A program made the translations under genes and the position numbers. The notes beneath the pieces are model-generated. The model was not told where the DNA came from. It saw nothing but the letters and a program-made list of their open reading frames with translations, and ran no database searches. From an uncultured Spirochaetota bacterium (GTDB taxonomy: Bacteria > Spirochaetota > Brevinematia > Brevinematales > JAOACQ01), in contig CAWIGG010000002.1 in the NCBI GenBank assembly GCA_963835575.1, positions 198,141 through 262,140 on the forward strand: a DNA stretch of 64,000 nt. Direction: 5' to 3'. Below are positions 1 through 64,000 of this stretch, piece after piece (positions within the stretch are counted from its first letter, which is position 1; each line of letters starts with the position of its first letter).

Positions 1-274
1 TCCAGCGTAGCGTCTTCTGTTGCGGTCAGTTCGAGCAGATCGAGTGTTGCGTCTTCGACAGCAGTAAGTTCAAGCCTGGCCGCATCCAGCGTAGCGTCTT
101 CTGTTGCAGTTAGTTCGAGCAGATCGAGCGTAGCATCTTCAGTTGCGGTAAGCTCCAGCCGGTCGAGCGTAGCTTCTTCAGCAGCAGTCAGCTCGAGCCG
201 GGCTGCATCCAGTGTTGCAGCTTCTAGCGTGGCTTCCAGCGTCGCAGTGTCCAGTGCGGCTTCAAGTACAGCCG
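1..274 (+). repeat. Ser-rich linker-coding degenerate tandem repeat (~39-nt / 13-codon period)
   Basis: Iterated AVSSSRSSVASSV-type units read directly from frame 1. Confidence 0.8.
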
Positions 275-597
275 GCGGATATGCTGTGAATTATACAGTC
301 AATAATGACTGGGGTGCGGGCGCTACATGCACGGTGACCATAAAGAACAATTCCGCTACAGCCCTCAGTAGCTGGTCTCTTGTCTGGACTTTTGCAGGCA
401 ACCAGGCTATAACCCAGATATGGAGCGCCAGTCAGACTACCAGCGGTGAAACAGTGACAGCCGTGAATTTAAGCTACAACGGTACGATCGGCGCGAATGG
501 CGGAACGCAGAGCTTCGGCTTCAATTTGAGCTACAGCGGGTCCAATGCAAAACCGACTTCGTTCACTCTGAACGGAACGGCATGTACAACATATTAA
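1..597 (+). CDS. 3' part of a secreted carbohydrate-active enzyme gene (5' end outside window): Ser-rich linker + CBM2-like module
   Basis: Frame 1 is open from nt 1 (SSVASSVAVSSSRSSVASS...). Ends GGYAVNYTVNNDWGAGATCTVTIKNN...FTLNGTACTTY*, the cassette shared by 17 downstream genes. DNA closely similar to 28680-29156. Confidence 0.85.
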   Translation, partial: SSVASSVAVSSSRSSVASSTAVSSSLAASSVASSVAVSSSRSSVASSVAVSSSRSSVASSAAVSSSRAASSVAASSVASSVAVSSAASSTAGGYAVNYTVNNDWGAGATCTVTIKNNSATALSSWSLVWTFAGNQAITQIWSASQTTSGETVTAVNLSYNGTIGANGGTQSFGFNLSYSGSNAKPTSFTLNGTACTTY

Positions 598-991
598 GTG
601 AAATTCCCGGAAATGTTTCCGGTCTCATTAGGGGATAGATAAATCTCTATAGTGAGGAAAAGTTATTAATAGATATGTCATTCAGCCCTGTCCGGACGGA
701 TGCCGCATCCCCCCGACCGCGGTATTCGGTTCCGAACAGGGCGATTTTTAATGGATCCATAAACGAAATTCAGTTCAGATCATTCATTCGTCTTTTCCAT
801 GATCAGCGAATTGGTTAAAGATTAAAAAAGTTAATATTTTAAAAACAGCAGCCGGCATTCGGCGGTATATGGCGTAAATGCCGTTTATCTGCCGATAACT
901 CGTATAAAATTCTTCCATTTCTTTAATTGAGTAAAATTCTTGAATTTTCCAGAGTTTTTAATCATTTCAATGTCCTACCGTAAGTCGGATT

Positions 992-1062
992 AAAACCATA
1001 CTTAAGGTATTGTCAAATCAATACTATGAGTCTGCATAGATTTTATTGGAAGATTTTATAAT
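992..1062 (+). promoter_or_regulatory. Twin direct-repeat promoter motif upstream of GH9 gene
   Basis: AAAACCATACTTAAGGT (992-1008) and degenerate AAATCAATACTATGAGT (1015-1031) in 23-nt register. TATAAT at 1057-1062, ATG at 1124. Same architecture at four other loci. Confidence 0.5.
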
Positions 1063-1123
1063 ATTTATTATCAAAAGTTTAAGAAGAAAATTCATTTCAT
1101 AAAAAACTGTAAGGAGGAAAATT

Positions 1124-3643
1124 ATGAAGAAAATCTTTGGTTTAAAGAGAATAATCGCTCTTTTAACCTTGATGACGGCGGGCATCGTTATTTCTTTGTT
1201 TATCGCTTCATGCTCTACGTCGATTAATTCTGGCGGTAATAATGGTTTTACAGACCAGAATTCTCAAACTAAGGCAGGAGGCTATAACTACGGTGAAGCC
1301 CTCCAGAAGGCCATTATGTTCTACGAGTTCCAGAGGTCTGGAACAATCCCTTCAGATCAGAGAGACAACTGGAGAGGGAACTCCGGTATGAGCGACGCAG
1401 TCCTCGGCGGTTACTATGACGCCGGCGACCATGTCAAATTCAACCTTCCCATGGCCTTTTCAGCCAGTATGATGGCCTGGTCTCTCTATGAAAACGCTTC
1501 GGCTTATACGGCCACTGGTCAGACCGCTTATATTCAGAAAGCGATCCAGTGGGTTTGCGACTACCTTGTCGGATGCCAGAGCGGAAACATCTATCAGATC
1601 GGCGACGGCAGTCTGGACCATGCCTGGTGGGGTCCCTGCGAAGTCATGCAGATGTCAAGACCTGCGGCATCATCGGCTCAATGTTCTGCCGTATGGGGAG
1701 AAAGCGCCGCCGCTCTTGCCGCCGCTTCCAAAGTGCTCGGCAATTCTTCCTACCTGTCGGCTGCGAAGACCTATTTCAGCAAGGCTGAAAGTGCTATGAG
1801 CGATTCCGGTTATACCGCCGCTAACGGTTATTACAATTCCTGGAGCGGTTTCTATGATGAACTGGTCTGGGCGGCAGTATGGCTCTATATTGCCTCCGGT
1901 GACAGCACATATTTAACGAAAGCTCAAACCTATTTTGGAAATATCGGGATGGAAGGACAGTCTTCCAACGTTGCTTACAAATGGACACAATCTTGGGACG
2001 ACAAGCATTACGGCGCAGAGCTTTTGCTTGCCAAGTTAACAGGCGGCGCCCAATATAAAACAGCCATTGAAAACAACCTGGACTACTGGACCACAGGCGG
2101 TCCTGACGGCTCCAAGATTACTTATACTCCCAAGGGTCTGGCCCATCTGGATAACTGGGGATGTATCAGGTACGCTATGGGCGCTTCAACTCTAGCTTTT
2201 TGCTATGCCAACTGGTCCGGCGCGAATGCCACAAAAGCCGCCACTTACAAGTCTTTTGCTGAAACGCAGGTCAATTATGCTCTCGGCAGCACAGGCAGAA
2301 GCTATATAATCGGTTTCGGAAGCAATTATCCCCAGCATCCGCACCACAGAACGGCTGAAAGCTCATGGGCAGACAGCCAGACAGTACCGCCCTATTGCCG
2401 TCATACACTTATCGGCGCATTGGTCGGCGGTCCTGACGCAAGCGACAATTTTACCGACGATGACAGCCAGTATCAATACACTGAACCGGCCTGCGACTAT
2501 AACGCATGCTTGATCGGCGCACTGGCATATATGTATAATTCCTACGGCGGTACACCGGTAGCCAACTTGACGGCTAATGAAACTCCTTCCAACCTGGAAT
2601 ATTTTGTTCAGACTGCGCAAAATGCCACAGGAAATAACTTCTTTGAAGTCAAGTTTGATTTGTTCAACGAGTCAGGGTGGCCGGCAAGGGCGCTTTCAAA
2701 CTCTGTGTCATTCCGCTACTTTTTTGATATTTCCGAACTTGTTGCAAAAGGGCATACCGCTAGTGATATTACCCTTACCGTCAATTACAATCAGGACAGC
2801 GCGGGTGTAGCCACACTGAAGCAGTGGAGCGGGAATATCTATTATATCAATGTCAACTGGACCGGATTGATCTATCCCGGCGGACAGTCGATGTACAAGA
2901 AAGAAATTCAGGTCAGGTTTACTTATCCGACAGACGTGACAAACGATAACTCCAATGACTGGTCCTACCAGTATTTTAACAATGTAGTTACAACCGGAAC
3001 AACAAATAACCCCAATGTGCCTGTATACATCAATGGGACGAAAGTTTATGGTAATGAACCCGGCGCAGCTTCTTCTTCAGCTGCTTCATCTGTAGCCGCG
3101 AGTTCACGTCCAGCATCCTCAGTAGCAGCATCCTCAATAGCAGCAAGCTCAGTGGCAGCATCTTCATCATTGGCCGCATCATCCATAGCTGCTAGTTCAC
3201 GGTCGAGCGTAGCATCCTCAGTAGCAGTCAGCTCGAGCCGGTCCAGTGTTGCGTCTTCAGTAGCAGTTTCCAGCGTTGCATCTTCAGTTGCTGTTTCCAG
3301 CGCAGCTTCTTCAGTCAGCGGCGGATATGCGGTTAATTACACCGTCAATAATGACTGGGGCGCGGGCGCTACATGCACGGTGACCATTAAGAACAATTCC
3401 GCTACAGCCCTCAGCAGCTGGTCTCTTGTCTGGACTTTTGCAGGCAACCAGGCGATCACGCAGATCTGGAGCGCAACGCAGACTTCCAGCGGTGAAACGG
3501 TGACTGTCAATAACCTGAGCTACAATAATGTCATCGGCGCGAACGGCGGAACGCAGAGCTTCGGCTTCAATTTGAGCTACAGCGGATCCAATGCAAAACC
3601 GACTTCGTTCACTTTGAACGGAACGGCATGTACACTTTACTAA
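1124..3643 (+). CDS. GH9 endoglucanase (Cel9A/E4-type) - CBM3c - Ser linker - CBM2-like; predicted lipoprotein
   Basis: AGGAGG RBS. Signal peptide ending IASC|S. GH9 motifs GGYNYGEALQKAIMFYEFQRSG, YYDAGDHVKF, QYTEPACDYNA. CBM3c-like FFEVKFDLFNESGWPARA..SFRYFFDISE. Terminal GGYAVNYTVNNDWGAGATCTVT...LNGTACTLY. Confidence 0.9.
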   Translation: MKKIFGLKRIIALLTLMTAGIVISLFIASCSTSINSGGNNGFTDQNSQTKAGGYNYGEALQKAIMFYEFQRSGTIPSDQRDNWRGNSGMSDAVLGGYYDAGDHVKFNLPMAFSASMMAWSLYENASAYTATGQTAYIQKAIQWVCDYLVGCQSGNIYQIGDGSLDHAWWGPCEVMQMSRPAASSAQCSAVWGESAAALAAASKVLGNSSYLSAAKTYFSKAESAMSDSGYTAANGYYNSWSGFYDELVWAAVWLYIASGDSTYLTKAQTYFGNIGMEGQSSNVAYKWTQSWDDKHYGAELLLAKLTGGAQYKTAIENNLDYWTTGGPDGSKITYTPKGLAHLDNWGCIRYAMGASTLAFCYANWSGANATKAATYKSFAETQVNYALGSTGRSYIIGFGSNYPQHPHHRTAESSWADSQTVPPYCRHTLIGALVGGPDASDNFTDDDSQYQYTEPACDYNACLIGALAYMYNSYGGTPVANLTANETPSNLEYFVQTAQNATGNNFFEVKFDLFNESGWPARALSNSVSFRYFFDISELVAKGHTASDITLTVNYNQDSAGVATLKQWSGNIYYINVNWTGLIYPGGQSMYKKEIQVRFTYPTDVTNDNSNDWSYQYFNNVVTTGTTNNPNVPVYINGTKVYGNEPGAASSSAASSVAASSRPASSVAASSIAASSVAASSSLAASSIAASSRSSVASSVAVSSSRSSVASSVAVSSVASSVAVSSAASSVSGGYAVNYTVNNDWGAGATCTVTIKNNSATALSSWSLVWTFAGNQAITQIWSATQTSSGETVTVNNLSYNNVIGANGGTQSFGFNLSYSGSNAKPTSFTLNGTACTLY
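3065..3319 (+). repeat. Ser-rich linker-coding degenerate tandem repeat
   Basis: AASSSAASSVAASSRPASS...VAVSSSRSSVASSVAVSS between CBM3c and CBM2-like module. Confidence 0.8.
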
Positions 3644-3671
3644 GCAGAGTTAATTTTGAGTAACTAAATAA

Positions 3672-3709
3672 AAGCAGAGGTTGGGGCATGCCCCGGCCTT
3701 TGCTTCTTA
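3672..3709 (+). terminator. Hairpin terminator candidate
   Basis: AAGCAGAGGTTGGGGCATGCCCCGGCCTTTGCTT palindrome after the stop codon; weak T tract. Confidence 0.5.
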
Positions 3710-3754
3710 AATAGGAAAGAATTCTAATATCATCCTGAAAAAAGGAGGAGAAAA

Positions 3755-5596
3755 ATGATAAAGAGAAACAAAGTGAAACTAATTTTATTAGGTTTAGGTG
3801 CAATGTTTTTTGTTCTCCAGTTTTCTACCTGCTCATTACAGTCTAATCAGGAAACTGGACAGCAAAACAATACGACGGCTGTCAATACACAGAAAGCCAC
3901 GGTTTCCAGCGTCGGGCGTCTGACAGGCGTCAACTGGTTCGGATTTGAAACCGGAAACTTCTGTCCCCATGGTCTCTGGTCCAGAGACTATAAATCCATG
4001 TTGAAGCAGATCAAAGACCTCGGTTTTAACTGTATTCGTATGCCCTGGTGCAACGATATGCTGTCGGCAACTCCCAACAGCATACAGATCAACGCTTCAG
4101 GCGTGGACGCGTACACAGGTCAGACCGGCCTGAACATGGACCTGGCCGGACTTTCTTCAATCCAGGTAATGGACAAGGTAATCGATGAGGCAACCAGGGT
4201 CGACGGTATAAAGATCATCCTGGACAACCATTCAAAGACACATGACAACTATAATAATGAAACATTATGGTACACATCATCCTGTTCGGAAAGCCAGGGT
4301 ATTTCGGATTGGCTTACTCTAATCAACCGTTATAAGAATAACGCGTATGTTTGCGGGGCCGATCTGAAGAACAAGCCTCATGGCAATATGACTACAGGTA
4401 TGAGACCGCCTGCGACCTGGGGTTATGATGAACCCGGTCAGGGAACGACAGACTGGAAAGCGGCCGCCGAAAGGATCGGTACCGCCATCCTTAACGCCAA
4501 TCCCAATATGATCATCATCGTGGAAGGCGTGGAATGCTATTACAATTATCCTACGGATACTGTTACCAACTTCTTCTGGTGGGGCGGCGAATTATCAGGT
4601 GTTGCAGACCATCCTATCACTGCTATTCCTTCTGCCCAGCTGATGTATTCTGTTCATGAGTACGGTCCCGAAGTCTATAATCAGTCCTGGTTCCAGGATT
4701 CCACATTCCCGAACAATATGCCTGCCATCTGGGACAAACATTACTATTTTATTAAAAAGAATGGCATAGGCTCTCTGTTCTTCGGTGAATTCGGCATAAC
4801 GGAATCCGCAGTAGAAGCCGGCGGAGTGGCAGCCACATGGTATAAGAACTTTATGGCATATATCGGAACCGCCAACAGCTGGACATTCTGGTGCATCAAC
4901 CCGGATTCCGGCGACACCGGCGGTATATTACAGAACAACTGGGTTACTGTAGAGCCGTCTAAATACGCGGTTTTGAAACCCTATCTGGCCGCTCAATTCT
5001 CGCCTCTCGGCGGAGCAAGTTCATCTTCATCCTCTACTGTATCTTCAGTTGCTGCGAGTTCGAGCCGGGCAGCATCCTCAGTGGCAGTCAGTTCGAGCAG
5101 ATCGAGCGCAGCTTCTTCAGTCGCTGCAAGCTCCAGCCGGGCCGCATCCAGCGTTGCTTCATCTATAGCCGCTAGTTCACGGTCCAGTGTTGCTTCTTCT
5201 GCAGCGGTTAGTTCGAGCCGGTCGAGCGCCGCATCCAGCGCCGCGGCTTCCAGTACTGCCGCTTCATCAGGCGGCGGATATGCTGTTAATTATACGGTTA
5301 ATAATGACTGGGGCGCAGGCGCCACATGCACGGTGACCGTTAAGAACAACAGCGCTACGGCTGTAAATGGATGGTCCTTAGTATGGACTTACGCTGGCAA
5401 TCAGACGCTGACGCAGATTTGGAACGCCACATATACCGCAAGCGGAGAGACCATTACCGTCACAAACGCAAGCTTTAACAATGTCATAAGCGTAAACGGC
5501 GGGACGCAGAGCTTCGGCTTCAATCTGAGCTACAGCGGGTCCAATGCAAAACCGGCTTCGTTCACTTTGAACGGAACGGCTTGCACAACATACTAA
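3755..5596 (+). CDS. GH5 cellulase-type lipoprotein - Ser linker - CBM2-like; acid/base Glu replaced by Lys
   Basis: AGGAGG RBS. Signal ending FSTC|S. GVNWFGFETGNFCPHGLWSRDYKSMLKQIKDLGFNCIRMPW. DLKNKPHG where paralogues have DLKNEPHG. Nucleophile region FFGEFG retained. Confidence 0.85.
   Translation: MIKRNKVKLILLGLGAMFFVLQFSTCSLQSNQETGQQNNTTAVNTQKATVSSVGRLTGVNWFGFETGNFCPHGLWSRDYKSMLKQIKDLGFNCIRMPWCNDMLSATPNSIQINASGVDAYTGQTGLNMDLAGLSSIQVMDKVIDEATRVDGIKIILDNHSKTHDNYNNETLWYTSSCSESQGISDWLTLINRYKNNAYVCGADLKNKPHGNMTTGMRPPATWGYDEPGQGTTDWKAAAERIGTAILNANPNMIIIVEGVECYYNYPTDTVTNFFWWGGELSGVADHPITAIPSAQLMYSVHEYGPEVYNQSWFQDSTFPNNMPAIWDKHYYFIKKNGIGSLFFGEFGITESAVEAGGVAATWYKNFMAYIGTANSWTFWCINPDSGDTGGILQNNWVTVEPSKYAVLKPYLAAQFSPLGGASSSSSSTVSSVAASSSRAASSVAVSSSRSSAASSVAASSSRAASSVASSIAASSRSSVASSAAVSSSRSSAASSAAASSTAASSGGGYAVNYTVNNDWGAGATCTVTVKNNSATAVNGWSLVWTYAGNQTLTQIWNATYTASGETITVTNASFNNVISVNGGTQSFGFNLSYSGSNAKPASFTLNGTACTTY
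5016..5269 (+). repeat. Ser-rich linker-coding degenerate tandem repeat
   Basis: ASSSSSSTVSSVAASSSRAASSVAVSSSRSS... up to GGGY. Confidence 0.8.
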
Positions 5597-5669
5597 GGCG
5601 AATAAATAGCGAGATATTTTAAGAAGCTCTCAATTAGGGAGTGGAACCATAAAAACCAATCTCCATGTT

Positions 5670-5708
5670 ATATCCCCCCTCCCTTATCAGGGTGGGGGGA
5701 TATTTTTT
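5670..5708 (+). terminator. Rho-independent terminator
   Basis: ATATCCCCCCTCCC-ttatc-AGGGTGGGGGGATAT followed by TTTTTT. Confidence 0.75.
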
Positions 5709-6038
5709 ACAGAGAAAGCGTTTTAAAAAATAAAGGAGGATAAAAACCTGACTAAGGTTTTAAGTAATAACAGAAAAATAAGGTTTATGATAAAAAATTA
5801 TATTTTATAAAAAAGAAAGGGTTTTGAATCAAGAAAGGATATAATAAAAATATTTTATGGTATTGAAAGCATATCTTTTTTCACTCAGTCCTTTCCTTTA
5901 AGGCTTTATTACCCTTTTATTATTAATCTTTAACGATAAGAACGGGATGCGTTATTATGTTTTTATAATATTTTTTTAGTAAAATAATGGTATTGAGGTT
6001 AAAGTAGTACAAATATTTTAAAAAGGAGTGTGAAAGTT

Positions 6039-7850
6039 ATGAAGAGAATTCTTTCGGCAGTTATTTTACTCATTGCCGCCGTATCCTGTTCGGTTTTGGA
6101 TAACGGCAGTAATTCAGTAAATAGCGGGCAGAATCAGACTGGAAATACTGTAAAAGCGGCGCCGGCCGGGTTTGTTTACGCGCAGGGCACGCAGTTCATG
6201 ATCGACGGAAAGCCTTTCTATTTCGCCGGCTGTAACGCCTACAGCATCTTTACCGTCGGAGAGGACTGGATGACCAATTCAACCAACGATATTGAAAACT
6301 ACGCGATCGGCAAGACAAACATTGATACCTTTATGAGCAACATGGCGGTCATCGGCGTCAAGGTCTTGAGGACCTGGGGCTTCGATCACCAGGCCTGGAT
6401 GGGATATGAACCCGCGAATGGTGTATATAATGAAGCGCAGTTCATGAAATTCGACTATATCCTGCAGTCAGCCCAGAAATACGGCATCAAGGTGATCATT
6501 GTACTGGAGAATTATTGGGCGGATTATGGCGGTATAGATGCGGTACTGCAATGGTTTGGCCTTCCTTCAGGGGATTATGCGTCCAGGGTAGCATTTTTTA
6601 CAAATGCGAGCTGCATTCAGTCTTATAAAAATTATGTCCAGCACTGGTTAACCAGGCTCAACCATTACACATTGAAGACTTACAGCGCCGATCCCGCAAT
6701 ATTTTCCTGGGAATTGATGAACAAACCGAGAGGCCCGAATGGGGATAGTACCGGTACCATATTGAGGGCCTGGGTTGATCAAATGGGTTCGTATATCAAG
6801 AGCCTGGATCCGAACCATATGGTCAGCGCCGGTTTAGAGGGTCATGGAACAAAATACGGCTTCGGAGGCGATGAAGGCAACCCGTTTGTTTACATACATC
6901 AATCGCCTTATATTGATTTCTGCACGGCCCATCCTTATCCCGATGAAAGCTGGGCAAACCTTACTACAAACCAGGCTGCGGCATTGGTCGATGCATGGAT
7001 TGCCGACGCGCATGGCGTCGTCGGAAAGCCTTTTGTAATGGAGGAGTTTAATACTCATAACAATAAACAAGCCTACTGGACGGCCATGTATACGGAAATT
7101 GAAAATAAAAACGCCGCAGGGGACTGCTTCTGGAATTTTAATCTTTCTTCGACAAGCGATTTCGATATGCTTCCCGGGGATGCAGTTTTGACAGGTGTAT
7201 TTATGCCCCATGCCGCTAAAATGGCCTCCAAAAGCGGACCAGTCGGTTCTTCCAGCAGCGCGGTATCCTCAGTTGCTGTGAGTTCCAGCCGCTCCAGTAC
7301 TGTTTCATCAGCTGCGGTAAGTTCGAGCCTGTCGAGCGCAGCTTCATCAACGGCAGTCAGTTCGAGCAGATCAAGCGCGGCTTCATCAACAGCGGCAAGC
7401 TCCAGCAGATCGAGCGCAGCATCCTCTGTAGCAGTCAGCTCGAGCCGATCCAGTGTTGCGTCTTCAGTAGCAGTTTCCAGTGTTGCATCTTCAGTTGCTG
7501 TTTCCAGCGCAGCTTCTTCAGTCAGCGGCGGATATGCGGTTAATTACACCGTCAATAATGACTGGGGCGCGGGCGCTACATGCACGGTGACCATTAAGAA
7601 CAATTCCGCTACAGCCCTCAGCAGCTGGTCTCTTGTCTGGACTTTTGCAGGCAACCAGGCTATAACCCAGATATGGAGCGCCAGTCAGACTACCAGCGGT
7701 GAAATAGTGACTGCCGTGAATTTAAGCTACAATGGCACGATCGGCGCGAACGGCGGGACGCAGAGCTTCGGTTTTAATCTGAGCTACAGCGGTTCGAACG
7801 CAAAACCAACGTCGTTCACTTTGAATGGAACGGCATGCACACTTTATTAA
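6039..7850 (+). CDS. GH5 beta-mannanase-type lipoprotein - Ser linker - CBM2-like; acid/base Glu replaced by Lys
   Basis: ATG 6039 sits 10 nt after GGAG (the ORF-track GTG 6030 is less likely). Signal ending AVSC|S. FVYAQGTQFMIDGKPFYFAGCNAY, VLRTWGF. WELMNKPRG where paralogue 27264 has WELANEPRC. FVMEEF retained. Confidence 0.8.
   Translation: MKRILSAVILLIAAVSCSVLDNGSNSVNSGQNQTGNTVKAAPAGFVYAQGTQFMIDGKPFYFAGCNAYSIFTVGEDWMTNSTNDIENYAIGKTNIDTFMSNMAVIGVKVLRTWGFDHQAWMGYEPANGVYNEAQFMKFDYILQSAQKYGIKVIIVLENYWADYGGIDAVLQWFGLPSGDYASRVAFFTNASCIQSYKNYVQHWLTRLNHYTLKTYSADPAIFSWELMNKPRGPNGDSTGTILRAWVDQMGSYIKSLDPNHMVSAGLEGHGTKYGFGGDEGNPFVYIHQSPYIDFCTAHPYPDESWANLTTNQAAALVDAWIADAHGVVGKPFVMEEFNTHNNKQAYWTAMYTEIENKNAAGDCFWNFNLSSTSDFDMLPGDAVLTGVFMPHAAKMASKSGPVGSSSSAVSSVAVSSSRSSTVSSAAVSSSLSSAASSTAVSSSRSSAASSTAASSSRSSAASSVAVSSSRSSVASSVAVSSVASSVAVSSAASSVSGGYAVNYTVNNDWGAGATCTVTIKNNSATALSSWSLVWTFAGNQAITQIWSASQTTSGEIVTAVNLSYNGTIGANGGTQSFGFNLSYSGSNAKPTSFTLNGTACTLY
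7246..7525 (+). repeat. Ser-rich linker-coding degenerate tandem repeat
   Basis: GSSSSAVSSVAVSSSRSSTVSS... up to SGGY. Confidence 0.8.
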
Positions 7851-7902
7851 AAAATGTTGAGAGCGGCCCTGATATTTAGGAATGAATAAGATAGTTAAAA
7901 AT

Positions 7903-7935
7903 CCTCCCTCATTTATTTGAGGGAGGAACGCTTTT
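7903..7935 (+). terminator. Rho-independent terminator
   Basis: CCTCCCTC-atttattt-GAGGGAGG then T-rich tail. Overlaps the ORF-track TTG start at 7917, which I therefore reject. Confidence 0.65.
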
Positions 7936-7964
7936 ATCTTAAGAAAATTTTTGAGGAGAGTTTT

Positions 7965-10781
7965 ATGAAGAAGGTCTTTGCAATGGTTTTAGTGATAATG
8001 GCATACCTGATTATAACAGCTTGTCAGGTAATGGTTTTCAATCATGATGAGACTATTCATGATAGAATAGGGAGCAAGGCCCTCCTTTCCAACGGAATTC
8101 CAACCGTGGCATGGGTTAAGGATATTAATGCGGGAGGCTATATCGACGGCGCGTCCATCGGCGGTTTCGGCGCGGGCACGATCACTCTTCGCTTTGATGG
8201 AAATTTTTACAGAGGAAGGCTGAATATCAGCGAGAGTAATATGACTGTCGATACAAGCTGTAACTTTTATATATACCAGAAGCCGTCCGGGCAGAGCGCC
8301 GTATTTAAAAAGCTTAACGCTGCGACTCTTGGTTCGGGCCAGGCAAATTATTATTCTCTCTTTCCGGTTTCCTGGGTTGATTATTATGGAAGCGCATTCA
8401 CGGCCAAAGTCAAAGTTAAGCAGTTCAGTCCGATCATTCCCGGCGACTACCAGAGAACAAGCTATCCGGTGGGCATTTATGTCTGGTCTATCTCGAATCC
8501 GACCAGTTCTCCATGCGATGTGGCCATCATGCTGACCTGGAACAATAATTTCAGCGGCAGTACGGCTGCGGCTTTTGTTTCTAATAATAATAAAGGCATC
8601 ATTTTACAGAGGAGCGGCACTTCGGCCGCCGCTGAAAAGAACCAGGGAGAGTTTACCCTGGCCTCCCAGGAACAAACCGGAGTTTCCGTCACATATGAAT
8701 CGGCGACAGCGGTCTCAACCCTGGAAAATGATTTCTCGACAAACGGCACTCTCAAAAATTCAACGGGCAGCCATACCAACGGCGCTGTTGCTTTCAAAGT
8801 AACGCTTGCTGCCGGTCAGTCCATAAATATTCCCATCGTCCTGGCATGGGATATTCCGATTGTCCAGCTGGGGAACAAGTGGTACAGGGAATACACCAGG
8901 TATTTCAGCCGTTCAGGACTGAATTCCTCCGCGATTGCGAATGAGGCTCTCAATAATTATACGGCCTGGCAGTCGTCTGTGGACAGCTGGCAGAATAACA
9001 TCATCAACAGTTCGGTATACCCGGATTGGCTGAAGACAACGCTCTTCAACGAACTCTATTATTATTTTGTAGGCGGGACAATCTGGGAGGCCGGAGCCGC
9101 TTCGGGCCAGGCTGATAACGCAAGCGAGGATATGTTCAGTCACATGGAATGCTACGATTACGCTTTTTACGGCACATCGGACGTCCGGTTCTACGGTTCG
9201 TGGCCTCTGGCATTGCTCTGGCCTAACCTGGATAAACAGGCCGTGAAGCAGTTCAGCGACAGCATCTATAATAATAGAAGCGACCGCCCGGCGGCGCTGG
9301 GCACATGCGCGCATGATTTCGGGACAACAAACAATGTCTTTACAATATGGAACGCTTATACATACAGGGATTCCACAACCTGGAAGGATCTTAATTCCAA
9401 GTTTGTCCTGATGGTTTACAGGGATTATGTCCTGACGGGCAAAAGCGACACGACATTCCTGAATTACTGCTGGACGTCCGTCAAAACGGCGATGACCAAG
9501 GTCAAGGGACAGGATACGGATTCCGACGGCCTTCCAAATTCCACTGGAATCGATCAGACTTATGATGATATGAGCCTCTCCGGCAATACGGCCTACTGCG
9601 GAAGCCTCTTCCTTGCGGCATGTCTTGCCGCCAAGCAGATCGCGCTGGCAATGGGAGATTCTTCAACCGCAAGCACCTACCAGTCCTGGTATGACCAGGG
9701 CAAGGCCAGCTTTGAATCCAAGCTCTGGAACGGTTCCTACTATAATATAGATACCGGCAGTTCGGCGACAAACAGGATCATGAGCGATCAGCTTTGCGGT
9801 GAGTGGTACGCAAAAGCGCTTGGTCTGGGTAATATTCTGGACAGTTCTCATATTTCGAGCGCTTTCACCGTGATCTATCAGAACAACTTTAAAAAATTCG
9901 ACAGCGGTACGCATGGTGTGGTCAATGTCATGACAAGCAGCGGTTCGATTGACAGCACAAGCTCCCAGACACGGGAGATGTGGGTCGGGACTGCCTGGGG
10001 CGTTACGGCGGGAATGATCCAGGAGGGATTGACATCGCAGGCGTCCGAGATCGGGAACAGCCTTTACAGTACGATCTATTTGAACAATCAGCTCTATTTC
10101 AGGACGCCGGAAGCCTGGCAGTCGGGGGTCTCATCTATAAGGGCTTATTATTATATGAGAGCCAATGCCGTTTGGGCTGTCAAATACGCTTATGATAACG
10201 CCGGAACACCGGCCAGCTCATCCTCATCAATCAGTTCGAGCGTTATATCGAGTGCGGCATCATCAACAGCTGTCAGTTCAAGTCTGTCTAGCGCTGCTTC
10301 ATCAACAGCAGTAAGCTCGAGCCGCTCAAGCGTTGCATCGTCAGTTGCGGTCAGTTCGAGCAGATCGAGCGTTGCATCGTCAGTTGCAGTCAGTTCGAGC
10401 CGGGCCGCATCCAGTGCGGCTGCGAGCGTTGCTTCCAGTACAGCCGCTTCATCAGGCGGCGGTTATGCTGTTAATTATACCGTCAATAACGATTGGGGCG
10501 CGGGCGCTACATGCACAGTTACTGTAAAGAACAATAGCGCAACAGCAGTAAACGGCTGGACCTTAGTATGGACATTCGCAGGTAATCAAACTCTGACACA
10601 GATATGGAACGCTGCATATACCGCAAGCGGAGAGACCATTACCGTCACAAACGCAAGCTTTAACAATGTCATAGGCGCGAACGGCGGGACGCAGAGCTTT
10701 GGTTTCAATTTGAGCTACAGCGGATCCAATGCAAAACCGGCTTCGTTCACTTTGAACGGAACGGCCTGCTCAGTTTATTAA
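7965..10781 (+). CDS. GH116 (GBA2-type beta-glucosidase family) lipoprotein - Ser linker - CBM2-like
   Basis: GAGGAG RBS before ATG 7965. Signal ending ITAC|Q. IGGFGAGTI; HMECYDYAFYGTSDVRFYGSWPLALLWP; GLPNSTGIDQTYDDMSLSGNTAYCGSLFLAACLAA, which matches the GH116 nucleophile and acid/base regions as I recall them. Confidence 0.8.
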   Translation: MKKVFAMVLVIMAYLIITACQVMVFNHDETIHDRIGSKALLSNGIPTVAWVKDINAGGYIDGASIGGFGAGTITLRFDGNFYRGRLNISESNMTVDTSCNFYIYQKPSGQSAVFKKLNAATLGSGQANYYSLFPVSWVDYYGSAFTAKVKVKQFSPIIPGDYQRTSYPVGIYVWSISNPTSSPCDVAIMLTWNNNFSGSTAAAFVSNNNKGIILQRSGTSAAAEKNQGEFTLASQEQTGVSVTYESATAVSTLENDFSTNGTLKNSTGSHTNGAVAFKVTLAAGQSINIPIVLAWDIPIVQLGNKWYREYTRYFSRSGLNSSAIANEALNNYTAWQSSVDSWQNNIINSSVYPDWLKTTLFNELYYYFVGGTIWEAGAASGQADNASEDMFSHMECYDYAFYGTSDVRFYGSWPLALLWPNLDKQAVKQFSDSIYNNRSDRPAALGTCAHDFGTTNNVFTIWNAYTYRDSTTWKDLNSKFVLMVYRDYVLTGKSDTTFLNYCWTSVKTAMTKVKGQDTDSDGLPNSTGIDQTYDDMSLSGNTAYCGSLFLAACLAAKQIALAMGDSSTASTYQSWYDQGKASFESKLWNGSYYNIDTGSSATNRIMSDQLCGEWYAKALGLGNILDSSHISSAFTVIYQNNFKKFDSGTHGVVNVMTSSGSIDSTSSQTREMWVGTAWGVTAGMIQEGLTSQASEIGNSLYSTIYLNNQLYFRTPEAWQSGVSSIRAYYYMRANAVWAVKYAYDNAGTPASSSSSISSSVISSAASSTAVSSSLSSAASSTAVSSSRSSVASSVAVSSSRSSVASSVAVSSSRAASSAAASVASSTAASSGGGYAVNYTVNNDWGAGATCTVTVKNNSATAVNGWTLVWTFAGNQTLTQIWNAAYTASGETITVTNASFNNVIGANGGTQSFGFNLSYSGSNAKPASFTLNGTACSVY
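10211..10454 (+). repeat. Ser-rich linker-coding degenerate tandem repeat
   Basis: Units 10308-10346 and 10347-10385 both encode AVSSSRSSVASSV but differ at 6 synonymous positions. Confidence 0.85.
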
Positions 10782-10894
10782 TCTTAAAAGCGGCTGAATT
10801 TACGGCAGCCGCTGAGCCTGAAGATACTTTTTATGAAAAAGAGTTTGGCTAGGGAAATTTCTTAGGTTAAAAAATTTTTATAGGAGGCAGATAT

Positions 10895-12172
10895 ATGAGA
10901 CTATTTAGTAAGTTTTTTGCGGTAGCAGCAGTTTTTACTTTAATGCTTGGTTGCTCGGTCGCTCCTTCTTCGAATGAAAATCCGGTGGGAGCAATCGGCA
11001 GTACTCCGGTGAACAAAGCGACTGTCACGCTTTCGGCGCAGTATGACATTTGTTGGATCGCTTCAACGACGTCAAATTACTGTGTACAGCAGGACGTCTG
11101 GAACCCGATCAGCGGATGGGTGCAGACCATGACGGTAGATAACCAGACTGGAGACTTTACAGTCGCATCGTGCAACGCGAACTATACAGGCGGATCGCCC
11201 ATGTCTTACCCGTCTATTTACAAAGGGAACCATTACGGTACGATAACCAGAAGCAGTGGTATGCCTATGGCGGTAAGCGCGTTAAGCAGTTTGAACTGCA
11301 CATGGACAGCCACTACTATCAGTTCAGGCATCTGGGATGCCGCTTATGATGTATGGTTCGAAAACGGTACTTACTCAAGCGGTAATTACAACGGGGCCGA
11401 GCTGATGATCTGGGTTGCCCATCTTGGAGGAACCCAGCCTGTCGGTTCGCAGGTAGCGTCATCGGTATCACTCGGCGGATCAACCTGGAATGTATGGTTT
11501 GGAAACTCAGGCTGGAATGTAATATCTTATGTGAGAACAGCTAATGGATCATCAGGCAGTTTTGATGTAAAAGCCTTTATCAATGACGCTGTAAGCAGAG
11601 GTTATATCCAGAATAGCTGGAACCTGGAAGCTGTTGAGGCGGGTTTCGAAATCTGGTCGGGCGGAGTCGGTCTGAAATCCTCCGGTTTTACAGTTTCGGT
11701 TAACGGCGGCGGCGGCACATCATCCACGCCGGCTGCCAGTTCGAGCCGTTCAAGCGCAGCTTCGAGTGTTGCATCCTCAGCTGCGGTGAGCTCCAGCCGC
11801 TCGAGTGTTGCTTCCAGCGCAGCGGCTTCCAGTACAGCTGCTTCATCAGGCGGATATGCGGTTAATTACACCGTCAACAATGACTGGGGCGCGGGCGCTA
11901 CATGCACAGTTACTGTAAAGAACAATAGCGCAACAGCAGTAAACGGCTGGACCTTAGTATGGACATTCGCGGGCAATCAGACGCTTACGCAGATCTGGAA
12001 CGCTACATATACCGCAAGCGGCGCTACAGTTACCGTCAAAAACGCAAGTTATAACAATGTTATCGGCGCGAACGGTGGAACGCAGGCTTTCGGCTTCAAT
12101 CTGAGCTATAGCGGTTCAAACGCCAAGCCGACAGCGTTCACTTTGAACGGTACGGCATGCTCACTTTATTAG
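10895..12172 (+). CDS. GH12 endoglucanase lipoprotein - Ser linker - CBM2-like
   Basis: AGGAGG RBS. Signal ending MLGC|S. SYPSIYKG, AYDVWF, GAELMIWV, WNVW, EAGFEIWSGG. Confidence 0.85.
   Translation: MRLFSKFFAVAAVFTLMLGCSVAPSSNENPVGAIGSTPVNKATVTLSAQYDICWIASTTSNYCVQQDVWNPISGWVQTMTVDNQTGDFTVASCNANYTGGSPMSYPSIYKGNHYGTITRSSGMPMAVSALSSLNCTWTATTISSGIWDAAYDVWFENGTYSSGNYNGAELMIWVAHLGGTQPVGSQVASSVSLGGSTWNVWFGNSGWNVISYVRTANGSSGSFDVKAFINDAVSRGYIQNSWNLEAVEAGFEIWSGGVGLKSSGFTVSVNGGGGTSSTPAASSSRSSAASSVASSAAVSSSRSSVASSAAASSTAASSGGYAVNYTVNNDWGAGATCTVTVKNNSATAVNGWTLVWTFAGNQTLTQIWNATYTASGATVTVKNASYNNVIGANGGTQAFGFNLSYSGSNAKPTAFTLNGTACSLY
11717..11848 (+). repeat. Ser-rich linker-coding degenerate tandem repeat (short, ~3.5 units)
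   Basis: TSSTPAASSSRSSAASSVASSAAVSSSRSSVASSAAASSTAASS. Confidence 0.8.
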
Positions 12173-12246
12173 AAATTGAAGAACGGCAGTGCAATAGCCG
12201 GTTCGTTAAAGCAGAACATTGACACTGCAAAAAAATGACTGAATCA

Positions 12247-12277
12247 ACCTCCCTCTAAATCAGAGGGAGGTTTTTTT
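12247..12277 (+). terminator. Rho-independent terminator
   Basis: ACCTCCCTCT-aaatc-AGAGGGAGGT + TTTTTTT. Confidence 0.8.
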
Positions 12278-12300
12278 ATGATAATTTTATAAAGTAAGAG

Positions 12301-12373
12301 AAAATCCATACTCAAGGTACTGTTAAATCCATACTCAAGGTTTGCCATATTTTAAAAAGTATTTGTTTATAAT
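12301..12373 (+). promoter_or_regulatory. Twin direct-repeat promoter motif upstream of GH9 gene
   Basis: AAAATCCATACTCAAGGT (12301-12318) and TAAATCCATACTCAAGGT (12324-12341) in 23-nt register. TATAAT 12368-12373. ATG 12424. Confidence 0.55.
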
Positions 12374-12423
12374 ATAAATTCGTTAGTAATGTCATGGAAT
12401 AATATAAATAAAGGAGGAAAAGC

Positions 12424-15021
12424 ATGAAAAGTATTTTTAAGAACAGTTTATCATTATTATCTTTATTTGCTCTCCTATTCTTCTTTTTATTTTTTGCTTC
12501 CTGTTCTCTCAATTTTAATAATGGTAAAAACTCCGAAGGTTTTTCAGGATTGAATCATGCGGCAACAAAAGCGACATCATTCAATTACGCCGATGCGTTC
12601 GCCAAGTCGATTCTTATGTATGATGTGAACTGGTGCGGACCGGATGCCGGTTCGAACCGCCTTCCATGGAGGGGTCCATGCCACACAAGCGACGGCGCCG
12701 ATGTGGGACTGGACCTGTCCGGCGGTTTTCATGACTGCGGCGATCATGTCAAGTTCGGCCAGACGCAGTGTTACTCCGCCGCTACCCTTGGGTGGGCATA
12801 TTATGAGTTCAAGGATGTTTTCGTTGCCAAAGGTCAGGATGCTTATCTGCTGAAAGTTCTCAAGCATTTTACGGATTATTTTCTGAAATGCTTCCCGAAC
12901 GCTAACACATTCTATTATCAGTGCGGAGACGGGGCGACCGACCATCCCTACTGGGGTCCGCCTGAACTGCAGACCCTGTCCATCAGCACCAGACCGACTC
13001 TCTACTCGGCCACTCCGACAGCGCCGGGTTCCGATGTCTGCGGCGATGCAGCCGCGGCCCTGGCTCTCATGTACCTGGATTACAAAGATAAGGATTCGGC
13101 TTACGCCTCAAAATGTCTGACGGCGGCTCAGGGTATTTATACGCTTGGGAAAACCTATCCAGGCCTCTCCCAGAGCGGCGGGTTTTACGGGGCGAGCATT
13201 TACCTTGATGATCTCAGCTGGGGCGCCTTATGGCTTTATATGGCAACGAGCAACAGCACCTATATGACTGATATCAGCAACTATTTGGTCAGTGCGGGCA
13301 TCTCTGAAGCGAACCAGTACGCCAACAGCTGGACTTACTGCTGGGATAACGTATGGGCCGGCGTGTTTGTCAAATTGGCCCAGATCACGAATAGGGGACT
13401 TTATAAATACTGCGCGGATTATAATATGAATTACTGGGTTTCCAATATCTCCAGAACCCCCGGCGGTTTCTGCTTCCTCAATTCCTGGGGAAACTGCAGA
13501 TATGTCTCGGCCCAGTGCATGCTGGCAATGGTATATAATAAAACCGTATCCAACCAGGCCTATGTTGATTTCACAAAATCACAGATAGATTATATACTGG
13601 GTAATAATCCGCTGAGCCTTTCGTATGAATGCGGTTTTGGAACGAACTATCCTCATTTCCCGCATAACCGCGCGGCAAGCGGACGGTTTGAATATCCGCC
13701 TGCCAATGAACATAAGACCGATCCGGAAAGGCATCTGCCTTATGGATTTCTGGTTGGCGGCCCGGATGCCAACGATAATTTCAGCGATGATCCCAATAAC
13801 TTTGTATTCACTGAGGGCGGTATCGATTACAATGCCGGGTTTGTCGGAGCTCTCGCGGGCATGACCGCAATTTACGGCATGTCTCAGACTCCGGAAGCGA
13901 CGCCCGGGATAGAGTCCACGAACTCACCTTACTATATCAGCGCCTATGTCGCTTCAGAGAACAATCAGGGGTCGACCATTTATGCCTATTTGAATAATAT
14001 ATCGGTTCTTCCCCCGCATTATGAGACAAACTTGTCATTCAGGTACTTTGTGAATTTGAGCGAATACTTTTCCACGAATTCGAACGTGACCAGCGCCGTG
14101 ACATGCTCCGTCTATTACGGACCTACCAATGCGGTTGTGTCGGTATTACAGCCATGGGATGCGGCAAACGGGATTTATTACATCGAAGCCAGTGCTCCGA
14201 ATTCGCTGTTATACGGAAAAGTTCCCTTTGAGTTTTCCCTTCATGCCTATGACTACACATGCTGGAATCCGTCTAACGATTTCTCCAGAACAGGACTGAC
14301 AACCGCCACGAACGATGTCATGACAGTCTATATTCCGGTGTACCGGAACGGGGTGCTGATATACGGCAATGAACCTCCGAAAGGCGGTTCATCCAGCAGT
14401 ACGGCGTCTTCAACAGCAGTCAGCTCAAGCCGGGCCGCATCCTCAATAGCAGCAAGCTCGAGCCTGGCCGCGTCCAGCGTCGCTTCTTCTGCGGCAGTCA
14501 GTTCGAGCCGCTCCAGCGCGGCATCTTCAGCGGCGGTCAGTTCCAGCAGATCGAGCGCTGCATCTTCAACAGCAGTCAGCTCAAGCCGGGCATCAAGTGT
14601 TACAAGCAGTGCCGCGTCATCGGCTGCCGTGAGTTCGAGCCGGGCTGTGTCCAGTGCGGCTTCAAGTGTCGCGGTTTCCAGCACAGCAGCCTCGTCAGGC
14701 GGATATGCAGTTAATTATGCCGTCAATAACGATTGGGGCGCAGGCGCCACTGTGACCGTGACGATTAAGAATAATAGCACGACAGCGGTCAATGGATGGA
14801 CACTGGTCTGGACTTACGCCGGCAATCAGGCAATCACGCAAATATGGAACGCCACGCAGACATCTAGCGGCGAAACGATTACTGTAAATAGCTTAAGCTA
14901 TAGTGGAACAATCGGCGCGAACGGCGGGACTCAAAGTTTCGGTTTTAATCTGAGCTACAGCGGAACAAACGCCAAGCCGGCTGCGTTTACTTTGAACGGG
15001 ACTGCCTGTTCACTATATTAA
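12424..15021 (+). CDS. GH9 endoglucanase - CBM3c - Ser linker - CBM2-like; lipoprotein
   Basis: AGGAGG RBS. Signal ending FASC|S. NRLPWRGPCHTSDG, GGFHDCGDHVKFG, FVFTEGGIDYNAG. CBM3c-like LSFRYFVNLSEY. Confidence 0.9.
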   Translation: MKSIFKNSLSLLSLFALLFFFLFFASCSLNFNNGKNSEGFSGLNHAATKATSFNYADAFAKSILMYDVNWCGPDAGSNRLPWRGPCHTSDGADVGLDLSGGFHDCGDHVKFGQTQCYSAATLGWAYYEFKDVFVAKGQDAYLLKVLKHFTDYFLKCFPNANTFYYQCGDGATDHPYWGPPELQTLSISTRPTLYSATPTAPGSDVCGDAAAALALMYLDYKDKDSAYASKCLTAAQGIYTLGKTYPGLSQSGGFYGASIYLDDLSWGALWLYMATSNSTYMTDISNYLVSAGISEANQYANSWTYCWDNVWAGVFVKLAQITNRGLYKYCADYNMNYWVSNISRTPGGFCFLNSWGNCRYVSAQCMLAMVYNKTVSNQAYVDFTKSQIDYILGNNPLSLSYECGFGTNYPHFPHNRAASGRFEYPPANEHKTDPERHLPYGFLVGGPDANDNFSDDPNNFVFTEGGIDYNAGFVGALAGMTAIYGMSQTPEATPGIESTNSPYYISAYVASENNQGSTIYAYLNNISVLPPHYETNLSFRYFVNLSEYFSTNSNVTSAVTCSVYYGPTNAVVSVLQPWDAANGIYYIEASAPNSLLYGKVPFEFSLHAYDYTCWNPSNDFSRTGLTTATNDVMTVYIPVYRNGVLIYGNEPPKGGSSSSTASSTAVSSSRAASSIAASSSLAASSVASSAAVSSSRSSAASSAAVSSSRSSAASSTAVSSSRASSVTSSAASSAAVSSSRAVSSAASSVAVSSTAASSGGYAVNYAVNNDWGAGATVTVTIKNNSTTAVNGWTLVWTYAGNQAITQIWNATQTSSGETITVNSLSYSGTIGANGGTQSFGFNLSYSGTNAKPAAFTLNGTACSLY
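14389..14697 (+). repeat. Ser-rich linker-coding degenerate tandem repeat
   Basis: SSSSTASSTAVSSSRAASSIAASSSLAASS... up to SGGY. Confidence 0.8.
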
Positions 15022-15067
15022 TGATTGGAATATTGGACTTATGTAAAAATTAATAAAGTTATAGGAC

Positions 15068-15108
15068 AGCCGGGTTGGTTCTTACCAACCTGGCTTCTGT
15101 TTTTTTTT
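15068..15108 (+). terminator. Rho-independent terminator
   Basis: AGCCGGGTTGGT-tctt-ACCAACCTGGCT then T9 run. Confidence 0.75.
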
Positions 15109-15264
15109 AAATAAGTAAAATATATTATTAAAGAAGAGGAAGGCCTGTATTGAGGATAAATTAATAAGAGTCTAAGTTAAGGTTTTGTTATCTCGGAAAA
15201 ACGGGGATTTTCGAAAGTTTAAACTGAGCCTGAAAATTTAAAATTTTAGATTAGGAGGATAAAT

Positions 15265-17826
15265 ATGAAAAAAGCTGTTATGCTTTTTCTGGTTCTTTCA
15301 ATTTTTGCATTTTTTTGGATGTTTTCATGCAGTGTTATGCCTGGAGGTAAAGGCAATAATGTAATCAGTCATGGTACAGATTCCAGGGCAACCAGCTTCA
15401 ATTATGCCGATGCCTTCTCCAAAGCCATCATGTTTTATGAGGCGAGCTGGTGCGGGCCTGACGCGGGATCCAACCGGCTGCCTTGGAGGGCGGCATGCCA
15501 CACGAGCGACGGCGCGGATGTCGGGCTGGATTTGACCGGCGGTTTTCATGACTGCGGCGACCATGTCAAGTTCGGTCTGACACAGGTCTACTCGGCCGCG
15601 ACACTGGGCTGGGCTTATTATGAATACAAGGATGTTTTCACGGCTAAAGGCCAGGACGGCTATCTGTTGAGGATATTAAAGCATTTTACGGATTATTTCC
15701 TGAAGTGCTACCCGAATGCAACGACCTTTTACTACCAGTGCGGCGAAGGAAATTCAGACCATATCTACTGGGGCCCGCCGGAACTGCAGACTACCGCTAT
15801 TACGCCGAGGCCCACTCAATATGTTGCCAATACTTCTACACCAGCGTCGGATGTCACGGCTACCGCTGCGGCAGCCCTGGCTCTGATGTATATGAACTAT
15901 CTGGATAAAGACTCGGCTTATGCCAATAAATGCCTGACTGCGGCTAAAAGCCTCTATACTTTTGCTAAAACCTATCTGGGCTTAAGCCAGAGCGGCGGAT
16001 TTTATACTTCCAGCGGCTACTGGGACGATCTCTGCTGGGGGGCTGTCTGGCTTTATACGGCAACAACAAACAGCAGTTATCTGAATGATGTGAATACTTT
16101 CCTCTCCAATAAAAATATCACCGATTCGAGCCCCTACAATAATCACTGGACCCACTGCTGGGACGATCAATGGGGAGGGGTATTTTTAAAACTGTCCCAG
16201 ATAACCAACAGGCCTCTGTTCAAATTCATAGTCGAGGATAACCTGAGCTACTGGATGACCAATGTGGCCAGAACACCTGCCGGTTTTTGCTATTTTAATT
16301 CATGGGGAAACTGCAGATATGTGGCCGCGGAATGCATGCTGGCGCTTGTCTATTATAAATCCACAACAAATCAGGCGTATCTTGATTTTGCCAAATCGCA
16401 GATAGATTATATTCTGGGCAATAATCCGAATGGCTTTTCATGCGAAGTGGGCTTTGGGAACAACTATCCGCACTTTCCTCACCACCGTGCGGCCAGCGGA
16501 CGGTTTGAGTATCCGCCTGCAAATGAATCCTCGAAAGATCCGGAAAGGCACCTGCTTTACGGAGCGCTTCCAGGCGGCCCCTCAGACGGCAGCGATAACT
16601 ATGTGGATGATATAAGCCAGTACGCGAGCACCGAGGTCGGTATTGATTATAACGCCGGATTTGTGGGAGCTCTGGCCGGGATAGTCCAGCTTTACGGCAT
16701 GTCGCAGACCCCGGAAGCCACACCCGGCATAGAAACCAATGCACAGTATTATGTTACTGCCTATATATCGGAGGAGAATAATACGCATTCAACGGTCATG
16801 GCCTATCTGAATAATATTTCAGTCCTTCCGCCGCATTATGAGACAAATCTTTCTTTCAGATATTTTGTGAATTTAAGCGAGTACACCAATCCGACCAGCG
16901 CCGTGACCGCTTCTCTCTGGTGGGCGCCGTCGAACGCTGTCATCTCGGCACTGCAGCCATGGGATACTGCGAACAGTGTTTATTATGTGGAACTCAAAGC
17001 CACGGGCATGCCGATGTACGGCCCAATTCCTTTTGAATTTGCGGTGAATGCGTATTCCTATTCCTGCTGGAACCCTTCCAATGATTATTCTAGGACAGGA
17101 CTGACCACTTCCACCAACAGCGTCATTACCACTTATATCCCGGTATACAGGAACGGGGTTCTGATATTCGGTAATGAACCTCCGAAAGGCGGTTCATCCA
17201 GCAGTACGGCGTCTTCAACTGCTGTCAGCTCGAGCCGGGCCGCATCCTCAATAGCAGCAAGCTCGAGCCTGGCTGCGTCCAGCGTAGCTTCTTCCGCGGC
17301 AGTAAGCTCCAGCCGGTCCAGTGCGGCATCTTCAACGGCGGTCAGTTCGAGCAGATCGAGCGTTGCATCTTCAACTGCCGTCAGCTCGAGCCGGGCCGCA
17401 TCCAGTGCGGCTTCAAGTGTTGCCTCCTCGGTTGCTGTGAGTTCCAGCCGGGCCGCAAGTGTCGCTTCCAGCGTCGCGGCTTCCAGTTCGGCAGCCTCAT
17501 CAGGCGGTTACGCTGTTAATTATACGGTTAATAACGACTGGGGCGCCGGAGCCACAGTTACGGTAACAATGAAGAACAATTCCGCTTCGGCCCTTTCGAG
17601 CTGGTCTCTTGTTTGGACATATGCAGGCAATCAACAGATCACCCAGATCTGGAGCGCCACGCAGACAACCAGCGGCGAGACAGTTACGGCCGTCAATCTC
17701 AGCTATAACGGCACGATCGGGGCAAACGGAGGGACACAGTCCTTCGGCTTTAACATGAGCTACAGCGGATCGAATGCCAAACCGACGGCTTTTACGCTGA
17801 ACGGGACGGCATGTACGACCTATTAG
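15265..17826 (+). CDS. GH9 endoglucanase - CBM3c - Ser linker - CBM2-like; lipoprotein
   Basis: AGGAGG RBS. Signal ending MFSC|S. Same GH9/CBM3c motifs as 12424 (GGFHDCGDHVKFG, YASTEVGIDYNAG, LSFRYFVNLSEY). Confidence 0.9.
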   Translation: MKKAVMLFLVLSIFAFFWMFSCSVMPGGKGNNVISHGTDSRATSFNYADAFSKAIMFYEASWCGPDAGSNRLPWRAACHTSDGADVGLDLTGGFHDCGDHVKFGLTQVYSAATLGWAYYEYKDVFTAKGQDGYLLRILKHFTDYFLKCYPNATTFYYQCGEGNSDHIYWGPPELQTTAITPRPTQYVANTSTPASDVTATAAAALALMYMNYLDKDSAYANKCLTAAKSLYTFAKTYLGLSQSGGFYTSSGYWDDLCWGAVWLYTATTNSSYLNDVNTFLSNKNITDSSPYNNHWTHCWDDQWGGVFLKLSQITNRPLFKFIVEDNLSYWMTNVARTPAGFCYFNSWGNCRYVAAECMLALVYYKSTTNQAYLDFAKSQIDYILGNNPNGFSCEVGFGNNYPHFPHHRAASGRFEYPPANESSKDPERHLLYGALPGGPSDGSDNYVDDISQYASTEVGIDYNAGFVGALAGIVQLYGMSQTPEATPGIETNAQYYVTAYISEENNTHSTVMAYLNNISVLPPHYETNLSFRYFVNLSEYTNPTSAVTASLWWAPSNAVISALQPWDTANSVYYVELKATGMPMYGPIPFEFAVNAYSYSCWNPSNDYSRTGLTTSTNSVITTYIPVYRNGVLIFGNEPPKGGSSSSTASSTAVSSSRAASSIAASSSLAASSVASSAAVSSSRSSAASSTAVSSSRSSVASSTAVSSSRAASSAASSVASSVAVSSSRAASVASSVAASSSAASSGGYAVNYTVNNDWGAGATVTVTMKNNSASALSSWSLVWTYAGNQQITQIWSATQTTSGETVTAVNLSYNGTIGANGGTQSFGFNMSYSGSNAKPTAFTLNGTACTTY
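17194..17502 (+). repeat. Ser-rich linker-coding degenerate tandem repeat
   Basis: SSSSTASSTAVSSSRAASSIAASSSLAASS... Confidence 0.8.
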
Positions 17827-17874
17827 GTGATCGGTCAGAAATGAAATATAAGAAATAATTTCAAAGGAGGATTT

Positions 17875-19845
17875 GTGAAAAATTCAAAATTCGCTTTGCT
17901 TTCAGGATTGATGCTATTGGTACTTCCATTATGTTTGACATGCAGCCTGAATATGTCAGGTAACAATGACAAAGGCGCCATTTCTGAAACAAGCGTGAAA
18001 AAAGCGACCACAGGTTTCTCCATCAGCGGCAGGAATCTGATTGACGCCAATGGCAATCAGTTCATTTTAAGAGGTATTGCCCATGCGCATGTCTGGTATG
18101 AGAGCCAGATTACCAATGCTTTGAGCGGCATCAAAAGCGTGGGTGCCAACTGCGTCAGGATTGTCCTGGGCTGCGGAGTCCAGTGGGGCCCGAATACAGC
18201 CGCCGATGTGTCCAATGTGATCGCATTATGCAAGGCAAACAGGCTGATCGGAATACTCGAAGTGCATGATACCACCGGTTACGGGGATGCCTCAGCGGCA
18301 TGCAGCCTGGCCACGGCGGTGACATACTGGCAGTCGATCAAGAGCGTCCTGGACGGACAGGAAAAATACATCATTATCAATATCGGGAATGAGCCGTACG
18401 GCAACAACAATGTCGCCAACTGGGTCGCTGATACGGAGAACGCTATTAAATCGATGAGAAGCGCCGGGTTCCAGCATACGCTGATGGTAGATGCTCCAAA
18501 TTGGGGGCAGGATTACTCTTTTATGATGCTGACCAATGCCACAGCGGTGTTTAATTCCGATGTGAACAAGAATACGATTCTCTCGGTACATATGTATGAA
18601 GTTTATCAAACCATCACACCCATTACAAATTATATAACTCAATTTATGGCCTTGAATCTTCCCCTTGTGATCGGCGAGTTTGGATGTTCAAATAACGGGC
18701 AATATGTGGATGCGGCCGATGTCATGGCGACAGCACAGTCGCAGGGAATCGGCTACATGGCCTGGTCCTGGTGTGGGAACAGCTCCCCAGTTCTGGATAT
18801 GGTCGTTAATTGGGATGCCAGCCAGTTGACGAGCTGGGGAAATATGGCGATTAACGGTGCCAACGGCATTAAAGCCACTGCTAAAGAATGCACGGTATTC
18901 AGCGGTGTATCATCCAGTTCGGTTTCCAGTATTTCGTCCGCCGTGAGCTCCAGCCGCTCGAGTGTCGCATCTTCAGTGGCTGTGAGTTCGAGCCTGTCCA
19001 GTATTGCTTCTTCAGTTGCTGTCAGCTCCAGCCAGGCGAGCAGTATAGCCAGTTCCGCTTCATCCTCAGTCCAGTATCAGAATATTACTCTTCCGTTCAG
19101 CTTTGACGGCGCGGGAGAATTATACTGGCAGACAAGCGGTACGATCACCAGCATGAATTCCTGGAATCTTGATGCGCTGGATGTGAATGGGACAAGCTTT
19201 AAAAATGTGTATGTCGCCGGAAGCAGCCTGCCCGCGAAACAGAATGGATACTACTACATTCACTATAAGGGGTCATATTCCTATAGTCATGTTGAAATTG
19301 CCGGCACATCAGGATCGGTGAGCAGCAGTTCGATAGCTGTCAGTTCCAGCCCGGCAAGCAGTGTCGCTTCTTCAATAGCGGCAAGCTCCAGCCGTGCAGC
19401 CTCTTCAATAGCAGCTAGCTCTAGCAGATCGAGTATTGCATCTTCAGTAGCAGTCAGCTCAAGCCTGGCCGCATCCAGTGTCGCTTCCAGTGCGGCATCG
19501 AGCACGGCTTCCAGCACAAGCGGCGGGTATGCAGTGAATTATACCGTCAATAATGACTGGGGCGCGGGCGCCACAGTCACGGTAACCATAAAGAACAATT
19601 CCGCAACGGCCCTTTCGAGCTGGTCTCTTGTCTGGACATTTGCGGGCAATCAGCAGATCACTCAGATCTGGAGCGCCACGCAGACAACCAGCGGCGCGAC
19701 CGTTACTGCGAATAGTTTAACTTATAACGGCGCGATCGGCGCGAACGGCGGGACGCAGAGTTTCGGCTTCAATTTGAACTACAGCGGCTCGAACGCCAAA
19801 CCGACGTCGTTTACTCTAAACGGGACGGCATGTACGCTCTATTAG
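17875..19845 (+). CDS. GH5 (subfamily-8-like) beta-mannanase - linker - X module - linker - CBM2-like; lipoprotein
   Basis: GTG start 5 nt after AAGGAGG, 48 nt after the previous stop (operonic). Signal ending LTC|S. FILRGIAHAHVWY, GANCVRIVL, ILEVHDTTG, INIGNEPYG, MVDAPNWGQD, VIGEFG. Confidence 0.8.
   Translation: MKNSKFALLSGLMLLVLPLCLTCSLNMSGNNDKGAISETSVKKATTGFSISGRNLIDANGNQFILRGIAHAHVWYESQITNALSGIKSVGANCVRIVLGCGVQWGPNTAADVSNVIALCKANRLIGILEVHDTTGYGDASAACSLATAVTYWQSIKSVLDGQEKYIIINIGNEPYGNNNVANWVADTENAIKSMRSAGFQHTLMVDAPNWGQDYSFMMLTNATAVFNSDVNKNTILSVHMYEVYQTITPITNYITQFMALNLPLVIGEFGCSNNGQYVDAADVMATAQSQGIGYMAWSWCGNSSPVLDMVVNWDASQLTSWGNMAINGANGIKATAKECTVFSGVSSSSVSSISSAVSSSRSSVASSVAVSSSLSSIASSVAVSSSQASSIASSASSSVQYQNITLPFSFDGAGELYWQTSGTITSMNSWNLDALDVNGTSFKNVYVAGSSLPAKQNGYYYIHYKGSYSYSHVEIAGTSGSVSSSSIAVSSSPASSVASSIAASSSRAASSIAASSSRSSIASSVAVSSSLAASSVASSAASSTASSTSGGYAVNYTVNNDWGAGATVTVTIKNNSATALSSWSLVWTFAGNQQITQIWSATQTTSGATVTANSLTYNGAIGANGGTQSFGFNLNYSGSNAKPTSFTLNGTACTLY
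18907..19068 (+). repeat. Ser-rich linker-coding repeat (linker 1)
   Basis: SSSSVSSISSAVSSSRSSVASSVAVSSSLSS... Confidence 0.75.
19069..19305 (+). other. Unassigned ~80-aa X module (putative carbohydrate-binding)
   Basis: VQYQNITLPFSFDGAGELYWQTSGTITSMNSWNLDALDVNGTSFKNVYVAGSSLPAKQNGYYYIHYKGSYSYSHVEIAG, bracketed by two linkers. Recurs at 34548 and 36720. Confidence 0.6.
19306..19521 (+). repeat. Ser-rich linker-coding repeat (linker 2)
   Basis: TSGSVSSSSIAVSSSPASSVASSIAASSSRAASS... Confidence 0.8.
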
Positions 19846-19905
19846 GAATAGGAATGCGTCAGCATGATCGCCAAAAATTTTGATGCGGTAAAATAATATT
19901 GAATC

Positions 19906-19945
19906 ATCCTCCCTCCGGATTTCGGAGGGAGGATTTTTTATTTTA
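19906..19945 (+). terminator. Rho-independent terminator
   Basis: ATCCTCCCTCCG-gattt-CGGAGGGAGGAT + TTTTTA. Near-duplicate of the terminator at 23446. Confidence 0.8.
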
Positions 19946-20019
19946 ATAATCTTCATGATTTTATAGAAATGTATCCCTGGTATCTGCGTCTTTTCATGTT
20001 ATTATTATTTTTTTAAATA

Positions 20020-20047
20020 TTGCATTTTTTTTAAACAGGTATATAAT
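20020..20047 (+). promoter_or_regulatory. Sigma-70-like promoter candidate for the sensor kinase gene
   Basis: TTGCAT (20020-20025), 16-nt spacer, TATAAT (20042-20047), 20 nt before TTG start 20067. Confidence 0.4.
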
Positions 20048-20066
20048 TAAGTAACTGGGGGTTCGT

Positions 20067-22460
20067 TTGGAAACTAAACAAAATCCCGGTAAAAAGGCGC
20101 TTCCCATATTGTTTACATTAGCGGGTTGTCTAATCCCTGTTTTTATTATTTTGATAGTCTATTCTATATACCGCATTCCGGAAAAAGATAAATCCAGCAT
20201 AATTCAATTGACCGGTGTCTGGAAAATTCAGGAAGGTTTAAACCCGGATTGGACCAGGCCGGGCCTGGATGATTCAGGCTGGAAAGAAATCAAATTACCC
20301 GGAAGCTTTTATAACCAGGGCTTTCATGAAAAGTACCTGACATTAAGAAAAGATTTTACTTTAAATACAAATATGGAAAACCAGGACCTGTTTTTATTCA
20401 TCGGCGGCACCGGCGGTTCAATGGGTATGGTTTATATGAACGGATTTAAAATCGGCGAAATCGGAATGATTGTGAACGGCAGAAAGACACAGGGGGCCGA
20501 TGAAAAATTCGGGTTTTATATTAATAAACATAATATCTTAAACGGGGCGGCCGATGTTAAAAATACAATCAGCATTGAATTTGATACTATAACGCCGAGC
20601 TATGACGGTGTGCAGGACCCAAGGATCCTTCTGGGTACCTACAATAGTTTAAGATCATATTATGAGAAAAATATTTCGGCAAGTTTGTTTTTTCAATACG
20701 GGATCATATTTACCGGCATATTTGCCCTGATCATTTTATTTTTACTTTTGATGACTGAATGGGGATCACCCAACCGCAATAAATATGTTTCTACCATATT
20801 CTTTGTGTTTTCGGCAATTTTATATAATTTATTTTTTACGAATGTTTTTGTCAGATATGTTTTTGATACAATATTACTATCCAAATTATTAATTTTATCG
20901 ATTGTTTTTTTATGCCCGGCAACCCTGGATTATGTCCAGTATTTCTTTACCAATAAGACGAATATATTGTCAAAAATAAACAGAGTGGTTTGTTTGCTTG
21001 TTGTTGTAATGGTTTTTGCCATTCAGGATTTTGTCATAGTCAAATTGATCCATGGCTATTTTATCATGTACTTTTTTGTTGTAATTGTATATATATGTGC
21101 CTTTTGTGTGGCCCATACTCTTAAAGCCCGGGAAAAGTACAATGCCGTTGTTATTACTGTTTCGATTATAATCGGCGCGGTTTCAGGTATTTCCGACCTG
21201 TTGACCAACTTGGGATTGATTCATATGCCGCTTTTATTCAGCATTACCATTTCCATTTTTATTGTGATGAGCGCCATGGTGATTATCGCTGATTTTATAA
21301 AGATCAGCGATTATAATAAAACACTTTCTCTGGAATTGAGCCAGTTGAACGTGAACCTTGAAGCCAAGGTTTCTGAAAGGACAAAGGAATTGAGCCAGGC
21401 CAATGAAAAACTGAAGAAGCTGGATACTGTTAAAAACGATTTTATTGCCAATATTACCCACGATTTCCGGTCTCCTCTCACAGTCATACTGAATACGGCG
21501 GATTTAAACTTAAAAGAACACAAAGACAATCCTTATAAAAGTGAATTTGAAATGATACTGTCTTCTTCCTACCGCATGAAAAATTATATTGACCGGCTTC
21601 TGGATTTAGCGAAGATGGATGCGGGGGCCATAAAACTAAAAATCAGAAAAACAGATATTGTACAATTTTTAGAAACAATCGCAAGTTATTATCAATCGGC
21701 GATAATAAATACCAACATCAAAATTATAACCAGTTTTCCTGAAATTCCGGTGGAAAATTTTTATACTGACGAGGAAAAATTGGATGAGGTAATCAGCAAT
21801 ATCCTGTCCAATGCGATCAAATATGTCAGTATTGAAAACGGGATTATAGAAATTGAGGTGAGAGATGAACCGGATACGGTCCTGATTATTATATCAGACA
21901 ATGGCATAGGAATACCTGAAGATAAACTGGAATTTATTTTTGAGAGGTTTGAACAGCTGGAAAGCGGGAGAAATACAAAATTCAGCGGGAGCGGGATCGG
22001 TCTTGCTTTTGCAAAACAGCTGGTGGAATTTATGAAAGGAAAAATATGGGCGGAATCGGGAGGTGAAAATAAGGGCTCCAGATTTATGATCAGGCTGCCG
22101 AGAGGCAAAGCCGCTTTTGATGATCAAGAAATTTCAACCGAATCAATGAAAGCGACATCCTTATCCCGTTTCAAGAAATTGGTAGAGTATGATATCGGTA
22201 GAAAAATTCAAAAAGAAGAACTGGAATTTTATATCAAGGAAAGAAATAAAGAAAACGAATTTGTCCTCAAAAAAAGCGTGATATTAATAATTGACGATGA
22301 AAAATCAATCGCCGGAATCGTGATGAACTATCTTCTAATCAATGGATTTGAAAACTTTATTATCGCTAATAACGGTAAAACCGGCCTGAAAGCCGTGTAT
22401 CAATACACGCCGGATGTCATATTGTGCGATTATAACATGCCCGGGGCTCACGGGCAGTGA
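20067..22460 (+). CDS. Sensor histidine kinase (7TMR-DISMED2-like sensor + 7 TM + HisKA + HATPase_c) with N-terminal half of a receiver domain; 5' part of a frameshifted hybrid gene
   Basis: TTG start. Extracytoplasmic LTGVWKIQEGLNPDWTRPGLDDSGWKEIKLPGSF...LTLRKDFTL. Multiple TM helices. H-box ANITHDFRSPLT. DNGIGIP, GSGIGLAFAKQLV. REC start VILIIDDEKS...DVILCDYNMPG, then a premature stop. Confidence 0.8.
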   Translation: METKQNPGKKALPILFTLAGCLIPVFIILIVYSIYRIPEKDKSSIIQLTGVWKIQEGLNPDWTRPGLDDSGWKEIKLPGSFYNQGFHEKYLTLRKDFTLNTNMENQDLFLFIGGTGGSMGMVYMNGFKIGEIGMIVNGRKTQGADEKFGFYINKHNILNGAADVKNTISIEFDTITPSYDGVQDPRILLGTYNSLRSYYEKNISASLFFQYGIIFTGIFALIILFLLLMTEWGSPNRNKYVSTIFFVFSAILYNLFFTNVFVRYVFDTILLSKLLILSIVFLCPATLDYVQYFFTNKTNILSKINRVVCLLVVVMVFAIQDFVIVKLIHGYFIMYFFVVIVYICAFCVAHTLKAREKYNAVVITVSIIIGAVSGISDLLTNLGLIHMPLLFSITISIFIVMSAMVIIADFIKISDYNKTLSLELSQLNVNLEAKVSERTKELSQANEKLKKLDTVKNDFIANITHDFRSPLTVILNTADLNLKEHKDNPYKSEFEMILSSSYRMKNYIDRLLDLAKMDAGAIKLKIRKTDIVQFLETIASYYQSAIINTNIKIITSFPEIPVENFYTDEEKLDEVISNILSNAIKYVSIENGIIEIEVRDEPDTVLIIISDNGIGIPEDKLEFIFERFEQLESGRNTKFSGSGIGLAFAKQLVEFMKGKIWAESGGENKGSRFMIRLPRGKAAFDDQEISTESMKATSLSRFKKLVEYDIGRKIQKEELEFYIKERNKENEFVLKKSVILIIDDEKSIAGIVMNYLLINGFENFIIANNGKTGLKAVYQYTPDVILCDYNMPGAHGQ

Positions 22461-23361
22461 AGTTCATGACGCGATAGTTGATAACCCGAAATACAATCAA
22501 ATTCCATTTATATTTTTGTCCGCTGTGGCGGATAGAAATTTAATTATTGAACGCAGGGAAAAAGGGGCAAATGCTTATTTAAAGAAACCGATAGATGAAA
22601 ATGATCTTGTGCTGACGGTAAATCTTCATCTGAAAAAATATTTTGAATATTTAAAAACCCTGGAGCTTGCGGCCATAGATGAACTAACAGGATTATACAA
22701 CAGGCGGGAAATCATCAAGCGGCTGCATGAAGAGCTGGCTGTCAGAAAATTTATGGAATTATCGCTTATATTTTTTGATGTAGACCATTTTAAAGAAATA
22801 AACGACCGGTACGGCCATCCCATCGGCGATCGGGTTTTAAGAACTATAGGAAGAATCATAAAAGGAAACCTCAGGCCCTATGATATATCGGCAAGATATG
22901 GAGGAGATGAGTTTCTGATAATCCTGCCTCAAACAAATTCGGAAAATGCCGTTCGGGTAGCGGAAATATTAAAAAAGAGTTTCGCCGAAGAAAAAATCCT
23001 TCAAAGTGAGAATGTTCTTGCTATTACCTGCAGTTTCGGTATTTCATCACTGATCGGCAACCAGAAAGACCTTGAAAAAGAACTGCATTTGAAGGATTTA
23101 AAAAAGATTTATGAGATAAAAGATTCCGCGAAAGCAGATTGGAAAATGATTCGGGAGACAAAAGAAAAGATTGCCGAAGTTCTAATAAGTTTTGCCGACA
23201 AAGCGCTTTATCAATCAAAAAAAACGGTGTGCGAAGACTGCGGATATTATTCTGAAAAAGAAGAAGATTTTCATAATAACAAATGCCCGAAATGCGGAAG
23301 TAAAAAACTGTCCGGCAGGAATAAAGTCAGTCTGTATTCGCATGATGAAAGCGCTGGTTAA
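22414..23361 (+). CDS. Rest of receiver domain + GGDEF diguanylate cyclase + C-terminal Cys4 zinc ribbon; 3' part of the frameshifted hybrid gene
   Basis: From 22447 reads LTGSEVHDAI...FIFLSAVAD...ANAYLKKP (REC continuation). FFDVDHFKEINDRYGHPIGDRVL, ARYGGDEFLIILP. CEDCGYY...CPKCGSKK. Confidence 0.8.
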   Translation: MSYCAIITCPGLTGSEVHDAIVDNPKYNQIPFIFLSAVADRNLIIERREKGANAYLKKPIDENDLVLTVNLHLKKYFEYLKTLELAAIDELTGLYNRREIIKRLHEELAVRKFMELSLIFFDVDHFKEINDRYGHPIGDRVLRTIGRIIKGNLRPYDISARYGGDEFLIILPQTNSENAVRVAEILKKSFAEEKILQSENVLAITCSFGISSLIGNQKDLEKELHLKDLKKIYEIKDSAKADWKMIRETKEKIAEVLISFADKALYQSKKTVCEDCGYYSEKEEDFHNNKCPKCGSKKLSGRNKVSLYSHDESAG

Positions 23362-23445
23362 AATGTAATATAAGCGACTTTTGATAAAAGAACAAATCAA
23401 AACGGACGTTCGATTTTCAAACAGCATACATAGGAAGTTGAATCA

Positions 23446-23480
23446 TCCTCCCTCCGTAATCCGGAGGGGGGATTTTTTTG
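23446..23480 (+). terminator. Rho-independent terminator (also the group IIC intron insertion site)
   Basis: TCCTCCCTCCG-taat-CCGGAGGGGGGA + TTTTTTTG. The intron 5' GTGCG begins 3 nt later. Confidence 0.8.
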
Positions 23481-23482
23481 TT

Positions 23483-24355
23483 GTGCGCCCGGCAGGGCGC
23501 ACGTTCTTGCGGGTGAAAGTCCCGTATGCACCCGGTAAGGGGAATCCCTCACCAGTTTGTGAACTTCTCCGGGCAGCCGGACAAACTGGTGAGGGACAGA
23601 CGGCAAGGGTGTCCGCCGTGAGGCGGAATCTGAAGGAAGCTGCAGGCAAAGCACTGGTCTGACGAACAGAAACCGCATAGAGGCGGCACTGCTGGGTGAG
23701 ACGGCAATTATCGTTAAAGCCCGATACTTACACAGAAAGCAATGGCGTAGATGCGGCAGACATAAGTGTGAAGGAACGAGCGCATTACCCGGGGAGGTCT
23801 GACAGCCTGCCACATATTGGCTATTGTCATCGAAAGGTGATAAGAGGGGTTTTCAGAAGTCAGCAGAAGCCATAGTAACCTCTTGACCGGAGGCGAAGGG
23901 CAGAACCAAACTATAGGAGTACCGCTATGAATCCTGACACGGTAACTTACGCAGAAGCGGAAGGAAACTTTCCGGCTTTGACAAAGGATAGGGACGGAAT
24001 TCCGAAGAATAGCCAAAGCGCGTGTATCCGTGCAGAGAGTCAAAGAAGGAGTACACCGGATGAAACAAATTTAATAGAGCGTCTGGTCAAACGCGAGAAC
24101 ATGCTGGAAGCTTATCACAGGGTGGTAAGCAATAAGGGGGCGGCGGGAGTTGACGGAGTCACTGTAAAACAGCTAAAAGGCTTCATCAACAAACATATGA
24201 ACATCGCCTTTCCTAAGAAATTATTCGACAGTATGGGACTCGTATCGATGCTGAACAAGATTTGTATTTATCAGAAATTATATTTTGGAACCGCCGTATA
24301 CGGAACCGTACGTACGGTGGTGTGAGAGGTCGGCGGGTGTAAACCCGCCTCCTAC
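23483..24355 (+). mobile_element. Group II intron, bacterial class C-like, with internally deleted IEP ORF
   Basis: 5' GTGCGCCCGG. Domain V hairpin CCGCCGTATACGG-AAC-CGTACGTACGGTGG (24291-24320) with a CGC triad and 2-nt bulge. Short domain VI ending ...CCTAC. Residual RT ORF. Position directly 3' of a terminator stem-loop. Confidence 0.75.
23927..24325 (+). pseudogene. Remnant of the intron-encoded reverse transcriptase/maturase (N-terminal RT0 region fused to the extreme C-terminus)
   Basis: LIERLVKRENMLEAYHRVVSNKGAAGVDGVTVKQLKGFINKH joins directly to ...FPKKLFDSMGLVSML...GTAVYGTVRTVV. RT domains 1-7 and X are absent. Confidence 0.7.
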
Positions 24356-24437
24356 TCAATTATTTTTTCTACAGGAAGATAAGAATGCTCCGGATGTCTT
24401 TTCATGTAATCTATCTTAAAAAATTTCTGTTAAGCAA

Positions 24438-24510
24438 AAAAACCATACCCAAAGTACTGTCAAATCCATACTCAAGGTTTGCCCTGTTTTAAAAAGCGGT
24501 TATTTATAAT
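24438..24510 (+). promoter_or_regulatory. Twin direct-repeat promoter motif upstream of GH9 gene
   Basis: AAAACCATACCCAAAGT (24439-24455) and AAATCCATACTCAAGGT (24462-24478) in 23-nt register. TATAAT 24505-24510. ATG 24555. Confidence 0.55.
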
Positions 24511-24554
24511 ATTAACCTATATATAATGTGGAATAATATAAATTAGGAGGAAAT

Positions 24555-27182
24555 ATGAAAACTATGAAGAGAAGTTTGCCATTATTATCATTACTGGTAG
24601 TTGTGTTCTTCTTTTTAATTTCGGCTTCCTGCTCCTTGTCATTTAAAAATGATAATAATTCAGGCGGTTCTTCCGGATTGAACTCCAATCCGTTAAAAGC
24701 TACATCTTTTAATTATACCGACGCTTTCGCCAAATCAATCCTGTTTTATGAGGCCAACTGGTGCGGGCCTGACGCCGGTTCAAACCGCCTTCCATGGAGA
24801 GGTCCCTGCCACACGAGCGACGGCGCGGATGTCGGGCTTGATCTCACAGGCGGTTTTCATGACTGCGGCGACCACGTCAAGTTCGGCCAGACCCAGGCTT
24901 ACGCCGCGTCCACGCTGGGCTGGGCATATTATGAATTCAAGGATGTGTTCGTTTCCAAGGGCCAGGACGTTTATATGCTTAAGATCCTGAAGCATTTTAC
25001 GGACTATTTCCTTAAGAGCTTTCCGAACGCGAACACGTTTTATTATGAGTGCGGAGACGGAACGACAGACCACGCTTACTGGGGCCCGCCCGAATTACAA
25101 ACGACTGCTATTACAACGCGTCCCACTCTTTATGTCGCTAATCCGACAACGCCGGGTTCCGATGTCTGCGGCGATACGGCTGCCGCTCTCGCTTTGATGT
25201 ACTTGAACTATCTGGACAAAGATTCGTCTTACGCGAACAAATGCCTCACTGCCGCGAAAAGCCTTTACACGCTGGGCAAAACCTATTTAGGCCTCAGCCA
25301 GGCCGGCGGATTTTACGCCCCAAGCGGCTACTGGGATGAACTGAGCTGGGGAGCCGTCTGGCTCTATCTGGCGACAACAAACACCAGTTATTTGAACGAT
25401 GTGTTGACTTTCATGTCAAATAAGAATATTACCGATTCCAATCCCTATAACAATCATTGGACGCATTGCTGGGACGATGTCTGGGGAGGAGTATTCGTTA
25501 AAATGGCGCAGATCACAAACAGGCCGCTCTTTAAATCAGTTGCGGAAGAAAATTTGAGCTACTGGATGACCGGCCTTACCAGAACGCCCGGCGGGCTCTG
25601 CTACCTGAACTCCTGGGGCAACTGCCGGTATGTCGCGGCCGAATGTATGCTGGCCCTTGTTTATAACAAAACGGCAACCAACCAGGCATACGCCGATTTC
25701 GCTAAATCACAGATCGACTATATTCTGGGCAATAACCCGCATAGTTATTCCTATGAAATCGGGTTCGGGACAAGCTATCCGAAGTTTCCTCACCACCGCG
25801 CGGCCAGCGGGCGTTTTGAGCATCAGCCTGCCAATGAGTCCAAGGATGATCCGGAAAGGCACCTTCTCTACGGCGCTCTTCCCGGCGGTCCGGATTCCAG
25901 CGATAATTACACCGATGATGTGGAACAATATGTTTACACCGAAGTCGGGATCGATTATAACGCCGGTCTTGTCGGGGCTCTGGCTGCCCTGACGAAAACA
26001 TACGGCGCCTCCCAGAGCCCTGAGGCTACTCCCGGCATTGAATCTACCAACGCGCCATGTTATGTCACCGCTTATGTGATGAATGAGGCCTCCGACCATT
26101 CGACAATCAGGGCGTTTTTCCACAATGATTCCGTGCTGCCGCCTCATTATGAAAATCAGCTGTCCTTCCGTTATTTCTTTAATTTAAGCGAATATTTCGC
26201 CCAGGGTCTGAACGCCAGTGCAGTAACCTCATCCATATTCTACTCGGCCTTAAGCGGAGGGACCCTGACTGCCCCGACCGTATGGGATGACGCGAATCAT
26301 ATATATTATGTTGAAGCCAGCATTGCCGGATCAGATTTGTACGGCAAAGCCGAATTTCAGTTCTCGCTGGCGTCCTACGGCGCCGCTATCTGGGATCCGT
26401 CCAATGATTTTTCCAGGACTGGGCTTTCAACTGCAACTAATGACATAATAGCAACCAATATTGCTGTTTATAGAAACGGCGTCAAAATATTCGGGAATGA
26501 GGCGCCCAAGGGCGCCACTTCCAGCAGTACGGCGTCTTCTGCTGCCGTCAGCTCGAGCCTGGCCGCATCCAGTGCGGCTTCAAGCGTTGCCAGCAGTGTT
26601 GCCTCATCGGCTGCTGTGAGTTCGAGCCTGGCCGCATCCAGCGTCGCTTCTTCTGCGGCAGTCAGTTCGAGCAGGTCTTCCGCAGCGAGCAGCGTGGTAT
26701 CCAGCGCCGCATCTTCAGCGGCTATCAGTTCCAGCAGATCAAGCGTAGCATCTTCTGCAGCGGTTAGCTCGAGCCGGTCGAGCGTCGCATCCTCTATTGC
26801 TGTGAGTTCGAGCCTGGCCGCATCCAGTGTTGCTTCCAGCACAGCTGCTTCATCCGGCAGCGGATACGCTGTTAATTATACTGTTAATAATGACTGGGGT
26901 GCGGGCGCTACATGCACAGTGACAATAAAGAACAATTCTGCCACAGCCCTTTCGAGCTGGTCTCTTGTCTGGACATTTGCGGGAAATCAGCAGATCACTC
27001 AGATCTGGAGCGCTGCGCAGACAACCAGCGGCGAGACAGTTACGGCCGTCAATCTCAGCTATAACGGCACGATCGGCGCGAGCGGCGGGACTCTGAGCTT
27101 CGGATTAAATTTAAGCTACAGCGGAGCGAACGCAAAGCCGACGGCGTTTACACTGAACGGGACGGCATGCACACTCTATTAA
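24555..27182 (+). CDS. GH9 endoglucanase - CBM3c - Ser linker - CBM2-like; lipoprotein
   Basis: AGGAGG RBS. Signal ending SASC|S. GGFHDCGDHVKFG, YVYTEVGIDYNAG, LSFRYFFNLSEY. Confidence 0.9.
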   Translation: MKTMKRSLPLLSLLVVVFFFLISASCSLSFKNDNNSGGSSGLNSNPLKATSFNYTDAFAKSILFYEANWCGPDAGSNRLPWRGPCHTSDGADVGLDLTGGFHDCGDHVKFGQTQAYAASTLGWAYYEFKDVFVSKGQDVYMLKILKHFTDYFLKSFPNANTFYYECGDGTTDHAYWGPPELQTTAITTRPTLYVANPTTPGSDVCGDTAAALALMYLNYLDKDSSYANKCLTAAKSLYTLGKTYLGLSQAGGFYAPSGYWDELSWGAVWLYLATTNTSYLNDVLTFMSNKNITDSNPYNNHWTHCWDDVWGGVFVKMAQITNRPLFKSVAEENLSYWMTGLTRTPGGLCYLNSWGNCRYVAAECMLALVYNKTATNQAYADFAKSQIDYILGNNPHSYSYEIGFGTSYPKFPHHRAASGRFEHQPANESKDDPERHLLYGALPGGPDSSDNYTDDVEQYVYTEVGIDYNAGLVGALAALTKTYGASQSPEATPGIESTNAPCYVTAYVMNEASDHSTIRAFFHNDSVLPPHYENQLSFRYFFNLSEYFAQGLNASAVTSSIFYSALSGGTLTAPTVWDDANHIYYVEASIAGSDLYGKAEFQFSLASYGAAIWDPSNDFSRTGLSTATNDIIATNIAVYRNGVKIFGNEAPKGATSSSTASSAAVSSSLAASSAASSVASSVASSAAVSSSLAASSVASSAAVSSSRSSAASSVVSSAASSAAISSSRSSVASSAAVSSSRSSVASSIAVSSSLAASSVASSTAASSGSGYAVNYTVNNDWGAGATCTVTIKNNSATALSSWSLVWTFAGNQQITQIWSAAQTTSGETVTAVNLSYNGTIGASGGTLSFGLNLSYSGANAKPTAFTLNGTACTLY
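26517..26855 (+). repeat. Ser-rich linker-coding degenerate tandem repeat (longest, ~115 codons)
   Basis: TSSSTASSAAVSSSLAASSAASSVASS...SSTAASS, counted from the translation. Confidence 0.8.
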
Positions 27183-27208
27183 ATTTAAAATCTTTATTTT
27201 GATCTAAA

Positions 27209-27240
27209 TATACCGTCCTTCGTTATGAAGGGCGGTATAT
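27209..27240 (+). terminator. Hairpin terminator candidate
   Basis: ATACCGTCCTTC-gttat-GAAGGGCGGTAT; weak T tract. Overlaps the ORF-track start 27225, which I reject. Confidence 0.45.
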
Positions 27241-27263
27241 TTCCATACAGGGAGAAAAGTTTT

Positions 27264-29156
27264 ATGAACATGAGACAAAAATCACAATTATCAAAAAGTA
27301 TTATCCTGATTTTTCTGGCTTTAATAATGGGCTCCTGTACGGTTTTATCACCGGACCACGTTAATAGCGGCAGTCAGATAAATAATAATACTGAGAGAGC
27401 AACGGACATGAATAGTTTTGTCAAGACTTCCGGAACGCAGTTTGTCGTCAGCGGGAAAACTTTTTATTTTAACGGGGCCAACCAGTATTATCTGTTCTAC
27501 AAATCCCATGCCATGGTTACCGAGGTTATCACCGATGCCGCCGCTCTGGGACTTACCGTTATCAGGACCTGGGGTTTCTGCGACGGAGCGCCAAAGGACA
27601 ACAACTTCGGCTTCCAGCAGAGCGCCGGGGTTTATGATGAGGCGACATTCAAACAGATGGATTTTACGATCAATACCTGCAAACAATACGGCATCCGTCT
27701 GGTTATCCCGCTGGTCAATAACTGGGACGATATGGGCGGTATGGACCAGTATGTCATATGGGCAGGAGCTTCAGCTCATGACGATTTTTACACAAACGTG
27801 CAGTGCCGGACCCTTTATAAGAGCTATGTCAATTATTTTTTGAACAGGACGAATTCTATAACGGGAGTCGTGTATAAAAACGATCCCACCATCATGATGT
27901 GGGAACTGGCCAATGAGCCCCGCTGCGACAGCGACATGACCGGCATGAAGCTGAGCAACTGGATCAATGAAATGGCCGGTTATATCAAGAGCATCGATCA
28001 GAACCATCTGGTTTCGATCGGTTCAGAAGGATTTTTCAAGGGGGTCGGATACGGCTATCTTTATGACGGCTCTTCGGGATGTGATTTTGTCGGCCATAAC
28101 AGGATCCAGTATATTGACGCGTGTTCCGCTCATCTTTATCCATCCAGCTGGGGCATTTCCACGAACGATGCCGTCAACTGGATCATTATGGGGGCGACGA
28201 ACGCTCATGTCACAGTAGGCAAGCCGTATTATCTGGGTGAATTCGGTTATCCGGATCATACCGCGCGCAATCAGATTTATCAGGACTGGTACAATACGCT
28301 TTATGCTTACAACGCGGACGGGGCCATGTTCTGGCTTCTGAGCGGCCATCAGGATGACGGTTCCCTCTATCCGGACTATGACGGTTTTACCGTCTATTAT
28401 CCCCAGGACACAAATACATGCGCCGTTATATCGGCATACTCCGTCAAGGCAAACGCCGAAACCGGGCAAACCCCGGCTTCCGCGGCCAGCAGTACTGCTG
28501 TATCTTCTGTCAGTTCGAGCCGGTCTTCCAGCAGTGCGAGCAGCGCAGTTTCCTCGTCAGTCATTTCCAGCCGCTCGAGCTCGAGCGCGGCAATTTCATC
28601 GGCAGTCAGTTCGAGCCGGTCGAGCGTTGCATCCTCAATTGCCGTAAGTTCGAGCCATTCCAGTGCAGCTTCTTCTGCGGCTGTGAGTTCGAGCAGATCG
28701 AGCGTAGCATCTTCAGTTGCGGTAAGCTCCAGCCGGTCGAGCGTAGCTTCTTCAGCAGCAGTCAGCTCAAGCCTTGCCGCATCCAGTGTTGCAGCTTCTA
28801 GCGTGGCTTCCAGCACAGCAGTTTCATCAGGCAGCGGATATGCAGTTAATTACACCGTCAACAATGACTGGGGTGCGGGCGCAACATGCACAGTGACGAT
28901 TAAGAACAATAGCGCGACAGCCCTCAGCAGCTGGTCTCTTGTCTGGACTTTTGCAGGCAACCAGGCTATAACCCAGATATGGAGCGCCAGTCAGACTACC
29001 AGCGGTGAAACAGTGACTGCCGTGAATTTAAGCTACAACGGTACGATCGGCGCGAGCGGCGGGACTCAGAGCTTTGGCTTCAATCTGAGCTACAGCGGAT
29101 CCAATGCAAAACCGGCTTCGTTCACTTTGAATGGGTCGGCGTGCACGCTTTATTAA
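27264..29156 (+). CDS. GH5 (subfamily-7-like) beta-mannanase lipoprotein - Ser linker - CBM2-like
   Basis: ATG 27264 after GGGAGAAAAG. Signal ending IMGSC|T. FVKTSGTQFVVSGKTFYFNGANQYY, VIRTWGF, WELANEPRC, YYLGEFGYPD. Confidence 0.85.
   Translation: MNMRQKSQLSKSIILIFLALIMGSCTVLSPDHVNSGSQINNNTERATDMNSFVKTSGTQFVVSGKTFYFNGANQYYLFYKSHAMVTEVITDAAALGLTVIRTWGFCDGAPKDNNFGFQQSAGVYDEATFKQMDFTINTCKQYGIRLVIPLVNNWDDMGGMDQYVIWAGASAHDDFYTNVQCRTLYKSYVNYFLNRTNSITGVVYKNDPTIMMWELANEPRCDSDMTGMKLSNWINEMAGYIKSIDQNHLVSIGSEGFFKGVGYGYLYDGSSGCDFVGHNRIQYIDACSAHLYPSSWGISTNDAVNWIIMGATNAHVTVGKPYYLGEFGYPDHTARNQIYQDWYNTLYAYNADGAMFWLLSGHQDDGSLYPDYDGFTVYYPQDTNTCAVISAYSVKANAETGQTPASAASSTAVSSVSSSRSSSSASSAVSSSVISSRSSSSAAISSAVSSSRSSVASSIAVSSSHSSAASSAAVSSSRSSVASSVAVSSSRSSVASSAAVSSSLAASSVAASSVASSTAVSSGSGYAVNYTVNNDWGAGATCTVTIKNNSATALSSWSLVWTFAGNQAITQIWSASQTTSGETVTAVNLSYNGTIGASGGTQSFGFNLSYSGSNAKPASFTLNGSACTLY
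28476..28829 (+). repeat. Ser-rich linker-coding degenerate tandem repeat
   Basis: ASAASSTAVSSVSSSRSSSSASS... Confidence 0.8.
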
Positions 29157-29319
29157 GGGCAGTTCTAAAAACTCACATTTTTAGAACTGCCGACCTTGTT
29201 TTAGATCATGCGGCCGCTGAGTTCGCGCGGCGAACTCCACGCGGCAGCGATAGTTACAAAAACAAGGAATTTATTTTATAGGGGGCAGTTCCAAAAACTT
29301 AAGGTTTTTGGAACTGCCC
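29157..29319. mobile_element. MITE-like 163-bp insertion with terminal inverted repeats and TTAA target duplication
   Basis: TIRs GGGCAGTTCTAAAAAC / GTTTTTGGAACTGCCC. TTAA at 29153-29156 and 29320-29323. The paralogous empty site tatTTAAgtgaaatt is at 591-604. Confidence 0.7.
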
Positions 29320-29330
29320 TTAAGTGAAAT

Positions 29331-29356
29331 TTCCGGAAATATTTCCGGTTTTTTAT
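29331..29356 (+). terminator. Rho-independent terminator (displaced from its gene by the MITE)
   Basis: CCGGAAAT/ATTTCCGG palindrome followed by TTTTTT. Confidence 0.6.
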
Positions 29357-29503
29357 GATGGGATAGAAGAATATTTATAATGAGAAAAAGTTAATAATAG
29401 ATAAGTCATTCAGCCCTGTCCGGGCCGGTGCCGCATCCCCCCCCGACCGCGGTATTCGGTTCCGGACCGGGCGAAAATGACGGATAAAAAATGGAGGAAC
29501 ATT

Positions 29504-31288
29504 ATGTCAGGGAAAAAATCAGGAAAACTTTTCTGTCTGTTTTTAGCAGGCGTGTTTTTTGTTCTTCAATATGCAGGCTGTTCTTTACAGTTACCGCAGG
29601 ATTCCGGAACGCAGAGTCTGATGGTTAATCAGCCCAGAGCGACCGTCAGCAGTGTCGGACGTCTGACAGGCATCAACTGGTTCGGCTTTGAGACCAGCGC
29701 TTACTGCCCGCATGGACTGTATATCAGGGATTATAAATCCATGCTGAAACAAATCAAGGATCTGGGATTCAACTGTATCCGCCTGCCGTGGTGCAACGAT
29801 ATGCTGACTCAGACCACCCCTCCCTCGTCCATTCAAATCAACACAAATGAAAGAACGGATGCCTATACCGGCCTGCATAACCTGAATGCCGATCTCGCCG
29901 GTTTGTCCCCTATACAGGTCATGGACAAGGTAATTGATGAAGCTACCAGAGTCGACGGTCTTAAGATCATTCTGGACTGCCATTCGCATACTGTTGACAA
30001 CTATAATAATGAACCTTTATGGTACACATCATCCTGTTCAGAAAGTAAAGCGATTTCCGATTGGGTCTTACTTATTAACCGTTATAAGAATAACCCCTAT
30101 GTCTGCGGAGCAGACCTCAAAAACGAACCCCATGGCAATATGGGCTCATCCGGTATGAAGCCTCCCGCCACCTGGGGTTATGACGAGCCCGGTCAGGGAA
30201 CAACAGACTGGAAAGCGGCCGCTGAAAGGATCGGTACCGCCATCCTTAACGCCAATCCCAATATGATCATCATCGTGGAAGGCGTGGAATGCTATTACAA
30301 TTATCCGACCGACACAGTCACCAATTTCTTCTGGTGGGGCGGCGAATTATCAGGCGTTGCCGACCATCCTATCACCGCTATTCCTTCCGCTCAGCTAATG
30401 TATTCGGCGCATGAATATGGTCCTCATGTGTATAACCAGCCCTGGTTTCAGGATTCGACTTTCCCGAATAATATGCCGGCCATCTGGGACAAGCACTATT
30501 ATTTCATCAAGAAGAATGGAATCGGCTCTCTCTTCTTTGGTGAATTCGGTATTATGGAATCTGAAGTTGACGCCGGCGGCGTGGCAGCCACATGGTATAA
30601 GAACTTTATGGCTTATATCGGAACCGCCAACAGCTGGACATTCTGGTGCATCAATCCCGACTCAGGAGACACCGGCGGTATATTACAGAGCGACTGGGTT
30701 ACGGTAGAAACGGGTAAATATAATATATTAAAGCCTTATCTGGCCGCTCAATTCTCTCCTCTCGGCGGCGGATCAAGTTCATCTTCCTCCTCTGTCGCGG
30801 CGAGTTCGAGCCTGGCCGCATCCAGCGTTGCGTCTTCGGTAACAGTCAGCTCCAGCCGTTCGAGCGCCGCTTCATCTATAGCTGTCAGCTCGAGCCGGGC
30901 CGCATCCAGTGTGGCTTCCAGTGTTGCGGTTTCCAGTATAGCTTCCAGCACAGCCGCTTCATCAGGCGGTTACGCTGTTAATTACACAGTCAATAATGAC
31001 TGGGGCGCAGGAGCTACGTGCACAGTAACAGTTAAGAATAACAGTGCGGCGGCTCTTTCCAGCTGGTCTCTTGTCTGGACATTCGCGGGCAATCAGCAGA
31101 TTACGCAGATCTGGAGCGCTTCTCAAACGACCAGCGGCGAAACGGTAACAGCCGTCAATCTCAGTTACAACGGTGCGATAGGAGCGAACGGCGGGACACA
31201 GAGCTTCGGCTTTAATCTGAGCTACAGCGGTTCCAACGCCAAACCCGCGGCTTTTACTCTGAATGGGACAGCTTGTACAACTTATTGA
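29504..31288 (+). CDS. GH5 cellulase-type lipoprotein - Ser linker - CBM2-like
   Basis: ATG 29504 after TGGAGG. Signal ending YAGC|S. GINWFGFETSAYCPHGLYIRDYKSMLKQIKDLGFNCIRLPW, DLKNEPHG, FFGEFG. Confidence 0.85.
   Translation: MSGKKSGKLFCLFLAGVFFVLQYAGCSLQLPQDSGTQSLMVNQPRATVSSVGRLTGINWFGFETSAYCPHGLYIRDYKSMLKQIKDLGFNCIRLPWCNDMLTQTTPPSSIQINTNERTDAYTGLHNLNADLAGLSPIQVMDKVIDEATRVDGLKIILDCHSHTVDNYNNEPLWYTSSCSESKAISDWVLLINRYKNNPYVCGADLKNEPHGNMGSSGMKPPATWGYDEPGQGTTDWKAAAERIGTAILNANPNMIIIVEGVECYYNYPTDTVTNFFWWGGELSGVADHPITAIPSAQLMYSAHEYGPHVYNQPWFQDSTFPNNMPAIWDKHYYFIKKNGIGSLFFGEFGIMESEVDAGGVAATWYKNFMAYIGTANSWTFWCINPDSGDTGGILQSDWVTVETGKYNILKPYLAAQFSPLGGGSSSSSSSVAASSSLAASSVASSVTVSSSRSSAASSIAVSSSRAASSVASSVAVSSIASSTAASSGGYAVNYTVNNDWGAGATCTVTVKNNSAAALSSWSLVWTFAGNQQITQIWSASQTTSGETVTAVNLSYNGAIGANGGTQSFGFNLSYSGSNAKPAAFTLNGTACTTY
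30773..30964 (+). repeat. Ser-rich linker-coding degenerate tandem repeat
   Basis: SSSSSSSVAASSSLAASSVASSVTVSSSRSS... Confidence 0.8.
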
Positions 31289-31373
31289 TCAGAATAAAAA
31301 ATTCCGGTAAAAAGGTTGAGGCTTTCCCCGGCCTTTTTGCTCATCTCATAAATAAAAAAAATGGAGGAACATT

Positions 31374-33215
31374 ATGTCAGGAAAAAAATCAGGAAAATTC
31401 TTCTGTCTATTTTTAGCAGGCGCGTTTTTTGTTCTTTATTTTGCCGCTTGTTCTATACAGCCTGCACAGGATTCCGGGGCGCGTAGTCCGGCGGTCTTTC
31501 AGACCAGGGCGACAGTCACTGTCAATAACGTGGGAAGGCTGACCGGTGTGAACTGGTTCGGCTTTGAAACAGGGAATCTCTGTCCCCATGGTCTCTGGTC
31601 GAGAGACTACAAATCCATGCTCAAGCAGATTAAAGACCTGGGCTTTAACTGCATCCGTTTGCCCTGGTGTATTCCCGCGCTGACGGGAAGTCCGTCCAGT
31701 ATCCAGATCAATGTTTACGGGATAGATGCCTACACAGGCCAGACTAATTTAAATGCCGATCTGAGCGGTCTATCCTCTATTCAGGTTATGGATAAAATCA
31801 TCGAGGTGGGAACACAGACTTATGGCCTTAAATTTATACTTGACTGTCATTCGCTTGTCGCCGATCAATACCAGAGCGAACCGTTGTGGTACACTTCCGG
31901 CGTTTCGGAAAGCCAATGGATTTCCGCATGGACGACCATTGTCAGCCGTTATGCGAATAATTCTTATGTGATCGGATGTGATCTGAAAAATGAGCCGCAT
32001 GGCAATACCGGCACCGGCTATAAACCCCCTGCGACATGGGGATATCAGGCTTCCGGTTACGATGCATCGTCAAGTCCCACCGACTGGAAAGCGGCCGCTG
32101 AAAGGTGCGGTAAGGCGATTCTTGCGGTTAATCCCAATATCATTATCATGGTAGAAGGTGTGGAGCAATATAATAACGATTATTTCTGGTGGGGCGGCAA
32201 TTTGGAAGGAGTGGCATCAAACCAGATCAGCACTTCCAGTATTCCTGCAAGCCAGTTGATGTATTCCTGGCATGAATACGGCCCGGAGGTTTTCAACCAG
32301 TCCTATTTCACGAATTCCAGTTTTCCGAACAATATGCCCGCGATCTGGGATCAATTTTACTATTTTATCAAAAAGCAGAATATTGCGCCCCTGTATCTTG
32401 GGGAGTTCGGCATAACGGAAGCCGGAGTCGACGCCGGTGGAACTGCGGCGACATGGTACAAGTCTTTAATGGCGTATGTGGGCAGTAATGTCAACTGGAC
32501 GTTCTGGTGCATAAACCCTGATTCGGGAGATACAGGAGGCATCCTCCAGGATGACTGGGTCACTGTCAATACGGGCAAATACAATATTCTGAAGCCTTAT
32601 CTGGCCGCTCAATTTTCACCCCTCGGCGGCGGGTCAAGTTCATCTTCATCCTCTGTTGCAGCGAGTTCGAGCCTGGCCGCATCCAGCGCTGCGTCTTCGG
32701 TAACAGTCAGCTCCAGCCGTTCGAGTGCTGCATCATCAGTTGCTGTGAGCTCCAGCCGGTCAAGTGCAGCTTCTTCAGTTGCTGTGAGCTCCAGCCGTTC
32801 GAGTGTTGCATCATCGGCAGCAGTCAGTTCAAGCCTGGCCGCATCCAGTGCGGCTTCCAGCGCTGCGTCGAGCGCGGCTTCCAGCACATCCGGCGGTTAT
32901 GCCGTAAACTACAATGTCTCTAATGATTGGGGCACGGGCGCCACTGTCACGGTGACGATAAAGAATAATTCTGCCGCGGCCCTCTCGAGCTGGTCTCTTG
33001 TCTGGACATTCGCGGGCAATCAGCAGATTACGCAGATCTGGAGCGCTTCTCAAACGACCAGCGGCGAAACGGTAACAGCCGTCAATCTCAGTTACAACGG
33101 CATGATCGGAGCGAACGGCGGGACACTGGCTTTCGGATTTAACCTGAGCTACAGCGGCTCGAACGCCAAGCCGGCGGCCTTTACCCTGAACGGCACGGCA
33201 TGTACGTTATATTAA
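31374..33215 (+). CDS. GH5 cellulase-type lipoprotein - Ser linker - CBM2-like
   Basis: TGGAGG RBS. Signal ending FAAC|S. GVNWFGFETGNLCPHGLWSRDYKSMLKQIKDLGFNCIRLPW, DLKNEPHG, YLGEFG. Confidence 0.85.
   Translation: MSGKKSGKFFCLFLAGAFFVLYFAACSIQPAQDSGARSPAVFQTRATVTVNNVGRLTGVNWFGFETGNLCPHGLWSRDYKSMLKQIKDLGFNCIRLPWCIPALTGSPSSIQINVYGIDAYTGQTNLNADLSGLSSIQVMDKIIEVGTQTYGLKFILDCHSLVADQYQSEPLWYTSGVSESQWISAWTTIVSRYANNSYVIGCDLKNEPHGNTGTGYKPPATWGYQASGYDASSSPTDWKAAAERCGKAILAVNPNIIIMVEGVEQYNNDYFWWGGNLEGVASNQISTSSIPASQLMYSWHEYGPEVFNQSYFTNSSFPNNMPAIWDQFYYFIKKQNIAPLYLGEFGITEAGVDAGGTAATWYKSLMAYVGSNVNWTFWCINPDSGDTGGILQDDWVTVNTGKYNILKPYLAAQFSPLGGGSSSSSSSVAASSSLAASSAASSVTVSSSRSSAASSVAVSSSRSSAASSVAVSSSRSSVASSAAVSSSLAASSAASSAASSAASSTSGGYAVNYNVSNDWGTGATVTVTIKNNSAAALSSWSLVWTFAGNQQITQIWSASQTTSGETVTAVNLSYNGMIGANGGTLAFGFNLSYSGSNAKPAAFTLNGTACTLY
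32634..32891 (+). repeat. Ser-rich linker-coding degenerate tandem repeat
   Basis: SSSSSSSVAASSSLAASSAASSVTVSSSRSS... Confidence 0.8.
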
Positions 33216-33254
33216 AATCCGTTTCAAAATAAATTGATAAGGAGGAAAATTTTT

Positions 33255-35348
33255 ATGAAAAAAGCGGGTTTTTTAGTTTTTGCGGGAATAGGCCTCTTAC
33301 TGTTTTCACTGTACTTTGCTTGCAGCCTGAACCTCGGAGCAAGCAATAACGGTAAAGGCAATGCCCCAGGAATAACCATACCCAGGGCCTTTGGCGATAG
33401 GATCACGGTCTCCGGCACCCAATTTTTCGCGGGCAGCAGCCGGATTTGGATCAACGGCGCTAATACGCCATGGAACAGCTGGGATGATATGGGCGGTACT
33501 ATGGATACTAATTGGTGGAACACTGAGTTTCAAACTCTGCATACTAATGGCATTAATGCCACACGCGTCTGGCTCATCTGCAGCGGTGATGTCGGAATTG
33601 TTATAGACAGCAGCGGCTATGTCTCAAACGCTACCGCCACTTTCTGGAATCACCTCGACAGTCTTATGCAGATATGCCAGAATCAACAGGTATATCTTGA
33701 CGCTACCTTAATATCATTCGATTGTGTTAAGAACAATACTGCCTCTAACTGGAAAAATATGTTTAATAGTGACAGCAGTATTGATTCATTTGTCAGTAAT
33801 TTCTTGATTCCTTTAGTTAACCGTTACAAAAATAATCCCTGGCTCTGGACTATTGATCTATGCAATGAACCGGATTGGCTTTTCGAGACTTATGGTATTC
33901 CATGGAACCGGATTCAGACATATTTCGCTAAATGCGCTGTAGGAATCCATGCGAACAGCAGCATCCTGGTCAATGTTGGAATGGCAATAATCAAATATAA
34001 TAGTACTACATGCGCCGGTGCTCAGGGTAATATGGTAAGCGACGCCTCACTGCAAGCATTAGTGGGAGGCGATACAAGGGCGAAAGTCGATTTTTGGAAT
34101 GTTCACTACTATCCCTGGATGGATCCATACTGGCCGGTTCCATTTAACGTGACACCGGTTGTTTTCGGTCTTGACGCGAGCAAACCGTCGATAGTCGGGG
34201 AATGCCCGGCTAAGGATTCGACAAACCATACTATTATAGGGGATTATGAAAATGCTTACCAGAATGGCTGGCAGGGAGTCATGCCATGGACGGCCAACGG
34301 TGTGGATGCTAACGGAGACATCACTACTTTGGGGCCTGCTACCCTGGCATTCCTGGGCAATCATTACAGTCTTGTGTTTCCAGGCGGAACTAATAGCAGC
34401 TCGTCTAGTTTATCCAGCAGTTCGAGCACTTCGACTTCGCTCAGTGCAAGCTCTGCGTCATCGGCTGTTAGTTCAAGCCGTTCGAGTGCCGTATCCAGCA
34501 CTGTCAGTTCGATCAGCTCGGCAGCAAGCTCTTCGTCCGCTTCCGCACAGTATCTGAATATCAATCTTCCCTTTACTAATGATGGAGTAGGAGAATATTA
34601 CTGGCAGACAAGCGGCACGATTACCAGCATGAACTCATGGAATCTCGATGCTCTGGATGTGAATGGAACAAGCTTTAAAAACGTTTATGTCAGCGGCAGC
34701 GGCCTGCCCGCGAAGCAGAACGGGTACTACTATATTCACTATAAAGGCTCCTATTCCTACAGTCACGTTGAAATTGCCGGCTCCGGAACGGTAAGCAGCA
34801 GCTCCGTTACCTCGGCCGCAAGCAGTTCGAGTTCTGTGTCATCCGCGGCGAGTTCGAGCCTGGCCGCATCCAGCGCTGCGTCTTCGGTAACAGTCAGCTC
34901 CAGCCGGTCAAGTGCAGCTTCTTCAGTTGCTGTGAGCTCCAGCCGTTCGAGTGTTGCATCATCGGTAGCAGTCAGTTCCAGCCTGGCTGCATCCAGTGTG
35001 GCTTCCAGCGCCGCATCGAGCGCGGGAGGATACGCTGTGAATTACAATGTCTCTAATGATTGGGGCGCGGGCGCCACAGTCACGGTAACGATAAAGAATA
35101 ATTCTGCCGCAGCCCTTTCGAGCTGGTCTCTTGTCTGGACATTCGCTGGTAATCAGGCGATCACTCAGATCTGGAGCGCTTCTCAAACGACCAGCGGCGA
35201 AACGGTAACAGCCGTCAATCTCAGTTACAATGGTGCGATCGGAGCGAACGGCGGGACACTGGCTTTCGGATTTAACTTGAGCTACAGCGGTTCCAACGCC
35301 AAACCGACGGCTTTCACGCTGAATGGAACGGCATGTTCAACATATTGA
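33255..35348 (+). CDS. Clan GH-A, GH5-like (mannanase-like) lipoprotein - linker - X module - linker - CBM2-like
   Basis: ATG 33255 after AAGGAGG, 40 nt after the previous stop. Signal ending YFAC|S. RIWINGANTPWNSWDDMGG, TRVWL, IDLCNEPDW, SIVGECP. The family call is less certain than for the others. Confidence 0.7.
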   Translation: MKKAGFLVFAGIGLLLFSLYFACSLNLGASNNGKGNAPGITIPRAFGDRITVSGTQFFAGSSRIWINGANTPWNSWDDMGGTMDTNWWNTEFQTLHTNGINATRVWLICSGDVGIVIDSSGYVSNATATFWNHLDSLMQICQNQQVYLDATLISFDCVKNNTASNWKNMFNSDSSIDSFVSNFLIPLVNRYKNNPWLWTIDLCNEPDWLFETYGIPWNRIQTYFAKCAVGIHANSSILVNVGMAIIKYNSTTCAGAQGNMVSDASLQALVGGDTRAKVDFWNVHYYPWMDPYWPVPFNVTPVVFGLDASKPSIVGECPAKDSTNHTIIGDYENAYQNGWQGVMPWTANGVDANGDITTLGPATLAFLGNHYSLVFPGGTNSSSSSLSSSSSTSTSLSASSASSAVSSSRSSAVSSTVSSISSAASSSSASAQYLNINLPFTNDGVGEYYWQTSGTITSMNSWNLDALDVNGTSFKNVYVSGSGLPAKQNGYYYIHYKGSYSYSHVEIAGSGTVSSSSVTSAASSSSSVSSAASSSLAASSAASSVTVSSSRSSAASSVAVSSSRSSVASSVAVSSSLAASSVASSAASSAGGYAVNYNVSNDWGAGATVTVTIKNNSAAALSSWSLVWTFAGNQAITQIWSASQTTSGETVTAVNLSYNGAIGANGGTLAFGFNLSYSGSNAKPTAFTLNGTACSTY
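34392..34547 (+). repeat. Ser-rich linker-coding repeat (linker 1)
   Basis: NSSSSSLSSSSSTSTSLSASSASSAVSSSRSS... Confidence 0.75.
34548..34781 (+). other. Unassigned X module (second copy)
   Basis: QYLNINLPFTNDGVGEYYWQTSGTITSMNSWNLDALDVNGTSFKNVYVSGSGLPAKQNGYYYIHYKGSYSYSHVEIAG. Confidence 0.6.
34782..35024 (+). repeat. Ser-rich linker-coding repeat (linker 2)
   Basis: SGTVSSSSVTSAASSSSSVSSAASSSLAASS... Confidence 0.8.
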
Positions 35349-35430
35349 TAATATGAATATTCTGGGCTGGCGGATTACGTCAGCCCGGAAATATAAAAAG
35401 TGAAGAATTGAGAAGAAATCACACTTCAGT

Positions 35431-35446
35431 ATAAACACGTGTTTAT
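35431..35446. promoter_or_regulatory. Perfect 16-bp palindrome, candidate operator upstream of GH10 gene
   Basis: ATAAACAC|GTGTTTAT, 125 nt upstream of ATG 35571. The equivalent position upstream of the GH10 paralogue is degenerate. Confidence 0.3.
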
Positions 35447-35570
35447 AGAAAAAGTATGAACGGACAGGTTCATTTCTAAGGCCTGAACTGAAGGCTATTC
35501 GTTTTTCATGTGAGGTTAAAAAAAGATTAAATTTTTCATCTCAATAAAAAATAATCGAAAGGAGGTTTTT

Positions 35571-37496
35571 ATGAATCACTTGAAGGTTAAAGCGATTTTA
35601 CTGTTCGGAAGCATACTGTGCTTTTTATGGTCATGCTCCGTAAACCCTATGAGTGAGAAAGGCCAGTCATTGTCTTTCACTGGGGTGAAAGCGACGGCGA
35701 ACGGAAAGTTTTTGGGAAATATCTGGGGAGGCAATACCGAACCTCTGAACTTCAGCAAGTATTGGAACCAGGTGACGCCTGAAAACGCAGGAAAATGGGG
35801 ATCAGTGGAATTGTCCCAGGGCACTTACAACTGGAGTGATCTGGATGCGCAGTACAGTTATGCCAAATCCAAAGGCTTCCCGTTTAAGTTTCATAATCTG
35901 GTATGGGGAAGCCAGCAGCCGAGCTGGATCAGTTCATTATCTGCCACAAACCAGGTGCTGGCTGTAATTGATTGGATCTCGAATGTCGGCGCAAGATACT
36001 CAAACCTTGATTTTATCGACGTGGTCAACGAACCGATTAAAACCGGCCAGCCTCCCTATGGGGCGGCCATCGGCGGCAGCGGTTCGACGGGATGGGACTG
36101 GGTCATTTTTGCATTTACGGTGGCACGGAAATATTGCGGCAATGCAAAACTGCTTGTTAATGAATACAGTGTGGAAAATGATACCTCTGCAGCAGCGCAA
36201 TACACCAATATTATCAATTTGCTGAAAAGCCGTAATCTGATAGATGGAGTGGGGATCCAGGGCCATTATTTCAGTTTGGACAGTGATGATACCGGTACTT
36301 TATCAAACTGTCTGTCAATTATATTGTCCACAGGCCTTCCGATTTACATTTCTGAGCTTGACCTTGACGGAGATGATGCGACTCAGCTTTCCAGATACCA
36401 AAAATATTTTCCGATCCTCTGGAATTACTCAACGATTAAAGGCGTCACACTCTGGGGATACATCCAGGGTTCAATCTGGACAACAAACGCTTATCTCTTA
36501 ACCACTTCCGGGACGGAACGCCCGGCATTGACCTGGCTGATGCAGTATGTCGGCAATACTACCTCGACCAGTTCCAGCAGCCCGGTTGCGTCTTCCAGCA
36601 GCGCGGCTTCGTCCGTACCTGTAAGCTCCAGCCGGTCGTCCGCGGCGAGCAGTATTGCTTCTTCAGTTGCTGTCAGCTCCAGCCAGGCGAGCAGTATAGC
36701 CAGTTCCGCTTCATCCTCAGTCCAGTATCAGAATATTACTCTTCCGTTCAGCTTTGACGGCACGGGAGAATTATACTGGCAGACAAGCGGTACGATCACC
36801 AGCATGAATTCCTGGAATCTTGATGCGCTGGATGTGAATGGGACAAGCTTTAAAAATGTGTATGTCGCCGGAAGCAGCCTGCCCGCGAAACAGAATGGAT
36901 ACTACTACATTCACTATAAGGGGTCATATTCCTATAGTCATGTTGAAATTGCCGGCACATCAGGATCGGTGAGCAGCAGTTCGATAGCTGTCAGTTCCAG
37001 CCCGGCAAGCAGTGTCGCCTCTTCAATAGCGGCAAGCTCCAGCCGTGCAGCCTCTTCAATAGCAGCTAGCTCTAGCAGATCGAGTATTGCATCTTCAGTA
37101 GCAGTCAGCTCAAGCCTGGCCGCATCCAGTGTCGCTTCCAGTGCGGCATCGAGCACGGCTTCCAGCACAAGCGGCGGGTATGCAGTGAATTATACCGTCA
37201 ATAATGACTGGGGCGCGGGCGCCACAGTCACGGTAACCATAAAGAACAATTCCGCAACGGCCCTTTCGAGCTGGTCTCTTGTCTGGACATTTGCGGGCAA
37301 TCAGCAGATCACTCAGATCTGGAGCGCCACGCAGACAACCAGCGGCGCGACCGTTACTGTGAATAGTTTAACTTATAACGGCGCGATCGGCGCGAACGGC
37401 GGAACGCAGAGTTTCGGCTTCAATCTGAGCTACAGCGGCTCGAACGCCAAGCCGGCAGCATTTACTTTGAATGGGACGGCATGCTCGACTTATTGA
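35571..37496 (+). CDS. GH10 endo-xylanase lipoprotein - linker - X module - linker - CBM2-like
   Basis: AGGAGG RBS. Signal ending LWSC|S. YWNQVTPENAGKWGSVE, FKFHNLVWGSQQPSWI, IDVVNEP, LVNEYSVE, GVGIQGHYF, IYISELDL. Confidence 0.9.
   Translation: MNHLKVKAILLFGSILCFLWSCSVNPMSEKGQSLSFTGVKATANGKFLGNIWGGNTEPLNFSKYWNQVTPENAGKWGSVELSQGTYNWSDLDAQYSYAKSKGFPFKFHNLVWGSQQPSWISSLSATNQVLAVIDWISNVGARYSNLDFIDVVNEPIKTGQPPYGAAIGGSGSTGWDWVIFAFTVARKYCGNAKLLVNEYSVENDTSAAAQYTNIINLLKSRNLIDGVGIQGHYFSLDSDDTGTLSNCLSIILSTGLPIYISELDLDGDDATQLSRYQKYFPILWNYSTIKGVTLWGYIQGSIWTTNAYLLTTSGTERPALTWLMQYVGNTTSTSSSSPVASSSSAASSVPVSSSRSSAASSIASSVAVSSSQASSIASSASSSVQYQNITLPFSFDGTGELYWQTSGTITSMNSWNLDALDVNGTSFKNVYVAGSSLPAKQNGYYYIHYKGSYSYSHVEIAGTSGSVSSSSIAVSSSPASSVASSIAASSSRAASSIAASSSRSSIASSVAVSSSLAASSVASSAASSTASSTSGGYAVNYTVNNDWGAGATVTVTIKNNSATALSSWSLVWTFAGNQQITQIWSATQTTSGATVTVNSLTYNGAIGANGGTQSFGFNLSYSGSNAKPAAFTLNGTACSTY
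36561..36719 (+). repeat. Ser-rich linker-coding repeat (linker 1)
   Basis: TSTSSSSPVASSSSAASSVPVSSSRSS... Confidence 0.75.
36720..36956 (+). other. Unassigned X module (third copy)
   Basis: DNA identical to 19069-19305 apart from one mismatch I could find (GAG -> GTG in the peptide). Confidence 0.6.
36957..37172 (+). repeat. Ser-rich linker-coding repeat (linker 2)
   Basis: Same sequence as 19306-19521 (offset 17651). Confidence 0.8.
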
Positions 37497-38743
37497 TAAT
37501 AATGAATATTCCGGGCTGGCGATATACGTCAGCCCGGTTATATAAAAAAATAGGAATTGTAATAGTATGATGAAAATCAATACTTTTATATAAACTCTTG
37601 TTTTTGTAGAATAAACAACCAAACTGGCAAGTTTTTAATGCGTCTTGATTGAAGTCTCTGCCGTGTTAAGTGTGAGGTTTTAAATAATAATGAAATTTTT
37701 TGTTTCAATAATGAATATAAGAAAGGAGTATGCTATGAAGCTATTGAAGATGAAAGTTTTATTACTGTCCGGAAGCATGCTGTGCTTTTTATGGTCATGC
37801 TCGTAAGCCCTTTGAGTGAGAAAAGTCAGTCATTGTCTTTCACCGCGGTGAAAGCGACGGCGAGCGGAAAGTTTCTGGGTAATATCTGGGGAGGCAGTTC
37901 CGAGCCCCTCAATTTCAGTACATACTGGAACCAGGTGACTCCTGAAAACGCCGGGAAATGGGGTTCCGTGGAATCCAGCCAGGGAACCTATAACTGGAGC
38001 GCATTGGACGCGCAATACAGTTATGCTAAATCCAGAGGATATCCTTTTAAATTCCATAATCTGATCTGGGGCAGCCAGCAGCCTGCCTGGATCAGCACTT
38101 TGTCGGCCGCGAACCAGGTGCTGGCGGTCATCGATTGGATTTCGAATGTCGGCGCGAGATACAGCAATTTAGACTTCATAGATGTGGTCAATGAACCTCT
38201 GCATTCGCCGCCCTCCTATTCGAATGCGATGGGCGGAAGCGGCTCCACCGGCTGGGACTGGATTGTTTTTGCATTTCAACAGGCGCGGAAGTATTGCGGG
38301 AATGCAAAACTGCTTATCAATGAGTATGGCGTGGAGGGCAACACCACGGCCATGGCAAACTACACGAATATCATCAGTATTCTTAAGGCTTCGAATTTGA
38401 TAGATGGAGTGGGAGTCCAGGGGCATGATTTCAGTCTTGACGGCTGTTCACTAAGCACGCTGTCGAACTGCTTGTCTATGATTGCGGCCACAGGATTGCC
38501 GATCTATATTTCGGAGCTTGATCTTTCATCTACTGATGACACTGTCCAGCTTGGTCTTTATCAGAAGTATTTCCCGGCATTGTGGGAAAATCCGGATGTC
38601 ATGGGTGTTACTTTGTGGGGTTATATTCAAGGCTCAATATGGACTTCCAATGCTTTTCTTCTCTACACAAACGGCACGGAACGCCCTGCTCTGACATGGC
38701 TGACGAATTATGTGAGAGGCGGGGCTTCTTCTGCAGGCGGATC

Positions 38744-39188
38744 CATCCAGGTTTTTTTCTACAACGGAAATACCAGTACATCAGTAAACAGCCTTTCCCT
38801 TAATTTTCTTATATCCAATACGGGACTCTCCATCATCAATTTAACCAATGTGACTCTCCGCTATTACTACACCATTGACAGCGCAACGAATCAGATCTTC
38901 AACTGTAATTACTCGACTTTAGGCAACAGCAGTGTGACCGGAAGTTTTGTAACGATGCCGAATCCCGGGCCGACTGCAGACAGATATGTTCAGATCGGCT
39001 TTACGAGTGCGGCCGGAAGCCTGTATGCCGGGAATAGCGCTGTGGTTCAAGTTGCGGTAAATAAAAGTGACTGGTCCAGTTATATACAAACAAATGATTA
39101 TTCATTTAATTCCTCGGCCGCAACATATACGTCCTGGTCAAAAGTGACCGGGTATATCTCAGGCACGCTTGCATTTGGCACAGAGCCG
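38744..39188 (+). other. CBM3-like module inside the GH10 gene
   Basis: IQVFFYNGNTSTSVNSLSLNFLISNTGLSIINLTNVTLRYYYTIDS...NKSDWSSYIQTNDYSF...VTGYISGTLAFGTEP. Confidence 0.75.
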
Positions 39189-39521
39189 TCTTCCGGCAGT
39201 TCCTCATCCATCTCAAGTGTGAGTTCCAGTCTATCCAGTTCATTAAGCAGTTCCGTTATTTCCTCGAGCAGCAGCCGTTCCGCCGCATCATCTTCGGTCA
39301 GCTCCAGCCTGAGCTCGAGTAAATCGTCGAGCAGTGTGTCCAGTCCTGCTTCGAGCAGCAGCCGTTCCAGCGTTGCATCCAGCATTTCCTCATCAGTAGC
39401 AGTGAGTTCCAGCCTTTCCAGCGTTGCGTCATCGGCAGCGGTGAGCTCGAGCCTGGCAGCATCCAGTGTTGCTTCAAGCGTTGCTTCCAGTGCAGCATCG
39501 AGCGCGGCATCCAGCACAAGC
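39189..39521 (+). repeat. Ser-rich linker-coding degenerate tandem repeat
   Basis: SSGSSSSISSVSSSLSSSLSSSVISSSSSRS... Confidence 0.8.
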
Positions 39522-39918
39522 GGCGGGTATGCAGTTAATTATACAGTCAATAATGACTGGGGCGCAGGGGCTACGTGCACGGTGACCATAAAGAACAACA
39601 GCGCCGCAGCCGTAAACGGATGGACATTAGTCTGGACATTTGCGGGTAATCAGACTCTCACACAGATTTGGAACGCAACTGACACCCAGAGCGGAGCAAC
39701 TGTTACCGTTAAGAACGCGAGCTTTAATAATATCATCGGAGCGAGCGGCGGGACCCAGAGCTTCGGATTTAATTTGAGTTACAGCGGTTCGAATGTTAAA
39801 CCCGCGGCATTTACTTTAAACGGTACGGCATGCACACTTTACTGAAGAAAATTAATGGCGAAATTAATTTTAACGCTCTTAATAAGATAATGAAACCATA
39901 AAAAATAATCTCCATGTT

Positions 39919-39955
39919 ATCTCCCCTCCCTTTTAGGGCGGGGGGGATATTTTTT
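39919..39955 (+). terminator. Rho-independent terminator
   Basis: ATCTCCCCTCCC-tttt-AGGGCGGGGGGAT + ATTTTTT. Homologous to the terminator at 5670. Confidence 0.75.
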
Positions 39956-39993
39956 AAAGATGGTTTGTATTTTTAATAAATAAAGATGAATAA

Positions 39994-40065
39994 AAAAACC
40001 GTACTCAAAGTATTATAAAAACCGTACTAAAGGTTTAATAATGTTATGCAAGCGAGATTTATAAT
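39994..40065 (+). promoter_or_regulatory. Twin direct-repeat promoter motif (long leader to 40396)
   Basis: AAAACCGTACTCAAAGT (39995-40011) and AAAAACCGTACTAAAGGT (40017-40034) in 23-nt register. TATAAT 40060-40065. Confidence 0.5.
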
Positions 40066-40395
40066 AAATGACCTTAAAAAGGTTTTGAATGAGAAAGGAT
40101 ATAAAATTAAGAATGATAGTTGTCTCAAGTTTTTTGATTCGTTTTTTACCGGGTCCTTTCATGTGATTTATTGATATGCCTTTTTATATATGTAATTTCA
40201 TCAACTGTTAATAGAAACAAGCTTAAGTGTTTTTTGTCAGCGGGGGAATAATTGCCGGGTTGTCATTGATTTATGCCGATGTTTTTATTTATTGATAAGG
40301 AGGTTTTCAAGGCTTTAATAACGTGGGTTTGAGAAAAGAATGGATTAAACAGGGAGGCTGATTGTGATAAAAAATATTTTATAAGGAGTAATGAC

Positions 40396-43098
40396 ATGAG
40401 AAAAGTATTTCCAAGAAAGCAATTTTGGCTTACTTTGATGTTTTTTGCTGTCGGTATTTCTCTAGCAGTAATCGTATCTTGTTCCCTTTCAACTTTTGGA
40501 GGCGGTCCTAATGCGGATTACTCTAAAGTCAATCATGCGCCGAGCTATCCGGGTGTGGCAACACGGGCGGCTCCTATGGTCATTGATACCAATGTCTCGG
40601 TTGATGCTTCAACTGTTGTCAGGACCATGCCGGACGATTTGTTCGGGAACAACATTGCGGCCTGGGAAGGGAGTACGGATGGGAAGGACGCCTTTTTGAA
40701 TGACTTCATGAAGATAAGCGGCATGAAACTGATCCGTTATCCCGGCGGTTCATGGGCAGATATCGTGGCCTGGGACACGGTCGGAGTGCCTTCAAGCAAT
40801 TCATGGGAGCTGGACAATAATGAGTCAATAGCTTTTGCGAAAGCAGCCGGAGCCAATCTCCAGGCGATCGTCAACTTCAGCGGATACTGGGACGGCGTTC
40901 AGCATACACCGGCCGATGCGGTGGCTAAAGCGTCCAACTGGGTCGCCTATATGAAGAACACCGCCGCTTTTCCAATTAAATACTGGGAAATCGGCAATGA
41001 ATCATACGGCAGCTGGGAACAGGGCTACACAAATGGAGCCGCCTATGGCAGCCGTTTTGCCGATTTTTATAAGGCAATGAAAGCCATTGATTCCACGATC
41101 CAGATCGGGGCCGTTTCCACGCCTTACGATAACGGCGACAGCTATACAGGATATTACTGGTGGATGAGGGATATGTTATCCAATTCAATAGCAAAAGGAG
41201 TGATTCCGGATTACCTGATTATCCATACCTATCCGATGGACGAAGCCATGTCGGCCGATGCCGACGCAAGGCTGTTACAGGCGCCCTGGACGATATCTCA
41301 ATTGACGGCTAACCTGGACCAGATCGTGGCCAATTATGCCGGATCAAGCTATGTTGGAAAGATTCCATATAGAATGACGGAATACCGTTCCGTTTTGAAC
41401 AGCCGCGGCCAGACGATCACTTTCCTGGACGCAATGTTCACGGCACAGTACATCATGGAAATGGCGAAACACGGCTGGGCCGGGGCCAATTTGTGGAATA
41501 TCAGGAACGGTATGAGTACCAGTTATAATGGAGATTACGGCATATTTCAAAAAACCAGTTCAGGAACTGTTATTGACGACTATTACACAACTTATCTTGT
41601 GTTCCCGTTCCTGAGCAGTAAATTCGGGCGCAGCATGGTCAATGCGTCGGTCACAAGCAATTCCTATATCAATGCCTATGCTGCCAAGGATGCATCCGGT
41701 AATCTGACCATATTGCTGATCAATAATTCTCCGGATACAGACCTTACGGCCCAGGTGAACATTACCGGTTTTACCGCCGCGACAAACGGGTTGGAATGGG
41801 TGCTGGCTCCGGCCGGTATGACGGCGAGCGGCGCCACAACACCAATACAGGAATGCACGAATATTTCCTATAACGGTGTGGTCCACCCGAGCGCTCAAAC
41901 TGCTTATTACACGAGCGGCATACCGATAAAAACAGGGACGAATTTTCCGGTTCCAGTGAAAAAAAGCACGATGGTTCTGGTTAATGTTCCCAGTACGGCC
42001 AATGCCAGCAGTTCATCATCCGTTTCTTCCATGTCTTTCGCTTCTTCCAGCAGCCGTCCGAGTGATATTGTGCAAACTATTCCCGGAAAAGTTATTGGGG
42101 ATTATTATACGAATATGAACGGCATTCAAGTTGAATCCTGCGGCGATTCAAACGGCGTTGGAGACGGATACGATATCGGTTATATAGATTATGGAGATTG
42201 GTGCGATTACAACGTTAATGTCCAGAGTACGGCAAATTATAATGTGGAATTCAGGATCGCAGGCGCAACACCGGCTGGATGTATCCAGATTTATACGAAT
42301 GGACAATGGATCATGCAGACGATATCTACTCTACCGGCAACAACTGGATATCAGGACTGGACTTCCTATAATACAAATTTCACACTGACTGCCGGGCGTT
42401 ATGTACTGCGGGTCTTTTTCAACGGGAACGGCTTTAACTTCGAATATGCCAATTTCACGATACCGGGCGGTTCTTCATCGAGTTCCAGCGCAGCATCTTC
42501 GGTACCGGCAAGCTCCAGCCGTTCGAGTGTTGCGTCCAGTGTGGCTTCGAGTATTGCATCGTCAACCGCAGTGAGTTCAAGCCGTGCCGCGTCCAGCGTC
42601 GCTTCTTCAGTTGCCGTCAGTTCGAGCCGGTCGAGCGCTGCATCCTCAGCGGCAGTAAGCTCCAGCAGATCGAGCGCTGCGTCTTCTGTGGCTGTGAGTT
42701 CGAGCCGGGCCGCATCAAGTGCAGTTTCCAGTGCTGCGGTTTCCAGTGCGGCTTCCAGCACAGCCGCTTCATCTGGCGGTTACGCCGTGAATTATACTGT
42801 TAATAATGACTGGGGCGCAGGCGCCACTTGCACGGTGACCATTAAAAACAATAGCGCGGCAGCCCTCAGCAGCTGGTCTCTTGTCTGGACCTTTGCAGGC
42901 AACCAGGCTATAACCCAGATATGGAGCGCCAGTCAGACTACCAGCGGTGAAACGGTGACAGCCGTCAATCTCAGTTACAACGGTGCGATAGGAGCGAACG
43001 GCGGAACACAGAGTTTCGGCTTTAATCTCTCATACAGCGGGTCCAATGCCAAACCAACAGCATTCACTTTAAACGGAACTGCATGTTCAATTTATTAA
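40396..43098 (+). CDS. Clan GH-A (beta/alpha)8 hydrolase (GH51/GH30/GH79-like, family unresolved) - CBM6 - Ser linker - CBM2-like; lipoprotein
   Basis: AAGGAG RBS. Signal ending IVSC|S. LIRYPGGSWADIVAWD, KYWEIGNESYGSWEQGY, YRMTEYRS. C-terminal beta-sandwich. CBM6-like module. Confidence 0.75.
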   Translation: MRKVFPRKQFWLTLMFFAVGISLAVIVSCSLSTFGGGPNADYSKVNHAPSYPGVATRAAPMVIDTNVSVDASTVVRTMPDDLFGNNIAAWEGSTDGKDAFLNDFMKISGMKLIRYPGGSWADIVAWDTVGVPSSNSWELDNNESIAFAKAAGANLQAIVNFSGYWDGVQHTPADAVAKASNWVAYMKNTAAFPIKYWEIGNESYGSWEQGYTNGAAYGSRFADFYKAMKAIDSTIQIGAVSTPYDNGDSYTGYYWWMRDMLSNSIAKGVIPDYLIIHTYPMDEAMSADADARLLQAPWTISQLTANLDQIVANYAGSSYVGKIPYRMTEYRSVLNSRGQTITFLDAMFTAQYIMEMAKHGWAGANLWNIRNGMSTSYNGDYGIFQKTSSGTVIDDYYTTYLVFPFLSSKFGRSMVNASVTSNSYINAYAAKDASGNLTILLINNSPDTDLTAQVNITGFTAATNGLEWVLAPAGMTASGATTPIQECTNISYNGVVHPSAQTAYYTSGIPIKTGTNFPVPVKKSTMVLVNVPSTANASSSSSVSSMSFASSSSRPSDIVQTIPGKVIGDYYTNMNGIQVESCGDSNGVGDGYDIGYIDYGDWCDYNVNVQSTANYNVEFRIAGATPAGCIQIYTNGQWIMQTISTLPATTGYQDWTSYNTNFTLTAGRYVLRVFFNGNGFNFEYANFTIPGGSSSSSSAASSVPASSSRSSVASSVASSIASSTAVSSSRAASSVASSVAVSSSRSSAASSAAVSSSRSSAASSVAVSSSRAASSAVSSAAVSSAASSTAASSGGYAVNYTVNNDWGAGATCTVTIKNNSAAALSSWSLVWTFAGNQAITQIWSASQTTSGETVTAVNLSYNGAIGANGGTQSFGFNLSYSGSNAKPTAFTLNGTACSIY
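42079..42462 (+). other. CBM6-like module
   Basis: IPGKVIGDYYTNMNGIQVES...IGYIDYGDWCDYNVNVQSTANYNVEFRIAG...TTGYQDWTSYNTNFTLTAGRYVLRVFF. Confidence 0.7.
42472..42774 (+). repeat. Ser-rich linker-coding degenerate tandem repeat
   Basis: SSSSSSAASSVPASSSRSSVASSVASS... Confidence 0.8.
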
Positions 43099-43120
43099 AG
43101 AAAAAAGCTCATTAACATCT

Positions 43121-43157
43121 TTCTGCCCCCGCAAATAGCGGGGGCAGAATTTTTTTC
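43121..43157 (+). terminator. Rho-independent terminator
   Basis: TTCTGCCCCCGC-aaata-GCGGGGGCAGAA + TTTTTTT. Confidence 0.85.
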
Positions 43158-43217
43158 AGCAGAACGGCTGTCATGAATTTCAAGGGTTCATCGTTTAAAT
43201 CTTACCATTGGTAGGAT

Positions 43218-43290
43218 AAAAACCATACCCCGGGAACGGGTAAAACCATACCTTTTGTCCAGACGGATTAATGCGGTTGTTTTTTATAAT
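43218..43290 (+). promoter_or_regulatory. Twin direct-repeat promoter motif upstream of GH8 gene
   Basis: AAAAACCATAC (43218-43228) and AAAACCATAC (43242-43251) in 23-nt register. TATAAT 43285-43290. ATG 43421. Confidence 0.5.
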
Positions 43291-43420
43291 AATAGGCCCT
43301 GATTAAGGTTAAAAAATAAAAACAATTATCCCAAATGATTTTACCGCGATTTGCATCTTTTTATTATTTATCAGATATCAACGAAAGAAATATTACATAT
43401 AAAAAAGGAGGAAAAGAAAA

Positions 43421-45211
43421 ATGAGGAAAATCTTAGTAAGGTTTCTGCTTCTTGCTCTAACTCTTGCGGCCGCATTGTGTGTTGTGTCATGCGCGTTATC
43501 AATCCCGGACGGATCGAATCAGGGTGAAAAATCCCAGCCTTTGGGTTCGGGCTTGAGGGCCGCTCCGGTAGGCAGCGGCGCGTATCCTTACGGAACTGTT
43601 CTCGGGAATGACAATCAAATGCTTGTCAACAGCTACAGCACCTGGAAATCGAAATACGTCACTTCTTCCGGGGCGTCGGGTTATCTGAGGGTCCAGCGCC
43701 CGGAAAATAACAATGATACTGTTTCGGAGGGCATCGGCTACGGCATGCTTATTGCCGTTTATATGAATGACCAGGCGACATTCAACTCTCTGTGGAGCTA
43801 TGCCCAGAAGTATCTGGACGCCGACGGCCTGATGAACTGGCAGATTGACAGTTCCGGGAACGTTATCGGACAGAACGGGGCCACGGACGCCGATGAGGAT
43901 ATGACTCTGGCACTGGTTGCCGCCGATAAATTATGGGGCGGCTATACTTCTCAGGCCACGGGCATGATCCAGAAAATTTATAATAACGAGGTCGAAAGCG
44001 GCACCTACTGCATAAAGCCGGGTGATGTCTGGGGCGGATCGGCATGTATGAACCCATCGTATTTTGCCACAGCGGAATACCGGGTTTTCGCACAGTATTC
44101 CGGCAATACAGGCTGGACTTCCGCGGCATCGGAATGCTATACGGTTTTAAACGCTAATAAAAACGCCACTACCGGTCTGGTGATGGACTGGTGCCAGGCT
44201 AACGGTACCCCTTCTTCCCAGCAGCCCGGTGGAACCAATTATCTCTATGATGCTTGCCGCGTTCCGATGAGAATATCTCTGGATTATCTGTGGTTCGGGA
44301 CTTCAAGCGCACAGACTTTCCTGAATACAATGATCGGCTGGTTTGCCAATATCGGCGCAGCAAATATTAAGTCCAGTTATACTGTAACCGGGACCCCGCT
44401 TGTGACTTACCAGGATTGCGCCTTTTTAGGGCCCATCGCTGCCGGTTCATGCTCGGCATCAGTCAGTTCAACTTTCAGGTCTGATATTTTTACCGATTTG
44501 ACCAACAGGGGCGTTAATAACAATTACTATAATGATTCTCTGGCAATGATCTGCATGCTGATCACAACCGGACACTTCCCGAATCCTCTAACTTTGAGCG
44601 GGAACTCTTCATCTTCCGCAGCTGCCAGTTCGAGCCGTTCCAGCGCCGCCTCTTCAGCAGCTGTGAGCTCCAGTGCAAGCGTAGCTTCTTCTGCCGCTGT
44701 GAGTTCGAGCCGGTCGAGCGTCGCTTCTTCAGTTGCCGTCAGTTCGAGCCGGTCGAGCGCTGCATCCTCAGCGGCAGTAAGCTCTAGCAGATCGAGCGCT
44801 GCGTCTTCTGTGGCTGTGAGTTCGAGCCGGGCCGCATCAAGTGCAGCTTCCAGCGCCGCAGTGTCCAGTGCGGCTTCAAGTACAGCCGGCGGATATGCTG
44901 TGAATTATACAGTCAATAATGATTGGGGCGCAGGCGCTACATGCACGGTAACCATAAAGAACAATAGCGCCGCGGCTGTAAACGGATGGACCTTAGTATG
45001 GACTTACACGGGTAATCAGACTCTCACACAGATATGGAACGCTGCATATACTGCAAGCGGAGAGACCATTACCGTCACAAACGCAAGCTTTAACAATGTT
45101 ATCAGTGCTAACGGCGGGACTCAGAGCTTCGGCTTCAATTTGAGCTATAGCGGATCCAATGCCAAACCAACGGCGTTTACGCTGAACGGGACGGCATGTA
45201 CAACGTACTAA
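43421..45211 (+). CDS. GH8 glycanase lipoprotein - Ser linker - CBM2-like
   Basis: AGGAGG RBS. Signal ending VVSC|A. NNDTVSEGIGYGMLIAVYMND, GATDADEDMTLALVAADKLWG, PSYFA, DACRVPMRISLDY. Confidence 0.85.
   Translation: MRKILVRFLLLALTLAAALCVVSCALSIPDGSNQGEKSQPLGSGLRAAPVGSGAYPYGTVLGNDNQMLVNSYSTWKSKYVTSSGASGYLRVQRPENNNDTVSEGIGYGMLIAVYMNDQATFNSLWSYAQKYLDADGLMNWQIDSSGNVIGQNGATDADEDMTLALVAADKLWGGYTSQATGMIQKIYNNEVESGTYCIKPGDVWGGSACMNPSYFATAEYRVFAQYSGNTGWTSAASECYTVLNANKNATTGLVMDWCQANGTPSSQQPGGTNYLYDACRVPMRISLDYLWFGTSSAQTFLNTMIGWFANIGAANIKSSYTVTGTPLVTYQDCAFLGPIAAGSCSASVSSTFRSDIFTDLTNRGVNNNYYNDSLAMICMLITTGHFPNPLTLSGNSSSSAAASSSRSSAASSAAVSSSASVASSAAVSSSRSSVASSVAVSSSRSSAASSAAVSSSRSSAASSVAVSSSRAASSAASSAAVSSAASSTAGGYAVNYTVNNDWGAGATCTVTIKNNSAAAVNGWTLVWTYTGNQTLTQIWNAAYTASGETITVTNASFNNVISANGGTQSFGFNLSYSGSNAKPTAFTLNGTACTTY
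44606..44887 (+). repeat. Ser-rich linker-coding degenerate tandem repeat
   Basis: SSSSAAASSSRSSAASSAAVSSSASVASS... Confidence 0.8.
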
Positions 45212-45219
45212 AATAAAAA

Positions 45220-45288
45220 AGCGGGCGTCCCTCACCAGTTTGTCAAGCTCCACCTGAGAAACAAACAAACTGGTGAGGGACGCCCGCT
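45220..45288. terminator. Long (24-bp stem) bidirectional terminator hairpin between convergent genes
   Basis: AGCGGGCGTCCCTCACCAGTTTGT-21 nt-ACAAACTGGTGAGGGACGCCCGCT, A-run upstream, T-rich downstream. The inner 15-bp arms are identical to a hairpin inside the intron (23546-23595). Confidence 0.7.
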
Positions 45289-45310
45289 ATTACTACTTTA
45301 TTATCTTATT

Positions 45311-45835
45311 TCAATTGTCTCTATGGTCTCTTTTTTTATCTTCCCTGCCGGGCTTCTCTTTAGCGTTTTTTCCTCTTTGACTATTATCATTCCCTTTCTT
45401 TGGTTCTTCATTTTTCCAGCCGCGTTTGTCCCAGTATTTATTCTTATGCCATTCCTTCCAGTGGGCCTTTGTGTCATTCCATTTTACTTTTACCGCATCA
45501 TTCCGTGAATCTCTCCACCTGGGAGGCATATGCGTGATTGCGTAGGGAACACGCCGGTTATCAACAACAACCCAGTTCCCGGAATAATTATCCGATCTGT
45601 ACCAGCCCCCCTGCAATGGCCTCCACCAGAAGCCTTCATAAAAGAAAATGTCGTTGTTATCGGAAGATGTGTAGTAGATATAGGTGCCCGGTATAACAAT
45701 CAGATCTGGATTGGAACCTAAAACGATATTGGCCACAGTTTTGTGAACGATAAGTGATGCAGTGGCAGCAGGCGCCTGTGAGAAAAGCGCCGCAATAAAC
45801 AAAAAGATCAGAATGAAAAAGGTTCTTTTCAACAT
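45311..45835 (-). CDS. Secreted hypothetical protein with aromatic/Gly-rich core and Lys/Arg-rich tail
   Basis: AAGGAG RBS. Signal peptide MLKRTFFILIFLFIAALFSQAPA. FFYEGFWWRPLQGGWYRSDNYSGNWVVV. No family recognised. Confidence 0.6.
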   Translation of the reverse strand: MLKRTFFILIFLFIAALFSQAPAATASLIVHKTVANIVLGSNPDLIVIPGTYIYYTSSDNNDIFFYEGFWWRPLQGGWYRSDNYSGNWVVVDNRRVPYAITHMPPRWRDSRNDAVKVKWNDTKAHWKEWHKNKYWDKRGWKNEEPKKGNDNSQRGKNAKEKPGREDKKRDHRDN

Positions 45836-45950
45836 ACTGTACTCCTTTTTTAAAATTTGTTTATACGATTAAATAATATAACCCAAAAAGTCTTAAGAAT
45901 CAAGGATTAATCCGATTAAAAAAACAGCAGCGGGATCAAAATGGGAAGGA

Positions 45951-47729
45951 TCAGAAAGGCCATTCTGGGAGCCATTTCAGTAATTGAACATAGTCTCTGC
46001 CGGCCGGCATTCCGGAAATGACCGGATAAAAGATGATAAAAAGGGCCGCCGCGGCCGCCAGCCAGCCGTAAATCAAAAACCGGGTCCATGTTTTCTTTTC
46101 CGTAATATGACGCATTATATAAACGGCGCAGAGGACCATAAAAGGAACGGCCGCGTAGAAATGATAAATCCAGGTCAGTCTCTGCACAAGAATCCACGGG
46201 AGATACTGGGCAAAAAAGCCCGTCAGGATGAAGAAAGCCTTTTTGTCCCTTGTTTTAATACCGGCGATAAGGCATGCTATGACAGCCAGAATGCCCGGCC
46301 ACCAGACCGCTGGATTTCCCATGGCGGCTATGGTGGAGACGGTGACGGCCGGAAAATATTCATGGCCGCTGTAGTACCAGACGGGTTTCAGCATCAGCGG
46401 CCATGTCCACCATTTTGAAGCGTAGGGATGTGTTGCATTGAGGCTGGTATGATAGCGGAGCATGTTCAGCTGGTTGCCCAGGATCTGGTCCAATCCCGGG
46501 CCGCGCGCGAAAGGCGTGGGCAGGTAGGAAAGAACATATACTGACGCGGGAATGACGATGAATGACAGCGCGGCAATCCCGGCCAGCTTGAGGATTTGCC
46601 CGGGATAGCGCCTGACGGAAGCCTTGAGCGTTTCCGCATCTCCGTCCGGAATATTTTTCCCCGCATTGATTTTCCGGGCCGCGCAGGAACGGTATTCCTG
46701 AAAACTCCTGAAGACGGCCGCAAAGAAAATAACGGCAAGTCCCGCGCCGGCGTAAAAAGAAATCCACTTGACCGATATGCCGAGTCCGAAAAAAAGTCCG
46801 CTGAGGAGGAGCGGACAGGCCGCTTTTTTAAGGCCGTTTTTAAAAAGGTCCCCGCTGTAAAAACAGTACATGAAATAATACATCAGAATGATAAAAAAGA
46901 CGGCAAATGTGTCGACAGTCCCTATCCGGGATTCTGTAAAATGGAGAAAATCGGCCGCGAACAGTATCAGCGCGAAAAACGCGTATTTCCGGCTGTTGAA
47001 TAATCCGCGGGCGAGCAAGTAAAGAATGATGAGCATGCCGATCCCGAAGAGGGCGCCCATCACGCGCCAGCCGAAGGGGCCCATGCCGGAAAGAAATATT
47101 CCGCCTGCGATGATCAGTTTGCCGAGGGGCGGATGCGTCCACTCAAAAGGCTCCATTCCATGAAGATATTCGTACGCCGTCCGGGCCGTGTAAATTTCGT
47201 CAAAATACATACTATTATAGAAGGAAGGAGTAAAAGGAACGGCCGCCTGTTCGTCAAAAAGGTTGGCCGGAGAACCTTCGCTTAACGGGCTGATTTTTAC
47301 CGGGATGATATTTTTTACTCTTAAAAGGCGGTACATATTATTTTCTTCTCCCCAGATGCCGGCCTCGTAAAGAGTGGAACCGGGAATTTCCACTGTCAGC
47401 CGGATAAAAGCGGCGCTGAAATCATATTCCGTCCTTTTCCAGGCAAAAAGAGAGGGGATGAGGGCCCGGTCTTTCATCCAGTTTGTGCCGTCCTGTGAAT
47501 ATTCCAGATCGTATCGCCCTTCGCCGCTTATACCGCCGAAACAGGAAATATATTTTACGTCTTGTTTTCCGCCCAGGTCAATAATAAAGCTTTCACTTTG
47601 TGCGGCCGGCTTCCAGCCGGTGCGGGGGCTTTTCGGGCTTCCGAGATTAAGGAAGGCGATAAAGCTGTACACGCATAATAACAGGCAGAGGAATATCAGC
47701 TCCTTGTTTGTAAAGGGAAGTCTGGTCAT
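45951..47729 (-). CDS. GT-C fold, GT39/PMT-like polyprenyl-phosphate-sugar:protein O-glycosyl(mannosyl)transferase with discoidin-like insert
   Basis: YFDEIYTARTAYEYLHGMEPFEWTHPPLGKLIIAGG (loop-1 DE motif). Many TM helices. C-terminal WIYHFYAAVPF. Insert GWKPAAQSESFIIDLGGKQDVKYISCFG..YDLEYSQDGTNW after TM1. ATGA overlap with the upstream gene. Confidence 0.8.
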   Translation of the reverse strand: MTRLPFTNKELIFLCLLLCVYSFIAFLNLGSPKSPRTGWKPAAQSESFIIDLGGKQDVKYISCFGGISGEGRYDLEYSQDGTNWMKDRALIPSLFAWKRTEYDFSAAFIRLTVEIPGSTLYEAGIWGEENNMYRLLRVKNIIPVKISPLSEGSPANLFDEQAAVPFTPSFYNSMYFDEIYTARTAYEYLHGMEPFEWTHPPLGKLIIAGGIFLSGMGPFGWRVMGALFGIGMLIILYLLARGLFNSRKYAFFALILFAADFLHFTESRIGTVDTFAVFFIILMYYFMYCFYSGDLFKNGLKKAACPLLLSGLFFGLGISVKWISFYAGAGLAVIFFAAVFRSFQEYRSCAARKINAGKNIPDGDAETLKASVRRYPGQILKLAGIAALSFIVIPASVYVLSYLPTPFARGPGLDQILGNQLNMLRYHTSLNATHPYASKWWTWPLMLKPVWYYSGHEYFPAVTVSTIAAMGNPAVWWPGILAVIACLIAGIKTRDKKAFFILTGFFAQYLPWILVQRLTWIYHFYAAVPFMVLCAVYIMRHITEKKTWTRFLIYGWLAAAAALFIIFYPVISGMPAGRDYVQLLKWLPEWPF

Positions 47730-49303
47730 TGTTTCATCCTTATCTCATTATTCTCTGGAATTCCCGCTTCCGATGAAATAAACAGGAGAGGGTTTCTGTT
47801 TTTAATAAACAGGTCATAGCCGGTTTTTACAAGCCATGCAAGGGCCGTCAGATGGAGAAATGAAATGATAAAAAAGAACTGGTCGAACCGGGGAACATAG
47901 AATGAGTTCATCAGGCTGAACTGAAAGACATACCCTGTATTGAGAAAATGCAGCAGGCTTAAGAACCCGGTGATCAGAAAAATCCTTTTGTCTTTTGTGA
48001 AAATGAAAGCAATCAATCCCAGGGCGATGGCCGGGTAGAGGTACCGTTCATGCATCCTGGAACTTAAAATAAAAACCGCCGTGATAATAAATAAAGCCGT
48101 ATAAGAATAAAATTCCCGTCCTTTATTTTTCAGGAAGACAAACACGGCCCATCCCAGTACGGCAAATATAAATACAAATCCCCAGATGGAATAGGGCAGG
48201 AAAAGAAATGTTTCCGAATCAGGCATCCCGTTGCCTCCGGAAAGGGAGAATAAATTGGCAGCGTTCAGGCTCGCGTAGGGATAGAGGGCAAGGGAGTCCG
48301 TGTATTTTTTGAAAATCCAGAACGGACCCTGTATGACGGAAAAGGGAATGATGCCGAGGATGAAAACGAGAATGCCGGCCCCCGCGCCGGCCAGGAACGT
48401 CCGCAAGCCTCCTTTTCTAATGAAGGCAAAAATAAGGAGCGGGGCGAAGATCAGCGCCTGCGGTTTGATAAGAAGGGCGGCGGCGAAAAAGCAGCACGCT
48501 TGAACGGCCTTTTTTTCAATCAGAAGTATCAGCGTCAGCAGGATGAAGAGGGTGAATACGGAATCGATCTGGCCCCAGACCGCGGAATTCAGGATAATAG
48601 CGGGATTAAAAAGAAAGAGAGCGCTCAGAACAAAAGCCTGCCGGCCGCCTCCGTTTTTTTCCGCATGGCGGAAGATGAAAAAAGCGGTCAGGAGGTCGGC
48701 TATGATTGCCGGCAGTTTAAGAATAATAATATAAAGCCGGGAATCCTGAGGAAGCATAAAGATTTTTCTGATGGCGCCTATGATGTATAAAAAATAGATA
48801 TATCCGGGGGGATAGTCCGCGAAAATTCCTATATAGAAGCCCGGTAGTCCCCTGTCGGCGGCCTGGATCGCCCATGCGGAGAAATTATGTATGTCGACGG
48901 GATGCCCTTTAAAGGAAACGGCGAGGATGACGCGGAGGATGAGGCCGGCGGCGAAAAGGATGGAAAGGCCCCGGAAATTTATTTCTTTATTCGCAGTGCC
49001 GTCAAAAGATTTTTTCTGTAATAAAAAATAGCCTGCCGCCAGAAGCGCGGCGTAGGCAAGGGTAATAATCAGGAGGACCGGGATCGAGACGGGGTTTCCA
49101 GGTTGGGTGTCAGTCACCATCGGGGCCGCCATGTTTGCCAGCTTCATAAAGAAAGGCTGAACAGGTGTGAATTTTAGGACAGCCTGTCCATCTTCGACCC
49201 GGATGCCGGGTAAATGGGAAATTGTGTTTTCCACCGGGAAAAGACGGCCGCAAAAAGAGAGCGCAATAATAATGAATAAGAGTTTAACGAGCCTTTTATT
49301 CAT
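47726..49303 (-). CDS. GT-C fold membrane glycosyltransferase (DUF2029 / Gpi18-like mannosyltransferase family)
   Basis: Polytopic membrane protein. VDIHNFSAWAIQAADRGLPGFYIGIFADYPPGYIYFLY. Translationally coupled to the PMT-like gene. Confidence 0.65.
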   Translation of the reverse strand: MNKRLVKLLFIIIALSFCGRLFPVENTISHLPGIRVEDGQAVLKFTPVQPFFMKLANMAAPMVTDTQPGNPVSIPVLLIITLAYAALLAAGYFLLQKKSFDGTANKEINFRGLSILFAAGLILRVILAVSFKGHPVDIHNFSAWAIQAADRGLPGFYIGIFADYPPGYIYFLYIIGAIRKIFMLPQDSRLYIIILKLPAIIADLLTAFFIFRHAEKNGGGRQAFVLSALFLFNPAIILNSAVWGQIDSVFTLFILLTLILLIEKKAVQACCFFAAALLIKPQALIFAPLLIFAFIRKGGLRTFLAGAGAGILVFILGIIPFSVIQGPFWIFKKYTDSLALYPYASLNAANLFSLSGGNGMPDSETFLFLPYSIWGFVFIFAVLGWAVFVFLKNKGREFYSYTALFIITAVFILSSRMHERYLYPAIALGLIAFIFTKDKRIFLITGFLSLLHFLNTGYVFQFSLMNSFYVPRFDQFFFIISFLHLTALAWLVKTGYDLFIKNRNPLLFISSEAGIPENNEIRMKQ

Positions 49304-50092
49304 AATAGTACCTACAGCTCAAATAAGATTTTCCCCGACCTTTATAGCAGGATATAACTATAGGCCAAATAAAGAGGTCTGTCAAGAAAGTGTGGAGGGC
49401 AGGCGCGGCCTCCGATTTAATCGGGGAGATTGTTCACTTTCTTTTGTCCGGATTGCCTGTCGGTTATTTCATTTTCGGAGTCAAACCAGCCCCTTACAAT
49501 AAGCGGGCAAGACAAGCAAAAGAAAGTGAACCGAAAGAAAAATGCCTATTTCGAGGCCATTTTCATACGAAGCTATCGGATTGTATGGATGTGTGTTATC
49601 CGGCTTTTAATAAACAGTTCATTGTAATAATAGCCGCCTTAAATCGCTGTCCTTGCCCAGCACCACTTTGAGGACGGGCAATCAAAGTGGTGCTGGGCGT
49701 CGGTTTTGACATCCGTGTCAAAAGCATGCGCCTCTCTTCTATTATAATATAAACGGATAGCACGACTTTATATTGAGATATTTAATGCGCAGATTATGGC
49801 TAATGGAAAATGGCCTCTGGAACGGGGGGATGAAGAACTGGATGGAGTAAAAAATAAAAAACAAACAACGGACTTTAAGCAAAGAAGCCGTCATTGCGAA
49901 CAACACATATTCTCCATTGCCGCTGATTTGAGCGTGAAGCAATCTGTCTGCATAAAATAGTGAAGATGATTAAGAAAAAAATTATAGCTGTGCCGCCACT
50001 ATTGTTACTGGATATCCCCTCCTGCAGACGGTAAGCCCGGCCTTTTTCGTTCCGCATTTGACAAACGCCGGGATAATGTGTTAAACTGAATC

Positions 50093-50211
50093 GATTGGTA
50101 GGAATAGATTTGGGGATTAAATTACTATGTTTTGCTGAAAAAGCAAAGCAATTTTAAGCGTACTTGTTATGTTAACAGCATTGGGGCATGCGGAGAGGCA
50201 TGCCTTTTTTT
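50093..50211 (+). ncRNA. Candidate small RNA or leader (promoter + internal hairpin + terminator, no ORF)
   Basis: TTGACA (50058-50063), 17 nt, TTAAAC. Hairpin TTTGCTgaaaaAGCAAA. Terminator GGCATGC-ggagag-GCATGCC + T7 (50185-50211). Confidence 0.25.
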
Positions 50212-50309
50212 GTTTGAGAAGGAAGTAAAAAGGATTATTTCAGCTATAATAAGATATACAAAAGTCCTATAAAAATTATTGTAAATTTTGATAGAATAGG
50301 AGGTTGCTT

Positions 50310-50936
50310 ATGAAATCCGGCAGTTATTTCTCATGGTTCCAAGAAAATTGGTATAAAGCCGGGGTATTGGTCGGAATAATCTTGATTGTTTACCTTTTTG
50401 CACTTGTACTTCCAAATAATTTGCTGCTTTTTGTCCTGTTAATGTATACCCCTCTATATTATCTTCACGAGACTGAAGAATATATTTTTCCAGCCGGTTT
50501 TTACCAGTTTTTTAATAAGAATATATTCAAGACAGATCCGGAAAATGGTCCGCTTGAAACAAAATCTATATTTTGGATTAATATGGTTTATGTATGGATT
50601 GCCATACCAATTTTCAGCCTACTAGCCATTGTTGATTTGCGATGGGCGGCATGGTTGCCCTATTTTTTCATATTTCAAGCGTTTAGTCATCTAATTCTGG
50701 GAATTGTTGGTAAAAAGCTCCTTAACCCGGGTATGATTTCGTCATGGTTAGTGCATGTACCTTGGGGAATCTGGACAATAATTCTCCTGATGAATGCAAA
50801 AGTTATATTGAATCCATTCTGGAATTTATACCTGCTGATCGGTTTGCTGCTTAATGGAACCCTGCCAATCGTGGGACGTTTTCTTCTGGCGCGATACAAC
50901 AGTAAGAAAAGTGTGGGCAAATCTCGTGCGTCATAG
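50310..50936 (+). CDS. HXXEE-domain membrane protein
   Basis: ATG 50310 is 7 nt after TAGGAGG. Motif YYLHETEEYIF. Multiple TM helices. Confidence 0.6.
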   Translation: MKSGSYFSWFQENWYKAGVLVGIILIVYLFALVLPNNLLLFVLLMYTPLYYLHETEEYIFPAGFYQFFNKNIFKTDPENGPLETKSIFWINMVYVWIAIPIFSLLAIVDLRWAAWLPYFFIFQAFSHLILGIVGKKLLNPGMISSWLVHVPWGIWTIILLMNAKVILNPFWNLYLLIGLLLNGTLPIVGRFLLARYNSKKSVGKSRAS

Positions 50937-51291
50937 TTTTGCCTCTGTATTTTAAGATATTTTAGAATAAGTATTTGGAATATCATATAAGTTAAATCGT
51001 TAATAAATAATTTGTACCGGACTTTTGTATATCAGCGGCTATACGCTCCGCTCCGTCCTCACTAGCATTCCGGGCGGTGCTCGGCCTGACGGCAAATTTG
51101 GCTTTGTCATCTTTTTTGCGCGTGGGATGCAAAAAAGATGACAACCCTGCGGGACGCCAAACTTCTTCTACGCGCACCGTTATACGAAATTTGCCGGGCC
51201 GAAGCTGGTTGTGTGGTGTTTTCAGGCATCCTTGCCTGAAAACAGCGTAAGGTATATAATCAATCTTTAAATAAAACAAAGGAATTAAAGA

Positions 51292-54200
51292 ATGAGAAAA
51301 CAAGAGGGGCTTTTAATAGTTGAAGAGAAAGTAGATGATTTCAACAGAAACGAAAGTACTTACCTTTCAAAAAACTTTCAGGAAACGGAAGCGAGGACCC
51401 GGTTCATTGACCCGCTTTTTACAGCTCTCGGCTGGGAACTGGAACAAACCGGCCTGAACCGTCAATGCTGGGATGTTTACCGTGAATTCTCGCAGAGGGA
51501 CGATTCATCCACTAAAAAGCCCGATTATGCTTTCAGGATCAAAGAAAAAGGCGCGCCCCATAATAAATATAAAGAAAAATTCTTTGTCGAGGCGAAAGCC
51601 CCATGGGTCCCTCTTACAGACGCAAAGCCCGTCTTTCAGGCCAAAAGATACGCCTTTTCATCTCATGGCAAAGCCCCCATCGTCATTCTCACCGACTTTC
51701 AGGAATTCCGGGTTTTCAACGGCCTGGAAAGACCGCGTTTCGAAAATCCTCTGCAGGGATTGATTAAAGAGCTGGATTTAAAATATACCGATTATTCAGT
51801 TAAATGGGATTTACTCTGGGCCAACTTTTCAAAAGAAGCCGTTTATGACGGAAGCATAGATATCCTTGCGGGAAAAGTTTCCAGGAGTACAAAAACATTG
51901 GACGATGAATTTCTGAATGATATTATCGAATGGAGAGAAACGCTCGCACGGAATGTCGCCATCCGGAATAATAACCTGTCCGTCGATGAAATCAATGAAG
52001 CCGTTCAAAGAATTCTTGACCGTTTTGTCTTTATCAGAAACCTTGAGGACAGAAACATTGAAGACGAGAACCTTCTTATAAATCTTGTGGACCGTCAGGA
52101 CGGCGGGGACGCGCATTTTTATAAATGTATCGTCCCGGTATTCCGTAAATTCGATATTGATTATAACGGCCTTCTTTTTAAAAAACATTTCAGCGAAGAC
52201 CTGGAAATTGATAATAAGGTCATTAAAGATATCATTAAAAGCATGAGTTCGCAGGTCTCACCTTTCCGGTTTGATATCATAGAGCCTGAAATATTGGGGC
52301 GGATTTATGAAAGATTTCTCGGCTCCAAAATCCGGCTGACGGAAGACCACCATGCGAAGGTCGAGGAAAAACCGGAAGTGCGCCATGCCGGGGGCGTTTA
52401 TTACACGCCGGAATATATCGTCAAATACATCGTTGAAAACACCGTGGGAGCGTTATTAAAAGGTGAAACCGCCGCCACAGACAGGAATGTCTGTGGTACC
52501 ACCGGCATTCCTGCCGGTGGAGGTATGCCCCCCGAAGAAATCGAGAAAATTAAAATACTCGACCTCGCCTGCGGTTCGGGAAGTTTCCTGCTTGGGGCTT
52601 TCGGCTACCTGATAAAATACCATCAGGATTATTACTCCGGTCTTTCCAAAACCGCCCGGAAGAAATACAAAGACGATTTTTTTGAAACCCCGGACGGAGA
52701 AATCCGCCTGACCCTGCGGAAGAAAGGCAAAATCCTGAAAAACAATATTTTCGGCGTGGACATCGACAGGGAGGCCACGGAAGTGGCAATTATGAGCCTT
52801 TATTTAAAACTGCTGGACGAGGGTTTTGACAAAGGGCAGGCTTTACTATTTATGAAGGGCCATATTCTGCCGGATATGACGGCGAATGTGAAGTGCGGGA
52901 ATAGTTTGATTGGCACGGATTACTTTGAAGGAATGCTAAAGATAAACGATGAGGAATTTAAGAAGATCAATCCTTTCGATTGGGAGAAAGAGTTTTCTGA
53001 AATACTAAAAAAAGGCGGCTTCGATTGTGTGATTGGGAACCCGCCGTATATTCGTATTCAAGAGCTTAAGGAATATCAACCTGAAACCATTCCCTACTTA
53101 AAATCAAAATACTATTCTGCTTTATCTGGAAATATTGACATTTATGTAATTTTCGTGGAAAAAGGGCTAAGTTTATTAGATAAAAATGGTAAACTTGGAT
53201 TTATTCTTCCAAGTAAATTTTTTGCCACTGATTATGGAACAGCATTACGAAAAATTATTTCAGAAAAAAAGGCTTTGAATAAAATAATTGATTTTGGACA
53301 TTCACAAGTATTTGAAAATGCAACTACTTATACCTGTTTATTATTCCTATCAAATGAACCGGTTAATAAAATGAATTATACCAAAGTTATTAATACATCT
53401 GAGATGCTCAAAGATGAAACAATGTCAATATTAATAGAGAATGATAAACTTACTGATTCTCCATGGATATTTGCTACAAATACAGAAAATCTAATAGCTG
53501 AGAAATTATTAAATAATTGTGTGCCGTTGAGTATGATATCAAGAATTGGGCGTGGCTCTAGTTCAGGAAATGATGATGTTTTTATGCTAAAAATTAAAAA
53601 CGGTTCTTTCTTTACACGGCAAGACGAAAGTATTAATATTGAAAAAGAAATTCTACGCGTACCTATTTATGCAACTGATTTCAATCGTTTTAGTTTTGCA
53701 CCAGATTCTGGAGAACTAATTATTTTTCCTTATAAAGTCAATAATAATGATTATGAATTGATTTCTGAAAATGAAATAAAAAACAATTTCCCTAAAGCAT
53801 ATAAATATCTTTATACACATAAAAAGGAATTGGAGGCACGCAAACAATTTAAAACATGGTATAGTTTTAGTGCTCCAAGAAATTTAGAAGTTCATGAAAA
53901 AGCGCATATTCTTGTACCACTTTTAGCGGATCGTGGTTTGTTTTGTCGGCTTCCACTGGAATCCAATAATTATTGTTTAATGGCTAGTGGAGGATTTAGT
54001 ATAACAATAAATAGCGAGTGTGGATTATCTCCAAATTACATACTAGGTTTATTAAATTCACGCGTATTATTTTGGCGTCTTCGTTCAATTAGCAATATAT
54101 TTCGAGGTGGATGGATTACTTGTACAAAACAATATGTCGAAACATTACCAATATATAAAATCAATTTTTCTGTTGAAAGAGATAAATTTCATTATGACAG

Positions 54201-54384
54201 TATGGTATCCTTTGTAGATCAAATGCTTTCCGTTCAAAAAGACCTGCAAAAATCTAATACCGATCAGGGGAAAGCCCTTTTAAACCGGCAGATTGAAATG
54301 CTCAACAGCCAGATTGATAAACTGGTATATGAGCTGTATGGATTGACGGACGAGGAGATAAAAGTGGTGGAGGGGAAGGAATGA
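51292..54384 (+). CDS. Type IIG restriction-modification enzyme (N-terminal PD-(D/E)xK nuclease + gamma-class N6-adenine methyltransferase + TaqI-C-like specificity region)
   Basis: KKPDYAF...FFVEAKAPW. Motif I ILDLACGSGSFLLGAF. Motif IV VIGNPPYIR (53038-53049). 1030 aa single chain. Tail LYGLTDEEIKVVEGKE. Confidence 0.85.
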   Translation: MRKQEGLLIVEEKVDDFNRNESTYLSKNFQETEARTRFIDPLFTALGWELEQTGLNRQCWDVYREFSQRDDSSTKKPDYAFRIKEKGAPHNKYKEKFFVEAKAPWVPLTDAKPVFQAKRYAFSSHGKAPIVILTDFQEFRVFNGLERPRFENPLQGLIKELDLKYTDYSVKWDLLWANFSKEAVYDGSIDILAGKVSRSTKTLDDEFLNDIIEWRETLARNVAIRNNNLSVDEINEAVQRILDRFVFIRNLEDRNIEDENLLINLVDRQDGGDAHFYKCIVPVFRKFDIDYNGLLFKKHFSEDLEIDNKVIKDIIKSMSSQVSPFRFDIIEPEILGRIYERFLGSKIRLTEDHHAKVEEKPEVRHAGGVYYTPEYIVKYIVENTVGALLKGETAATDRNVCGTTGIPAGGGMPPEEIEKIKILDLACGSGSFLLGAFGYLIKYHQDYYSGLSKTARKKYKDDFFETPDGEIRLTLRKKGKILKNNIFGVDIDREATEVAIMSLYLKLLDEGFDKGQALLFMKGHILPDMTANVKCGNSLIGTDYFEGMLKINDEEFKKINPFDWEKEFSEILKKGGFDCVIGNPPYIRIQELKEYQPETIPYLKSKYYSALSGNIDIYVIFVEKGLSLLDKNGKLGFILPSKFFATDYGTALRKIISEKKALNKIIDFGHSQVFENATTYTCLLFLSNEPVNKMNYTKVINTSEMLKDETMSILIENDKLTDSPWIFATNTENLIAEKLLNNCVPLSMISRIGRGSSSGNDDVFMLKIKNGSFFTRQDESINIEKEILRVPIYATDFNRFSFAPDSGELIIFPYKVNNNDYELISENEIKNNFPKAYKYLYTHKKELEARKQFKTWYSFSAPRNLEVHEKAHILVPLLADRGLFCRLPLESNNYCLMASGGFSITINSECGLSPNYILGLLNSRVLFWRLRSISNIFRGGWITCTKQYVETLPIYKINFSVERDKFHYDSMVSFVDQMLSVQKDLQKSNTDQGKALLNRQIEMLNSQIDKLVYELYGLTDEEIKVVEGKE

Positions 54385-54446
54385 CTAACTACAGATAAAT
54401 AGATGCACATGGATAGAAAACGGCCCGAATCTGTGTTTATCCGCGC

Positions 54447-54457
54447 TTAATTAACCC
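54447..54457 (+). repeat. Direct repeat TTAATTAACCC (left copy)
   Basis: An identical 11-mer recurs at 57734-57744. The two copies bracket the ATPase + membrane-protein genes. Confidence 0.6.
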
Positions 54458-54481
54458 ATACGTGGGCAGGGAGGATGAATA

Positions 54482-57103
54482 ATGATGCTAAGAGAGTTTC
54501 ATAATTTTATGATTGAACTTGCAGAAAAATCTGTTTCAGATGATGTTAAACGGATGGGAAATATTATCTTGAAATATCTTAATGAAATTATTCCTCTTAG
54601 CACTGCATATGGTCAGCGATCAAAAAAGATTATCGAATTAGCACAAAACGAATTTGAAAAAATAGTTCCACAAATTACTGTTTCTACAGAGTCTAATCAG
54701 GAAGATGAATTTGCTATCAGTCGATTAAAAAGTATTGAAATTGAATCATTCAGGGGTTTTAATCAAAAAGAAATATTTGATATAGATGCGCCGATAGTTC
54801 TACTTTATGGTCCCAATGGTTCAGGAAAAACCAGCTTTTGTGAGGCGTTAGAATATTCCCTTTTAGGGTTTGTGGAAGAAGCAGAGGTAAAACGGTTTTC
54901 AAACACAGATTACCTCAAGAATGCAAGAACAGATAGGCTTGAATTTCCTATACTAAAAGCAATTAATGCCAAAGGAGAAATGATTCTGGTTTCTCAGAAT
55001 GATGCAATTTACAGATTTTGTTTTGTTGAAAAAAATAGAATAGACGACTTTTCCCGCATGGCTGCAAAGTTACCTGCTCAACAAAATAAATTGATCGGCA
55101 CTCTTTTTGGCTTGGATTCTTTTGATGAGTTTGTGAAGGGATTTTCCAATGAACTAGATTCGAGATATATCGATTTAATCGGTCAAAAAACTATTGAATT
55201 GCAAGAAAAGAGAAAAACTCTCAGTGCTGACGAACAAATAGCTGCATCAGCGGAAAAAGATTTTGAAGAACTTACATCAACTGAAAACAAGACGGTATCA
55301 GAATTTAAATCTGATATGAATTATCCCGATTTTGTTGCTTATCTTGGTACTATAGAGAAACCTGGCAGAATTCAAGAACTCGAACAATTAATAGAAAAAC
55401 AAATACCGAAAAAAATTGGATTGACTCTTTCAATACTTAAAGAGATTGATAATTCACTGACATATTCTCTAGAGAAAATTAATAGTTATGAAAAAACACT
55501 GGAGGCCAAAAGGAATCAGATTTCTTTTCGTAACTTGTATCGGGCAGTAAAAGAACTACATACTGAAAATCCTGATATTTGTCCTGCTTGTTCCACCCCT
55601 TTGAAAAAAGTTGCTCAAGATCCCTATTTAAGAGCAGAAAATGGATTAAAAGAATTGGAAAATCTTTCAGAATTAGAACAAAATTTATCTGATTACAAAG
55701 CGGCACAGCAAAAATCTTTAAGTGATTTGTTTCAATTGGTGAAATCTGCGGTTGATTTTGAACAGACTTGCTTAAATCATGAATTAACCAATGTTCCGAA
55801 TTCTGAAAAAGAAATGACATGTGATTTGTGGCTGAATTTTAAGCAAGACTCTGGTGATGACGGTTTGAATTGGCAGAAATTGGAAAATATTATTAGTAAA
55901 ATAGAAGAATATGATAATAAAATTGAAGAACTTGAAAATGAGCGCGATAGTTATATTGTTGAAATTAAACAGCTAAGAATATATAGGGAAGAGGTTGTTC
56001 GTCATGATGAAGCCCGCAAGAAGAAAAATGAAACTATTGAGAAGGCTAAAAAAAATATAATTCAATTTGAAACAGATAATAAAAAGCTAATTGAAGAAGT
56101 AGAATCAGAAAAGCAAAATATAGAAACAAATAAAAGAATTGCGGGCGCTTATAAAATTTTCGTTGAAGAACTGAATATCTATCGAAAGGAATTGCCAGAA
56201 AAATTGATAGCAGATTTAGCAGATAAAGTTAAGGAACTCTACAATGGGTTTAATCGAGCGGACCAGGATGGTGACCTTTTAGCGGAGATTCGTTTGCCTC
56301 TTGTCTGTGGAAGTAAAATTGAAGTTGCTTTCAATAGCGAACCAACTCATTTTTTTGATGCGTTGCATGTATTAAGTGAAGGACATATCCGATGTTTAGG
56401 ATTATCCATATTATTGGCAAAGAATTTAAAACAAAAGTGTCCTCTTTTGATTTTTGATGATCCTGTTAATGCAATAGATGATGATCATCGAGAAGGAATT
56501 CGTAGAACAATATTCGAAGATAGTTTGTTTGCCGATTCACAAATAATTCTTACTTGTCATGGAGAAGAGTTCTTTAAGGATGTTCAGAATTTATTAGGTG
56601 TGAAAAAAGTAAAAGAAACAAAAGCATTTACGTTTATTCCACATATTGGAGATAATCAGATTATAGTTGATTCATCACCTACCCCAAGAAACTATGTGGT
56701 TGCTGCGAGAAATCACTTTTCTAAAGGTGAAATTCGTGAATCATTGGCAAAAAGTAGACGAGCATTGGAATTTCTCGCGAATGAAACATGGAAGTTTGTT
56801 GCCAAATATGGTGATGGTTCTCTTGCATTGACAATAAAAGGCCCAAAAGAAAGGTTAGAATTAAGAAATCTAATAGAGAAATTGAGTTCTAAAGTTAAAA
56901 AAAGTAATTTTATACACAATGAAAAAGATAAATTATCTTCAGCTTTATCATCTTTATTAGGTATTGATGGACAATCACGAGAATGGAGATATTTAAATGG
57001 TGGTACACATGAAGAGGAAGACCGGGAAGAATTTGACCGACCAACAGTTCAAACAATTGTTGAATCTCTTGAAAAAACAGATGAGGTGATAAGGGCTGAA
57101 TAA
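54482..57103 (+). CDS. RloC/PrrC-like ABC (Rad50/SMC-type) ATPase with coiled-coil CxxC zinc hook and C-terminal putative anticodon-nuclease domain
   Basis: Walker A LLYGPNGSGKTS (54809-54832 covers GPNGSGKT). Long coiled-coil with CPAC (55580-55591). Signature LSEGHIRCLGLS. Walker B LLIFDDPVNAIDDDH. C-terminal SRRALEF (R-x3-E) and YLNGGTHEEE. Confidence 0.7.
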   Translation: MMLREFHNFMIELAEKSVSDDVKRMGNIILKYLNEIIPLSTAYGQRSKKIIELAQNEFEKIVPQITVSTESNQEDEFAISRLKSIEIESFRGFNQKEIFDIDAPIVLLYGPNGSGKTSFCEALEYSLLGFVEEAEVKRFSNTDYLKNARTDRLEFPILKAINAKGEMILVSQNDAIYRFCFVEKNRIDDFSRMAAKLPAQQNKLIGTLFGLDSFDEFVKGFSNELDSRYIDLIGQKTIELQEKRKTLSADEQIAASAEKDFEELTSTENKTVSEFKSDMNYPDFVAYLGTIEKPGRIQELEQLIEKQIPKKIGLTLSILKEIDNSLTYSLEKINSYEKTLEAKRNQISFRNLYRAVKELHTENPDICPACSTPLKKVAQDPYLRAENGLKELENLSELEQNLSDYKAAQQKSLSDLFQLVKSAVDFEQTCLNHELTNVPNSEKEMTCDLWLNFKQDSGDDGLNWQKLENIISKIEEYDNKIEELENERDSYIVEIKQLRIYREEVVRHDEARKKKNETIEKAKKNIIQFETDNKKLIEEVESEKQNIETNKRIAGAYKIFVEELNIYRKELPEKLIADLADKVKELYNGFNRADQDGDLLAEIRLPLVCGSKIEVAFNSEPTHFFDALHVLSEGHIRCLGLSILLAKNLKQKCPLLIFDDPVNAIDDDHREGIRRTIFEDSLFADSQIILTCHGEEFFKDVQNLLGVKKVKETKAFTFIPHIGDNQIIVDSSPTPRNYVVAARNHFSKGEIRESLAKSRRALEFLANETWKFVAKYGDGSLALTIKGPKERLELRNLIEKLSSKVKKSNFIHNEKDKLSSALSSLLGIDGQSREWRYLNGGTHEEEDREEFDRPTVQTIVESLEKTDEVIRAE

Positions 57104-57171
57104 AGCATTAAAAATAATGAATAACTCCAAAATTTAATAAAAAAGAATTATTAATAAGTGAGGATATAAAA

Positions 57172-57708
57172 ATGTTAAGATGGATATTCTTTTTGTTAAG
57201 TTTAATAGCATTCTGTATTCTAGCTTTTGTTCTATGTCCTGGAAAAGGATTTGCAATATCAGGTTTATTAATTGGAATTTACGGTTTTGGCGCAACAATT
57301 TATACTCTTCAAAAAGGAAACATTATTCGGGAAGCTGAATTTATTGAAAGACTATGTGGCGTTTTTGAAAGGCCAAATATCAGCAAACTTTATTATAAAA
57401 TTGAATATAATCATTTGTCCTCTATTTTAGATGAATCAGAAGATGAGAAAGATTTAGATGAATTGATTAGTTTTTTTGATAGTATGGAGTATTATCATAA
57501 GAAAAAAATAATCTCCGATGATGAAGTGGAATTTGTTGCTGTTGAATTGTTGACAGTTTATGAGAATGAAGTTGTCCGCCAATACATTAAGAAAGTTCAA
57601 AAATATTTCAATAAATATCAGCATGATATTATTCCATCAACTGGTTTTCAAGATTTAGCTGAGAAATTAATAAAAGAACCGAAATACAGTATTTATAAAA
57701 AGAAATGA
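57172..57708 (+). CDS. Small membrane protein (two N-terminal TM helices + acidic/helical cytoplasmic domain), unknown function
   Basis: GAGGA RBS. MLRWIFFLLSLIAFCILAFVL / ISGLLIGIYGFGATIYTL. AT-rich like the upstream ATPase gene. No family recognised. Confidence 0.55.
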   Translation: MLRWIFFLLSLIAFCILAFVLCPGKGFAISGLLIGIYGFGATIYTLQKGNIIREAEFIERLCGVFERPNISKLYYKIEYNHLSSILDESEDEKDLDELISFFDSMEYYHKKKIISDDEVEFVAVELLTVYENEVVRQYIKKVQKYFNKYQHDIIPSTGFQDLAEKLIKEPKYSIYKKK

Positions 57709-57733
57709 TCAGCGAAACTATGTTCATCTGTGG

Positions 57734-57744
57734 TTAATTAACCC
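57734..57744 (+). repeat. Direct repeat TTAATTAACCC (right copy)
   Basis: Identical to 54447-54457. Both copies lie just after a stop codon. Confidence 0.6.
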
Positions 57745-57825
57745 TTAAGGCAGTATTTAATATGGAAAGAACAATTGGGGTTGAATAAAAAAGCAAAATG
57801 TTAACAAATATTTTAGGGGGTATAT

Positions 57826-58713
57826 ATGAAGAAAATTTTCCTTACTCTATTATTCTTGGTTCCGGGTTCTTTCCTGTTTCCCTGGACAGACGGCGGTCAT
57901 AAACTCGTCGGCTATATCGCCGGGGAGTATTTGAGTGCTGCCGCGTGCAGCAATATCTACAAATTTATCAAGAACGATCTTACCGCTGGTTCCAATTCAC
58001 TGGAACAGCAGGTCAAGGCATGGATCATTCAGATAGCCCCGGATGCCGATTATATTTCAAATAAGGTGGGCGCCTGGCACTATATTGATTTACCGGAAGC
58101 CTCGAATTGGACGAGAAATGATATCTCAGCCTATATAGCTGCCAATACCGATAATGTCGTTTCTCAATTATCAAACGAAACGGCTTTCTTTGCAAAAGGT
58201 AAAAATAAGCCCGATTCCAAGGCTTACACCAATTTAATGCTTTTGATCCATTTTGCAGGCGATATCGCTCAGCCGATGCATAATATCGACTTTAACGGCG
58301 ACAGCGGCGGTAATGACCGGGTATTCACCAATCTGTACGAATTTTATCAAGGGCACAACAAAAGAGTCAGTCTGCATCTTCTGTGGGATTTGGAGGCAAA
58401 TACCAATGATGTAACGGATATTGACGGAAAAGGGAAAGAATTGGCGTCGGATATTTCAAACATGATATTGACTAACGCCGGTTTGATAGCCAATTGGACG
58501 AACGGCTCGTTAATCGACTGGTCTTATGAGAGTTATTTGATCGGGAGAAATATTTATTCCAATCTTTCGATAACCAATGGGACTAAATCAATGTTGGCAA
58601 TGACTAATTTCTCTGAATACAGGTCAAATAATCAAGAGACAGCGTTTATGCAGATTAAAAAAGGCGGATTCAGATTAGCCTATTTGCTGAATACCCTATT
58701 CGGGAAAAAGTGA
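57826..58713 (+). CDS. Secreted S1/P1-family zinc nuclease
   Basis: Signal peptide ending FLFP|W, giving mature N-terminal Trp (WTDGGHKLVGYIA, compare WGxxGH). LLIHFAGDIAQPMH. SLHLLWD. Confidence 0.8.
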   Translation: MKKIFLTLLFLVPGSFLFPWTDGGHKLVGYIAGEYLSAAACSNIYKFIKNDLTAGSNSLEQQVKAWIIQIAPDADYISNKVGAWHYIDLPEASNWTRNDISAYIAANTDNVVSQLSNETAFFAKGKNKPDSKAYTNLMLLIHFAGDIAQPMHNIDFNGDSGGNDRVFTNLYEFYQGHNKRVSLHLLWDLEANTNDVTDIDGKGKELASDISNMILTNAGLIANWTNGSLIDWSYESYLIGRNIYSNLSITNGTKSMLAMTNFSEYRSNNQETAFMQIKKGGFRLAYLLNTLFGKK

Positions 58714-58802
58714 CCCGGATGACACGGATGGGAACTGCTTAAAGTTAAATTAAAAATTGGGGGATAAAAAATTTCCCCAAAATTTATCGTAAGGATGGCA
58801 AA

Positions 58803-58856
58803 ATGGCCCGGAAGAAGACGGAGGAGGAGATTAAGGTGGTGGAGGGGAACGGTTAA
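58803..58856 (+). pseudogene. Orphan 3' tail of a second R-M/methyltransferase gene
   Basis: Encodes ...KKTEEEIKVVEGNG*. The DNA gacggaggaggagattaaggtggtggaggggaacggttaa parallels the 51292 gene tail gacggacgaggagataaaagtggtggaggggaaggaatga (54346-54384). Confidence 0.5.
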
Positions 58857-59579
58857 ATGATAGAAAGCCGGGAAAATATTTTATTCCGCGGGAAATACCG
58901 CGCAAAAACCACACGGCTGCCGAATTGGGATTACGGTGCGAACGGTTTTTATTTCGTAACCATCTGTCTTAAAAACCGGGAATGTGTTTTCGGCAATGTG
59001 ATTGACGGCAAAATGGTCCTGTCCGAAACCGGAAAAATTGCCGGTCAATTTTGGAAGGCCATACCGGAACATTTTCCGTTTGTAATCCCGGATGAATATA
59101 TTATCATGCCGGACCATATCCATGGGATAATTGTAATTAATAAAAATGATGACAATGATAATGCCGTAATACCTGCACCCGTAACCGTAACCGAATCCGA
59201 AACCGCGGTAGTAGAGACAAGGCAATGCCTTGTCTCTACGAATACGAATACGACGAATACGAAAATGAATACGAATACCGGTAATATGGGTATTACGAAT
59301 ACGGGTATTATGGATAATACAATATCGGAAACAACGGATTCGGGAACGAATAATATTAAATCCCGGTTTCAGGACCAGGGTTCGAGAACATTATCATCAA
59401 TCATCGGTTCGTATAAATCGGTATGTAAAAAAACAATCAATAGAATACAAAACGCCATTGATTTTCAATGGCAATCCCGTTTCCATGACCATATCATCAG
59501 GGATGAACGGGCATTGATAAATATCAGGAATTATATTATCAATAATCCCGCAAATTGGGAAACGGATGAGGAACGATAA
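58857..59579 (+). CDS. IS200/IS605-type Y1 (HUH) transposase-like protein, REP-associated (RAYT)-like, with low-complexity insertion
   Basis: FYFVTICLKNRECVFG. HUH motif MPDHIHGIIV. SIIGSYKS. WQSRFHDHIIRDERALINIRNYIINNPANW. ~55-aa insert rich in T/N. Confidence 0.75.
   Translation: MIESRENILFRGKYRAKTTRLPNWDYGANGFYFVTICLKNRECVFGNVIDGKMVLSETGKIAGQFWKAIPEHFPFVIPDEYIIMPDHIHGIIVINKNDDNDNAVIPAPVTVTESETAVVETRQCLVSTNTNTTNTKMNTNTGNMGITNTGIMDNTISETTDSGTNNIKSRFQDQGSRTLSSIIGSYKSVCKKTINRIQNAIDFQWQSRFHDHIIRDERALINIRNYIINNPANWETDEER
59238..59318 (+). repeat. Degenerate hexanucleotide (ACGAAT)n microsatellite inside the RAYT-like CDS
   Basis: acgaat acgaat acg acgaat acgaaa atgaat acgaat ... encodes TNTNTTNTKMNTNTGNMGITNTG. 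Preceded by the 14-bp-arm palindrome GTAGAGACAAGGCA a TGCCTTGTCTCTAC (59211-59239). Confidence 0.75.
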
Positions 59580-59597
59580 ATATCTAGGGAGAAACTC

Positions 59598-60635
59598 ATG
59601 AGAAAAAAGAAGAATCAAATGGTACCCGACAATACCTATACCGAGTTTTTGCTTTATACCACGCCGAACGGCAAGGTAAAAGTAGAGATATTTCTGCATG
59701 ATGAAAACATCTGGCTTACACAGGATAAAATCGCGCTTTTATTCGGGGTGCAAAGGCCTGCAATTACTAAGCATTTAAAAAATATTTTCGAAAGCAAAGA
59801 ACTTATTGAAAAATCAGTTAGTTCCATTTTGGAACATACTGCCGGAGACGGCAAAACTTATAAAACAAAATTTTACAATCTCGACGCCATTATTTCCGTG
59901 GGCTATCGTGTTAATTCCGCGCAGGCGACTCATTTTCGTATCTGGGCGACCGAACGGCTGAAAGAGTATATCATCAAAGGTTTTACCATGGATGACGAGC
60001 GGCTTAAAAATCCGCAAAATATCTTCGGGCAGGATTATTTTGAGGAACAATTAGCCCGCATTCGGGATATTCGATCGAGCGAACGCCGTTTTTATCAAAA
60101 AATTACCGATATCTATGCAGAGTGTAGCGCCGATTATGACAGTGAGAGCGAAGAAACCAAAGTCTTTTTCGCGACCGTGCAGAATAAATTACATTGGGCT
60201 ATCAGCAGGCAGACTGCCGCCGAAATAATTTATTCCCGTGCCGATAGTCAAAGACAGAATATGGGGCTGACCAACTGGAAAAACGCTCCCGATGGACAAA
60301 TACGAAAAACAGATGCGGGTATTGCTAAAAATTATTTAAATGAAAAAGAGCTGGACCGGCTTAATCGCGTTGTTTCGATGTATCTGGATTATGCCGAATT
60401 GCAGGCAAATAATCGTAAAATAATGAACATGAAAGATTGGATCGCTAAATTAGACGCTTTCTTACAATTCAATGAAAAAGAGATTTTAACCAATCCCGGG
60501 AAAGTAACCGCTGAAATTGCCAAAGTTTTCGCCGAAAATGAACATGAAAAGTATCGTGTCATTCAAGACAAATTGCTGGAGTCTGATTTTGATAAAGCAA
60601 TAAAGCGGCTTGAGGGTAGGAATAAATCTCATTAG
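59598..60635 (+). CDS. RhuM-family protein (virulence/defence-island associated)
   Basis: FLLYTTPNGKVKVEIFLHDENIWLTQDKIALLFGVQRPAITKHLKNIFESKEL...VGYRVNSAQATHFRIWATERLKEYIIKGF. Confidence 0.75.
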   Translation: MRKKKNQMVPDNTYTEFLLYTTPNGKVKVEIFLHDENIWLTQDKIALLFGVQRPAITKHLKNIFESKELIEKSVSSILEHTAGDGKTYKTKFYNLDAIISVGYRVNSAQATHFRIWATERLKEYIIKGFTMDDERLKNPQNIFGQDYFEEQLARIRDIRSSERRFYQKITDIYAECSADYDSESEETKVFFATVQNKLHWAISRQTAAEIIYSRADSQRQNMGLTNWKNAPDGQIRKTDAGIAKNYLNEKELDRLNRVVSMYLDYAELQANNRKIMNMKDWIAKLDAFLQFNEKEILTNPGKVTAEIAKVFAENEHEKYRVIQDKLLESDFDKAIKRLEGRNKSH

Positions 60636-60912
60636 TCCCAAAAACATCCGCGTGGGACTTGTGGTGAGCTTGCCGAATCCATTGGGGTTCAATAATCATT
60701 TTCAATAAAATAAAAAAGGTTCTGAAACAAAATCCTTTTATCTGCCGGGCGTAGCCCACCCCAAAAATCCCCCATCGTCCTATGTTATGGTATGCATCGA
60801 GAAAAGCATCCAGGCGGCTTTAATAAAACTAAATCCTATTAATCCGCATTAATCCGTGCAAATCTGTGTGAGAAATCGGATATTATAAAAAAGAATCTCT
60901 GCAAATCCCCGC

Positions 60913-62361
60913 TTAAATCAGTGTCAACGCCGTAATAACGCCAAAGATCAAAAACAAAAAGACAAACGCCAGTTTTATTGCCGGAACATTCCCGGCAAGC
61001 GCTTCCCCGATCTTTTTGCTGGAAACGCCGAAATAGACCAGGATGAAGATCAATACCAGCGGGATGATAAACGCGATGTTGTAGATCAAAAGATAGATCA
61101 GGCCGGGAAACCGCTCGTCCGAATTCTGGACCATATAGCCGATCACCGGCAGGTAAACCTGCCCGGTGCAGACTAGTGTGAATAGTGAAACAATGAATCC
61201 CAGTAAGAGCGAGCTGAGAAAAATACTGTAGTCTTTCATCTGCATGCGGATGTTATGCCGGACGGCTTTCTGAAAGAAGTCGGGCAGTTTGAGGATCATC
61301 TCGTTATTTTTCCCCTGCCGGGCTTTGATGAAATCGAAAAAGCTCAGCACGGCCAGGACCGCGAGAACGGCGATCAAAATGTATTTAATGGTTATCGAGA
61401 CGGCAGGGTAGAACGAAATGGTTTTGACGAATTGGAACAGCCCCAGCCCGATGAGGAAGTACGTCAGGAAGACGGAGAAGATGTAAATGATCCCCGAAAG
61501 GAGAATGCTCCTGGCCGATTTCAACTGGAGCGTCAGGTAGGAGATCAGCAGGATGATCACGGTAAAGGCGCAGGGATTAATGCCGTCCAGAAGGCCGGCG
61601 GAAAAAACGGCGATAACGCTGATTCCCTTATTGAGGTTATTCATGCCGGAACCGGAATCATTTCCCTCGGTCAATTTTATGATCGCGTCCTTTCCGAAAT
61701 AGTTTTTCCCCTTGTAAACCAGGATCGGCAAGTCGGGATAGAACCCCATCTTTTTAACGAATTTATCCGCGCTCTCTTTGTTTTCATTTATTTCCAGATT
61801 ATAGTAATTGATGATGATGCCGCTGTCCCGGCCTATTATCCATCCGAGCAGTTTATTAATGACCGGAATACAGCTCTCGCAGTGTATGTTGTTCATGATC
61901 GTCGCAATATTATTGGATTCAAGAGTGCTCATATCAAGGTTTGTCAGGTAGTTGATTCTTCTGTCGTAATCCTTGTGCGGGCCGGCCGCGGGATTATTGA
62001 TGATCCCGATGACGGTTAGAATAATATCCGGGGTGTCTTTATCGTTTGATTTAACGGCGATATGCCTGGAAAGGACTCCGTCAAAACTCTTTTCTATTTT
62101 GACTGTAAAGCCGATGACAACCGACCTGTTTTTTTCGAGGGAATACGCTTTATCATTGGTCAGGACTAATCCTTCATCGGGAGTTATGGATAGATTTAAA
62201 ACAGTATTCCCGGCGTTCGAAACGGTAAAGCCGCCCTCGATGCTCCGGCCGCTCTCAATGAAGCCGAAATTATATTCGGAAGGCTCTATGCTTAATTTCG
62301 GACTTGCGAATAGATATGCCGAATAAAAAATAAAGGTCATGATAATAAAAATTCTTAACAT
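60913..62361 (-). CDS. Membrane thiol-disulfide oxidoreductase: DUF1573/ASH-like beta-sandwich + CxxC thioredoxin-like region + CcdA/DsbD-type TM domain
   Basis: Signal. PKLSIEPSEYNFGFIESGRSIEGGFTVSNAGNTVLNLS. CESC. TM core LLDGINPCAFTVIILL and LVCTGQVYLP. Confidence 0.7.
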   Translation of the reverse strand: MLRIFIIMTFIFYSAYLFASPKLSIEPSEYNFGFIESGRSIEGGFTVSNAGNTVLNLSITPDEGLVLTNDKAYSLEKNRSVVIGFTVKIEKSFDGVLSRHIAVKSNDKDTPDIILTVIGIINNPAAGPHKDYDRRINYLTNLDMSTLESNNIATIMNNIHCESCIPVINKLLGWIIGRDSGIIINYYNLEINENKESADKFVKKMGFYPDLPILVYKGKNYFGKDAIIKLTEGNDSGSGMNNLNKGISVIAVFSAGLLDGINPCAFTVIILLISYLTLQLKSARSILLSGIIYIFSVFLTYFLIGLGLFQFVKTISFYPAVSITIKYILIAVLAVLAVLSFFDFIKARQGKNNEMILKLPDFFQKAVRHNIRMQMKDYSIFLSSLLLGFIVSLFTLVCTGQVYLPVIGYMVQNSDERFPGLIYLLIYNIAFIIPLVLIFILVYFGVSSKKIGEALAGNVPAIKLAFVFLFLIFGVITALTLI

Positions 62362-62539
62362 TTTTCACGTCCTTATGATGCATTGAAGCATGTTTACCCT
62401 TTGTTTTACAGGCTTCAAGGCCCGTTTTGTTGACTGTTATTATAACTCTTTTTATACTTAATGTACATGAAAAAGGCTGGTTTTTCAAAGAGGCTTTAAT
62501 TCATAAACCCGATATTCATTATGCTGGAGGAATAGCGTT

Positions 62540-63865
62540 ATGAAAAGAAAAAATATTTTGATAAATTTTCCGGCGGTCATTTTGATTCTCTCCGTCCTGG
62601 CTTTAGCAGGATGCGCCGTTAAGAAGAAACCTCTCGGCTTTCATGCCCTGAAGATAAACGGGCAGTTCGTGGATGCCGTAATTTTTCAGGAAGAATATAA
62701 CAAGTATTTTGAAAATTTCAGCAAAAATTCCAGGATAATGAGGATGACTGATGATGAACGAGAGGCAGAGGTTCTCCAGAAAGTTATAGATAGGGAGATT
62801 ACTGAAAATTACATCACAAACCGCAAGGATATCGTTGTCACGGATCAGGAAGCGGCTGATTTTTTGAACCATTATATCAAGCCGGGCATGTATATGGATA
62901 TTGATGAGGATGAGCCGGTTCCCCTGAGCTACAGGGATGTCGTTGTCAGCCAGGCAATTTTTTACTCCGTCAAACCCTATCTGATGAGGATGAAGATCAT
63001 CCCTGAACTGGCCGGAAAGTATCATATTACCGTCAGTCAGAAAGAGATAAAGGATGAATACAATCGGCAGCTTAAAAATAATTATCTTGTCATCGGGAGG
63101 CATATAGTTTTGCCGAATGGGCAGATGGAGCTCGCCAATGAACTCGCGGAAAAAATGAAAAAAGAGTCCGATGTCGCCGATCTGGTCCAGAAATATTCCA
63201 TAGACGCCGACGCGAAGGATAAAGGCGGGGTGATGGGGAATATCGCCAATGCCCCGATTACGCCCGATTTTCCAAAAAAAATGCTGAATGTCAGGCCAAG
63301 GGAAATCATCAAGCCTATCCAGCTTAAATACGGGATCGAGATCATCAGGATAGATGATGTCCTCCAGTTTAATCATACAGAGGATGAGATCGGGAAAAGC
63401 ATCCTGATGAATAAATTCTATACTTCACCGGCCTATCATGACTGGGTGGAAACTCTGAAATCCGGCAATAATATAGAAGTTGTCGATCCGGTATTCAAGG
63501 CATACGATCTTTATAAAACCGGCAAATACGCGGAAGCCGCGCCTCTCTTCATAAAATTATACCAGACCGGGAAAGCTCGTGATAAACTGGACATGGCAGT
63601 GGACAGTTTTAAAAAATCGGGTGATGGAATTGATGTTGTCCATTGGAGTGAGGAAGGCGTAAAAGCTTTTCCCGCTTTCAGGTGGAATTATTATCTGTCC
63701 CAGGCCGTTGGGTTCATGATGCAGCAGAAAACAAATGACTGTCTCCTGGCCATGAAGAACGCTGAAAAAGCGGCCGGCGATGAAATCTTAAAAGAAATAA
63801 CCGATCAGTATTTTGCATTGGGTTTGACCAACGAGGGCAGCAGATATAGCAGCGGCGGAAAATAA
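62540..63865 (+). CDS. Parvulin-type peptidyl-prolyl isomerase lipoprotein (SurA/PrsA/PpiD-like)
   Basis: GGAGG RBS. Lipobox LALAGC|A. GRHIVLPN...DKGGVMGNIA...PIQLKYGIEIIRID. Confidence 0.65.
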   Translation: MKRKNILINFPAVILILSVLALAGCAVKKKPLGFHALKINGQFVDAVIFQEEYNKYFENFSKNSRIMRMTDDEREAEVLQKVIDREITENYITNRKDIVVTDQEAADFLNHYIKPGMYMDIDEDEPVPLSYRDVVVSQAIFYSVKPYLMRMKIIPELAGKYHITVSQKEIKDEYNRQLKNNYLVIGRHIVLPNGQMELANELAEKMKKESDVADLVQKYSIDADAKDKGGVMGNIANAPITPDFPKKMLNVRPREIIKPIQLKYGIEIIRIDDVLQFNHTEDEIGKSILMNKFYTSPAYHDWVETLKSGNNIEVVDPVFKAYDLYKTGKYAEAAPLFIKLYQTGKARDKLDMAVDSFKKSGDGIDVVHWSEEGVKAFPAFRWNYYLSQAVGFMMQQKTNDCLLAMKNAEKAAGDEILKEITDQYFALGLTNEGSRYSSGGK

Positions 63866-64000
63866 CCGGATTCCATTAATTCCTTCATTAAATCATACCT
63901 GATAATTCTTAAACAATTCAACAGACATATTCATGTCGCTTATCACAATAAAGTTTAATCATACTTATAGTCGGACAAAAACAGTACTTTTCGTACGGAC

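Follow-up and report, generated by a model that had tools for sequence, protein, structure and literature searches.

MITEs of 140 to 252 bp that are non-coding, carry inverted repeats of 15 to 17 nt, and are attributed to the IS5-family partners ISMba19, ISMma12, and ISMac15 have been described in Methanosarcina (Kamoun et al. 2013, PMC3852290). They differ from the element that we describe here in their archaeal hosts, their sequences, and their DRs of 0 to 3 bp, and no terminal hairpins were reported for them (PMC3852290). A second body of work concerns the Correia/NEMIS, RUP, BOX/SPRITE, ERIC, and bcr1 MITEs, which form stable RNA hairpins and are able to serve as terminators, processing sites, or mRNA stabilizers (PMC10969869). 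Our element is a 163-bp insert at positions 29157 to 29319 of the window, by which we mean the whole 64-kb stretch of DNA that was analyzed; like the members of this second group, it is a small TIR element in a 3' or intergenic position, but they belong to other transposase families and use other targets. The duplication is TA for Correia and RUP elements, and the target of bcr1 is TTTAT.

Among autonomous elements, the comparison of interest is with IS5-family ISs of the NF033581 type, such as the copy on pWW0, IS1169, the copies on Lactococcus plasmids, and an element from a viral contig (L217). Their 16-nt TIR pattern fits the ends of the window element throughout, and like it they generate 4-bp duplications, often TTAA, TTAT, or TTTA. 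They are, however, 1.15 to 1.33 kb long with one ORF, whereas the window element has 163 bp and no transposase gene; its ends are full TIR-loop-TIR hairpins, unlike theirs, and its GGGCAG+TTC end was not seen on any autonomous NF033581-type copy. Eukaryotic piggyBac-type elements also duplicate TTAA on insertion, but the ends of the window element are of the IS5 type (GGG...CCC, not CCC...GGG), its relatives duplicate many other 4-mers, and the transposase would be one of the IS5 family.

The insert, its target, and the empty site

The window holds 18 glycoside-hydrolase genes arrayed in tandem on one strand (GH9, GH5, GH116, GH12, GH10, GH8, and others), and all of them have a Ser-rich linker and a CBM2 domain at their end. 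All features are given on the plus strand unless stated otherwise. The insert lies at the 3' end of a GH5 mannanase gene at 27264 to 29156, which has the same Ser-rich linker and C-terminal CBM2; the ORF comprises 643 codons, or 630 from the likely start at 27264, and ends TAT-TAA at 29151 to 29156. Apart from one 100% identical protein encoded on an NCBI/ENA contig, the closest homolog of the mannanase is 59% identical, the nearest named relatives of a neighboring GT39 protein are from Bacillota (about 45% identity), and one window-encoded protein was located on Logan contig ERR10755942 only (4.4 kb).

The filled site reads ...ctttatTTAA/GGGCAGTTCTAAAAAC...GTTTTTGGAACTGCCC/TTAAgtgaaatttccgg, with one TTAA at 29153 to 29156 and, from comparison of the filled and empty sites, the other at 29320 to 29323. 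The left TIR, GGGCAGTTCTAAAAAC, occupies 29157 to 29172, and the right TIR lies on the minus strand at 29304 to 29319, where it reads GGGCAGTTCCAAAAAC; repeat finding bore out the original prediction of 16-nt TIRs with one mismatch, the two matching at 15 of 16 positions, or at 19 of 20 if TTAA is counted. The perfect hairpins proposed at 29158 to 29191 and 29283 to 29319 were also recovered. In the left one, the TIR and its adjacent inverted copy supply arms at 29158 to 29171 and 29178 to 29191 (14/14 paired) around a 6-nt loop, with a folding energy as RNA of -19.7 kcal/mol, and GACCTTGTTTT comes next; in the right one, perfect 16-bp arms at 29283 to 29298 and 29304 to 29319 (16/16 paired) enclose the 5-nt loop TTAAG, with -27.0 kcal/mol as RNA. 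Between them, folding yields a central GC-rich stem-loop of 74 nt at 29194 to 29267 that contains GAGTTCGCgcgGCGAACTC, in keeping with the structured core that had been proposed. The layout is one of hairpin, core hairpin, and hairpin, each end consisting of a TIR and then its own inverted copy, and since the TIRs are doubled in this manner, each end can be regarded as a minimal 36- to 37-bp "TIR-spacer-TIR" unit. The whole element has an MFE of -84.3 kcal/mol as RNA (z = -11.4) and of -54.6 kcal/mol as DNA (z = -11.8).

The coding capacity of the insert is confined to overlapping chance ORFs of 46 and 39 aa. A Pfam scan of 29 of the 31 window ORFs of at least 200 aa, and of one 132-aa ORF, revealed no transposase domain; the two other ORFs sit antisense within scanned ones, and Pfam matched nothing in three of the scanned products. 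The insert shows three generic features of a MITE: a length below about 500 bp without transposase coding, TIRs, and a TSD with a matching empty site. Its 16-mer is confined to the insert within the 64-kb window, which holds one copy of the element; two 3-mismatch matches elsewhere in the window both fall inside coding sequence and were discounted as chance. No Rfam family was matched at its gathering threshold, and the best matches (mir-3167, 26.5 against 86; SNORA32, 24.7 against 60; sRNA162, 23.9 against 78) lie so far below threshold that they reflect generic hairpin resemblance. BLASTN of 171 bp against plasmids gave no match, and a 31-nt TIR probe found only chance or orthologous intergenic matches among them (Bacillus and cyanobacterial plasmids).

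The unoccupied counterpart is a paralogous TTAA at 594 to 597 that overlaps the stop codon of a paralogous CBM2-ending gene. It reads catatTTAAgtgaaattcccgg, with a single TTAA and no insert; the insert-free paralog had been correctly recognized at 591 to 610, although the string begins at 592, one base from the position given. Homology of the flanks, the lack of which the original prediction had itself named as a refuter, was checked by pairwise alignment of 380 to 780 with 28930 to 29510: identity was about 90% on both sides, over about 220 nt upstream and about 150 nt downstream, and the sole large gap corresponds exactly to 163 bp plus one TTAA. The array genes end in TGY-NNN-NNN-TAY-stop in 18 of 18 cases and in TAT-TAA in 8 of 18, and just one of these eight TAT-TAA ends, that of the gene stopping at 29156, is occupied. 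Among the array paralogs, only the mannanase locus and the first paralog have their downstream intergenic sequence in common, and because the first paralog alone shares this sequence as well, it is the true empty site. As had been proposed, the duplication overlaps the mannanase stop codon, the final three bases of the left TTAA (29153 to 29156) being the TAA at 29154 to 29156. Duplication of TTAA restores the stop codon, so that the insert alters neither the coding sequence nor the protein.

Two paralogs taken alone fit either polarity, and the MITE might predate the duplication of the paralogs and have been removed from the copy at 594 to 597, either through gene conversion or through an exact excision; some DDE elements do excise precisely, as piggyBac does at TTAA. 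This order of events nevertheless has to accommodate 17 other paralogous gene ends without the element, seven of them TAT-TAA, together with a TSD, TIRs, and hairpins that are essentially unmutated against a flank divergence of about 10%, and IS5-type excision is not known to regenerate an exact target; we consider it very unlikely. Insertion at the mannanase locus, the reading that we prefer, may be termed recent in a relative sense only, an intact TSD and perfect hairpins being set against paralogous flanks that are about 10% divergent.

Elements bounded by the same 16-mer

An exact search of species-representative genomes with the 16-mer GGGCAGTTCYAAAAAC yielded at least 112 loci, in which chance and true matches are mixed, and 27 chance matches to the 16-mer in viral contigs were used as a negative control. 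The 4 nt immediately 5' of the 16-mer were TTAA in 10 of the 114 matches listed, compared with 0/27 in the control, and consisted of A and T only in 34 of the 114 matches listed, compared with 1/27. The 16-mer is present in multiple copies inside single MAGs, with at least eight matches in an alphaproteobacterium, four in a rumen Clostridia MAG, and further examples in several Spirochaetota, and the flanks diverge right outside GGGC. In at least 22 cases a second, inverted 16-mer at a distance of 71 to 447 bp completed a short element; the hosts of elements bounded in this way were Spirochaetota, Brevinematales, Alphaproteobacteria, rumen Clostridia, and Bacteroidota. Identical 4-mers flanked 12 of these 22 elements (TTAA twice and TAAA, TTTA, GGTA, GTTT, TATA, ATAA, TACA, TTAT, GCAA, and ATAT once each), and duplications that are perfect yet varied indicate a DDE cut-and-paste element. 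We take these sequence comparisons to establish a MITE superfamily whose 4-bp target duplication is genuine.

The varied duplications also bear on two other interpretations of the locus. The window data alone suit a parse in which a MITE of the IS630/Tc1 type duplicated TA, the site then being read as TA/AGGGCAG...CTGCCCT/TA and the empty tatTAagtg having become tatTA[AGGGC...GCCCT]TAagtg. Relatives with the same terminus, however, duplicate 4-mers that lack TA or are not centered on it (GGTA, GTTT, GCAA, TACA, TCCC, and AGGT), and the autonomous elements that have such ends encode transposases of the IS5 family, not the IS630 family, so that this parse appears extremely unlikely. The second interpretation takes the insert for a single-strand (HUH/Y1) element, either a palindrome-associated element of the IS200/IS605 type or a cluster of REP-like hairpins, beside a fixed tetranucleotide and without true duplication; both ends are indeed hairpinned, and the flanking TTAAs could be a target and a cleavage site. 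But the hairpins start at, or no more than 1 nt from, the element ends and are not subterminal, one end is the inverted repeat of the other, the Pfam-scanned window ORFs contain no Y1 transposase or TnpB domain, no Rfam family is matched (sRNA162 scores 23.9 against 78), and the varied 4-bp duplications of the relatives leave no fixed target. We would give such an element a barely appreciable chance. Since the TSDs of the relatives vary, they are taken to rule out both the TA parse and a fixed-target IS200/IS605 mechanism, and a cut-and-paste MITE with a 4-bp duplication is the reading that we retain.

The GGGCAGTTCYAAAAAC-ended families have the identical 16-mer terminus, the 4-bp TSD, and a length of 71 to 447 bp in common with the window element, but they mostly lack full terminal hairpins and their interiors are unrelated to its own. 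Interiors are also unrelated from one MITE family to another. The core of the window element is unique to it, with no similarity beyond the TIR to any IS, MITE, or locus that was fetched; as the parent IS is not among these, this result does not speak against membership in the IS5 family. The hairpin-core-hairpin layout recurs in a metagenome contig (L121, ERZ773009), which has a similar subterminal junction, CTGCC(C)GAC..GTTTT.AGAT; the exact hairpin pattern gave one match in the metagenome collection and none in viral contigs. ORFs adjoining solo TIRs proved not to encode transposases, one being the Der GTPase (L035) and another a serine recombinase outside the MITE (L001), and a TnpB-like ORF (L021) adjoins unrelated conserved cyanobacterial sequence.

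A literature search with the end sequence returned a chicken primer only, and a search on IS701 returned nothing; the GGGCAGTTCYAAAAAC-ended superfamily, apparently a widely distributed one, is without a name in the literature searched. A more ambitious proposal would hold that the GGGCAGTTCYAAAAAC-ended elements form an undescribed pan-phylum MITE superfamily in which the window copy represents a rare sub-lineage with "TIR-loop-TIR" ends, a composite of two nano-MITEs and a 90-bp core that the host has perhaps kept as a 3'-UTR terminator or stabilizer within an 18-gene cellulase array. We think that this combination of features is rather unlikely to hold.

Assignment of the termini to the IS5 family

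Two of the MITE families, the alphaproteobacterial one and that of the Clostridia, have GGGCACCTCTAAAAAC as the other end of the element. A search of viral contigs with this variant terminus led to a 1296-bp element (L217, 6626 to 7921; IMGVR_UViG_2648501912_000001) with the ends GGGCACCTCTAAAAAC and GGGAACCTCTAAAAAC, the TSD CTCT/CTCT, and one ORF encoding an IS5-family transposase (NF033581; 273 bits, the cutoff being 140). Relatives of this transposase, annotated as IS5 family, occur on plasmids of Diaphorobacter, Sphingobium, Agrobacterium, and Lactococcus, on pWW0 (the copy that we take to be IS1246), and in Bacteroides fragilis as IS1169; others were found at 38 viral-contig loci. The 16-nt ends of these NF033581-type relatives conform to GG[GA][CAG][AG][CG][CT]TC[TG]A[AT]AAA[CT], and in 13 distinct autonomous copies the same 4-mer stands on both sides (TTAA in three, TTAT in two, and TTTA, TCCC, AGAT, AGGT, AGAG, CGTA, AATT, and TCAC in one each). 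The autonomous ends closest to those of the window element are GGGCATCTCTAAAAAC-TCA, with 14/16 bases and a TTAA TSD (L239), and GGGCACCTCTAAAAAC, also with 14/16; the end GGAGGGTTCTAAAAAC (L252) has its 3' 11-mer in common with the window end, and GAGGAGTTCTATAAAT, of the IS1169 type, agrees with it at 12/16. Among the IS5-family elements fetched, none carries the exact GGGCAGTTCYAAAAAC on both sides.

We derived a log-odds matrix from 46 IS5-clade ends, which themselves score from 11.1 to 26.0 bits. The left end of the window element (29157 to 29172) scores 22.9 bits and the right end (29304 to 29319, minus strand) 19.4 bits, compared with 12.8 bits for the best of 200,000 random 16-mers and 3.1 bits for the E. 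coli IS5 end, and every base of both window ends was observed at its own position among the 46 ends. Because both ends fit the matrix without an unobserved base, the window element is, with high probability, a MITE of the IS5 family, clade NF033581. As to the search that had been suggested for a transposase with matching TIRs, IS5-family (NF033581) elements with fitting ends exist, but the scanned window ORFs encode none, and none of those fetched has the exact sequence at both ends. The original view of the insert as a non-autonomous transposable element gains support from the TIRs, the 4-bp TSD, the empty site, and the IS5-type termini.

The assignment had to be weighed against the IS1182 family, a sister of IS5 whose 16-nt ends likewise close with AAAAC and whose duplications are also of 4 bp, and of which the window element could also be a MITE. 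An 1826-bp element of a Spirochaetota MAG (L014/L072) has GGGCAGTTCYAAAAAC at both ends and encodes an IS1182 transposase (NF033551, 350 bits). Described systems lend this some further color, since ISPse1, of the IS1182 family, has 16/16 IRs and a 4-bp DR (PMC3281130), and the putative partner of the 160- and 169-bp Methanosarcina MITEs is the IS1182-family ISMac2, the 160-bp MITE having a 4-bp DR (PMC3852290). Bacteroidota IS1182 copies, moreover, have TIR-loop-TIR hairpin termini that resemble those of the window element, though the likeness is an architectural analogy only. On closer reading, the 1826-bp element turned out to be an IS1182 element of 1691 bp, bounded by CAGACTGTGTGAAAAC ends of its own, that sits inside a MITE. 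When joined, the outer 95 and 40 nt line up with the intact MITE copies (132 and 156 bp) that the same MAGs contain. About 70 IS1182 loci were fetched from plasmids and viral contigs, and ends were read in about 38; all of the plasmid and viral-contig ends (about 30 to 38 copies read) conform to [CG]AG[GA]C[TC]GTGT.AAAAC. They have 8 to 10 of 16 bases in common with the window ends, and on the matrix to which the window ends fit with 19 to 23 bits, the canonical IS1182 consensus receives -13.4 bits. None of the IS1182 loci fetched has a transposase directly bounded, without nesting, by GGGCAGTTCYAAAAAC-type ends, and the recurring GGGCAGAT[GA]CAAAAGT that some IS1182-like loci share is part of the coding region and not a terminus. 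With the sole transposase-bearing, GGGCAGTTCYAAAAAC-bounded element explained as an IS1182 copy nested in a MITE, the IS1182 assignment was rejected, and we judge it highly improbable.

For an IS5-family MITE, the steps of insertion can be reconstructed because the IS5 family has established DDE cut-and-paste chemistry. A transposase encoded elsewhere in the genome would bind the two outer 16-nt ends, and the element would be excised or copied and then integrated at a 4-bp staggered cut in the TTAA over the mannanase stop codon; gap repair would produce the TTAA duplication and so regenerate the TAA stop. IS5-family MITEs are already known, and the window element is a new member with an uncommon, hairpin-ended layout that gives no pointer to a new mechanism.

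Consequences for the mannanase locus

The native intrinsic terminator of the mannanase gene, CCGGAAATATTTCCGG+T6 at 29333 to 29354, lies downstream of the insert, which does part the gene from its own terminator, as had been proposed. The distance from stop codon to terminator is now 177 nt and was formerly about 10 nt, a shift of 167 nt, and the terminator still folds independently of the insert. A mannanase transcript has three hairpins to cross before reaching it: the left one (-19.7 kcal/mol), the central one, and the right one (-27.0 kcal/mol). The left hairpin, after which comes GACCUUGUUUU, qualifies as a terminator on a simple scan, the right hairpin is without a U-tract, and no promoter-like site is directed toward the downstream gene. 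Effects on termination or on mRNA stability are plausible by analogy with the Correia, RUP, SPRITE, and ERIC elements (PMC10969869), and the hairpins might serve as a terminator or processing site, as had been proposed, cause transcription to pause, or shield the mRNA at its 3' end; the most economical reading is that the insertion is selfish and close to neutral. Should the hairpins indeed change how the 3' end of the mannanase mRNA is formed, the locus would add another case in which MITE RNA structure affects expression, which is a known theme and would introduce no new principle.

For the wider family, the 16-nt end matrix combined with the 4-bp duplication provides a usable signature for finding members of the MITE superfamily, with the caution that an IS nested in a MITE can mislead family assignment. 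The locus itself offers a clean case of a stop codon that survives through the TTAA duplication of a MITE, and the element could serve as a strain marker. The element is a trace of transposition within a highly repetitive cellulase and hemicellulase array, and it suggests present or recent activity of an IS5-type transposase in the host organism.

Hairpins flanking the occupied and empty sites

A terminator hairpin at 29333-29354, following the TTAA site occupied by the 163-bp MITE (29157-29319) at the end of the GH5 mannanase gene, retains its T6 run. The hairpin at 609-632 in the paralog, where the TTAA (594-597) is empty, reads CCGGAAATGTTTCCGG and lacks a T-tract, because TCTCATTAGG comes next. 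Both paralogous intergenic regions contain, upstream of the next gene, a conserved long GC-rich hairpin (29406-29480 and 676-745; -39 kcal/mol, z = -4.2), and the 20-mer GACCGCGGTATTCGGTTCCG is identical at the two loci; a comparison of this long hairpin with Rfam gave no match.

The terminal repeat in other genomes and the ends of IS1182 elements

Among the matches listed, the 16-nt terminal inverted repeat (TIR) of the MITE occurs in two conserved cyanobacterial contexts with identical upstream flanks, one comprising Oscillatoriales and other cyanobacteria (loci L016, L021, L065, and L071) and the other comprising Nostoc (L005, L047, L054, L058, L073, L075, and L084). Both sets of loci probably represent orthologs or repeats that have no relationship with the MITE; L021 also has a TnpB-like open reading frame ~390 nt downstream. 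An apparent IS1182 element with IS5-type ends in a Spirochaetota MAG (CAWAOD010000016) was a false appearance, caused by the nesting of a 1,691-bp IS1182-family element inside an IS5-type MITE of ~135 bp (L014 7461-8000 together with L072 1-1286). Both termini of Bacteroidota IS1182-family elements (L120, L193, and L206) fold as TIR-loop-inverted-TIR hairpins of -15 to -21 kcal/mol, as at L120 372-403 and likewise at the other L120 end; we know of no description of such ends in these elements.

The glycoside hydrolase array and its neighbors

The tandem array (1-45211) comprises 18 genes, all on one strand, and includes members of GH9 (four), GH5 (five), GH10 (two), GH116, GH12, and GH8, along with others that carry CBM6, CBM64, or CBM3. 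Every gene ends in a CBM2 domain preceded by a Ser-rich linker, the coding DNA of which repeats with a 39-nt period, and the signal peptide of the mannanase, the one array product inspected for this feature, is lipoprotein-like. A 300-nt direct repeat in the CBM64-coding region is 100% identical between two different GH genes (18999-19298 and 36650-36949), with a third copy at 34475 (74% identity), a pattern that resembles the outcome of recent gene conversion among the array genes.

Just past the array, 51292-57103 and 59598-60635 encode an Eco57I/MmeI-type fused restriction-modification enzyme, an SMC/AAA (AbiEii-like) ATPase, and a RhuM-family protein and have the look of a defense or mobile island. 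Directly after the array, on the minus strand, are GT39 and GT87 genes (45951-49303), the former specifying a PMT-type protein O-mannosyltransferase; the closest named homologs of the GT39 protein are from Bacillota (~45% identity). Because these two genes directly adjoin the array, their presence suggests that the Ser-rich linkers of the array enzymes are glycosylated.

Follow-up and report, generated by a model that had tools for sequence, protein, structure and literature searches.

A GT87-GT39 glycosyltransferase gene pair beside an array of Ser-linker hydrolase genes in an uncultured Spirochaetota bacterium, a predicted protein O-glycosylation module

We analysed a window of 64,000 nucleotides from an uncultured Spirochaetota bacterium (GCA_963835575.1, CAWIGG010000002.1:198141-262140), with all positions counted from its first letter. 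The plus strand holds an array of 17 glycoside hydrolase genes (1124-45211), assigned by Pfam to GH9, GH5, GH116, GH12, GH10, GH8 and other families. All 17 array proteins end in CBM2 and carry Ser-rich linkers that are nearly free of Pro and Thr and that together hold about 920 serines by linker count. The array member nearest to the genes described below encodes a GH8-linker-CBM2 protein (43421-45211, plus strand; Pfam).

Beyond the array, two GT-C glycosyltransferase genes lie on the minus strand. The first encodes a 525-aa protein of the GT87/DUF2029 type (47726-49303), and the second encodes a 592-aa protein of the GT39/PMT type (45951-47729). Both open reading frames were confirmed, as was the ATGA overlap at 47726-47729 (minus strand) described in an earlier note on this DNA. 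At this junction, which reads AGGATGAAACAATGACC on the minus strand, the start ATG of the PMT gene overlaps the TGA stop of the upstream GT87 gene, indicating translational coupling of the two, and AGGA is found 8 nt upstream. Gene calls on public contigs, one of them an NCBI contig of 2.05 Mb, give proteins identical to both members of the pair.

The PMT gene lies 740 nt from the final array gene (GH8) and converges on it. This agrees with the earlier description, but the gap is not empty. It contains a gene for a secreted protein of 174 aa (45311-45835, minus strand; an ORF with a signal peptide), which is located 115 nt downstream of the PMT gene and is possibly co-transcribed with the pair. 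The 174-aa protein had no Pfam or NCBIfam match and no homologue within 80 loci of the glycosyltransferase family; its gene is also called on an independent Logan contig. Between the convergent GH8 and 174-aa genes there is an inverted repeat (45217-45291) whose 27-nt arms are 96% complementary, and this hairpin is likely a bidirectional terminator.

A consensus scan identified a candidate sigma-70-like promoter, TTGACA-17-TATAGT (49357-49385, minus strand), 54 nt upstream of the GT87 gene; it is a pattern match only, with 11 of 12 positions agreeing with the consensus. Since the pair is on the strand opposite to the hydrolases, it is not co-transcribed with them. As read from the strands and the promoter-like site, the pair is transcribed apart from the array, with a putative promoter of its own, and "operon next to the array" is not supported as the description of a regulatory unit.

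The 592-aa protein matched PMT_4TMC (PF16192, 1.1e-23), PMT (PF02366, 3.7e-16) and PMT_2 (PF13231, 1.9e-13) in Pfam, all above the gathering score. Its AlphaFold model (pLDDT 91) consists of TM1 (aa 8-26; 47652-47708, minus strand), an all-beta domain and then the GT-C core. The catalytic DE motif, D177-E178 in YFDEIY (47196-47201, minus strand), is invariant across 42 relatives (alignments A1 and A2), and a second DE, D159-E160 in FDEQ (47250-47255, minus strand), is invariant in both alignments as well. In a profile alignment, the DE of YFDEIY pairs with D77-E78 of yeast Pmt1 and with the DE of Pmt4, and HPPLGK pairs with HPPLAK; the C-terminal four-helix PMT_4TMC region (aa 418-590; 45960-46478, minus strand; PF16192) aligns with Pmt1 residues 532-728. 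Foldseek ranks 1-7 were all Pmt4 and Pmt1-Pmt2 structures (E 2e-14 to 7.5e-10), with AglB, ArnT and PglB below them, and the fold is nearer to PMTs than to ArnT or Emb enzymes.

The best structural matches are thus the eukaryotic PMT1, PMT2 and PMT4, whose DE motif, HPPL(G/A)K and C-terminal four-helix region align with those of the window protein. However, identity to them is 12-20%, and the window protein lacks the loop-5 MIR domain and has a CBM32-like domain in loop 1 instead. Pfam gave no MIR match in the 592-aa protein, whose model has only a short hairpin at 450-469 there. Against the NCBIfam equivalog for actinobacterial Pmt (NF058602) it scored 92.7 bits, below the cutoff of 800. The earlier identification of a PMT-like protein with the loop-1 motif and a PMT C-terminal tail was borne out by Pfam, Foldseek and the Pmt1 alignment. 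To our knowledge, all characterised GT39 enzymes modify Ser/Thr of proteins. The 592-aa protein is predicted, from its sequence and model, to be an initiating protein O-glycosyltransferase.

A CBM32-like (F5/8 type C, discoidin) beta-sandwich of about aa 38-145 (47295-47618, minus strand) is placed by the model between TM1 and the catalytic DE loop, where the earlier note had also put it. The Pfam F5_F8_type_C match, on residues 35-88, is weak (2e-4, below the gathering score), while the family profile matches C. perfringens CBM32 chains (4a42, E 1.6e-5) and Foldseek matches the insert to the CBM32 structures 4a42 and 2w1u. All 42 relatives in the alignment have the insert, which is predicted from the homologous topology of PMTs to be extracytoplasmic.

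The 525-aa protein matched Pfam GT87 at 7e-8 (32.9 bits, cutoff 25), and its ADYPPGY motif (48800-48820, minus strand) holds the family-invariant D163-Y-P-P, in agreement with the earlier assignment to the DUF2029/GT87 type. Another aspartate, D137 (48893-48895, minus strand), is also invariant; both D137 and D163 are unchanged in the 42-sequence alignment of relatives. The two are candidate counterparts of D58 of PimE, the catalytic Asp in the first extracytoplasmic loop; a profile search of PDB sequences gave no match. The AlphaFold model (pLDDT 84) matched ALG6 (7e-6), PimE (7e-5), ALG3 and GPI-MT-I best in Foldseek. Each of these fold neighbours adds one sugar, derived from a polyprenyl-P-sugar, onto an existing glycan, and the 525-aa protein is predicted to be a glycan-extending enzyme. 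PimE has its Pfam family and fold in common with this protein, but its substrates are phosphatidylinositol mannosides rather than glycoproteins. The N-terminal 70 or so residues of the 525-aa protein are modelled with low confidence and occupy the position of a CBM_4_9-like domain found in fused relatives.

The nearest relative (P0363) is a single GT87-PMT fusion protein of 1288 aa, with 60% identity to the window proteins in the GT87 part (matched over its residues 204-656) and 55% in the PMT part. Of 80 genome loci, about 65 have the two as one fused ORF, and about 70 have GT87 directly upstream of PMT. Among the best 150 cluster representatives, 106 are at least 950 aa long. The domain order of the fused relatives is CBM_4_9-like, GT87, CBM32-like and GT39. 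By comparison with these sequences, the window genes encode, in two pieces, a bifunctional GT-C enzyme of wide distribution. Fusion in most relatives indicates that the two enzymes are functionally coupled.

The module is present in at least 595 species of several phyla, mainly Bacillota, and its carriers include taxa not known for cellulose degradation, such as Geobacter, Nitrospirota and gut Clostridia. None of the 80 sampled family loci had cellulase neighbours, and a Ser/Thr-rich neighbour was found in only about three. The neighbours of the P0363 gene are type II secretion/pilin-type genes on one side and glycosylation genes on the other, and the roughly 6 kb to each side hold no hydrolase. 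The earlier claim that the system is dedicated to the Ser linkers is not supported by these findings. GtrA is encoded immediately downstream in 32 of the 80 loci and a GtrB-like GT2 in 28, and a DPM1-like GT2 is present in the gene cluster adjoining P0363. These neighbours support a lipid-linked monosaccharide donor for the family. In the 64-kb window itself we found no GtrA or GtrB-like GT2 homologue and no donor synthase or flippase.

A link to hydrolases was seen again in a relative of about 50% identity (L002, L084), probably a member of Brevinematales, where the pair is flanked by genes for Ser-linker GH12 and GH9 lipoproteins. There the PMT gene is convergent with a gene for a GH12-Ser linker-CBM64 lipoprotein, and 1.7 kb separate the GT87 gene from one for a GH9-PA14-Ser linker-CBM64 lipoprotein. 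The flanking hydrolase therefore differs between the lineages (GH8-CBM2 in the window versus GH12-CBM64 and GH9-PA14-CBM64), but the adjacency is kept. The gene order DsbD-like, GT87, PMT is also common to both. In L084 the DsbD-like gene ends 13 nt ahead of the GT87 gene; its window orthologue, 54% identical, encodes a membrane protein with DUF1573/Ig-like and DsbD_TM domains (60913-62361, minus strand) and is separated from the GT87 gene by about 11.6 kb (49304-60912), including a low-GC defence island. Because this order is conserved, the two hydrolase-linked lineages may represent one evolutionary event rather than independent support. The cellulase linkage of the module is lineage-specific.

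The closest known parallel by published architecture is Cbes_1864 of C. bescii (UniProt B9MKU4), a GT39 protein encoded inside a cellulase locus, whose loop 1 holds a CBM-like domain (aa 32-124; PMC6151902). It is similar to the window PMT in size (556 versus 592 aa) and in its described order of a signal/TM segment, the loop-1 CBM-like domain and a GT-C core, and its gene too lies amid multidomain cellulase genes with long linkers (PMC6151902, PMC3082886). Its C-terminus LKIM(K/R)SWIF, nine residues deduced from published primers, is similar to the tail of the family, L[KR]W[FL]xSW[IV]F, and by this match and the published architecture it is a putative member of the same subfamily; an exact-match scan of metagenomes for the Cbes_1864 5' primer gave no match. 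Deletion of Cbes_1864 abolished glycosylation of secreted enzymes and increased CelA cleavage, and complementation restored both (PMC6151902), while in a second C. bescii study the effect of this deletion was reported to be milder (PMC7142884). The hosts differ in several respects. C. bescii is a monoderm Firmicute with Pro/Thr-rich linkers and secreted or S-layer-associated enzymes, whereas the window host is probably a diderm spirochaete whose linkers consist almost wholly of Ser, besides Ala, Val and Arg, and whose enzymes look like lipoproteins. Moreover, Cbes_1864 is on the same strand as the cellulase genes, in a four-gene cluster, whereas the window PMT is paired with a GT87 gene and converges on the array. 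The earlier statement that no such linkage had been described is not supported: papers of 2011 and 2018 report a GT39 within the glucan degradation locus of Caldicellulosiruptor (PMC3082886, PMC6151902).

Other systems resemble the pair in part. Actinobacterial Pmt (with Ppm1) is likewise a polyprenyl-phosphate-sugar-dependent GT-C enzyme with a DE motif in loop 1, but it lacks the CBM32-like insert and is neither fused to nor paired with GT87. Lipoproteins and the linkers of cellulases are among its substrates, and their glycosylation guards against proteases (in part PMC12757957). In streptococci, the GT-C enzymes of the GtrB/PgtC2 and Pgf systems O-glycosylate disordered poly-Ser/Thr regions outside the cytoplasm, which are thereby protected from proteolysis; the Pgf cluster (PgfS, PgfE, PgfM1, PgfM2) has two GT-C genes and adjoins the genes for its adhesin substrates (PMC11092751). 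Like the proposed module, these systems combine a lipid-linked monosaccharide donor with extracytoplasmic GT-C enzymes, but the latter are YfhO-family members rather than GT39 or GT87 and lack a CBM32 insert. Gtr-type three-component systems consist of a GtrA flippase, a GtrB GT2 and a GT-C enzyme; GtrA and GtrB-like GT2 genes are common beside the family, but both are absent from the window. Classical Gtr systems modify polysaccharides, not proteins.

We propose, with roughly an even chance of being right, that the pair carries out two-step extracytoplasmic protein O-glycosylation, as a general system linked to major clients. As to donor, acceptor, the sequence of the two reactions and what the CBM32-like domain does, we infer the following. 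The GT39/PMT-type enzyme would take a polyprenyl-phosphate-monosaccharide donor made elsewhere in the genome and place the first sugar on Ser (or Thr) within disordered stretches of proteins exported by Sec, at the periplasmic face of the inner membrane. The GT87-type enzyme would then add a second sugar onto the first. The CBM32-like domain, just before the catalytic DE loop, is probably sugar-binding and may keep the first sugar, or linker that is already glycosylated, close to the active site. In the window organism, probably a Brevinematales-like spirochaete, the main acceptors are most likely the poly-Ser linkers of the adjoining lipoprotein hydrolases, and their glycosylation would shield them from proteolysis, as for C. 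bescii CelA.

The sugar need not be mannose, and the earlier note's pointer to mannose is not supported. The usual ligands of CBM32 modules are Gal and GalNAc, and a donor synthase is absent from the window. The C. bescii glycans were reported as galactose disaccharides (PMC7142884), an identity questioned in PMC12757957; reported disaccharides would fit a two-transferase module.

It is also conceivable, though rather improbable, that the pair decorates an envelope glycolipid or polysaccharide (a lipoglycan, or a wall or capsule polymer) rather than proteins, and that adjacency to the array has no functional meaning. The module would then resemble Gtr-type three-component systems and mycobacterial GT87/MptA-type mannosyltransferases. 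Its typical GtrA and GtrB-like GT2 neighbours do occur in O-antigen, teichoic acid and rhamnopolysaccharide systems, all structural neighbours of the GT87-type partner act on glycolipids, the CBM_4_9-like and CBM32-like modules of fused relatives suggest glycan recognition, and the broad family is mostly without a link to hydrolase or Ser/Thr-rich genes. However, the second domain is specifically PMT-like, in its PMT_4TMC region, its Pmt1-aligned DE and a fold nearer to PMTs than to ArnT or Emb. In C. bescii, glycosylation of proteins is lost when the GT39 of matching architecture is deleted (PMC6151902), and hydrolase linkage is seen again in the divergent relative.

Another, unlikely reading also assumes protein O-glycosylation, but one in which other exported proteins (pilins, chaperones, or envelope enzymes with disordered Ser/Thr tracts) are the substrates and the hydrolase linkers are insignificant. 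The position beside the array would then reflect inherited gene order or, with so many such hydrolase genes in the genome, chance. The shared DsbD-like/GT87/PMT order allows for such a single inherited arrangement, P0363 is encoded beside type II secretion/pilin-type genes and away from hydrolases, many carriers are not cellulolytic, and the pair is a transcription unit apart from the array. But adjacency persists although the flanking hydrolase has changed between the two lineages, and PMT-type enzymes act on exposed, disordered Ser/Thr-rich segments, so that they could hardly miss the roughly 920 serines in the linkers of Sec-exported lipoproteins. The C. bescii precedent (PMC6151902) argues in the same direction.

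The earlier proposal, that one enzyme initiates and the other extends O-glycans on the neighbouring linkers, is thus plausible and partly supported: by the folds (Pmt1/2/4 for one protein, ALG6, PimE, ALG3 and GPI-MT-I for the other), by the fusion, by the linkage in the relative, and by the need for a GT39 in C. bescii linker glycosylation and protease resistance (PMC6151902). Dedication to the linkers, mannose and the lack of any earlier description are not supported. Glycosylation by a general system that is now linked to major clients, and is not exclusive to hydrolases, is most likely. As a more doubtful extension, the GT87-GT39 pair might build a defined O-linked disaccharide, densely spaced, on the pure poly-Ser linkers of surface lipoprotein cellulases in a diderm spirochaete, with the loop-1 CBM32-like domain reading sugar that is already attached and so making glycosylation processive along the linker; the fused enzyme would be general in Bacillota, and the genes would have spread with cellulase genes into spirochaetes.

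Because it matches the cellulase-glycosylating system already shown in Caldicellulosiruptor bescii, the window pair is no new kind of system, but a useful further example. If the extended proposal is true, the fused CBM_4_9-GT87-CBM32-GT39 enzyme would be the general, still unrecognised machinery for O-glycosylation of proteins in hundreds of Bacillota, gut Clostridia among them.

Our analysis confirmed two long ORFs on the minus strand, as described in the earlier note: a GT87-type gene at 47726-49303 encoding 525 aa and a PMT-type gene at 45951-47729 encoding 592 aa. On the minus strand the junction between them reads AGGATGAAACAATGACC, so that the downstream ATG overlaps the upstream TGA. 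Both proteins have identical counterparts on public contigs, one of them an NCBI contig of 2.05 Mb and another a Logan contig with the same three-gene order as the window. The G+C content at the pair (0.47-0.50) equals that of the hydrolase array and differs from that of the low-GC island to the right. The previously noted 740-nt spacing that separates the pair from the last hydrolase gene was correct, but the interval is not empty: it contains a gene for a 174-aa secreted protein (45311-45835, minus strand) directly downstream of the PMT gene, and, next to the last hydrolase gene, an inverted repeat with 27-nt arms (45217-45291) that looks like a bidirectional terminator. A sigma-70-like site, TTGACA-17-TATAGT, was found by pattern match ahead of the pair (49385-49357, minus strand). 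This suggests that the pair is its own transcription unit, convergent with the hydrolase genes; an operon shared with the array is not supported. The core of the 174-aa protein is rich in Trp and Tyr, and its tail (Lys/Arg/Asp/Glu) is highly charged; the protein matched no Pfam or NCBIfam family, had no homologue at the 80 related loci described below, and was rejected as a conserved member of the module.

The 592-aa protein matched the Pfam families PMT_4TMC (1e-23), PMT (4e-16), and PMT_2 (2e-13), with a weak match to F5_F8_type_C at residues 35-88. Its score against the NCBIfam equivalog of actinobacterial Pmt was 92.7 bits, versus a cutoff of 800, and by sequence it is classed as a PMT-family protein but not as an orthologue of actinobacterial Pmt. 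In an alignment of 42 sequences, D177-E178 (YFDEIY) and D159-E160 were invariant, and HPPLGK was also seen. A family profile built from this alignment placed FDE on Pmt1 D77-E78 and the DE of Pmt4, HPPLGK on HPPLAK, and the C-terminal region on Pmt1 residues 532-728. The AlphaFold model (pLDDT 91, pTM 0.91) placed TM1 at residues 8-26, followed by an all-beta domain (about 38-145) and then the helical core. Upon Foldseek search against the PDB, the top matches were Pmt4 and Pmt1-Pmt2 (E 2e-14 to 7e-10), followed by AglB, ArnT, and PglB. The beta domain had its own Foldseek matches to CBM32 modules, e.g. 4a42 and 2w1u, and the family profile matched the CBM32 of C. perfringens GH89 at sequence level (1.6e-5). 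Since this CBM32-like insert was found in all aligned relatives, it defines the subfamily and is not special to the window gene.

The 525-aa protein scored 32.9 bits against Pfam GT87 (cutoff 25), and its match to Alg6_Alg8 was weaker. Its invariant residues across 42 aligned relatives include D137 and D163-Y-P-P of the ADYPPGY motif. The model (pLDDT 84, residues 17-70 disordered) matched ALG6, PimE, ALG3, and GPI mannosyltransferase I at the fold level only; the GT87-type profile had no match among the sequences of solved structures. Each of these four enzymes uses a polyprenyl- or dolichyl-phosphate sugar as donor and adds a single sugar to a glycan already present. Where the window protein has only a low-confidence segment of about 70 aa, many relatives (e.g. 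P0363, P0364, P0368, and the locus at L091 990-1790) possess a CBM_4_9-like domain as an additional N-terminal part of the enzyme, or encode it beside the enzyme in a separate protein with a membrane anchor.

In a scan of one genome per species, the PMT subfamily was present in at least 595 species. The best 80 loci were mostly from Paenibacillus, Cohnella, Clostridia, Lachnospiraceae, and Christensenellales, and also included Nitrospirota, Atribacterota, and one deltaproteobacterium. In about 70 of these 80 loci the PMT sequence is directly preceded, on the same strand, by a GT87-type sequence, and in about 65 of the 80 GT87 and PMT form a single ORF of about 1,040-1,300 aa. When 1.84 billion cluster representatives were searched exhaustively, 1,282 clusters matched at E below 1e-30; among the top 150 representatives, 106 were at least 950 aa long. 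P0363, the closest relative of all, is a fusion protein of 1288 aa (60% identity to the 525-aa and 55% to the 592-aa protein) with a CBM_4_9-like N-terminus, GT87, CBM32-like, and PMT domains in that order. The GT87 and PMT genes are therefore one functional unit, and the fused relatives indicate that the window pair corresponds to a widespread bifunctional enzyme divided over two genes. Our literature searches on GT39 with GT87 in bacteria, and on PMT in Paenibacillus or Firmicutes, found nothing relevant.

Three relatives were nearer to the window than those of Bacillota: P0363 (with L091, a near-identical partial contig), P0002, and P0122. The fused P0363 gene, from NCBI GCA_030602435.1, is divergent from type II secretion/pilin-type genes and is followed by genes for a CBM_4_9-like membrane protein, two polytopic proteins, a methyltransferase, and a DPM1-like GT2; no hydrolase gene was found within about 6 kb on either side. 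The P0002 gene (49% identity to the window PMT protein) converges on a lipoprotein gene encoding GH12, a Ser linker, and CBM64. P0122 has 49% identity to the window GT87 protein, and its gene lies 1.7 kb from a lipoprotein gene encoding GH9, PA14, a Ser linker, and CBM64. The contigs of these two relatives terminate in short stretches that are identical but inverted (L084 11417-11515 for P0122, L002 12-127 for P0002); they may come from a single locus whose assembly was interrupted by a repeat or mobile element lying between the GT87 and PMT genes. ArgS on the P0122 contig has 58-65% identity to Brevinematales/Brevinematia proteins; judged from this relative, the lineage of the window is probably that of a Brevinematales-like spirochaete. 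The split form and the hydrolase linkage thus co-occur in two fairly divergent genomes, that of the window lineage and that of this relative.

Preceding the P0122 gene by a 13-nt gap is a DUF1573/DsbD_TM gene (L084 8539-9987), whose product is 54% identical to a 482-aa window protein with DUF1573/HYDIN-type Ig-like and DsbD-type transmembrane regions (60913-62361, minus strand). Because both genomes share the order DsbD-like, GT87, PMT, the hydrolase linkage is possibly a single ancestral arrangement. The DsbD-like protein could be an additional component of the module that has gone unrecognised, or its position may reflect conserved gene order only. In the window, about 11.6 kb separates its gene from the pair, including a low-GC (32-41%) defence island (about 50300-60650) that intervenes where the two genes directly adjoin in the relative. 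The island encodes a HXXEE membrane protein, an S1/P1 nuclease, a type IIG restriction-methylase (51292-54384; PADLOC 1.6e-225), an LmuB-like SMC ATPase (54482-57103), and a RhuM/PDC-S05 protein (59598-60635).

The candidate acceptors are the products of the array, in which all 17 hydrolases have CBM2 as the terminal domain and Ser-rich linkers with almost no Pro or Thr, amounting to about 920 linker serines combined. These hydrolases are Sec-exported, several with clear lipoboxes, and would cross the periplasmic membrane face, the site of PMT-type action, unfolded. There the PMT-type enzyme would initiate on Ser, the second GT-C would extend the glycan, and the glycosylation would protect the linkers. 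This mechanism, put forward in the earlier note, is the best-supported reading, and we give it an even chance of being correct. Two genes break up the array (20067-23361, plus strand), one for a hybrid histidine kinase of the 7TMR-DISM type and one for a diguanylate cyclase of response-regulator-GGDEF architecture; their presence may point to c-di-GMP-linked regulation of the cellulase genes. Also within the array, in the interval from the GGDEF gene to the GH9 gene that follows it, are group II intron RNA domains (23612-24360, plus strand; Rfam RF02001, 141.7 bits, with further matches to RF01998 and RF00029). This element spans just some 750 nt, and no ORF reaching 150 aa was found in it. 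A literature search on Brevinematales cellulases found nothing relevant.

The earlier note regarded a linkage of this kind as undescribed. However, a GT39 was drawn in the glucan degradation locus of C. bescii and C. saccharolyticus in 2011 (PMC3082886), and Russell et al. 2018 studied Cbes_1864, the sole GT39 of C. bescii, which lies in this locus near celA within a four-gene cluster (PMC6151902). In the deletion mutant, extracellular enzymes no longer stained as glycoproteins and CelA cleavage rose, and complementation reversed both effects (PMC6151902); a review noted a milder deletion phenotype in another strain background (PMC7142884). Cbes_1864 is 556 aa long, and its loop 1 contains a domain at aa 32-124 for which a carbohydrate-binding module was the modelled fold (PMC6151902); this architecture matches that of the window PMT protein. 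Its C-terminus as deduced from the cloning primers, LKIM(K/R)SWIF, fits the family tail L[KR]W[FL]xSW[IV]F. Compared by architecture and this primer-deduced C-terminus, Cbes_1864 (accession B9MKU4, PMC12757957) is likely in the same subfamily. An exact scan of the metagenome contigs with its published 5′ primer gave no match, the primer-deduced termini were absent from all retrieved sequences, and P0070 and P0098, metagenomic proteins of matching size, had no Caldicellulosiruptor-type cellulase neighbours. The glycans on CelA were reported as galactose disaccharides (PMC7142884), an assignment questioned in a 2025 review (PMC12757957); mannose as the sugar is not supported. A mechanistic analogue, although of a different GT-C family, is found in streptococci, where GtrB with PgtC2, and the Pgf cluster, which has two GT-C genes beside its adhesin substrates, glycosylate extracytoplasmic poly-Ser/Thr disordered regions and protect them from proteolysis (PMC11092751).

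To survey the usual gene neighbours, we clustered every ORF lying no more than 10 kb from one of the 80 loci. A GtrA-family protein was found at 32 loci and a GtrB/DPM1-like GT2 at 28, nearly always immediately downstream, and P0070 and P0098 showed the same pattern. This neighbourhood is a signature of periplasmic glycosylation from a polyprenyl-phosphate monosaccharide; no donor synthase or flippase (GtrB-like GT2, GtrA) was found in the 64-kb window. At 12 Paenibacillus-type loci a sortase gene (e.g. L033 13242-13922) follows the genes for the fused glycosyltransferase, GT2, and GtrA at a distance of a few genes, which hints at wall-anchored proteins as substrates there.

Ser/Thr-rich proteins were encoded near only about 3 of the 80 loci, and homologues of the window hydrolases or CBMs near none, so such neighbours were rejected as a general rule of the family. 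With the family in at least 595 species, a system dedicated to the linkers is likewise not supported. One of the two main rival readings is protein glycosylation aimed at other exported proteins, the adjacency to the array being inherited or coincidental; given the hydrolase linkage in two divergent genomes and the C. bescii deletion phenotypes, we consider this unlikely. A glycolipid or polysaccharide acceptor, to be weighed with the sugar-to-glycan transfer of the fold-level matches on one side and the Pmt4 and Pmt1-Pmt2 matches on the other, is unlikely.

Glycosylation of the linkers by the pair, our preferred reading, is an already known kind of system, set apart here as the first candidate in a spirochaete. 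It is further distinguished by the pure poly-Ser linkers on lipoprotein enzymes and by a natural split of the GT87-GT39 fusion enzyme, which is very widespread and essentially unstudied. If the pair glycosylates the linkers, obtaining stable CBM2/CBM64 cellulases in another host would need both genes and a donor synthase, an argument already made for C. bescii CelA. The split two-gene form beside obvious candidate substrates makes initiation and extension genetically separable. The family is large and barely studied, with about 1,280 clusters, most members being fused and at most one studied experimentally; its acceptor and sugar, once known, would open the way to understanding how proteins or the envelope are glycosylated in many Bacillota, gut Clostridia among them.
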